Below are positions 1 through 28,132 of a DNA stretch of 28,132 bases, piece after piece. Source of the stretch: Elusimicrobiota bacterium (GTDB taxonomy: Bacteria > Elusimicrobiota > Elusimicrobia > Elusimicrobiales > UBA9959); assembly GCA_027340875.1 (NCBI GenBank), contig DAIENX010000003.1, forward strand, positions 1 to 28,132, written 5' to 3'. Numbering within the stretch: the stretch's first letter is position 1; each line of letters begins with the position of its first letter. Below the pieces are notes generated by a model. That model ran no database searches, was not told the origin of the DNA, and saw nothing but the letters and a program-made list of their open reading frames with translations. A program made the position numbers and the translations under genes.

Positions 1-3000
1 CACGTAGATGGTATAGACGTGGTTGTTGGTGGATATCGTCGGCGGATCATAGGTGGCCGGCGGATAGCTCCAGGTTATGGTCGACGCCGAGGAGACGTAG
101 TCCACCGGCAGGTCCACCACCGTGCCCGAGCTCCAGCCGAGCGCCGCGGTGCCGTTCCAGTAGTAAACGTCGCCGCCGGAGACGTGCGTGATCCGGACCT
201 TCAGGCCCGACGGCGGGTTGGCGAGGCCCGACAGGCCGCCGTAGCTCGTGCCAGCTATCAGCGGCAGCGAGTTCTGTATGAAGCTGTTGGCGGTCGGCGT
301 GGAGATCCTGGAGACCGGCGGCGTGCCGTCCACCACGAAGGTGTGCACCGTCCACGGGTTCTGCTCGTTGCCGCCGCGCGCGTCCATCGGCTCGGCCTTG
401 TCGAAGGCCCTTACCCGCAGCGTGTACTGCCTGTCGGAGACCCAGTTGCCGAAGCCGCCGGTGACGCCGTCGAAAGGATAATGCCAGCTGTCGGTGCCTA
501 TCACCTCCTGCCAGGCTCCGTCAAAAGTGACGGTCCAGGAGCTGAAAGCGGAGCCGGTCCAGTAATAGGTGGTGTTCCCCTCCATGTAGCTCAGGTGGAT
601 CTGCGGCGTGCTCAGCAACACGCCCACGAAAGGCAGCGGCGTGTCCGCGGCGCTGCCGCTGAAGGCGTTCACGCCGGTAAGGTTGCCCGGCTTGTACTGG
701 CCCAGGTCCAGAGGCTGGGCTATCGCGGAGGTGGGCGGGGTGCGGTCCCAGATGAAGGTCCTGGACGAGACCCCGCCGGTGAAGCCGGCCTGCACGTTGC
801 CGGCCTTGTCCACTGCCCTGGTCTGCAGCACGTATTCCTTGCCGGTCAGCAGCGCCGACTGCAGGTTGGCGTGCGTGTAGCTCCAGGTATCGGTACCGGA
901 AACGATGTTGAAGGTGGAAGCCGAGATAGCGAAGGCCCCTGACCCGTCCTGCCAGCGTTTGTCGGCCTGCACGTCGTAGATCTGCACCTCGACCCTGCTC
1001 AGGTCGGATTTGCCGTTGGGCGAGTAGACGCCTATCGGGTCGTCGGCGGTCCCGTAGATGCCGGTGATGTTGCGCAGCACCTGATAGCTGCGCGGCGTGG
1101 CCATGTACGACGCCGGCGGCGAGGTGTCGAACAGCACCTGGTAGGAAGCCATGCCGCTCTCGTTGCTCTCCACGTTGCCGGCCTTGTCCTTAGGCATCAG
1201 CAGCACCTTGTAGCGCCTGCCGTCCTGCAGGGCCGGGGTGACCAGCGTCACGGTAGACCAGTTGACAGTGACCTGCGGCACATAGTCGGTCTCCAGGTCG
1301 GCGGTGTTGACGGAGAAGCTGGAGCCTGTCCAGTAATAGCCATTCTCCACGTCCTTGATCCTGACGTATACGTTGCCGCCGAAGCTCTTCTGCAGCGAGG
1401 GCTGCGTGATGTTGCCGGGGTCGGTGGCCGTGCCGGAGAGAGCGGGCATGGCGTTTATATTGGGCGCGTTCGGCGACTGGATGTAACCGACGGGCTTGGT
1501 GTTGTCTATCACCATGCGGCGCTCGGCGTTAAGGCCGAACTCGCCCGCGGAGTTGTACGGCGTAACCGTGACCGTGTAGGAGGCGTTGTCGACCGTGAAG
1601 GCCGCGGGGCCGTTTATGGACTGCACCCAGCTACCGCCGCTGACCCAGGTATAAGTGTCGACGCTCACCCAGGAGAGGGACGGCTCGTACCACCACACGG
1701 ACTGGCCTATGTCGCGGCGCAGCCTGATCTGCACGCTGTCCGCCGCCCGCAGGTTGGTGCCGCTGCCTTTTATGTTGAGCATGTCCCCGGCCATGTAGTT
1801 CCTGTCGTCCGGCCCCATCGGAGTGTCTATGTAGGCCACGGCCTGCGGCGTCTTCAGCAGGAAGTTCACGTCCACGACCTCTATCGTGCCCTTGGACTTC
1901 TGGTTGTTGCCCTTGTCCACGGCCAGCGCTATCATGTCGTACTGGCTCTCGTTGATCCACGGTATGCCGGCGGTGTTCCAGGTCCACGTGCTGTACTGCA
2001 GCGGGTTGGGGTTCACGTTGAGCGTGGCGGTGGCGAACCAGATGCGGCTGTTCGGGTATAGCCCGCCGGGACAGGCCGCGAAGGTATTGGTGACGTTATC
2101 GTAGCAGCGGGGCGCGCCGGTCCCGGTGTTCTGGCGCAGCGACACCACTACGACGTCCGAGGTCTTCAGCTCTCCCGGCGGCACATCGTACGCCGTGCCC
2201 CAGATCTGACTCACGGAGGCGACCTGGCCCACCGGCGCCAAGGTCATCGACGTGGGAGGCGTGACGTCGCCGGTGAAGTAGTTGGTCGTGTACTGGTCCT
2301 CCAGATGGCCCAGCAGGTCCCGTACGCGGCTCATCGCGTAGTACGTGGTGCCGTCCGCGATGGCCCCGCCGGGCAGGGCATAGCTCCACGTGCCGGAGGA
2401 GGCGCCGGAGAAGACCGCGGCGTTCCACCACCTCGCGGGCTCGGTAAAGGCGGTGTTCTTCCACCACAGGCCGTCGGTGAGCCGCTGCATGGCCAGCTCC
2501 ACCGCCACGTTGTAGGTGCTGATGCCGGACTCGTAGATGCGGCCCGCCTCCGGATAACCCTTGAGGTTCTCCACCGAGTCGTCGGCGGTGCCGGTCACGG
2601 CGGGGACCGCGCCGATGAAGCTGTTGTGCACCGGGAAGGTGACCTTCGAAGCCGGAGTCGAGAAGTCGACCAGGAACGTAAAGGTTGAGGTGTAGAGCCC
2701 GGTCAGGTTGTTCAGCGCCTGGTCGCGGGCGTACTGGTTTATGTAGTACTGGTAGCCGTCGGTCTGGGAGGCCGGCGCGACGACCTTGGTCCAGTCCCCC
2801 GCCACCAGGGTGTCGATGTCGTAGTAGTCGTTGGCCGCCACCCAGGCGCTGGTGAAGAAGTTCCAGTACTGCCCGTCCGAGCGGCCCATGCGCAGCTTGA
2901 CCACGTTGACGCCGCTGGGCTCGTCGCCGGTGTTCGGATCGAACGCGGTGCCGCGGATCATGCCGGTGGCGGTGTCTATCGCGAACGGCGCCGGGGCCGT

Positions 3001-6000
3001 CACGTCGGTCAGCGGCGTGGTGTTGTCGAAAGTGAAATAGTACGCGGCGCTGGCGTCGGCGTTCTGGTTGTTGTCTATCTGGACGTTCGTAGGCTTGGCC
3101 TGCCAGTTGCCGGCCTTGTCGTAGCCGCGCGCCCAGACGGAGATCTTCGAGTTGTTGACAGGGGAGAGGGCCGGCAGCGCTATGCTCCAGGCGCCGTTGG
3201 CGTACGAGGCGTCATGCCAGAGGTCGTACTTGGTGACCGGGCTGGTGTCCCAATCGCCTATCACGCCGCCATAGGTGCCCTTCCAGATCGCGTTGTAGGT
3301 GCCGCGGGCCTTCACCAGGACCTTGACCCCCACGATGACGCCGGTATCGGTGACGACGCCGTAGATATAGGGCGCGCTGTACTGGGCCGACAGGTTCACC
3401 GGGGAAGTGGCGAGGGCGACGGGGACCTCGTTGTCGAACTGCACGACGCGCCCCGCCTGGGCCGGGATATCCGCGCCGGCCGGCTGTCCGGAGGCGGGCC
3501 CGAACTCCTTGTTCAGCGCCAGGTCGTAGGCGTAGGTGACGAAGCGGTAGTCCTGCCGCTTGTTAGTAGCGATGGCCCCCTGCAGCGGCGCCGGCAGGTT
3601 ATAGGTCCACGCGACCGTGGCCTGGCCGATGCTGTACGGCGAGGTGTCCACATAGACCTCGGACCAGATAGGCTCGGGCTGGTCGAAGGCGCTGCCGCTC
3701 CACCAGTTGCCGCCCACCAGGCGGACCGCGATCTTGACGGTGTAGGTGCCCAGCGCGGCCTCGTACACCCTGGGGCCGTAGCGTTCGTCGGTGGCCTGGC
3801 CGGAGACTGACGGTATGGAGTTGACGAACTCCGCGGACGGAGAGAGCACCGTAGAGGTGGGCTTGTCCAGGTCGAACTTGGTGGTGACGGAGACCACGCC
3901 GGAATAGTTGCCGGCGTAGTCCTGCACGCGGGCCTCGTACTTGTACTTCTTGTCGCTGTTGAAGGCCAGCGCCGCGGAATTGAAGCTCCAGGAGGTCGGC
4001 ACCCCCTGCGCGGGCCGCCAGACCGGCGCGGAGCAGGGCGTGAAGGACGAGCCGTCGAAGCAGTTGACGTAGCTGCCGTCCGCCAGCACCTCGCTGACGG
4101 CCACGGCGGCGGTGCTGGGGCCGGTGAAGGCGGCCGTCTGGTTGTTAGTGCCGCCTCCGGTCACCGGCGTCGAGACCAGCACTCCGGAGTAGGTGACGCC
4201 GTCGGCCGGATAGGCGATGGACGCCAGCGGCCCCGTTATGTCGTAAGTGAAGGTGAAGGTCGAGTAGAGCGACGAATAATTGCCGGCGTAATCCAAGGCC
4301 CTCGCCACCACGGTATAGGCCGCGTCGTCCCGGAGCATCGCCGGCTGGACGGTGTAGTACCAGGAGGTCGGGCCCAGCGTGGCCGCCTGGCGCCAGACGT
4401 TGGGGTCGTTGGAGTTCGCTGTCCACGCCGAGCCGTCCCAGAAGCGCTCGGCGACGCCGCTGCCCGTGGAGATCTTGACCTCGGCCCTGTCGAAGCCGGC
4501 CACGGCCGCGTTCGCCGTGCCGCCTATGCCGGGCAGCGCGTTCACCGCTACGGCGGCCGGCGTGGTCACCAGCACGCCCGGAGGCGTGTCGTCTATGATG
4601 AAATAGCGGACGTTGACCCCGCGCGTCTGCGCGGTCTCCCAGTTGCCGGCGCCGGTGTGGTCGGCCAGGCGCGCGTCGTCCATGGCCTTGACCTCGGCCT
4701 TGTACTCGCCCTCGCCCATGTTCCAGTTCACGTCCGGCAGGTAGACCCAGTTCCAGATGGCGCCCGCCGGCGAAACTGAGACCGGCTGCCAGGCCGCCTC
4801 GGAGGAGATCGTGGTGACGAAGGAGGCGCCGTCCCAGTAATAGGTGACGGCCCCGAGCAGATAGGAGAGGCGTATGACGCCGGAGGCGACGCCGGCGTTA
4901 TCCGCGCTGTAGTAGCTGTCCTGCATCGTTCCGAACAGCCTGGTGCCGGTGCCGGACTTGCCGACGTTGCCGGACCTGTAGCGGCCGCTGACGCCGTTCA
5001 GGTCGTCGGCGGGCAGCGTGAAGACCGAGGAAGGCGGGGCCTTGTCCACGATAAGCACCGCGGAGGAGACCCCCACCCCCAGGACCTCCTGCACGTTGCC
5101 GCCCACGTCGGCCGCCTTGGCCAGGAAGAGATAGCGCATCGCCGGAGTGCCGGCGGGGGCGTCCGTGAACCTGTTGTCGAAGGAAGCCGGCGCGTAGGAC
5201 CAGCTGGTGGCATTGGCCGACAGATAGCCGCTGGTATTGGCCTTGAGGGCGATCCAGAACGGGTTGGCGCCGTTGTCGAAGAAACCGGAGCCGTCGAACC
5301 AGAGAGGCGGGCTGCCGAGCTGCCGCACCGCGACGTAGACGTCGGAATTCGCGAAATTGTCCACCGCGGTGCCGGCGAGTCCGGCCACCTGGCGCATGCC
5401 GTTGACGGCGTTGGTGGAAGGCACCGCCAGGTAGGCCGTAGGGGAGGCTATGTCTATCGTGAACTGCGCCGCGGCGGCCGCGCCGGAGTTGCCCGCCTTG
5501 TCCGCGGCCGTCAGCTCCACTACGTAGGTCTGGTCCGGCTCAAAGACCTGGTGCGTGGTGAAATAATCGGTGGTATAGTTCAGCGTGCCGGTCTTCAGCA
5601 CGTCGTTCCAGCTCAGCACCGCCGGCAGGTCGGTATACTGGCCGGCCAAGGCGGTGAACGTGGAAGCCTGCCAGTTCCAGTATTCGGCGGCGGCCTGCCG
5701 CCTGACCCTGAAATAGCCCGAAACCACTGTACCCGGGGCGGTGTCGGAGACGGTACCGGACAGGGCCGCCAGGGAATGCAGATATATCTTGTCCGGCATC
5801 GTTATGGCGGCGGCGGGGTTGGAAGCGTCCAGGACGAACTCGCGGCCGGAGCCGGGCGTCTCCGGATAACCGTAGATCTCATGCGTTGCCTTGGAGACCG
5901 CGCGGTATTTCCGGTTGCCGTTCCACGTCGGCAGGGTTATGGTCCAGCCTGGCTTCGGGAAAGTGTTGACGCCGGCGTAGCCGGTGAACGCGGTGGTGGA

Positions 6001-9000
6001 TACCCAGGCCGAGCCGTTCCAGGCCAGATCGTCGTTGCCCTCGTTCTCCTTCAGGTCCGGCCCGTAATCCGTTATGCGCACCGCCACCGTAGTGGCGTAG
6101 ACCGCCGTACCGATTATGGGCGGGATATTGTCGGAACGGTAATGCGGGACCCCCGAAGGCGGCGTGGTTATGTCGGAGACCGGCGGCGGAGGATAGAGCC
6201 GGAACTGTATCAGCGGCGAGTCCGGCAGCGCCTGCGCCGGCTTGGCGACCGCGTTGGCGGCCTGGTCCACCGCCTTGGCGAAGATCTGGTACTGCACGCC
6301 GGCCAGCTCCGTGTACCAGGTAGGGGTGGAAGCTCCCGTGGCCTGCCAGGTGTTGCCGATTATAGTGGCGTCGTAGAACAGCTCCGTGGCGGAATCCCAG
6401 GCGCCGGTGGCGCGGTTCCAGTACTTGCCGGCGCAGACGCTGTCCACGCAGTAGTAGGACAGCCGCACCTTGTCCAGCGTGCCGGGCGCGAAATCGGAGG
6501 CGGAGCCCGTTATGACGTTCAGTTCGGCGTGCACCCCGGCCCCGTGGGTGGGATAGGTGACGGTGGAAACCGGCGGCGTGAAGTCGGCCTTGATGTTGGT
6601 GGCCGTGGCGTAGACCAGCTGGTAGTTGCCGGCCTTGTCCACCGCCCAGGCGTTGATCTCGTAGGTCTCGCCGCTCTGCCAGGGGGCCGTGTTGAGTTGC
6701 CACCAGGTCGCGGCCGGACTGAGAACGCCGTAGGACTGCACGCTGTTCTCCAGGGCGGCGACCGCCCACGAGGAACCGGCGATGCTCCAGTACTTGCCGG
6801 CGTTCGGGCCGGTCAGCTGCTTGACGCGCACCCTCAGGTCGTTCACTATACCGTTGGGGCTGTCGTACGAGCCGCCATAGATCTTGCCGGTCTGGCTGAT
6901 GTAGCCGTTGTCGTACGGATAGAAGATGGCGGCCGTGGGACGCGTTATATCGTAAACGAACGAGGCCTTCACCCCGTAGCCTTCCTGGTTGGTGGCGGCG
7001 TCGTTGGCGCTGGTCTGCACGGTGAAGCGCCTGCCGTCGTTCCCGGCGTACATGGCGGGGTTTATGGCATGGTCCCAGCCAGTCCAGGGCGGATTGGCGC
7101 CCAGCGGCTGCGGCGTGAGGGCCCAGCCGTTGACGCCGTTCCAGTACCAGCCGTCGGAGTCTCTGGTGATGTAAAGCGAGATGTTCGAGACGCCGGAGGA
7201 GCCGGGATCGTAACTGGTGCCCAGGACCTGCGCCGCCTGATAGTTCAGATGGGAGCCGTCGGCCGGCACGGTCACGGTGGAGACGGGCGCCTGGTTGTCA
7301 TAGAGGAAGGTGGCCGTGGTGTAGATGGTGTCGTAGTTGCCGGCCACGTCCAGGCCGCGCGCCCGGATGCGGTACGTGGCGCCGCTGGTCCAGGTGGAGT
7401 TCTGGATATTGTAGGTCCACGAGGAAGAACTGGCGTACAGGACCTCCTGCAGAGGCAGCCAGGGCGCCGAGTTCTCGGACGCGCCGGTGGTCGACCAGGG
7501 CGGGTTCAGCGACGGGTCGTAATACTTGTTCAGCGAGGTCATGAACACCGTTATGCGCGTCTGCGCCACGGCGACGTTATCGCCGGTGGTACCGGCGATG
7601 TTGGGCAGAGAGTTGTAGCTCGGCAGCGACGGCAGCGTTATATAGCTGACCGGCTTCTCGTTGTCGTAAGTGATCACGCGTCCGGTGCCGGCCGGGATAT
7701 TGGCGGCGAGAGGCTGGCCGCCGCCGGGGCCGTACTCCGGGTTGAGCGCGAGGTCGTAGGCCCACGGCACCAGCCGGTACTGCAGGTTCTGGTTGGCCGG
7801 CGCCGCCAGGTAGGTGCGCAGCGCGGCGGGGAGGTTGTAGGTCCACGTTACGGTGCTCTTGCCGGTATCGTAGGCGGAGGTGTCCACCGCCGTCTCGAAC
7901 CAGACAGGGTCCGTGGCGTCGAAGAGGTTGTTGGCGCTCCACCAGTTGCCGCCGACCAGCTGCAGCGCCACTTTAACGGTATAGGTGCCCAGGTTGGCGC
8001 GATAGGTATCCGCCACGTCCGCGGCCTCGCCGCTTATCCGCGTGAAGCCGGTGGTATATCCGGTCAGCGGATAGGTTATAGTAGAGGTCGGGGACTTGAC
8101 GTCGAACTTGATCGTCGCGGCGGCCGGCACGGACTCGTTGCCTGCGTAGTCCACGGCCTTGGCCTCGAACTTGTACTGCCGGTTCCCGGAGAGGTCCAGG
8201 TTCGCGTTGTTATAGCTCCAGGAGGCGAGCCCGGCAGCCGGCTGCCAGGAGGGGCAGGCGCCGAAGGATACGCCGTTGAAACAGGTGGTGTTGCCGAGAT
8301 CGGTGATCTGCAGGTAGACGGCGTTCACCTTGGAATAAGGGTCCGTCTGGTCGTTCTGGTCGGAGGCGCCGGCCGCTGGCGTGGACAGCCTGATGCGCGA
8401 ATAGGCCTCCCCGTTCAGCGGGAAGGACAGGGAGACGTGCGGCGGCACCGAGTCGTAGGTGAAGACGTAGGTGGAGTAGAGAGTGGAATAATTGCCGGCG
8501 TAGTCCCTCGCGCGCGCGGAGGCCGTATAGGGGGTGTCGTCGGAGAGTATCGCGCCGGGCACGGTGTAATACCAGGAGGTCGGCCCCTGTTTGGTGGTCA
8601 ATATCCAGGTATCGGGAGAGGCGGACCAGGCGGAACCGCTCCAGTAGCGGGCGGCGGCGCCGACGCCGGTGGAAATGCGTATCTCCGTATACTGGTGCCC
8701 CGCCAGGTCCGCGTTGGCGGTGCCGTAGATGGTGAACGGGGCCTTCTGCGCCAGTACCGACGCCGACGGCGTGGTTATCAGCACGGACGGCGGCGTGGTG
8801 TCCAGCACCACCTCCACGTCGGCGCCGAAAGTACCGGAATTGGGCGGCACCGCGTCGTCTATGCCGCGCACCGCTATCATGTATTTCTCGTCCGAAACCT
8901 GGTTAACGGCAGGCAGCGTATAGACCCAGTTGCCGGAAATGAAGGCGCCGGGGGACACCTCGGAGGGCGTGGCGGACCACGTGCCTCCGGTCCAGTAATA

Positions 9001-11937
9001 GGTGGTATTCCCCTCCAGCCGGCCGATGCGCAGCCTTATGTTAGTGACGGCGCCCATCCCGGCCGGGGTGTCGGAGGCGTTACCGCTCAGGGTCCAGGCG
9101 CCGTTGGGGTTCACTTTCCCGTAGCCGCCGGTATCCTCGTAGCCCGTCAGCGCCACGACCGGCGGCTGGGCGTCCCAGACTATGGTGAAGGAGGAGACGC
9201 CGTCGGCATAGACCTGCTGGGTGTTGCCCGGGGTCAGCGAAGTATCTTTGGCCCGGCTCCAGACAATGTACCAATAGCCCTGGGTGAAAAAGCCCGGGGG
9301 AGGCATGTGCGAATGCGTCCAAGAGGAGACGGTGACGTTGGGCACGTGCACGGCGGCGGTGCCCCAGTAGATATCGTCGCCCTCCGGCCGCGTGGCGTCC
9401 CAGTTCCCGCTATCCCAGCGCCAGTAGCTCGGCAGGGGCTCTACGTCCTGGGCCGGCCTCTTGAGATGCAGCAGCACCTTGTCCAGTTTGCCGGCGGTGC
9501 CGCCGGGGCCGGCTATGTCCCAGGCGGTGCCGGAGACGGCGTCCAGCGAGGAACGCACCTGGCCGCTGACGGCGGGCACCGTGGAGTTCACGGCGATGAA
9601 GTTCTGCAGCACCGCCGTGGGAGAGGTCCTGTCCACGAGGAAATCCACCGCCGACCCGGTCTGCACGTTGGCCGCCCTGTCGGTGACCTTCGGCGTTATC
9701 CTGTAAGCGGCGCCGTCCGCCCACGCGGGCAGCCCGGTATTGACGGACCAGGCGCCGGCGTTGAAAGTGGTGGTGGCCCAGACCACTCCGTTCTGCCAGG
9801 CCGTAGTGACCGGGTTCCAGTAGGTGGTGGAATAGGACAGGTCCTGTATGGTTATCTCCGCCTTTTCCACCTGCCCCGGCGCCGTGTCGGAAGCGTTGCC
9901 GGAGAGCTGCGGGACGTTGCGGTAGATCGCGGGACCGGGAGAGGAGATAGAAGCGGCAGGCAGCGTGAGGTCGTACGTCACTATGTTGCCGTTGAGATCG
10001 ATGGCCTGCTCCTCGCCGGCCGGGCCCACGCCCTTGGAAAGGAAGTAATAAGAAGTATTGTCCGTCCACGCGGAGGTGGAGATGCTGTCGGTCCACTCCC
10101 AGTAAAGGCTGGAGTCCGGCAGGACGGTGATGTTGCTGACGTTGAAGTAGGCGCGGGGCGCGGCCGGCCCCGGCATCGCGCCGGGGGCCGAGAAGGAGCT
10201 CCCGTACCAGTAATAGCCGTCGCTCAGCCTCTCGACCGACACTTTCACTCCGGAGAGTATGGAGTAGGCGAACTTGGTCGCGCCGCCGGAAATGACCTGG
10301 GGCTTCGACTTGGTGAAGGTGTTGTTGGACGGCACGCTGATCCAGGTGTCCGGATACGGGGCGCTGTAGTAGAAGTTCTTCCGCCAGATCATGGTCTCGG
10401 TATTGGCGGCCTTGTCGCGGGCGTAGGCGCGGACCGAGTACCAGGCGTTGTTCCACTGCCAGATGATGTCCGGGATGGTGTAGGTCCAGTTCCCGGCGGC
10501 CAGCGTGACGGAGGAGACGGGGAGCCAGGTGGTCGCGTTGTTCTGCCAGTTCTGGCCGTCGAAGGTCCAGGCCACCGCGCCGCCCTGCCCGGAGGGCGTG
10601 TAGGCGAACTGCAGGAAGACGTTGTCCACTACGCCCGGCGCCACATCGGAGGCGGTGCCGGTCACCTGCGGCAGAGGCGACGAGCCGTAAGTGGCCCCCT
10701 CCGCCGGCAGCGTGATCGTGGACGTGGGAGCCGTGAAATCGGCCTTGATGCTGGTGGCGGTGGAGTAAACGAGCTCCGCGTTGCCGGCCTTGTCGACCGA
10801 GTAGGAGTTGAACTCGTAGGTCTCGCCGCTCTGCCAGGGGGTGGCGTTCAGCTGCCACCAGGTCGCGGCCGGGCTGAGCGTGCCGTAGGAAACGACGCTG
10901 TTCCAGACCTCCGGCGCGCTCTCCACCGTCCAGCTGGAGTCCAGCACCCGCCAGTAATGCCCCGCCTTGGGCCCGGTCAGCTGCTTTATCCGCACCTTCA
11001 CGTCGCCCACCATGCCGTAGGGCTTGTCGTAGGAGGAGCCGGCGGCCTTGCCGGTCTGGCTGATGTAGCCGTTGTCGTACGGGTAGGTGACGGCGTTGGT
11101 GGGGCGGCTGACGTCGTAGACGAAAGTGGACTTCACGGCGAGAGCCTCGGAGTTGGAGGCCGCGTCGTTGGCGTAGGCCTCTATGTTGTACCTCTCGCCG
11201 TCTATGTAAGCCGCGACCTGGCTGCCGATGTCCCTGCTCCAACCGGTATACGGCGGCACGGTAGGCAGCGATACCGCCGGCGAGGCCTGCCAGCCTACGC
11301 CGGTCCAGTAGTCGCCGTTGGACTTCCTCAGATAGAGCGTGACGTTATTGACCCCGGAGAAGCCGTCGAAGGCGGTGCCGGTTATCGTTATCGGATAGGC
11401 CGACAGCGGCAGGTGGGAACCGTTGGCCGGGTAGGTCACGCTGGAGACCGGGATCTCGGTGTCGAACTGGAACGCGCCGGTGGAATAGACGATATCCCAG
11501 TTGCCCGCGCCGTCCATGGAGCGGGCCCTGACCCGGTAATGGGCGCCGCTGGTCCAGGTGGAGTTCTGTACGCCGTACGTCCAGGTGGCCGAGGTGGTCC
11601 ACAGCGTCATCTGCGGGGAGATCCACGGCGCGTCGTTGTCGGTAAGGCAGCCGGCGGTCTTCCACGGCGGGTCGAGCGACGGGTCATAGCACTTGTTCTG
11701 GTCGTAGTTGAAGATGCTGAACGCTACCGCGCCTACGGCGGTGTTGTCCACGGCGTCGCCTTTCAACAGCGTCAGGGTATTATAGGCCGTCTTATACGGC
11801 TCCTGCACGGTGGTGACGGGGCGCTGGTTCAGGTAGTCGCGCGTGGAATAAATGACGGAGTAGTTGCCGGCGTAGTCCAGCGCACGCGCCGACACGGTGT
11901 AGGTGGTCTTGGCCACCAGCATGGAAGCCGGCACCGT
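1..11937 (-). CDS. In-frame continuation of the giant Ig-repeat protein (~3,979 codons, ~31 more Ig-like domains), 3'-truncated by the window edge
   Basis: Manual translation after the TAA continues TVPASMLVAKTTYTVSARALDYAGNYS.... The same frame yields Ig-repeat motifs down to base 1 (...STITWSYPPATYDPPTISTNNHVYTIYV). The ORF track lists no minus-strand ORF ending in this frame below 11938, consistent with no further stop; the continuation is presumably unlisted because it has no stop inside the window. Confidence 0.9.
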
Positions 11938-14150
11938 TTAATACCAGGACGTGGGGCCCATCCGGATGGAATCGTTCCAGGTCTCCGGGGCCGCCACCCA
12001 GGACGACGCCAGGCCGTCCCAGTATTTTATCGCCGCGCCGGTCCCGGTGGAGATGCGCACCTGCGCCTTGTTGAAGCCGGCAAGGTTCCCGTTGGCCGTG
12101 CCGTAGATGTTGGTATCGGAGGTCAGCGAGAGCTCGGTCGGGGTGGTTATGGCCACGTCCGGAGGGGTGTCGCAGATCACGAACTTCATCAGGTTCTGGC
12201 CCTGGGAGAGAACTGTCTCCCAGTTGCCCTGGCCGATACCGTCCCACGGGCGCGTGGCGTCCATCGATCTGGCTTCCAGGGCGTATTCCCTGTCCCCGGC
12301 CGGCCAGGTTATATCGTTGGGATAGATCCAGCTGCCGACGCCGGAGGCGTTGACCCAGGAGGCGGACAGCGCCGCGGTGCCGGAGCTGAAAGAGGTGCCG
12401 ATCCAGTACCAGGTGTCCCCGGAGAGCAGGTAGGACAGGCGTATCAGCGTCTTCTCCACCCCGGCGTTGTTGGCGGCATAGAAGCTGTCCGACGCCGAGC
12501 CGTAGAAACGCGAGGACGTGGCCGTCTTGCCGATATTCGCCGACTTGTAGCGGCCGCTCAAGCCGTTGGAGTCGTCAGCCGGGAGCGTGACGGAGGTCGC
12601 CGGCGGCGCCTTGTCCACGAAGACCACGCGCGAGGACACGTCCACGACGAACTGGTCCTGCAGGTTGCCGGCCACGTCGGTGGAGCGGGTCAGCAGCAGG
12701 TACTTGAGGCCGCCGGGAGAGGCGGAGTCCAGGCCGGCCGGGGCGTAGGCCCAGCTGGTGGCGTTCGGCGAGAGGAAGCCGTTCGCGCCGCCTACGTACA
12801 GCCAGTAGGGGTTGGACTGCAGCGCGTTGAAGCCCGTGCCGTCGTACCAGAGCTGCGGGCTGCCCCACTGCTGTATGGCCACCTGCACGCTCTCGTTCCG
12901 GCCGTTGTCCGCCGCGGTGCCGGAAAGTTCCGCGATGATATTGACCCCTTGCAGGCCGTCCGGCAGGAGTATCCGGGCCGTAGGCGAGGCGGTGTCTATG
13001 GTGAACTGCTGGTAGGGCGTGGGGAAATATTTCTGCCGGCCGGCCTTGTCGGTGATCCTGACCTGGACCTCGTAGGTCTTGCTGTTCTCGAAGGCCGGCA
13101 GGCCGGTGTTCAGGTGCCAGCCCTCGGAATTGGAGTCGAAGAACCCGTCGTCCGGCACGGCCGGCAGCCAGACCGCTCCCGAAGCGGTCCAACTGGAGCC
13201 CGTCCAGTAATAGGTGCCCGACATCGTGGAGATATCCACCTCCACGTTCACCACCTTGCCGACGCCTACGTCCGACGCCAGGCCGTAGATCGAAGGGACG
13301 CTGCGCTCGTACTGCGCGTTCGGTTCCGCGAGGGTGGTGGCCGGGTCGTCGCCGTCTATATAGAAATATCTTTCCGGCAGCGGCGTCAGCTCCGGTATGC
13401 CGTCGATGTCGGAAGCGGCCCTGGACTTCACGCTGAAATACGCGGTGCCGGCTGGCCAGATGCCTGCGGTGGCCCTGCTCCAGTTCGGCGCCGCTATGCT
13501 GTCCACGCCGAAGTAGCCGCAGGTGGACTTCCCGATCACATAGGTGGAGTCGGTACAGCCGGCCAGATAGGTGACCGTGGAGATCCAGCCGCCCGGGGTC
13601 CAGACCTGGTTGGGGGTGACGCTGAGATCGGTTATCATCACCTGCACGGTGTCCGCGGCCTGCAGCGTGCCGCTGATGACGGCCAGGTCCGTAGGCCGGT
13701 AGTACGGCACGCCGCTGGGCGGCACGGAGATGGTGGAGTCCGGCAGCGGCGTCACCTTGTTGATCTTGATGAGGGAGGACTGCGCGGGCGGCGTGGTGAA
13801 GCCGGCGTAGCCGGGCCAGGCGGTCTTGTTGTCCACCAGGTCCGTGGCCCTGGCGAAGACCAGGTAGCTCTGGCCGTTGACCAGCGCCGGCACGCTGGAG
13901 CCGGTCACGGTCCACGGCACGGGCGTGGCGGTGGAAGTGGAGGCCTCCACGTAAGCCAACTCGGGCGGCGGGTTGATGCCGTCGCCCAGGCTGAAAGTGC
14001 CCACGGTGGCCGGGTTCCACCATTTCTGCGCCGTAAGGCTGTAATAAGCCACCTGCACCCGCTTGACACCGGTGTAGGTATCTGCGGCGGTGCCGGAAAG
14101 GGAGCTGAACACGTACACGTCGGCCGTTGCCGGCGACTGTATGAGGGTGG
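1..14150 (-). repeat. 11-domain Ig super-repeat (~4.15-4.3 kb period), about 3.5 units visible
   Basis: Approximate unit starts at 14150, 10725, 6570 and 2255. Recurrent landmarks: VSS..V.D..PP (12620, 9190, 5065, 765) and GPTSWY(Y)TV (11945, 8570, 4360). An identical 36-nt stretch occurs at 6883-6918 and 11047-11082, and a 29-nt stretch at 6658-6686 and 10813-10841. Confidence 0.8.
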
Positions 14151-17100
14151 TGGGCGGGGTGCGGTCCGGACGGAAGGTGTTCTGGTTGCGCCCCTGGGAG
14201 AACACTGATTCCACGTTGGACTTGAGGATGTTGTCCTTGTCCAGCGCGCTGTCCGCCGCGCGCACCCTGACGCGGTAAGGCCTGCCGTCCACGGCGGCCG
14301 CAAAGAGGGTGGAGGTGTTATAAGTATAGGTACTGTCCGCCACCAGGGCCATGTCCTTCCAGGTGGCAGCGCCGCCGCAGGCGCCGCTGAAATCGGTGCC
14401 GTTCCAGCAGGTGAGCGTGACCTCGTCGCGCACCTCGGCCTGCATGCCGCTCACCAGGCCGCCGGAGGCGAGTCCCGTGAGCGGCAGGTCCACGGCCGAG
14501 CCGACTATCGCCGAGAGCTGGTAGCCGGCGTTATTGCTGTACCAGGAGTTGTCAGAAGGCGACAGAATGGTGGAGGTGGGCGGCTGCACCTCGTACTTGA
14601 AGGTCTTCTTGAGCGTGGTCGAGGACTCGACGTTCCGGAAAGTGCCGTCGGGCAGGTCCACGTTGTCCTTCGACCAGGCGTAGACCTTGAACTCGTCCGC
14701 GGTAGGAACGCCCGTCCAGAAGCCGCCCATGCTCTGGTGGTTCCAGGAAGCGGCCGGCGACTGGCAGGAGTCGTTGCGGCTGGCCTGCCAGCCGTTGACC
14801 GTGCCGTTCCACCACAGGCCGTCGGACTGGCGCTGCACGCCTATGCAGGTCATGTTGAGGCCGGACTGGCGGGTGGTGTCCGGCATGTCGTTGGCCGTGC
14901 CGGAGATGTTGGTGAGGGCGGTGTCGGAATAGGTGGCGCCGGTCAGCGGGTTCAGCACCGCGGTAGCCGGGGGTGTGGCGTCGTACCTGAACACCACCGT
15001 GGAATATACGGTGGAGTAGTTGCCGGCCTTGTCCAGCGCGCGGCCCACGTAGGTATACTGCTCTCCGGAGAGCCACGCTATATTGGAGGACTGCCACACA
15101 TCGTAGGGGACCGTGGTGGTGGTCCCGCCCACGTTCCAGATGTCGTTCGTCTGGTCCAGCCACAGGGAGGAGGCCTTATCCCACTTCGCCAGCGGCGGGT
15201 GGCTCAGCGTGTACTCGGTCTTCGACACCTTGGAGAAGCCGTCGTTGGCGGTGCCGAGCAGCCGGACAAGGGAGTTCAGTCCGTAATTACCGCCGGAGAC
15301 CGGGAAGGTTATCCCGAGGGTGGGGATCTCGCTGTCGTAGAGGAAGTAGCCGCTGGTGGCCGGGGAAAGGGCCGTGCCGGTGGAGTTATTGGCGGCGTCC
15401 GCGGCGTATACCGCCACGTCGTACCAGAAGCCGTTCTTCCAGTCGGTGGAGACGCCGATGCTGAACGGGTAGGGGTCAGAGGCCGGTGCGTACTGCGCGT
15501 ACTGATAGATGGGGCTTGGCGAAGCGCAGCCGCTGCCCCACTTGTCCGCGCCGCCCTGCTCGTAGACGCAGTAGTAGACCCGGCGGGTGCCGATGACGTT
15601 GTCCACCACGTTGTCCAGCAGGCTGCCCTGCAGGAAGTCGAAGGAGTTGCGCCAGACGTTGGCCGGGTCGCCCTGGGAGACCGGCGCGTTGGGCATCAGC
15701 GCCTCCGGCACCGTGACGGTTATCGTCGGCGCGGTGACGTCGTAGTAGAAATCGCGGCTCAGGCCCACGGTCTGGGGATTGAACTTGTCGGAGGCTCTGG
15801 CCTGGATGCGGTACTTCCTGCCGTCTATCCAGGCCGGCAGCTTGGAGTGCGCTACGTTGTCCGGGACGGCCTTGACTATGAAGTTCAGCGACTTGTTGAG
15901 ACATTCGTCGCCGCAGGAGTAATTGGTCAGCGTGCCCGGCGGAGAAGGCAGCTGGACCACGTAGTACCAGGTGGCGGGGACCTGAAATCCCGTGGCGTCA
16001 AAGCCGGTCCAGTAGGTATCGTCGTTGCCAACCGCCTCGCCTATCGTGCCGTTGGGACCGGAGTTTATCAGCTGCATCTGCACGCTCTGGAGGCCCACCC
16101 CCGCGTCGGCGGCCGTACCCTGTATGCTGAGCAGGGAACTGTTGCTGGAGTTGGGGACCGGCATAGTGAAGTTGACGCCGGGAGGCGACTTGTCTATCTT
16201 GAACGTCACCGCGCTGGAGGGGTTCCCGAAGCCCCTGTCGCTGGTCTTGCCGCGGCTCTCCAGCGTGTAGGTGGCCCCGTCGGCCTGCGCGGCGGCGTCG
16301 TTGGGCCAGCCGCCGTTGGACCAGGTGGTGATGCCGCTGGTGACCTGCAGCCACTGCTGGCCGGAAATGGCGGGGTCCACGTAGTTCACGGAGTTCCACT
16401 GGTAGCCGTCGGAGCGGGTTATCCTCATTTCGGGGGCGATGTTGCTCTGGCCCGCCGCCGGCGACAGGCCGGAGACGCCGGTGATCTGCGCTATGCCGCT
16501 GGAATAAAGTATGGGCTCCACCGGGTAGGTGAGGTCGGAGGAAGGCACGGTCACGGTGGCCACTCCGGCCTTGAAGCCGTCGCGGCCGTCCCAGTTCGAG
16601 ATGAAGGCGTCCATGGGCCCTCCGGCGACGGACTGGTCCACGGTGAAATGCGCCTGGATCTGCGTGGCGCTGTTGTAGGTCACGCTGGTGATGGCCACGC
16701 CGGCCACCGCCGAACCGTTGCGGGAGAACATGACGCCCGGGGCAGGATTGTTCAGGAAGCCTGTGCCGGTGAAGGTGATGTCGTAGGTGGGGTCCGTGGC
16801 GTAGTCCACCAGACCGGCGCCTATGCCCACGGTGGCCGGGGAAGCGGAGGTCACGCCGGGCGGGGCATTGTTCGACGTGGGCAGCCTGTCGAATTCCACG
16901 ACTCCGCCCGCGGTCCAGGCCACGGGCACGGGATAGGGCAGCTGTATGTAGGAAGGCGCCTGCGGGGAAGTGGCGCCGCCGGCGCTTTGCTGCCAGTCGC
17001 GCGTTATCGAGAATTCGCCGGCGGCGGTGGCCGTGGCCGGTCCTACGGCGTAATTGACCGAGCCGTACGTGGAGAGATAGATGATGTAAACCTTATTATA

Positions 17101-18243
17101 GGAGGCGGCGTCGGCGGCGTCCTTGGCGGCGTATACTACCGAGGGCTGGCCGTAAGGGGTGGCGAAGGCGGCGCCGAGATTGTCTATGGCGAGGGGCCCG
17201 ACGCCCCACGTGCCGGCCGCCGTGCGCCGCATGTAGACCAGCGAGCCGGTGTTATCGATAAAGGCCAGATGCACTACCGAGGCATTGGGCTCTGACGCCA
17301 TGGACGGGGCATAATACGGGTCGTTGCCGCCGGTGCCGGGGGCAGTGCTCCATTCGCGGGCCTCGTAGGTGGTCCCGTTATACCGGTGTATCCTCAGCGA
17401 GCCGGGGCGGTCGCTCCGGTCCACCTGCGCCTCTATCACTTTCCAGGTGCCGCCGTCGTTCACCGGCACTATGGTGCCGAACTGCTTGTAGGGGCCGGCG
17501 CCCTCGCTGGTGCGGTCGTTCTGGTCCACCGATATCACCGTTCCGCCCACGAGGTTGAGCCCCACGTCCGGCTGGCCCAGCACGGAGGTCTGGGTACCGC
17601 CGCGGCGCTTGGCGTCGCAGACCCAGGCCACCGCGCCGGTGGTCATGTTGCCTATCAGCGCTATGCTCACGTTGCCGCCGGCGTAGCAGTCCGAAGGCGT
17701 CCTGCCGTCCACGTTGCCGGTTATCGGCCGGGTCTGCAGGCCGCCCCAGGTGATGCTGCCGTCCGCATTGAGCGTGCCCTTCTTCAGGAAAATGTTATTG
17801 GCTGGGGGAGGATTAGTGGGATCGGTATCCGCGGACGGGTCGTTGGCCACCGCGTAGACCACGCTGTCGGTGGCCACGTAGTAGACGCTGCCGTACATCA
17901 GGTTCACGCTGCCGCCGGCCTCGATGGTGGAGATGGCCACCTCTTCCGCCGACCAGGTGGCGCCGTTGAAAGAGCGGCTGGCGAAGCCTTTGGCGTTCTC
18001 GTAGAACACCCAGGTACGCTTGTAGCCTTCGCTGTAGAAGACCTTCCTGGAGGCGGGCCAGTCCGTGCTGTCGGCGCCGCTTATGGGCTGCGGAGCGGCG
18101 TAGCCCGGCAGGCGGAACGCCGCAAGGGCGGGGAGGAGCAGGAGCAGGGCGGCGGCGGCGCGGCCCTTGAAGCGGGCGGCAAGGACGGAGGCGAGGCCTT
18201 TAAGGCCCGCCGAGTTCCTCCGTTCTCCCGCTATAGCCGGCAT
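11938..18243 (-). CDS. Giant exported Ig-like repeat protein (putative adhesin/surface protein), N-terminal 2101 aa up to an internal TAA
   Basis: ORF track 2101 aa. Basic N-region plus hydrophobic stretch (RFKGRAAAALLLLLPALAAFRLPGYAAP) resembles a Sec signal. ~16880-18090 is a beta-rich, propeller-like region. ~16560-16870 is IPT/TIG-like (PPGVTSASP..YDITFTGTGF..VTYNSATQI). Then ~12 repeats of 115-150 aa with pattern D.T.P...I..P / GTA.D / YW.G..W / Y...RA.D.AGN, typical of bacterial Ig-like domains. Domain family names are by eye, not HMM. Confidence 0.88.
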   Translation of the reverse strand: MPAIAGERRNSAGLKGLASVLAARFKGRAAAALLLLLPALAAFRLPGYAAPQPISGADSTDWPASRKVFYSEGYKRTWVFYENAKGFASRSFNGATWSAEEVAISTIEAGGSVNLMYGSVYYVATDSVVYAVANDPSADTDPTNPPPANNIFLKKGTLNADGSITWGGLQTRPITGNVDGRTPSDCYAGGNVSIALIGNMTTGAVAWVCDAKRRGGTQTSVLGQPDVGLNLVGGTVISVDQNDRTSEGAGPYKQFGTIVPVNDGGTWKVIEAQVDRSDRPGSLRIHRYNGTTYEAREWSTAPGTGGNDPYYAPSMASEPNASVVHLAFIDNTGSLVYMRRTAAGTWGVGPLAIDNLGAAFATPYGQPSVVYAAKDAADAASYNKVYIIYLSTYGSVNYAVGPATATAAGEFSITRDWQQSAGGATSPQAPSYIQLPYPVPVAWTAGGVVEFDRLPTSNNAPPGVTSASPATVGIGAGLVDYATDPTYDITFTGTGFLNNPAPGVMFSRNGSAVAGVAITSVTYNSATQIQAHFTVDQSVAGGPMDAFISNWDGRDGFKAGVATVTVPSSDLTYPVEPILYSSGIAQITGVSGLSPAAGQSNIAPEMRITRSDGYQWNSVNYVDPAISGQQWLQVTSGITTWSNGGWPNDAAAQADGATYTLESRGKTSDRGFGNPSSAVTFKIDKSPPGVNFTMPVPNSSNSSLLSIQGTAADAGVGLQSVQMQLINSGPNGTIGEAVGNDDTYWTGFDATGFQVPATWYYVVQLPSPPGTLTNYSCGDECLNKSLNFIVKAVPDNVAHSKLPAWIDGRKYRIQARASDKFNPQTVGLSRDFYYDVTAPTITVTVPEALMPNAPVSQGDPANVWRNSFDFLQGSLLDNVVDNVIGTRRVYYCVYEQGGADKWGSGCASPSPIYQYAQYAPASDPYPFSIGVSTDWKNGFWYDVAVYAADAANNSTGTALSPATSGYFLYDSEIPTLGITFPVSGGNYGLNSLVRLLGTANDGFSKVSKTEYTLSHPPLAKWDKASSLWLDQTNDIWNVGGTTTTVPYDVWQSSNIAWLSGEQYTYVGRALDKAGNYSTVYSTVVFRYDATPPATAVLNPLTGATYSDTALTNISGTANDMPDTTRQSGLNMTCIGVQRQSDGLWWNGTVNGWQASRNDSCQSPAASWNHQSMGGFWTGVPTADEFKVYAWSKDNVDLPDGTFRNVESSTTLKKTFKYEVQPPTSTILSPSDNSWYSNNAGYQLSAIVGSAVDLPLTGLASGGLVSGMQAEVRDEVTLTCWNGTDFSGACGGAATWKDMALVADSTYTYNTSTLFAAAVDGRPYRVRVRAADSALDKDNILKSNVESVFSQGRNQNTFRPDRTPPTTLIQSPATADVYVFSSLSGTAADTYTGVKRVQVAYYSLTAQKWWNPATVGTFSLGDGINPPPELAYVEASTSTATPVPWTVTGSSVPALVNGQSYLVFARATDLVDNKTAWPGYAGFTTPPAQSSLIKINKVTPLPDSTISVPPSGVPYYRPTDLAVISGTLQAADTVQVMITDLSVTPNQVWTPGGWISTVTYLAGCTDSTYVIGKSTCGYFGVDSIAAPNWSRATAGIWPAGTAYFSVKSRAASDIDGIPELTPLPERYFYIDGDDPATTLAEPNAQYERSVPSIYGLASDVGVGKVVNVEVDISTMSGTYYWTGSSWTASGAVWLPAVPDDGFFDSNSEGWHLNTGLPAFENSKTYEVQVRITDKAGRQKYFPTPYQQFTIDTASPTARILLPDGLQGVNIIAELSGTAADNGRNESVQVAIQQWGSPQLWYDGTGFNALQSNPYWLYVGGANGFLSPNATSWAYAPAGLDSASPGGLKYLLLTRSTDVAGNLQDQFVVDVSSRVVFVDKAPPATSVTLPADDSNGLSGRYKSANIGKTATSSRFYGSASDSFYAANNAGVEKTLIRLSYLLSGDTWYWIGTSFSSGTAALSASWVNASGVGSWIYPNDITWPAGDREYALEARSMDATRPWDGIGQGNWETVLSQGQNLMKFVICDTPPDVAITTPTELSLTSDTNIYGTANGNLAGFNKAQVRISTGTGAAIKYWDGLASSWVAAPETWNDSIRMGPTSWY

Positions 18244-18258
18244 ATCGTTCCACGGGCC

Positions 18259-18900
18259 TCAGCGGCCTTTCGGGACCTCCATGGACCTGAGCACGTTGGA
18301 GACCCAGCCCGCCAGCTTAGGGTCCGGCCCGGCCTTGAGGGCGTTCAGGGCCGACCGCGCCGCGGGGGTGCCTATCTTGCCCAGGCTCTCCACGGCGGCT
18401 ATCCTGACCAGCTCGTCCTCGTCGCCGACGGCCGCCTTGCGCAGCGCGGGTACGCCGTTGTCGGAGCCGAGCGAGCCCAGCACCTCCGCCGCCTTCCAGC
18501 GGGTGTTCCTGTCCTTGTCGCTCATCAGCGCGGCCGCCGGAGCGGCGGCGCGCCTGTCGCCCAGATCGCGCAGCCCTTCCAGCGCGCCGAGGCGCGTAAC
18601 GGTGTCCGTGGACTTGAGCGAATCGGACAGCACCAGGTAGGCGGCCTTGTCCTTGGAGCGGCCTATAAGGCGGGCGGCGCGCTCCCTGATGGCCGGATCT
18701 TCGTCGGAAAGGGACTTCTTCAGCAGGTCCATCTTCCAGGGCTGCTTCGAACCCCCGACATCTTCCAGCGCCTTGCGGCGGTTATGGAAGTCCTTGTCGG
18801 CCAGCCGGCTTTCGTCGGCGGCGCGGTCGGGCGCAGGCACGTCGGCGGCCTTGGCGGCGCCGACTGCGATCATTAATATCGTTATAATAGTCTTTAGCAT
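18259..18900 (-). CDS. Secreted HEAT/PBS-lyase-like repeat protein (~213 aa)
   Basis: Repeats L.D.D..IRERAARLIG, LMSDKDRNTRWKAAEVLG and DEDELVRIAAVESLG. Signal peptide MLKTIITILMIAVGAAKA. Start moved from the track's 19116 to the ATG at 18900. Stop lies 15 nt before the giant gene start, so the two are probably co-transcribed. Confidence 0.85.
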   Translation of the reverse strand: MLKTIITILMIAVGAAKAADVPAPDRAADESRLADKDFHNRRKALEDVGGSKQPWKMDLLKKSLSDEDPAIRERAARLIGRSKDKAAYLVLSDSLKSTDTVTRLGALEGLRDLGDRRAAAPAAALMSDKDRNTRWKAAEVLGSLGSDNGVPALRKAAVGDEDELVRIAAVESLGKIGTPAARSALNALKAGPDPKLAGWVSNVLRSMEVPKGR

Positions 18901-18987
18901 CGGTAAACGCAAAACGACCAAGCCGCTCTGCGCTACTTTCCGGCCAGTGGCCGTACGGGGGCGCGGGGCGGACACGGTAATTAAATC

Positions 18988-19015
18988 ATTATAATATAAA
19001 ATCGTTGTTTCGCAA
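18988..19015 (-). promoter_or_regulatory. Possible sigma70-type promoter upstream of the HEAT/giant gene pair
   Basis: TTGCGA (19015-19010), 16-nt spacer, TATAAT (18993-18988), within an AT-rich patch. Confidence 0.45.
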
Positions 19016-19136
19016 ACGTTAAAAAGCCGTGACATGGGCCGCGCGCCCGGGCGCGCGGGAAGAGGACGGCCCTGGGCCGCCATTATAATCCTGCCTGGCA
19101 TTCCGGCGTGGGACATCCTTGCCTCCGGCGGGGCCC

Positions 19137-19210
19137 AAAAAAGGGCCGTTTCCGCTCTCTTCGCCTCAACCCGGTTCTGGGCTGATACCCCGAAGACAGC
19201 GGAAACGGCC
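19137..19210 (-). terminator. Long intrinsic terminator hairpin (riboswitch expression platform)
   Basis: Arms 19191-19210 and 19144-19163 pair at 19/20 positions, with an inner stem UCAGCCC/GGGUUGA. The hairpin is followed on the minus strand by CUUUUUU (A-run 19137-19142). Confidence 0.8.
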
Positions 19211-19254
19211 TGAATCCGTTCCGCAACGCCGGCATAAAGCCGTACGGTCCCTGG

Positions 19255-19338
19255 TCTTCGGCAGCCTGACCCCCGTTCACGTAACGGGTCTTAGCTTTGC
19301 GCCGCCGGCTTTGGCCGGCTTTGCTATTATCGGTACGC
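19255..19338 (-). ncRNA. GEMM-I (c-di-GMP-I family) riboswitch aptamer, A20 variant (candidate 3',3'-cGAMP sensor)
   Basis: The minus strand reads CCGAUAAUAGCAAA-GCCGGC-CAAA-GCCGGC-GGCGCAAAGC-UAAGACCCGUUACGUGAACGGGGGUCAG-GCUGCCGAAG. This matches the family skeleton G.....RGCAAA-stem-loop-GRCGCAAAGC-P3-GCCGAA in order and spacing. Confidence 0.82.
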
Positions 19339-19373
19339 TTCTAAAACTACTGCCCCGGCTTCCTACTGAAACA

Positions 19374-19481
19374 CCCCGCCCTTTTGGGACACACACCGCG
19401 CTACCGTCACACCGCGTCTGTCTGCGACCGCAACTGCACCACCGCACCGCTGCCGCACTGCACCAAGCCAAAAGGGCGGGG
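19374..19481 (-). repeat. Perfect 14-bp inverted repeat enclosing an 80-nt loop of GCRGU-like repeats
   Basis: ccccgcccttttgg (19374-19387) pairs with ccaaaagggcgggg (19468-19481). Plus-strand ACCGC occurs at 19395, 19411, 19427, 19441 and 19446, with single-mismatch variants at 19403, 19433, 19452 and 19457. Confidence 0.85.
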
Positions 19482-19556
19482 CACGTCACTGAAGGTGCCG
19501 TATCAGGGGCTATGCCCATCGGACGGCCACCGCGAACCACGCCTCTCCGCGGTTAT

Positions 19557-19584
19557 ATTATAGCAGACGGATACGGTTTGTCAA
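19557..19584 (-). promoter_or_regulatory. Consensus sigma70 promoter with extended -10 driving the riboswitch leader
   Basis: TTGACA (19584-19579), 16-nt spacer ending in TGC, TATAAT (19562-19557). Predicted transcription start is about 19550. Confidence 0.85.
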
Positions 19585-19602
19585 GAGGCATCCGTTGACG
19601 CG

Positions 19603-20724
19603 TCAAGGGGCCCTCGAACCGCCGCGCAACGACTCCAGCGCGGCCGAATACGCCTTATCGGAGAGAAGGGAAGCCGCGCCCCAGGCGGGCGTGCCGCCGC
19701 CCGCCGGCACGTCGGGCTGCACCCCCCGGCCCTCCAGGTCCGCGCCGGACGCCGTGACCAGCCTGGCCACGGTAAGGCGCAAACCCCGGCCCTCGCCCAG
19801 AGGAAAGGTCTTCTGAACGGATACCCTGCCGGCGGTGCGCGAGCCCACCAGAGCGGCCCCCGCCAGCTCCTTAAGAGAGGCGGCGAAGACCTCGCCCGTC
19901 ATGGAGGTACCGCCGTCCACCAGTACCGCCACGCGAAAACCGGAGAAAGGGCCGGCCTTCCTGGCCAGATAATCCCTGGAATACAGCTCATGCCTGGAAG
20001 CCAGCCTGAGCACCGGACCCGGCTTCCGGGCGAAAAGGGTCAGCAGGTCGGCCGCCTCGGCCGGCGATCCGCCCCTGTTGCCGCGCAGGTCCAGAACCAC
20101 GTTCCTGGCCCCCTGCTTTACCAGGCCGGCCAGTCCGGAGGCGGCTATAGCGGCTGAATCGCCGTAAAAAAGCCCCAGCCGCACGAAAGCCGTGCGGGTA
20201 CCGGGCTCATAGAAGCCGAATATCTCCGGCGCGGAGAACGGCTCCGCCTTGACGGCGGCGTCGAATTCGGACACCCCCCCGCTGCCGCGGCGGGCCGCCC
20301 TTATGGCCAACTGGCCGCCGCCCGCCAGCGCCTTCAGGAAGCCTTCCGAACCCGGCGGTTGCGAGTTAACGGAGAGCAGCTTGTCCCTGTCCCTGAGGCC
20401 GGCCTTCTCGGCCGGAGAGCCCTTGAACACCCTGAACAGGCAGTAGCCGCCGTCCTTTATCCCCGTCAGCATGCCGAAGGACGGGGCTGGCGCGGCGGAG
20501 GAAAGCTTCAAGGCGCGCCTGCGCTCCACTATCTCGGAGTAAGGGTCCGCCTCCTTCAATCCGGCCGCCCCTTTCTCCCTCAGCAGCATTCTCAGCCTGC
20601 CGGGGTCCTGTTCGGAAAAGCCCTGCTCCCGGAATATCTCCAGCGTCCGCTCCTCGGGCGGCTTGTACGCGCAGGCGGACAGCGACAGCAGCAGCAGGGT
20701 GGTCAATATATCGTTCTTGGTCAT
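19603..20724 (-). CDS. Lipoprotein, PDZ + S41 (CtpA/Prc-like) peptidase family; catalytic residues appear degenerate
   Basis: Lipobox LLLLSLSAC; PDZ motif VFKGSPAEKAGLR.RDKLLSVN; S41 motifs VVLDLRGNRGG, AVLVDGGTSMTGEVFAASL, LVGSRTAGRVSVQ and GRGVQPDV. Confidence 0.88.
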   Translation of the reverse strand: MTKNDILTTLLLLSLSACAYKPPEERTLEIFREQGFSEQDPGRLRMLLREKGAAGLKEADPYSEIVERRRALKLSSAAPAPSFGMLTGIKDGGYCLFRVFKGSPAEKAGLRDRDKLLSVNSQPPGSEGFLKALAGGGQLAIRAARRGSGGVSEFDAAVKAEPFSAPEIFGFYEPGTRTAFVRLGLFYGDSAAIAASGLAGLVKQGARNVVLDLRGNRGGSPAEAADLLTLFARKPGPVLRLASRHELYSRDYLARKAGPFSGFRVAVLVDGGTSMTGEVFAASLKELAGAALVGSRTAGRVSVQKTFPLGEGRGLRLTVARLVTASGADLEGRGVQPDVPAGGGTPAWGAASLLSDKAYSAALESLRGGSRAP

Positions 20725-20786
20725 TGTCTATCGCACGGGAGAGATCCTCCGGGCCGGCGCCGGGCGGAGCATGGAGATGATACAAC

Positions 20787-22061
20787 CTATACCCACATCG
20801 TATCGCCGGAGGAGAAGTCCCCGGAATCGGGGCCGGCCCACAGGGAGGAGCGGTCGGAGACGCCTGCTCCGTCCCTGTTGGGCAGACAGCAGCAGGGGGC
20901 CTCCTTGGTGCAGCCGCACTCCTCGCCGAAGCCGTTCTCGTCCACCCAGTTCTGCAGGTCGTCGTCGCTGATGCCCTGCGGTTCCTCGCCGTCCTCTCCG
21001 CCGCCCAGGCCCAGGCCGTTCAGACCGCCAGGCCCGTCCCCGTTGCCTCCGGGATCGCCGGGAGAACCGGTACCGGCTATGCCGGAGAAAAGACCGTTCA
21101 TCATGCCGCCGGACATGTCGGCCAGCATCTTGCCTATCTGCGATTTGTCGTCCCTCTTCAGGGCCTCCTCGGTGCCTTCCTTGTTGAACTTGGGGGCCGC
21201 GACCTCGGAGTCGGCGAGGTGTTTGGCCTCGGCCACGCTGACGTCCTGGTCGCGCAGGAAGCCGGGTATGGAGGAGGGGTTGACCCTGTCGAGCTTCGAG
21301 CGCACTTCGTCGTCGTATTCGATGGCCGTCTCGGCCTCGGGGGAGGCGTCGAAGGCCCTGGAGACCCAGCTCTTGGCGGCGTCGTTGGAGGCCAGGCGGG
21401 CGCCGTAGAAGGAGACGCGGAAAGCGCCTTTGAGGGACTCGAGCACGCCGCCCCTCGCGGCCTTGTTCGCCGAGGCCTGCGCGCTTTCCTTCTGGATCTC
21501 GGCCTTCCCTACGATGGTACCGCTGCCCTTGAACCCCGCCATACCGGCAGGAAGGCCCTTGGAATTCGTGCCGCCGGCCCCCCCGGAAAACGAGGCCCTG
21601 GCCTGCAGCTTGCCCCTCATAGCGGCGTCGGGGGCCTGTCCCCCTCCGCTGCCGCCGTAAGAGCCGCCCTCATCCGCTGCGGCATCGCCCCCCTGTCCGG
21701 AAGCACCGGAAACCTGCGTGGAGCGGCCGGAGGCGTCAGCCAGCAGCTCATCCTTGGTCCTGAAAAGGGAAGGATTAAGGCGGGATGCGGAGGCCTCTTC
21801 CTTCGCGCGGCCGGGCAACTCTTCCCCGGCGCCGAAAACGTCGCCCTTCTTCCCGCCCGCGTTGCCTTCATAAATGGAGCTATTGGCGGAAAGCTGGTCG
21901 TAATCGGAACCGCCGCCCAGCTTGTGGGCCGTGTCCTTCAGACCGGTCAGCGCGTAGTAGCCGCCGCCGCCCAGCAGCACCAGAGTGAGCAGCAGGGCCA
22001 GAGGCCAGTATTTCCTCTCTTTTTTCTGCTCTACGGTCTCGCTATTTTCCTCGGAAGGCAT
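20787..22061 (-). CDS. Hypothetical single-pass membrane protein (~424 aa) with Gly/Ser/Ala-rich regions and a C-terminal Cys cluster
   Basis: Strong RBS GGAGGAG before the ATG at 22061. KKERK is followed by TM YWPLALLLTLVLLGGGGYYAL. The tail contains EECGCTKEAPCCCLP. Confidence 0.8.
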   Translation of the reverse strand: MPSEENSETVEQKKERKYWPLALLLTLVLLGGGGYYALTGLKDTAHKLGGGSDYDQLSANSSIYEGNAGGKKGDVFGAGEELPGRAKEEASASRLNPSLFRTKDELLADASGRSTQVSGASGQGGDAAADEGGSYGGSGGGQAPDAAMRGKLQARASFSGGAGGTNSKGLPAGMAGFKGSGTIVGKAEIQKESAQASANKAARGGVLESLKGAFRVSFYGARLASNDAAKSWVSRAFDASPEAETAIEYDDEVRSKLDRVNPSSIPGFLRDQDVSVAEAKHLADSEVAAPKFNKEGTEEALKRDDKSQIGKMLADMSGGMMNGLFSGIAGTGSPGDPGGNGDGPGGLNGLGLGGGEDGEEPQGISDDDLQNWVDENGFGEECGCTKEAPCCCLPNRDGAGVSDRSSLWAGPDSGDFSSGDTMWV

Positions 22062-22137
22062 ATCTCCTCCGGCGGCAAACAAAAGATAAAGGTCTGGGGA
22101 CTGGCTTCCGCCATCTCCTGGGCCTTTCGTTCACAAT

Positions 22138-22166
22138 GTTATAGCAGAGGAAACCGGAATTTTCAA
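22138..22166 (-). promoter_or_regulatory. sigma70-type promoter with extended -10 for the membrane protein/S41 genes
   Basis: TTGAAA (22166-22161, overlapping the FtsH-like stop codon), 17-nt spacer ending in TGC, TATAAC (22143-22138). Confidence 0.65.
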
Positions 22167-23836
22167 GGGGTAGCCCCTGGCGCCGTGGACGGGGCTTCCG
22201 GGCCGTCCGTGGCCGGCAGGGCGCTCTTGAGCATGCGCGACGGCTTGCCGAACTCCGCGAAGATGGCGGCTATCTCGTCGTAATCCAGCTCCTCGCGGGC
22301 CAGCAGCTCGGCGGTGAAGCGCTCCACTATCTTCCAGTTCTCCCTCAGCAGCTTTTCCACGTCCGCCAGCTGTTCCCGCAGCAGTTCCTGCGTCTCCAGC
22401 TCCAGCTTGTCCGCTATCGCGGCGGAGCGCTCGGATTTCCTGACCGAAGAGTAATTGCCGATGAAGCCGCTCTTGCCCATGCCCATAGCCCACACCATGT
22501 GGTGCGCCGTGTTGGCCGCGCTGGCGAAATCAGAGCCCACTCCGGAGGAGGTGACGCCGTACTTGATCTTCTCCGCGGCGAAGCCGCCCAGAGAGGCCCG
22601 CAGCCAGCCTATGTAGCTGTCCCTGTCCGGCACGTGCAACTCCTCGATCGGCATATGGTGCACCACTCCCAGCGCCCCGCCGCGGTGCAGGATCGAGGCC
22701 TTGAACACGTCGTCCGTGGGATGGGACAGGTAGATGGTCACCAGGTGGCCGGCCTCGTGGCAGGCTATGCGCTCGCGCTCGCGAGGGGTCATGCTGAGCC
22801 GGTGAGCCACCCCCAGCTCTATGCGCTCTATGGCCGCGCTGATGTCCTTGTAAGTCACCTTGTCGGAGTCGTTGCGGACGGCTATCAACGCCGCCTCCTT
22901 TACCACGTTCTCGATGTCGGCCGGGGAGTTGCCTACGGCCTTGCGCGCCAGGCGCCCTACGTCCATAGAGGTGTCATAACTTATCTTGCCCAGGTAATGC
23001 GCGAAGAGCTTCTCGCGCTCGGCCAGGTTGGGCTTGTCCACGAAGATCTTGCGGTCGAAGCGGCCAGGCCGGAGCAGGGCCTCGTCCAGTATGTTCTCCA
23101 CCGCGTTGGTGGCGCCGAAGACGATAACGTTGGCGGCCGAATCGAGGCCGTCCATCTCCACCAGCAGCTGGTTCTGCGTGCTGTTGGTCTCGGAACCGCC
23201 GCCGAACGCGTCGTACAGTATGCGGCGGCGCCCTATGACCTCTATCTCGTCTATGAAGATTATGCACGCGCCGTGGGCCTGCGCGTACTCCCTGGCCTGC
23301 TTGAAGAGCTTCCTGACGCGGGCCGCACCCACGCCCACGAAGACCTCAACGAACTCGGAGCCCGCCACCGACAGGAAGGGCACGCCGGCCTCGGTGGCCA
23401 CCGCCTTGGCCAGCAGCGTCTTGCCGCAGCCAGGAGGGCCCACCAGCAGGGCGCCTTTCAGGATCTTTCCGCCTATCGCCTTCACGCGGGTGCGGTCCTT
23501 GATGAGCTGCACCAGCTCCCAAGCCTCGCGCTTGGCCTCCTCCAGGCCGACTATGTCGGTGAAACGTATATTGACCGCGCCGGCGTCCACCTTGGTCTTC
23601 TTCAGCGCGCTGAAGCCGCCGGACTGCATCAGGAACAGGAAGCCCACGAAGATCAGCGTGTTAAAGACCATCCAAGGCATGCTGGCCACGTTCATGCCGA
23701 TTATATAGCGGCGGGTGTTCTCCTCCATCCCGGCCAGGTACCAGACCGGGAAGACCACCGCCAGCAGCACGACAACGACAATGGTTATGGCCAGCCAGTG
23801 CCGCATAAAGTAGTTCTTTATCTTGAACCAGAACAT
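22163..23836 (-). CDS. ftsH: FtsH-like ATP-dependent zinc metalloprotease (AAA+ plus peptidase M41)
   Basis: Two N-terminal TM segments, Walker A GPPGCGKT, pore loop FVGVG, Walker B IIFIDE, SRH LDEALLRPGRFDR, zinc motif HEAGH and GVGSDF. Start is uncertain (TTG 23869, ATG 23836 or ATG 23806). Probably a paralog rather than the housekeeping copy. Confidence 0.92.
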   Translation of the reverse strand: MFWFKIKNYFMRHWLAITIVVVVLLAVVFPVWYLAGMEENTRRYIIGMNVASMPWMVFNTLIFVGFLFLMQSGGFSALKKTKVDAGAVNIRFTDIVGLEEAKREAWELVQLIKDRTRVKAIGGKILKGALLVGPPGCGKTLLAKAVATEAGVPFLSVAGSEFVEVFVGVGAARVRKLFKQAREYAQAHGACIIFIDEIEVIGRRRILYDAFGGGSETNSTQNQLLVEMDGLDSAANVIVFGATNAVENILDEALLRPGRFDRKIFVDKPNLAEREKLFAHYLGKISYDTSMDVGRLARKAVGNSPADIENVVKEAALIAVRNDSDKVTYKDISAAIERIELGVAHRLSMTPRERERIACHEAGHLVTIYLSHPTDDVFKASILHRGGALGVVHHMPIEELHVPDRDSYIGWLRASLGGFAAEKIKYGVTSSGVGSDFASAANTAHHMVWAMGMGKSGFIGNYSSVRKSERSAAIADKLELETQELLREQLADVEKLLRENWKIVERFTAELLAREELDYDEIAAIFAEFGKPSRMLKSALPATDGPEAPSTAPGATP

Positions 23837-23922
23837 AAGCGGAAAAGGGACATGAACCGAGGCGGCCAACGGCCTCCCCGTTCAAAATACCTTTATATTT
23901 CCTCCATTTTTTTAGACACGGT

Positions 23923-24507
23923 TTACTTCAGGCCGGGCAGAACGAACTTGATCGGTCTGTCCCGGTTGGGGACGTACTTTATAACCTCCAGCTTCTTGCC
24001 GCCGGCGCACAGGTAGTCGTGGCCGTTCATACAGGCCGCCCCGTAGGGATGACCGCATACGGCCTGCTTCGGATATTTGCAGAGCAGCTTGACCCCGGCA
24101 GGGTTGGTCACCACCGTCAGCGTCACCACGTTCCACACCTGCGTACGGACCACGTCCATCTTCAGGTCCTTCAGGTTCAGGAATTTTGATACCGCGGGGG
24201 TATCAAATCCGATATACCCCCTTACCGCCTTGATGATGTCCGGCTTCAGGGTGTTCTCGTCCCATACCACCCAGTCCGCGTTCAAATGCGACTCCAGCTG
24301 CCAGCGGCGGGCGGCGTAATAGGAGGCTATCTCCATCTTCTGCACCAGTACCAGCAGCGCGAAGATCTTGGCGGTTATGAAGACGATGATCAGGAAGATA
24401 GGGAACAGCAGCACCACCTCGGTCATGGCCTGGCCGGAACGGCCGTCCCTCAGACAGGAGGCCGCCCTGCCTATACGCCCGGAAATGGTCTTCAGCGCCT
24501 TCGTCAT
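23923..24507 (-). CDS. TadE-like pseudopilin
   Basis: Class III-type signal RSG|QAMTEVVLLFPIFLIIVF followed by ASYYAARR; four C-terminal Cys. Confidence 0.85.
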   Translation of the reverse strand: MTKALKTISGRIGRAASCLRDGRSGQAMTEVVLLFPIFLIIVFITAKIFALLVLVQKMEIASYYAARRWQLESHLNADWVVWDENTLKPDIIKAVRGYIGFDTPAVSKFLNLKDLKMDVVRTQVWNVVTLTVVTNPAGVKLLCKYPKQAVCGHPYGAACMNGHDYLCAGGKKLEVIKYVPNRDRPIKFVLPGLK

Positions 24508-24511
24508 AGGG

Positions 24512-25780
24512 TCACGGGTAAAGCCTGGTCTGGTACTTGGGGGTCGGGTTGGGCCACACGCAGTTGTTCTGACCGCCCGAATTGGCCCAGTTGCCCTGCA
24601 GGTTGGGGCACTGGGTGGCTATCCTGGCATGCACGCAGGGCCGCCCGGTCTCCTTGCACTTGGCTATCCCCTTGAAATCCACCTTGAAATAGTTGGAGGG
24701 CGCGTCCCAGCCCTGGTATACGTCCAGGCCGTTGCCGAGGGTCTGCAGGGCGCCGGGCGTCACGCTGGCCAGCTGGAACAGGCCGTCAGGCGGGTACTTG
24801 GAGAGCATGTTTATGTTGGGATCGTCCAGCGCCGGCATGCCCAGCGACTGGCCGAAGTCGTACGGGCTGCTGGGGTTGTGGAACCGGCCCACGAAGACCA
24901 GCTTGCTGATATAGTGCATCAGGAAGCTCGTGCCGCTCACGAGGCGGTTATAGGCGAAACCGTTGGGGCTGAAGACGCCGTCGTTGCCGCAGGCCTGGGC
25001 CATGTTGGGCTCGCAGGCGTTGGAGTTCAGATAATAGGACTTGCGGAAGAAGTTGAAGTTCTCGGTGAGGCGGTCGAAGACCGTCCACTGCGATTTCTCC
25101 ACGGTGCCCAGCAGGCTGTAGACCTGCGCGTAGAACTTGAAATAGCCGCCGGCGGCGGTGTAAGGCACCAGTATCTGCACGCCCTGGCGGTAGGTGACCA
25201 GCTGGAAGGTATCGGCGTCGGTGGGCGGCTTGCTGTCGCTCCTGATGCCGGAGGCCTGCGTGATGGACGGGGTGTTCTTGTTCACGTCCGGTCTGGCCGG
25301 CTCGTAGAACTCGATCTCCCACTGCTTCTTGTCGTCCAGCGAGGGCGGGTCCGTGCCGGAAACGTCGCCCTTGTACTTGGGATAGGCCCCGGCCTGGTAC
25401 ATCATGTCGTAGGCGCAGATGGTATGCCCTTCCGGGTCCTTGGCGTAATGCAGCGGCTCGTTCGCCCCGTCGGGACCGGGGCATTCGTAGGCTTCCTTGA
25501 AGATGCGGTACGGGAAGGCGCCGTTGACGTAGGCCGTGCGGTTCAGCAGATTGGTGTAGTCGCTCATCTGTATGAACGCGGCCGAGTCTATCGCGAACTG
25601 CTGGCGGATCTTCTCGCGGGAGATCTTGGTGGTCTCGAAGAGCAGGTAGACGAACAGCAGCAGGGAGGGGATGACGAACAGGGACGGGATCAGGATCTGG
25701 CCGCGGCGGGACGAGCAGAAGCGCGGAAGGCCTGAGGCCTTCCTCTTGCTGCTTTCGTATCCGGCAGTTCCAGCTTCCAT
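24512..25780 (-). CDS. TadG-like (Tad domain) large pseudopilin, ~422 aa
   Basis: RRG|QILIPSLFVIPSLLLFVYLL followed by KIRQQFAIDSAA (Tad-domain-like Q.A.D.AA); multiple Cys in the C-terminal region. Start moved to ATG 25780 because the track's 26071 start overlaps the pilin gene. Confidence 0.8.
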   Translation of the reverse strand: MEAGTAGYESSKRKASGLPRFCSSRRGQILIPSLFVIPSLLLFVYLLFETTKISREKIRQQFAIDSAAFIQMSDYTNLLNRTAYVNGAFPYRIFKEAYECPGPDGANEPLHYAKDPEGHTICAYDMMYQAGAYPKYKGDVSGTDPPSLDDKKQWEIEFYEPARPDVNKNTPSITQASGIRSDSKPPTDADTFQLVTYRQGVQILVPYTAAGGYFKFYAQVYSLLGTVEKSQWTVFDRLTENFNFFRKSYYLNSNACEPNMAQACGNDGVFSPNGFAYNRLVSGTSFLMHYISKLVFVGRFHNPSSPYDFGQSLGMPALDDPNINMLSKYPPDGLFQLASVTPGALQTLGNGLDVYQGWDAPSNYFKVDFKGIAKCKETGRPCVHARIATQCPNLQGNWANSGGQNNCVWPNPTPKYQTRLYP

Positions 25781-25806
25781 ATGCCAGTCAGTTACAGGCC
25801 GCCGCC

Positions 25807-26064
25807 TTATTTCGGCTGGCCGGCGCCTATGATAAGCCCCACTATCGTGAATATCCCTCCGAGTATGCGCCGGTGGAACAGTATGGCCATCATCGCGGCC
25901 ACGCCGGCCACTATCGCGAGCAGCAGCAGGTACTCTATGGTGGTCTGGCCGGACCTGCGCGCCAGCACGGCCGGCGTCACCGGCGGAATGCCGTAGAACG
26001 CCAGCTCCGCGCGGCGCATGACGCGCCGCGACAGCCCCAGCAGGTCCGCCGCGATGATATTCAT
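25807..26064 (-). CDS. Flp/Fap-type (type IVc/Tad) prepilin
   Basis: RRSG|QTTIEYLLLLAIVAG fits the Flp motif G|xxxxEY followed by a hydrophobic helix; short mature protein. Confidence 0.85.
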   Translation of the reverse strand: MNIIAADLLGLSRRVMRRAELAFYGIPPVTPAVLARRSGQTTIEYLLLLAIVAGVAAMMAILFHRRILGGIFTIVGLIIGAGQPK

Positions 26065-26098
26065 CCTTCACTACCAGCCTTTCCGCCGGCCCGTTTAT

Positions 26099-26127
26099 GT
26101 TATACCAGCAAAAATGGGCCGATTCAA
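26099..26127 (-). promoter_or_regulatory. sigma70-type promoter with extended -10 upstream of the pilin cluster
   Basis: TTGAAT (26127-26122), 17-nt spacer ending in TGG, TATAAC (26104-26099), with an AT-rich region upstream. Confidence 0.65.
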
Positions 26128-26185
26128 GTGCTTAAACAGTATACAATCGCAATGTTTCTATATTATTAACAGGCCGCGGAGACGC

Positions 26186-26215
26186 AAAGCGGCCGGCCCC
26201 GCGGGGGCCGGCCGC
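26186..26215 (-). terminator. GC-rich hairpin after the response regulator, likely terminator
   Basis: Perfect 12-bp stem gcggccggcccc (26189-26200) / ggggccggccgc (26204-26215) with a 3-nt loop, followed on the minus strand by a short UUU tail, 20 nt after the stop codon. Confidence 0.55.
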
Positions 26216-26235
26216 CGCGCCCGCGCGTTTCGGCA

Positions 26236-26910
26236 CTACCTGTTGTCTTCGGGCGAGATCAGGCCCTTCTCTATGGCCTTGACCACCGCCTCGGTGCGGT
26301 TGTTGACGCCGAGCTTCTGAAAGATGCTGTTCAGGTGGTTCTTCACCGTCTTCACGGAGCAGTTCAACTCCGCCGCTATCTCCTTGTTGCTCTTGCCCTT
26401 GCCGAGCAGCGCCATCACCTTTATTTCGGTGGCTGTCAGGCTGTCGGGGGCGCTGTCGTAGCCGGGGGAACCCATCTGGCGCAGGCCCTGGATCAGCTTG
26501 CCCATGATCGGCTGCGGGATCATCACGCCCTCGCTGGTGAAGGTCTTCAGCGCGTGCACCAGTTCGGAAGCGGGCAGCATCTTGGACAGGTAGCCGTTGG
26601 CTCCGGCCTGTATGGCCTCGGTGATGTGGGCCTCGTCCTCGTAGGAGGAGAGGATCAGCACGTTGGTGGAGGGGCATTCCTTGCGGATGACCCGGGTGGC
26701 GGAGACGCCGTCCATCTGAGGGAGCTTTATGTCCATCAGGATGACGTCCGGCTTTATCTTCTTGGCCATAGCCACCGCCTCGGGGCCGGTGGAGGCCTCC
26801 CCCACTACCTCAATGCCCTTCTCGTCCTCGAGCAGGTCCTTGATGCCTTCGCGGAAGAGGGTCTGGTCATCGGCTATCAGTACTGTCACGTTCTTCTTGG
26901 CAACGGCCAT
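26236..26910 (-). CDS. NarL/LuxR-family two-component response regulator
   Basis: REC motifs VLIADD, PDVILMDI and GANGYLSK; LuxR HTH LTATEIKVMALLGKGKSNKEIAAELNCSVKTVKNHLNSIFQKLGV. Confidence 0.96.
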   Translation of the reverse strand: MAVAKKNVTVLIADDQTLFREGIKDLLEDEKGIEVVGEASTGPEAVAMAKKIKPDVILMDIKLPQMDGVSATRVIRKECPSTNVLILSSYEDEAHITEAIQAGANGYLSKMLPASELVHALKTFTSEGVMIPQPIMGKLIQGLRQMGSPGYDSAPDSLTATEIKVMALLGKGKSNKEIAAELNCSVKTVKNHLNSIFQKLGVNNRTEAVVKAIEKGLISPEDNR

Positions 26911-26937
26911 AATGCGCTCCTTGTCTGCTGCTGGTAT

Positions 26938-28116
26938 TTACTTGCGCCCCCCGCCCTGCTGTCCCTGCTTCTGCGCGTCCGCCGGGGGCGGTTCCTTGGC
27001 GAACGGTATCACGAACTTGAAGGCGGAGCCCTTGCCCACGCCCTCGCTCTCCACTATGATGCGGCCGTCGTGGCTCTGCACGATCTCCTTGGAGATCGAC
27101 AGGCCGAGGCCGAGCCGCCCGTGCGGCGACTTGCCGCCTTCGGGCTGGTAAAAGCTCTGGCCGAGTCTCGGCAGGACCTCGGGGTCTATGCCCTCCCCGT
27201 TGTCCCTCACCGATACGCATACGTTGTCGGGGTCCTTCTCGTAGGGTCCCACGAGGACCGTTATCTTACCGCCGCGCTGCGTGTGGCGGATCGCGTTCTC
27301 GAGCAGGTTCATCAGCACCTGGCCGATGCGGCGCTTGTCGGCGCAGACCATCTTGAGGCCGGGCTGGAACTCGGTGGCTATCTCTATGTTCTTCTGCATC
27401 GCGCGCGCCTTGGGGCCGACGACGAGCTCCTCCACCATCTTGTCCATCTCGAAATAGTTCTTCTCCAGGCGGAACTTGCCCTGCTCGATGGAGGCCCAGT
27501 CCACCAGGTCGCCTATCAGGCGCGAGATCTGCGTGATGCTGGCGCTGATGAAGTCCATCTTCTTCTTCTGGTCGTTGTTCGGGCTGATGGTGGCGGCCAG
27601 CATCTCGAAGCTGATCTGCAGCGTCATCAGCGCGTTGGACAGGTCGTGCGAGGCCATCGACATGAACTTGCTCTTCATGCCGTTGAGCCGGTCGAGCTCC
27701 TCGTTGTTGTTCTTCAGCATGTCGATCAGGCGGCGGTTCTCCTGCTCGAGGTAGAGCTTCTCCTCGGCCTTCTTGATCGCGCGGCGCAGGTAGTTGAAAT
27801 CGACGGGCTTTATCAGGAAGTCGTAGACGGACTCCTGGATGGCCTTGACCGCGGTGTCGAGGGACGCGTGCGCGGTCATCATCAGGATCTGGCTGTCGGT
27901 GTTGAGCTTGCGGATGTCCTTGATGACCTCGATGCCGGTCTTGTCGGTCAGGTTGAAGTCCATCAGGATGACGTGGAAGAAGTCGCTGACGACCATCTTC
28001 ATCGCGTCGGCGCCGGAGCCGGCCTCGAAGACCTTGTAGCCTTCCATCTCCAGCAGGTCGCGCAGCGTCTCGCGCAAATGCGCGTCGTCGTCAACGATGA
28101 GTATCTTGCTGTCCAT
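26938..28116 (-). CDS. Cytoplasmic hybrid sensor kinase (REC-HisKA-HATPase_c)
   Basis: N-terminal REC (ILIVDDD, VILMD, FLIKP); H box MASHDL, N box NLLENAIRHT, G1 DNGEGI, G2 GLGLSISKEIV; no TM segment. Confidence 0.95.
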   Translation of the reverse strand: MDSKILIVDDDAHLRETLRDLLEMEGYKVFEAGSGADAMKMVVSDFFHVILMDFNLTDKTGIEVIKDIRKLNTDSQILMMTAHASLDTAVKAIQESVYDFLIKPVDFNYLRRAIKKAEEKLYLEQENRRLIDMLKNNNEELDRLNGMKSKFMSMASHDLSNALMTLQISFEMLAATISPNNDQKKKMDFISASITQISRLIGDLVDWASIEQGKFRLEKNYFEMDKMVEELVVGPKARAMQKNIEIATEFQPGLKMVCADKRRIGQVLMNLLENAIRHTQRGGKITVLVGPYEKDPDNVCVSVRDNGEGIDPEVLPRLGQSFYQPEGGKSPHGRLGLGLSISKEIVQSHDGRIIVESEGVGKGSAFKFVIPFAKEPPPADAQKQGQQGGGRK

Positions 28117-28132
28117 GCCTGTAGGCGCGCCG

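Follow-up and report, generated by a model that had tools for sequence, protein, structure and literature searches.

A GEMM-I riboswitch aptamer with an A20 pocket ahead of a terminator and the operon of a giant secreted Ig-like-repeat protein in Elusimicrobiota

The window, by which we mean the whole 28,132-nt stretch of DNA analysed here, is contig C109 of a 2.81-Mb MAG in 112 contigs (92.45% complete, 5.49% contamination) whose host belongs to the Elusimicrobiota, the phylum that includes the Elusimicrobiaceae. All features described below lie on its minus strand and are read from high to low coordinates. Most of the window is occupied by a single gene (1..18243), which runs off the window and encodes a giant secreted Ig-like-repeat protein of >6,080 aa, with a signal peptide and with Big_13 (E 1.3e-11), Big_3_2, and Big_7 domains identified by Pfam. 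Its ORF starts fifteen nt past the gene for a secreted HEAT-repeat protein (18259..18900; 213 aa from the ATG at 18900, or 285 aa from the one at 19116), which has a hydrophobic N-terminus and Pfam matches to HEAT_2 (E 1e-31), HEAT_PBS, and HEAT. Within the window, a TAA at 11940..11938 divides the giant frame into parts of 2,101 and 3,978 aa. This TAA was ruled out as a genuine stop on two grounds. First, three of the four relatives checked carry one uninterrupted ORF of >6,260 aa straight after the HEAT gene. Second, position 11938 is G, not T, in the contigs of 4/4 public DNA runs, which gives TAC (Tyr).

The first-pass annotation of this DNA had described a surface-protein gene of >18 kb downstream of a riboswitch, next to Tad pilins. 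The giant gene is indeed there, with the small HEAT-repeat gene in between, and the size of its product, the signal peptide, and the Ig-like domains lead us to infer that it is an adhesin. The pilins were not recovered: Pfam found none among the 11 large ORFs of the window, and a six-frame Flp/Tad motif regex, a crude scan, was also empty.

Upstream of the two genes lies a structured leader. It is preceded by promoter P1 (19557..19584), a TTGACA-16 nt-TATAAT sequence with a TG before the -10 and 12/12 consensus matches, and a 12-bp palindrome (TTGACGCGTCAA, 19595..19606), a candidate operator, sits just 5' of the -35 box. Across the 2.5-kb region, we counted four promoter-like sites, versus 0.2 expected in shuffles. 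Both elements recur in relatives: a TTGACA promoter with a -10 of the TCTGCTATAAT, TATACT, or TACAAT type was found 106-247 nt 5' of the aptamer in 12/12 orthologous loci, and TTGACnnGTCAA occupies the place of the palindrome in orthologous leaders and 5' of another aptamer copy of this genome, on contig C99. Between the promoter and the aptamer, a leader hairpin (19374..19481) combines a 14-bp stem (CCCCGCCCUUUUGG / CCAAAAGGGCGGGG) with a G/U-rich loop that contains GCGGU repeats; GCGGT occurs six times in the 215-nt leader, compared to 0.7 times in shuffles (maximum, 4). This G/U-rich hairpin is conserved in the orthologs, and it matches no Rfam family.

Downstream of the aptamer, at a distance of ~47 nt and with no overlap, lies an intrinsic terminator (19137..19210) composed of arms T (19210..19190) and H (19163..19144) and a U6 tract (19142..19137). 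Its hairpin has a predicted energy of ~-53 kcal/mol and is followed by UUUUUU, and the orthologous leaders retain the terminator with a U5-U8 tract and compensatory changes. A simple terminator scanner overlooks it on account of its long loop. When 18850-19620 was searched at E<=1, the hairpin also drew Rfam hits below threshold (VA RNA, at 28.5 versus 62 bits, and mir-2331), which we took as chance. Only ~11 nt after the U tract, a GGAGG Shine-Dalgarno sequence is followed by an ATG at 19116 (together, 19114..19126). Of 12 orthologous loci of the terminator type, 10 likewise have a GGAGG/GGGAGG-type site with an ATG past the terminator, and in 9 of the 12, the frame of this ATG continues unbroken into the HEAT ORF (266-299 aa).

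The element between this leader hairpin and the terminator is a genuine GEMM-I (c-di-GMP-I) riboswitch aptamer, and it is a variant in its ligand pocket. When the whole window was scanned with cmscan, a single Rfam 15 family exceeded its gathering score, RF01051, at 19335..19257 (55.0 bits against a gathering score of 35 bits; E 2.2e-08; all 87 model positions covered). The same family was matched with an E of 6.2e-10 when a 771-nt stretch was searched alone, and it scores best for this aptamer within clan CL00126. The interval in which the first-pass annotation had proposed a GEMM-I aptamer, 19255..19338, encloses the match, and the covariance-model check that it called for thus bears the proposal out. 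In an alignment of 64 aptamers from related genomes, two-sided changes that keep pairing were found for 12 of the 17 RNAalifold pairs, and the P2 and P3 hairpins are supported by covariation. This covariation, along with the recurrence of the aptamer in 55 of 101 related genomes, makes a chance match unlikely. By score, covariation, and pocket letters, the aptamer (19257..19335) is a member of GEMM-I.

Three positions of the aptamer define its pocket. The model alignment places an A at 19325 in column 11, where the consensus is G, immediately 5' of the first hairpin's opening G-C pair; an A at 19298 in column 38, the first A after CGC; and at 19261 the C with which the 3' CCGAA starts and which pairs with a ligand G. 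From the numbering of Vc2, we take these to be the equivalents of G20, the ligand-specificity position, and of A47 and C92, respectively. The roles of G20 and C92 given in PMC6140456 agree with this column mapping. These letters and the 5' segment CGAUAAUA are the same as those read in the first-pass annotation. The A47 and C92 equivalents (A38 and C75 of the first sequence) are unchanged in 64/64 aligned aptamers. Outside the pocket, the P2 loop, which in GEMM-I is a GNRA tetraloop that docks into a P3 receptor, reads CAAA in the window and GAAA, UAAA, CAAA, UUAA, or GCAA in relatives. Two further GEMM-I aptamers occur in this genome, on contigs C99 and C81; with the one on C109, all three carry CGAUAAUA followed by GC, and the search for other A20 aptamers that had been suggested at the outset therefore gave three A20 copies out of three. 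Relative to the Vc2 prototype of RF01051, the fold, the A47 and C92 equivalents, and the placement in a 5' leader before surface or envelope genes are the same, whereas position 20 is A rather than G, CAAA replaces the consensus GAAA in the P2 loop, the host is an Elusimicrobiota member, and a structured, G/U-rich leader of 215 nt precedes the aptamer.

One further element complicates the path from the terminator to the genes. An AT-rich promoter-like block, TTGCGA-16 nt-TATAAT (18988..19015; 10/12 sigma-70 matches), separates the terminator from the HEAT start codon, and its nucleotides are nearly invariant across the genus. In other genera (L014, L032, and L106), the sequence TATTATAAT of this block is found again after the terminator and before the HEAT gene, and TACTATAAT stands in the corresponding block of L039. 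We dropped a purely coding explanation of the block, as a "FNVCET..LYYN" motif, since TATTATAAT recurs in other frames and proteins of distant genera; this recurrence in other protein contexts favors a function at the DNA or RNA level, for instance as a second promoter. At the same nine of 12 loci, the ATG frame crosses the block into the HEAT ORF, and every indel there (60 to 105 nt) has a length divisible by three, which, together with the unbroken frame, argues for read-through transcripts that are translated. If the block were an active promoter, the operon would be only partly gated by the riboswitch. An extended form of this idea is that the riboswitch and terminator are largely uncoupled from the genes, such that HEAT and the giant protein are expressed from 19015..18988 and the P1 RNA (~410 nt, with leader, aptamer, and terminator) acts mainly as a stand-alone regulator or contributes no more than a ligand-dependent extra on top of basal expression. 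The promoter-like score of the block, its near invariance in the genus, and its recurrence in other genera would fit such an arrangement, as would the GCGGU repeats of the leader, which resemble a protein-binding platform. Against it stand the GGAGG-ATG straight past the terminator, with its frame into the HEAT ORF, and the order aptamer-terminator-HEAT, which is kept in 16 relatives' loci where HEAT orthologs lie 3' of A20 aptamers. On this balance, we consider uncoupling unlikely.

For the ligand that such a switch would read, position 20 was compared among relatives. Our survey covered the genome of the window and 100 relatives and found GEMM-I matches in 55 of these 101 genomes, distributed as 52/60 in family f1, 0/38 in f2, and 2/2 in f3. 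Among 119 aptamers in the 55 genomes (one duplicate removed; one A copy incomplete), position 20 is A in 107 and G in 12, and in the genus of the window, it is A in 81 of 83. We then assigned each aptamer a downstream gene class from the 1.2-1.5 kb on its 3' side. Leaders of HEAT-repeat genes, recognized by tblastn, have 19 A and no G at this position, and three additional HEAT-type leaders recognized by Pfam (L012, L032, and L039; other genera, with one more family represented) are all A20. Leaders of Kelch-repeat genes, by comparison, are mixed (12 A, 5 G), those of FadL/TPR-like outer-membrane-protein genes are 46 A and 1 G, and those of other or unassigned genes are 30 A and 6 G. The congeneric Kelch-type aptamers L122 and L123 are distinguished only by positions 20 and 1 and by how long the P2 insert is, and seven genomes (G044, G047, G051, G045, G064, G016, and G018) harbor A20 and G20 aptamers side by side. 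Position 20 thus appears to be interchangeable between A and G among orthologous leaders of this lineage. The HEAT-type riboswitch is the exception: since its A is kept without exception and across genera, A20 is under selection there. This would also fit a distinct ligand and to that extent speaks against c-di-GMP, but we consider selection for a weaker affinity for c-di-GMP, and hence a higher switching threshold, more likely.

The first-pass annotation had gone further and proposed, from A20 and the CGAUAAUA segment, a candidate 3',3'-cGAMP riboswitch (with c-di-GMP as the alternative), given that A20 variants of Geobacter, to which it ascribed a very similar segment reading CGACAAUA, prefer cGAMP, although some A20 aptamers are promiscuous. 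It had added that a host outside the deltaproteobacterial lineages would extend this signaling to another group, and the host, an Elusimicrobiota member, does lie outside them. The link from the signature to cGAMP is not supported by comparison with other genomes. Exact matches to the A20-signature pattern occur in at least 122 stretches of named genomes, and among the matches listed, 41 of 80 are from Elusimicrobia, Elusimicrobiota, Elusimicrobiales, or Elusimicrobiaceae. The A20/GAYAAUA signature was also tested at 20 named loci of other phyla, where 10 proved to be Rfam-confirmed GEMM-I, including those of the cultured Bacillota Ammoniphilus resinae, Halalkalibacter alkaliphilus, and Paenibacillus agricola, while the 10 others outside Elusimicrobia are chance pattern matches. 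The occurrence of the CGAUAAUA context in GEMM-I of other phyla means that it is not specific to Geobacter. The A/G flips and the cyclases of these genomes, described next, point the same way.

The enzymes that make and break these messengers were read in the genome itself and in five relatives of 90-100% completeness; both A20 and G20 aptamers occur in two of the five. The genome of the window encodes six GGDEF domains, three of which belong to full-length GGDEI/GGEEF cyclases, and 6/6 keep Asn and Asp at both base-reading positions. This includes three REC-GGDDF proteins, conserved in the family, in which Asn and Asp are likewise kept. In the relatives, 32 GGDEF matches were found, of which 29 were read, and 29/29 have Asp at the specificity site, for a total of 35/35 across the six genomes. 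Hypr enzymes, according to PMC6456294, have Ser348 in place of the canonical Asp, and an S348D change converts GacA to a pure diguanylate cyclase. Among the 35 domains read in the six genomes, no Hypr-type GGDEF (Ser/Thr at the Asp344/Ser348 position) was found. A Pfam search likewise found no SMODS CD-NTase domain, while its positive control matched in three genomes; a DncV-like Pfam model had no match in the genome, and the controls were silent for that model too. The genome further encodes two PilZ, five HD-GYP-type, and two DAC domains; with its cyclases, the PilZ and HD-GYP-type domains amount to a c-di-GMP network. Speaking against c-di-GMP, no EAL domain was found beside the HD-GYP-type ones, and some members of the HD-GYP family are described as cGAMP phosphodiesterases in bioRxiv 10.1101/600031. 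The search for a cGAMP synthase (Hypr GGDEF or CD-NTase), an empty result of which had been named beforehand as evidence against cGAMP, found none in this 92% complete genome, although the incompleteness and contamination of the MAG mean that a synthase might be missing from the assembly.

Published affinities also separate the A20 letter from cGAMP selectivity. In PMC6140456, Vc2 G20A is reported to bind c-di-GMP with a Kd of 53 nM and cGAMP with a Kd of 120 nM, and for Cbe 1-2, a natural A20 aptamer, the values are 30 nM for c-di-GMP and 463 nM for cGAMP; the A20 pocket accommodates c-di-GMP with an adenine that is protonated, and the selectivity of Gs1761 is attributed in part to the stability of P1. 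Since Vc2 G20A and Cbe 1-2 are bispecific, A20 is insufficient for cGAMP selectivity. The aptamer of the window resembles both of these RNAs in being a GEMM-I with A20, and the host of Cbe 1-2, Clostridium beijerinckii, likewise has no reported Hypr cyclase. By analogy, binding of c-di-GMP along with cGAMP would be expected here as well, although the phylum and the genes differ and the Kd values are those RNAs' own. The A20 pocket would, therefore, probably also admit 3',3'-cGAMP in vitro, and it may set a higher c-di-GMP threshold than would G20. Taken with the A20 majority (107/119), the A/G flips, and the lack of any Hypr or SMODS match, the binding of c-di-GMP by A20 pockets leaves the cGAMP reading unsupported. 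We consider it quite likely that the physiological ligand is c-di-GMP from the genome's canonical diguanylate cyclases; cGAMP in that role seems unlikely, and a ligand that is neither of the two, a little less likely still.

The case for cGAMP deserves to be put in its strongest form, namely, that this is a true GEMM-Ib, in which the A20 pocket selects 3',3'-cGAMP from an unrecognised synthase, such as a REC-GGDDF protein, and cGAMP turns the operon on. The A20 letter is present and is kept in all HEAT-type leaders (19/19 by tblastn, plus three by Pfam, in two families), A20 and G20 share some genomes, like in Geobacter with its two signals, and the targets are surface proteins, as they are in Geobacter, where A20 aptamers are reported to be up to ~1,200-1,600-fold selective for cGAMP (PMC6456294 and PMC8835794). 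The three family-conserved REC-GGDDF proteins would be candidate makers. Yet those same proteins are among the 35/35 GGDEF domains with Asp, no SMODS domain accompanies them, and the A20 aptamers measured in PMC6140456 were bispecific or preferred c-di-GMP. Strict selectivity would, moreover, leave the three canonical cyclases nearly without riboswitches and all of the riboswitches without a synthase, with 81/83 being A20 in the genus, and it sits poorly with A/G flips among orthologous leaders. We therefore judge this explanation unlikely, and membership in the cGAMP-selective GEMM-Ib subclass is not established: the A20 is there, and the synthase was not found. A broader version has an outside chance, in which a family-wide Elusimicrobiales A20 regulon (Ig-like, Kelch, and outer-membrane protein genes) would answer cGAMP or a mixed purine dinucleotide from an unrecognised cyclase class, with the REC-GGDDF proteins as candidates, while the G20 copies read c-di-GMP. 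If true, it would represent a second, independent origin of cGAMP surface signaling that uses neither Hypr GGDEF nor CD-NTase enzymes.

The segments between the aptamer and the terminator suggest how ligand binding could be relayed. Spacer S (19242..19223) is close to a reverse complement of the aptamer's 5' half, with 20 pairs predicted in the MFE structure of the window and at least 16 in 7 of 11 full-length orthologous MFE structures. Segment X (GCGGAACGGAU, 19224..19214; S and X together, 19214..19242) has two predicted partners. Pairing of X with the aptamer 5' flank is predicted in 9 of the 11 full-length MFE structures, and an X-T hairpin (GGAACGG/CCGUUUCC), in which X pairs with the 5' arm of the terminator, is predicted in 11/11 orthologous leaders truncated after T. 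The predicted duplex energies are -10 to -13.7 kcal/mol for X-T and -3.7 to -6.9 kcal/mol for X with the 5' flank. We had considered the latter helix, as drawn by RNAalifold, as the entire switch, and this was dropped in view of its low energy and of the window itself, where the 5' flank (UACCG) forms with CGGAU three of the five pairs that the orthologs have, two pairs being lost.

From these elements, we propose a cis-acting GEMM-I A20 switch that gates the terminator before the HEAT/Ig-like operon, is turned on by its ligand, and reads c-di-GMP, a combination to which we give somewhat better than even chances. Transcription would start at the strong P1 (19584..19557) and proceed through the G/U-rich structured leader, the aptamer, and the terminator (19210..19137). 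With the ligand absent, the aptamer's 5' half would be paired to S and its 5' flank to X, which would leave T free for H, so that the terminator closes and transcription stops. With the ligand bound, the aptamer would be locked and X would be free as T emerges, and the X-T hairpin would slow the closure of the terminator and let RNA polymerase read through. The four mutually exclusive elements of this chain (the aptamer, S+X on the aptamer, X-T, and T-H) give an ON switch by parity, and in this model, an ON response is likely. As X-T also forms in the MFE structures of truncated ligand-free transcripts, the difference between the ligand-free and ligand-bound states would rest on kinetics.

That same observation, which holds in 11/11 leaders, can be turned toward an OFF switch with the same aptamer and ligand, in which the unfolded aptamer strand (GCCGGCC) or X would hold T until the ligand frees it for termination. 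T (GGCCG) could, judging from its letters, pair with CGGCC of the aptamer, and the separation of the terminator from the aptamer is the layout of the OFF switch Cd1 of Clostridioides difficile, in which, as described in PMC9262584, the aptamer and a separate terminator, which can coexist, are joined by an intermediate alternative helix. We nevertheless think an OFF response improbable. The complementarity of S to the aptamer 5' half (~20 pairs) far exceeds that of T, and the four-element chain gives ON by parity. In addition, c-di-GMP generally induces adhesins and seldom represses them. The proposed ON switch accordingly shares with Cd1 the separate downstream terminator that is linked through an alternative helix, whereas Cd1 is G20 and precedes flagellar genes, and the one extra element in the chain here would convert the outcome to ON.

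Geobacter GEMM-Ib riboswitches (Gs1761 before pgcA, Gm0970, and pilM) offer the other instructive comparison. They share with the switch described here the A20 letter, an intrinsic-terminator platform, a probable ON response, and the occurrence of several copies per genome before surface-protein genes. They differ in that no Hypr GGDEF or CD-NTase was found here or in five relatives and in that the orthologs here flip between A20 and G20. The platform differs as well: the terminator of pilM, an ON switch, is described in PMC9262584 as overlapping the aptamer, excluding its formation and vice versa, and sequestering the C92 equivalent, while the one here is separate, ~47 nt downstream.

These natural sequences show that the shortcut by which A20 is taken to mean cGAMP is unsafe, given a family that is ~90% A20 (107/119), cyclases that look only guanine-specific, and A/G swaps before the same gene. 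If c-di-GMP binding is confirmed, A20 would be better seen as tuning the sensor's threshold or breadth; if the pocket proves to be cGAMP selective, an unrecognised cGAMP synthase must exist in Elusimicrobiota. The locus also links second-messenger control to a surface protein of >6,000 residues, in a phylum where genetic experiments are nearly lacking. In the searchable literature, judged by title and the start of the abstract, we found nothing on GEMM-I in Elusimicrobia, and what is added here is a count of position 20 throughout the family, the specificity residues of cyclases from six genomes, the finding that orthologs swap A and G, and the removal of a spurious stop codon. In line with the placement of the host, the window's 650-nt leader has alignments of 357-500 nt (70-81% identity) to seven loci assigned to Elusimicrobia, Elusimicrobiales, Elusimicrobiaceae, or Elusimicrobiota (L182, L149, L139, L141, L160, L192, and L132) and one of 198 nt (87% identity) to an eighth such locus, L159. 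Contigs from the public DNA runs are interrupted around 19007-19333, probably owing to the several copies of the aptamer, and we draw no conclusion from these breaks.

The Elusimicrobiota genome from which the window derives (G000) carries two further GEMM-I aptamers with adenine at position 20, each placed ahead of a gene for a surface-associated product. One, on contig C81 (30681-30771), is followed by its own terminator and precedes a 791-aa secreted Kelch-repeat protein, while the other, on contig C99 (152-230), lies ahead of a FadL/TPR-like outer-membrane protein of 498 aa, with the ORF beginning immediately 3' of the aptamer. Since these two aptamers precede genes for secreted and outer-membrane proteins, all three A20 riboswitches of the genome address envelope proteins.

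In the window, the giant Ig-like-repeat gene behind the riboswitch is cut into 2,101 and 3,978 aa by an in-frame TAA codon on the minus strand (11938-11940), which falls midway through a repeat domain. This stop is artefactual, arising from assembly or from a minor variant, and the giant gene is not a pseudogene: contigs from four of four public DNA runs read TAC (Tyr) at this codon, and a single ORF of >6,260 aa occupies the position in three of four relatives. Farther upstream on the same strand, four sizeable ORFs (20787-22082, 23923-24507, 24512-26071 and 26132-26677), which precede the S41 peptidase and FtsH genes, matched no Pfam family at an E value of 0.001.

Several further elements lie outside the aptamers. 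At two of the three G000 copies (window 19595-19606; C99 near 305-316) and in orthologs, the palindrome TTGACnnGTCAA occurs ~10 nt 5' of the -35 box of the riboswitch promoter. It is likely a transcription-factor site, and so these operons may combine protein and RNA control. A ~46-nt direct tandem repeat, in two copies, was additionally observed just upstream of the C99 riboswitch promoter (about 395-490). Between the window promoter and the aptamer, the leader (19336-19550) contains a stem-loop (19374-19481) in which a 14-bp stem encloses a GCGGU-rich loop of ~80 nt, with six copies of GCGGU vs. 0.7 expected. This element matched no family in Rfam; orthologs retain it in a longer form, with a U-rich run 3' of the stem, and it may serve as a protein-binding platform or as a first checkpoint. 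Finally, between the riboswitch terminator and the start codon of the HEAT-repeat gene lies a nearly invariant AT-rich block, TTGCGA-N16-TATAAT (18988-19015), and a TATTATAAT block recurs ahead of HEAT genes of other genera. The AT-rich block, which is contained in a frame that a conserved GGAGG-ATG (19126..19114) opens, may be a second promoter or a translated leader.

With respect to cyclic-dinucleotide enzymes, three response-regulator proteins of G000 (C70:638-2467, C64:4808-5791 and C101:34483-35550) carry a divergent GGDEF-like domain whose motif reads GGDDF and in which the Asn and Asp base contacts are retained. The Pfam match covers only the first two thirds of this domain, and the proteins are conserved in each of the five relatives examined. 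The whole genome further encodes two PilZ and two DAC domains. It has five HD-GYP-type (HD_5) domains, and no EAL domain was found across it; cyclic-dinucleotide breakdown in this genome appears to proceed through HD-GYP enzymes alone.

Follow-up and report, generated by a model that had tools for sequence, protein, structure and literature searches.

In a bacterium of the phylum Elusimicrobiota, the leader of a giant surface-protein operon has an uncatalogued RNA domain ahead of its c-di-GMP riboswitch; in this domain a run of GCGGU words is enclosed by a stem. The domain lies in the window analysed here, a stretch of 28,132 nt (contig DAIENX010000003.1), and all of its features are on the minus strand (Table 1). 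Its stem is real and conserved, and its word is enriched and retained. The original prediction, made from the letters of the window, was of a novel RNA element, and this has been borne out: the element is conserved, its stem covaries, it is specific to the transcribed strand and it is not in Rfam. With a probability of about 0.45, we read the array domain as a modular, multivalent docking platform for a putative trans-acting RNA-binding factor.

Table 1. Features of the leader, its operon and the related sRNA
Feature	Coordinates	Strand	Basis or remark
Palindrome TTGACGCGTCAA	19595..19606	-	10 nt 5' of -35 hexamer; read in sequence
Promoter P1, TTGACA-16-TATAAT, TG-extended	19557..19584	-	12/12 consensus matches
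Remnant of the array's 5' tail, GCGGAGAGGCGUGGUUCGCGGUG	19530..19550	-	Comparison with relatives
Inserted dispersed ~35-nt hairpin repeat, GGCCGUCYGAUGNGCAUAGCNCCUGAUACGGCAC	19495..19529	-	
Closing stem, 5' arm CCCCGCCCUUUUGG	19468..19481	-	Exact reverse complement of 3' arm
Array loop, 80 nt, 5 exact and 5 one-mismatch GCGGU	19388..19467	-	
Closing stem, 3' arm CCAAAAGGGCGGGG	19374..19387	-	Exact reverse complement of 5' arm
Linker from stem to aptamer, with window-specific CGGGGCA (19357-19351)	19336..19373	-	
c-di-GMP-I (GEMM-I) aptamer	19257..19335	-	Rfam, 55 bits against gathering score of 35
Long terminator-like hairpin and U6 run, riboswitch expression platform	19137..19211	-	Read in sequence
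Second promoter-like site P2, TTGCGA-16-TATAAT	18988..19015	-	Inside conserved AT-rich block UUUAACGUUUGCGAAACA...
First gene, signal-peptide HEAT-repeat protein, 213 aa	18259..18900	-	HEAT_2, 1e-31
Two giant ORFs, bacterial Ig-like domains, 2101 aa and at least 3978 aa (open at window end)	1..18243	-	
sRNA copy of the window's genome	C13:15234-15549		

The stem-loop lies between promoter and aptamer, as had been claimed. The palindrome in front of the promoter runs over the stop codon of the S41-peptidase ORF that lies upstream; as TTGACnnGTCAA (in one locus TTGCTCTGTCAA) it precedes the promoter at all 33 orthologous loci, and among 40 further c-di-GMP-I leaders of the family 28 have it too. 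P1, located by pattern, was likewise found at 33/33 loci, and its transcript probably starts near 19550, about 650 untranslated nucleotides from the first start codon lying downstream of P1. Between start and stem the window retains a remnant of a 5' tail that in relatives is 21–175 nt long and holds 0–8 GCGGU words, followed by a dispersed hairpin repeat with 15 further matches in the window's genome and hundreds in the genus. This repeat is missing from the equivalent position in the relatives read, sits between stem and aptamer in genomes G014 and G002, and is not part of the array domain. The closing stem is lengthened to 15 pairs by the G at 19482. On its 3' side the linkers of relatives are shorter and U-rich (YGUUUAUUU...); the alternative pairing proposed between UGCCCCG of the 5' arm and CGGGGCA is present in the window, but among 33 orthologous linkers only the window's own has it. 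Within the riboswitch, CCGAAGAC at the 3' end of the aptamer can pair with GUCUUCGG in the 5' arm of the terminator hairpin; the switch logic of this expression platform is a prediction from sequence. A run of at least five U lies 3' of the aptamer in 25 of the 27 loci with enough sequence, and the block ATTATAAT, an 8-mer with only 46 occurrences in the 2.8-Mb genome, is found 210–445 nt past the stem in 24/27 loci.

The perfect 14-bp stem and the 80-nt loop are both exactly as predicted. The loop, composed of 9 A, 17 C, 37 G and 17 U, had been called strongly G/U-skewed; G does far exceed C, U exceeds A and G+U amounts to 67.5%, but it is better described as G-rich with a G/U skew. All five exact GCGGU words claimed are present (19450-46, 19445-41, 19431-27, 19415-11 and 19399-95), while the four one-mismatch words claimed become five on counting: GCAGU at 19461-57, GCGGC at 19456-52, GUGGU at 19442-38, GCAGU at 19437-33 and ACGGU at 19407-03. 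A further GCGGG word lies inside the 3' arm. Mononucleotide shuffling of the loop (5000 shuffles) gave 0.35 GCGGU on average and three at most, never five. The background of GCGGT in the window's genome is 1.9 per kb per strand, and only six 120-nt windows in its 2.8 Mb, both strands considered, hold at least five; the other five are scattered words in ORFs of 1.2–3.7 kb. The predicted fold (-60.8 kcal/mol) was matched by none of 200 dinucleotide shuffles (-46.3 ± 3.4; z -4.3). Many dispersed copies would have spoken against the element; BLAST of 19340-19560 in the window's genome gave no second stem-loop. The stem-loop is neither a chance hairpin nor a dispersed repeat. That no known family was recognized also holds at the gathering thresholds of Rfam 15, where c-di-GMP-I alone was returned; over 19367-19501, searched to E 10, the best match had an E value of 8 and all scores were far under the cut-offs. 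Tandem Repeats Finder, run on 19300-19560, reported no array except the aptamer hairpin, the GCGGU words being too irregular for it.

The covariance model R1 finds 36 copies (57–145 bits) in 35 of the 43 genomes of the genus, one per genome with the exception of G002. In the 15-pair outer helix all cells (100%) are paired and no pair is broken; five of the 15 pairs show compensatory two-sided changes. G-U pairs occur in the stem only on the G-rich (minus) strand, and the stem RNA is therefore specific to the transcribed strand. Across 10 genome pairs, identity is 80–99% for the stem-loop, 91–99% for the aptamer and 36–82% for the post-terminator spacer. In all these comparisons the genomes are related and do not count as independent observations. 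The data bear on the idea that the element has no function and is left over from a palindromic mobile element or repeat, fixed in the genome and enclosing a microsatellite that drifts. Repeat numbers do drift as by slippage, and in genus g16 the arm word CCCGCCCTTTTGG (up to one mismatch) is found at 174 places in G070 and at 106 in G068, mostly as inverted pairs flanking unrelated inserts, whereas its reversed control has about 20. The window's genome, however, contains 6 arm words where the control gives 13, and no second copy, and a remnant of this kind would not be expected to hold a single orthologous site, to maintain its stem by compensatory changes, to stay well above the adjacent spacer in identity, or to keep its architecture in other genera with another stem. 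We regard this origin as very improbable.

The arrays of the 33 loci contain 268 GCGGU in 4309 nt, or 62 per kb against 1.9 genome-wide, a 15-fold excess over composition. Spacings of 5 and 6 nt are commonest, each loop holds 3–8 words, and loop length ranges from 71 to 123 nt. As read from these loci, the word is under selection and its positions are not. The loop interior folds no better than shuffles (mean z -0.39; 0/33 loci below -2), and a G-quadruplex appeared in the predicted minimum-energy fold of 2 of the 33 orthologues, 31 being negative. The conserved A/C-containing centre of the loop, GGUCGCAGACAGACGCGGUG, is near-invariant across the genus, as is GGUGUGUGUC at the 3' end of the loop (conserved in the window as GCGCGGUGUGUGUC); the two could reflect a specific fold instead of a mere array. 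The lack of a specific interior fold, the long untranslated leader and the array composition (G 46%, C 20%) would also suit a module that serves structure or stability and has no specific partner, in which the clamp and the C-poor, G-rich 5' region shield the leader from 5'-end-dependent decay and Rho loading, or insulate the folding of the aptamer; G-rich, C-poor RNA is the opposite of a Rho loading site. Composition nevertheless leaves unaccounted for the 15-fold excess of one pentamer, kept through repeat turnover, and such a module explains neither the recurrence of the same words in a separate sRNA nor the form that stands alone without a riboswitch (both described below). Other riboswitch leaders of these genomes do with 36–90 nt and no array, and we consider this explanation doubtful.

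The array was present in genera g1, g12, g16 and g17 and was not seen in the leaders read from g8–g11 and g13–g15. Outside the genus, six leaders in g12, g16 and g17 share this architecture but close it with another 15-bp stem, (U/C)CCCGUUAG(A/C)GGCGC / GCG(C/A)C(U/G)CUAACGGG(G/A), in which 14–15 of 15 pairs form. These stems enclose 73–112 nt with 4–7 CGGU and lie 8–40 nt 5' of the aptamer, and a HEAT-repeat gene and a giant ORF again follow on the 3' side. In two genomes of the comparison (loci G002:C237 and G012:C108) P1, array and stem are followed about 20 nt on by a canonical terminator and there is no aptamer; G012 gave no c-di-GMP-I match at all. Conversely, the C99 leader of the window's own genome has the same palindrome, P1 and aptamer and no array. 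Taken together, the loci show the array domain to be modular: it can accompany a riboswitch, stand without one or form part of a separate sRNA. The stand-alone loci also bear on the possibility that the very stable, G+C-rich stem of 14–15 bp and a U-rich tail form an intrinsic terminator or attenuator, a first transcription checkpoint before the riboswitch at which the G-rich repeats, directly or through a bound factor, would time the meeting of the arms. At 27 of 33 genus loci the 10 nt past the stem hold at least five U, which would suit termination by the RNA alone and weighs against the docking reading, and in G013 a U6 run follows directly. Yet the window itself has UGUUUCAGUA after the stem, and CCUUC... 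stands there in three relatives; a consistent U run is missing from the six leaders of other genera, no U follows the stem enclosing the sRNA array, and the stand-alone loci need transcription past the stem to reach their canonical terminator. A terminator scan made no call at the stem, the loop being far above 8 nt. A checkpoint at this position is unlikely.

BLAST found the separate sRNA, 313–414 nt long, in 30 of the genus's 42 other genomes. It holds 3–14 GCGGU, in a variable array inside a conserved 7-pair stem GCGCCGG/CCGGCGC, and the top words common to sRNA and leader arrays are GCGGU, UGCGGU, GCGGUG, GUGCGG and GUGCGGU. A CGGU-density scan of the window's genome picked out only the sRNA and two other places. 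At 6 of 7 loci read, the 5' neighbour of the sRNA gene encodes a conserved secreted protein without a Pfam match; the 3' genes differ, and no RNA-binding protein gene was seen among the neighbours. A boxA-like word is carried by the sRNA 5' ends and by the rrn leaders of G020 and G079. Leader and sRNA arrays together point to a factor reading GCGGU repeats. A search of 401 genomes of the phylum with a triple-tandem pattern was noisy: the period-6 matches were coding glycine repeats and several period-5 matches in other families lay inside genes; the pattern led to the sRNA family. Repeated short words are typical of RNA sponges too, and the G/U-rich words might pair with C/A-rich sequences of other RNAs as a sponge or seed array; this genome, at 64% G+C, is rich in CCGC, the complement of GCGG. 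We find this improbable: neither strand of the window's genome has a complementary ACCGC array, only this locus and five coding regions being dense, and the best duplexes of the leader with the two own sRNAs were no better than with shuffled sRNAs (z +1.5 and +0.5).

A multivalent landing pad for an RNA-binding protein, as originally proposed, remains the best reading of the array, with indirect support from a word kept despite drift, a riboswitch-less form and a second RNA class; the analogues then invoked, CsrA and TRAP, were themselves not found in the genome. CsrA gave no match in the window's genome, which is 92% complete, TRAP (Pfam TrpBP) none at E values up to 1, and neither Hfq nor LSM proteins were found. 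The genome does encode three RRM_1 proteins with RGG tails (C80:18904-19113, C80:19922-20131 and C101:42495-42704), the only putative binders seen, which we treat as candidates only. Their distribution does not discriminate, because RRM_1 genes are present in 73 of 80 family genomes whether or not the array is found. One report describes binding of a bacterial single-RRM protein to single-stranded RNA and to a G/U/A-rich repeat probe at 5 µM (10.1101/2021.04.27.441718). Structure prediction places the GCGGU words of the leader largely in pairs (mean probability of being unpaired 0.31, other loop positions 0.39), which fits a simple single-strand binder poorly.

In the docking reading, the RNA domain would consist of a (U)GCGGU(G) run of variable number and spacing inside the long closing stem, with extra words in the free 5' tail. 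A protein would bind this array, and the docked factor would act on every transcript from the strong promoter P1. As the domain lies 5' of the c-di-GMP riboswitch and its terminator, terminated and read-through RNAs would both carry the array; the short terminated RNA, array plus aptamer and about 410 nt here, could for that reason behave as a protein-titrating sRNA. The riboswitch would set how much transcription goes on toward the giant adhesin-like operon, which would additionally be driven by its own promoter P2. Binding may alter RNA stability, termination at the U-rich tail past the stem, or titration of the factor. We tentatively suggest, as a possible elaboration, a Csr-like circuit built on the new word (U)GCGGU(G) in a family of Elusimicrobia without CsrA or Hfq: an abundant array sRNA and the giant-adhesin leader would compete for a single RNA-binding factor, which might be an RRM-RGG protein, and the riboswitch would choose between a short titrating RNA and a read-through mRNA from P1. 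If this is true, the level of the second messenger would be coupled to the availability of a global RNA-binding protein.

The original prediction had also offered a site at which processive antitermination is loaded for the transcription of more than 18 kb, and had suggested a search for NusG paralogues; such a site could be of the RfaH/LoaP kind or RNA-only. No paralogue emerged: in 43 genus genomes the number of NusG N-terminal domains never exceeds one (28 genomes have one; in 15 none was found). The operon is indeed very long, and GCGGUAG-like words may resemble the consensus of the ops element. Against this, the array lies 5' of the riboswitch terminator, an antitermination complex would override that terminator, a conserved P2 lies 3' of it, the stand-alone form ends at a terminator, and a boxA-like G(A/C)UCU(U/C)U was seen in 2 of 33 leaders, within the stem arm alone. 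We consequently disfavour this role and hold it to be highly unlikely.

In two studies, RNA libraries yielded contigs of relatives that span the stem-loop, although DNA carry-over is possible; one of these contigs, of 248 nt, links stem-loop and aptamer in a relative. The four runs that contain the window's stretch are all DNA, and three RNA runs hold only 5% of its words, from relatives; uncovered flanks are uninformative. Our searches found no literature joining Elusimicrobia, riboswitch and c-di-GMP, and among the matches listed for GCGGU repeats only unrelated papers. In a word search, a preprint on giant genes (10.1101/2023.11.21.568195) did not mention riboswitch, leader or antitermination.

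Very little is known of post-transcriptional regulation in Elusimicrobia or in other phyla that lack Hfq, CsrA and ProQ. The present analysis supplies a covariation-supported domain, a word to test and two natural contexts, a riboswitch leader and a free sRNA, so that the replacement of Csr/Hfq-type regulators becomes directly testable on a 100-nt RNA. An independent, exchangeable module before a riboswitch bears on how leaders integrate several signals, and the combination of array and riboswitch bears on functions of riboswitch-terminated RNAs in their own right.

The element shares features with several known systems. Like REP/BIME and MITE-like repeats it has perfect inverted arms, and its arm word is a dispersed inverted repeat in g16; unlike them, the array stem-loop is single-copy, orthologous, covarying and tied to one operon, with exchangeable arms. 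With the RfaH ops site, the LoaP leader and boxA-boxB-boxC it has in common a promoter-proximal position before a very long operon, and its G/U-rich words presumably resemble boxC and ops, but there is no NusG paralogue and no leader boxA outside the stem arm, and the element stands before a terminator platform and a second promoter. As in tandem leaders, two independent modules share one leader and each is found without the other; here, however, the first is no known aptamer, and its length and repeat number vary, unlike those of aptamers. In the trp leader of Bacillus, 11 (G/U)AG triplets 2–3 nt apart wrap the ring protein TRAP. The present array resembles it as a run of short words with a 5–6-nt period, their number in the same range, in a 5' leader before a terminator decision; it differs in its word (GCGGU instead of (G/U)AG), in being stem-closed with an extension into a free tail, in occurring in a genome where no TrpBP protein was found, and in sharing its leader with a riboswitch and recurring in an sRNA. 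EutX and Rli55 of Enterococcus and Listeria are riboswitch-controlled sRNAs that sequester a regulator, and there, too, one transcript joins a terminating riboswitch and a protein-holding site, which is only proposed here. In EutX/Rli55 the protein site is 3' of the riboswitch and is therefore removed by ligand binding, whereas the array is 5' of the riboswitch and in both RNAs; ligand, protein class and motif differ as well. The Csr/Rsm systems differ in relying on CsrA, which was not found here, and GGA occurs 28 times against 268 GCGGU in the 4309 nt of arrays and not once in the window's loop; the words here are not shown in hairpin loops, and each genome has one array leader. Like CsrA/RsmA with CsrB/RsmZ, the same word array is nevertheless found in an sRNA and an mRNA leader of one genome, a sponge-plus-target layout that bears on likeness of working and not on membership of the Csr/Rsm family.

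The array of GCGGU words in the leader of the giant surface-protein operon (see the table) belongs to a new RNA family. In the window the two closing arms, of 14 nt each, are exact complements and enclose a loop of 80 nt (A9 C17 G37 U17). The five exact GCGGU copies of the original prediction were recovered in this loop, but a recount gave five rather than four copies with one mismatch. Five exact copies were reached in none of 5000 mononucleotide shuffles; the genome-wide background is 1.9 per kb per strand, and only six 120-nt windows of the 2.8-Mb assembly contain at least five, this locus included, the other five being scattered words within coding sequence. The stem-loop has a calculated folding energy of -60.8 kcal/mol, which corresponds to z -4.3 in a comparison with 200 dinucleotide shuffles. 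The excess predicted stability comes from the outer stem; in 33 orthologues the loop interior has no folding advantage over its own shuffles (mean z -0.39, none below -2).

Positions of the leader and operon features (5' to 3'), of the own-genome sRNA loci and of the sRNA neighbour gene
Feature	Position	Strand	Remarks
S41 peptidase gene	ends at 19603		precedes all leader features
Palindrome TTGACGCGTCAA	19606-19595	minus	
P1, perfect sigma-70-type promoter	19584-19557	minus	TTGACA-16-TATAAT with TG extension
Short G-rich tail	between P1 and inserted hairpin repeat	minus	
Inserted hairpin repeat	19529-19495	minus	35 nt
Array stem-loop	19481-19374	minus	
Linker	between stem-loop and aptamer	minus	38 nt
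c-di-GMP-I aptamer	19335-19257	minus	55 bits
Long terminator-like hairpin with U6 run	19211-19137	minus	
P2, promoter-like site	19015-18988	minus	within conserved AT-rich block
HEAT-repeat gene	18900-18259	minus	signal peptide
Giant ORF 1	18243-11938	minus	Ig-like domains
Giant ORF 2	11934-1	minus	Ig-like domains; open at window end
Own-genome sRNA	G000:C13:15234-15549	minus	loci L141/L143
sRNA paralogue	G000:C69, about 6300-6665	plus	locus L142
Secreted-protein neighbour of sRNA gene	L146:271-1194, L159:268-1188, L165:2019-2987, L145:1923-2903, L164:188-1207, L152:127-1323		

Conservation in relatives had been set as a test, and the element was matched in 35 of the 43 genomes of the genus by a covariance model (R1) built from an alignment of 20 orthologues (A1) and run on 80 family genomes, with 36 matches of 57-145 bits, one per genome except in G002. 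The own genome holds no second copy of the stem-loop, contrary to what a dispersed, MITE- or REP-like repeat would show, and no score exceeded 39.4 bits in 37 genomes of twelve other genera. The outer helix consists of 15 pairs, paired in 100% of cells with none broken; eight are invariant and five show two-sided change (e.g. CCUCGCCCAUCUGG with CCAGAUGGGCGAGG). This covariation was reached by none of 500 column shuffles, and sliding the 3' partners lowered pairing from 97% to 38-50%. G-U pairs are found in the helix on this strand only, and the structure is thus a property of the minus-strand RNA (or single strand). Across ten genome pairs, for which one platform value is an anchoring artefact, identity was 80-99% in the stem-loop, 91-99% in the aptamer, 36-82% in the post-terminator spacer and 26-100% in the 5' tail. 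Near-invariant within the element are an A/C-containing centre (GGUCGCAGACAGACGCGGUG) and the 3' end (GCGCGGUGUGUGUC), between which an inner helix with little covariation is possible. A neutral remnant is contradicted by orthology, covariation and conservation. No Rfam family matches the element and no description was found in the main texts of freely accessible literature that were searched; absent from Rfam, conserved in the genus and closed by a covarying stem, it is novel, as had been proposed.

The anatomy of the leader was compared in the 33 loci located by pattern among 34 examined (the stem of G004 is interrupted). All 33 have the promoter and, upstream of it, the palindrome TTGACnnGTCAA, which in the window lies 10 nt 5' of the -35 box; 28 of 40 further c-di-GMP-I leaders from the family have it too. 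The first GCGGU words lie at the inferred transcription start; the tail from the -10 box to the stem measures 21-175 nt with 0-8 words, and the stem-loop 99-151 nt with 3-8 words. GCGGU is the most frequent pentamer of the pooled array parts, with 268 copies in 4309 nt, 15 times the number expected from composition. Among extended words GUGCGGU is the most frequent, and the spacings seen most often are 5 and 6 nt. A role in RNA stability or against Rho would account for the array composition but leaves the retention of the word unexplained. Within the genus, where 27 of the 33 loci have at least five U in 10 nt, the stem and U-rich tail might possibly act as an attenuator; against this, the U tail is weak in the window, is not kept in other genera, and transcription passes the stem in stand-alone loci. 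The 5' tail of the window's array leader is disrupted by an insertion: at 19529-19495 lies a copy of another, unrelated hairpin repeat (consensus GGCCGUCYGAUGNGCAUAGCNCCUGAUACGGCAC, about 35 nt), which occurs at 15 further sites of the own genome and at many in the genus, often in tandem and often followed by a second small hairpin. Its inner hairpin covaries across copies (GCGC, GGGC, GAGC). Relatives lack the repeat at the equivalent position and have further GCGGU words instead, and its insertion point in the array leader differs between genomes.

A c-di-GMP-I aptamer lies within about 10-75 nt downstream of 33 of the 36 copies (27 pairs identified by pattern, those of G086, G002a, G074 and G004 by Rfam, and those of G084 and G013 via adjacent matches); one further copy is cut by a contig end. 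The remaining two (G002:C237 and G012:C108) have a canonical terminator about 20 nt past the stem in place of the aptamer, and G012 lacks a c-di-GMP-I match in its whole genome. Conversely, a riboswitch on contig C99 of the own genome has the same palindrome and promoter and a 50-nt leader without an array. Array and riboswitch are therefore separable modules. The stand-alone promoter-array-stem-terminator unit (L120, G012:C108:49400-52900; L030, G002:C237) precedes a gene whose 611-aa product begins with a lipoprotein-like N-terminus and also has TPR repeats and the middle and C-terminal domains of FliG. At another locus (L052, G080:C303) the same strand carries a pair of c-di-GMP-I aptamers separated by about 1 kb, and the array domain precedes the upstream one.

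A second type of stem emerged when the 350 nt preceding each of 40 c-di-GMP-I aptamers, drawn from ten other genera, were inspected. Three leaders of genus g17 (211-262 nt, 5-9 GCGGU), two of g16 and one of g12 share (U/C)CCCGUUAG(A/C)GGCGC with GCG(C/A)C(U/G)CUAACGGG(G/A), forming 14-15 of 15 pairs, a compensatory A-U to C-G change included. The loop is 73-112 nt long, 46-50% G, with 4-7 CGGU words, and the stem ends 8-40 nt 5' of the aptamer; downstream are the same terminator platform, AT-rich promoter block, HEAT-repeat gene and very long open ORF. A different stem with the same layout and downstream genes indicates that the architecture, not the stem sequence, is kept, and that it is tied to an orthologous operon. 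In g16 the word that makes up the arm of the window's stem is dispersed as inverted repeats, with 174 (G070) and 106 (G068) occurrences against about 20 for a reversed control; in the own genome it is not dispersed (6 against 13). The simplest history would be that in the window's genus a common palindromic clamp took the place of the inner stem portion. The g16 pairs (e.g. L066, L067, L069, L072) have arms 25-70 nt apart with unrelated inserts between them, and one copy sits within a signal-peptide ORF.

A phylum-wide search for three tandem words gave mostly noise, yet pointed to non-coding loci with dense arrays. These define an sRNA family, likewise matched by no Rfam family. Its members have a promoter (TTGACAAGTCAA...TGTTATACT), and in the RNA a conserved 5' end is followed by a variable array built of GCGGU, GGUCUGGU and GUGUG words, a C/G-rich conserved 3' domain and, last, a strong terminator. 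A promoter was found for 26 of the 29 loci fetched, and in these the RNA is 313-414 nt long with 3-14 GCGGU. BLAST detected it in 30 of 42 other genus genomes and one g17 genome, aligning the 3' 200-235 nt and not the variable 5' part, and g15 has related array-rich sRNAs. Across the 26 aligned sequences the entire variable array is closed by a conserved stem of 7 pairs (GCGCCGG/CCGGCGC), and the 5-, 6- and 7-mers most frequent in this array are also the most frequent in the leader arrays. Against RNA-RNA pairing as the role of the array, the own genome has no complementary array, and the leader-sRNA duplex is not better than chance. The palindrome overlaps the -35 box itself in the sRNA promoter, and is a candidate operator shared by array leaders, other c-di-GMP-I leaders and sRNAs. 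In six of seven inspected loci the gene directly upstream of the sRNA gene codes for a secreted protein that is conserved, about 310-400 aa long and matched by no Pfam family; it is absent beside the own-genome sRNA. A small-genome relative of family f2 (L122, G149:C2:180361-180876) has, between a promoter and a terminator, an RNA of about 400 nt that is rich in G, poor in C and contains 6 GCGGU; it is possibly an analogous sRNA.

The first 25 nt of the sRNAs (L143-L171) contain boxA-like words of the G(A/C)UCU(U/C)U type (e.g. UGAUCUUU, UGCUCUCU), found in 26 of 26 only after the pattern was widened by hand and resembling CGAUCUUUAAAAG and UGCUCUCUAAAAA of the rRNA leaders in L173 (G020) and L174 (G079), which would fit Nus-factor protection of a long untranslated RNA. 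The giant-operon leaders have no boxA-like word. This absence also argues against the array being a loading site for processive antitermination, as do the position of the element before the terminator platform and before P2, and the NusG-paralogue check, which found at most one NusG in each of the 43 genus genomes; that part of the original prediction was not sustained.

Lying 5' of the riboswitch terminator, the array is carried by every P1 transcript. The aptamer 3' end (CCGAAGAC) can pair with the terminator 5' arm (GUCUUCGG), and ligand binding would thus favour termination: at high c-di-GMP the product would be a short RNA of array and aptamer, and at low c-di-GMP the read-through transcript. 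The AT-rich P2 block (18988-19035, minus strand) has a direct-repeat-like word (UAAC...GAAAC / GUAAC...GUAAC) across its -35 region, and behind it come a hairpin and a U-rich stretch immediately ahead of the start codon; its word ATTATAAT, an 8-mer occurring only 46 times in the genome, is present in 24 of 27 loci. The conserved P2 between terminator and genes, together with the stand-alone loci, suggests an independent role for the P1 RNA beyond that of an mRNA leader. The stretch is contained in four DNA sequencing runs, and 5% of its words in three metatranscriptome runs. RNA-library contigs of relatives (80% likeness) from two studies cover the stem-loop, one of 248 nt matching 19255-19484 (aptamer and stem-loop) and others of 167 and 169 nt matching 19374/19410-19484 and extending further upstream; as these contigs show neither ends nor strand, and DNA carry-over is possible, they point only weakly to transcription of the array region.

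The best single explanation, and in our view the most likely, is that the array would serve as a multivalent platform for a trans-acting factor reading (U)GCGGU(G). One short word keeps its high density although the copies change in number and spacing and even the closing stem is exchanged; a closed domain is combined with a free tail; the array is independent of the riboswitch; and the same design recurs in a dedicated sRNA. The landing pad for an RNA-binding protein originally envisaged is retained, on the strength of word retention, modularity and the sRNA. Of the analogues named with it, neither CsrA nor TRAP was found in the own genome (92% complete), and nor were Hfq or LSM. That genome does encode three RRM proteins, each about 105 aa long and with an RGG tail, and RRM genes occur in 73 of 80 family genomes irrespective of arrays. 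Published work on Bacteroides, likewise without Hfq and CsrA, describes single-RRM proteins as global RNA binders, one of which bound a G/U/A-rich repeat probe and not a C/U-rich one (PMC11697453, 10.1101/2021.04.27.441718). By analogy, the RRM-RGG proteins are candidate array readers, as a lead only. As a repeat array read by a factor, it would be a variant of an established scheme, exemplified by the TRAP leader and by the Csr/Rsm sponges and their targets; the GCGGU array differs from these in its word and would do so in its protein.
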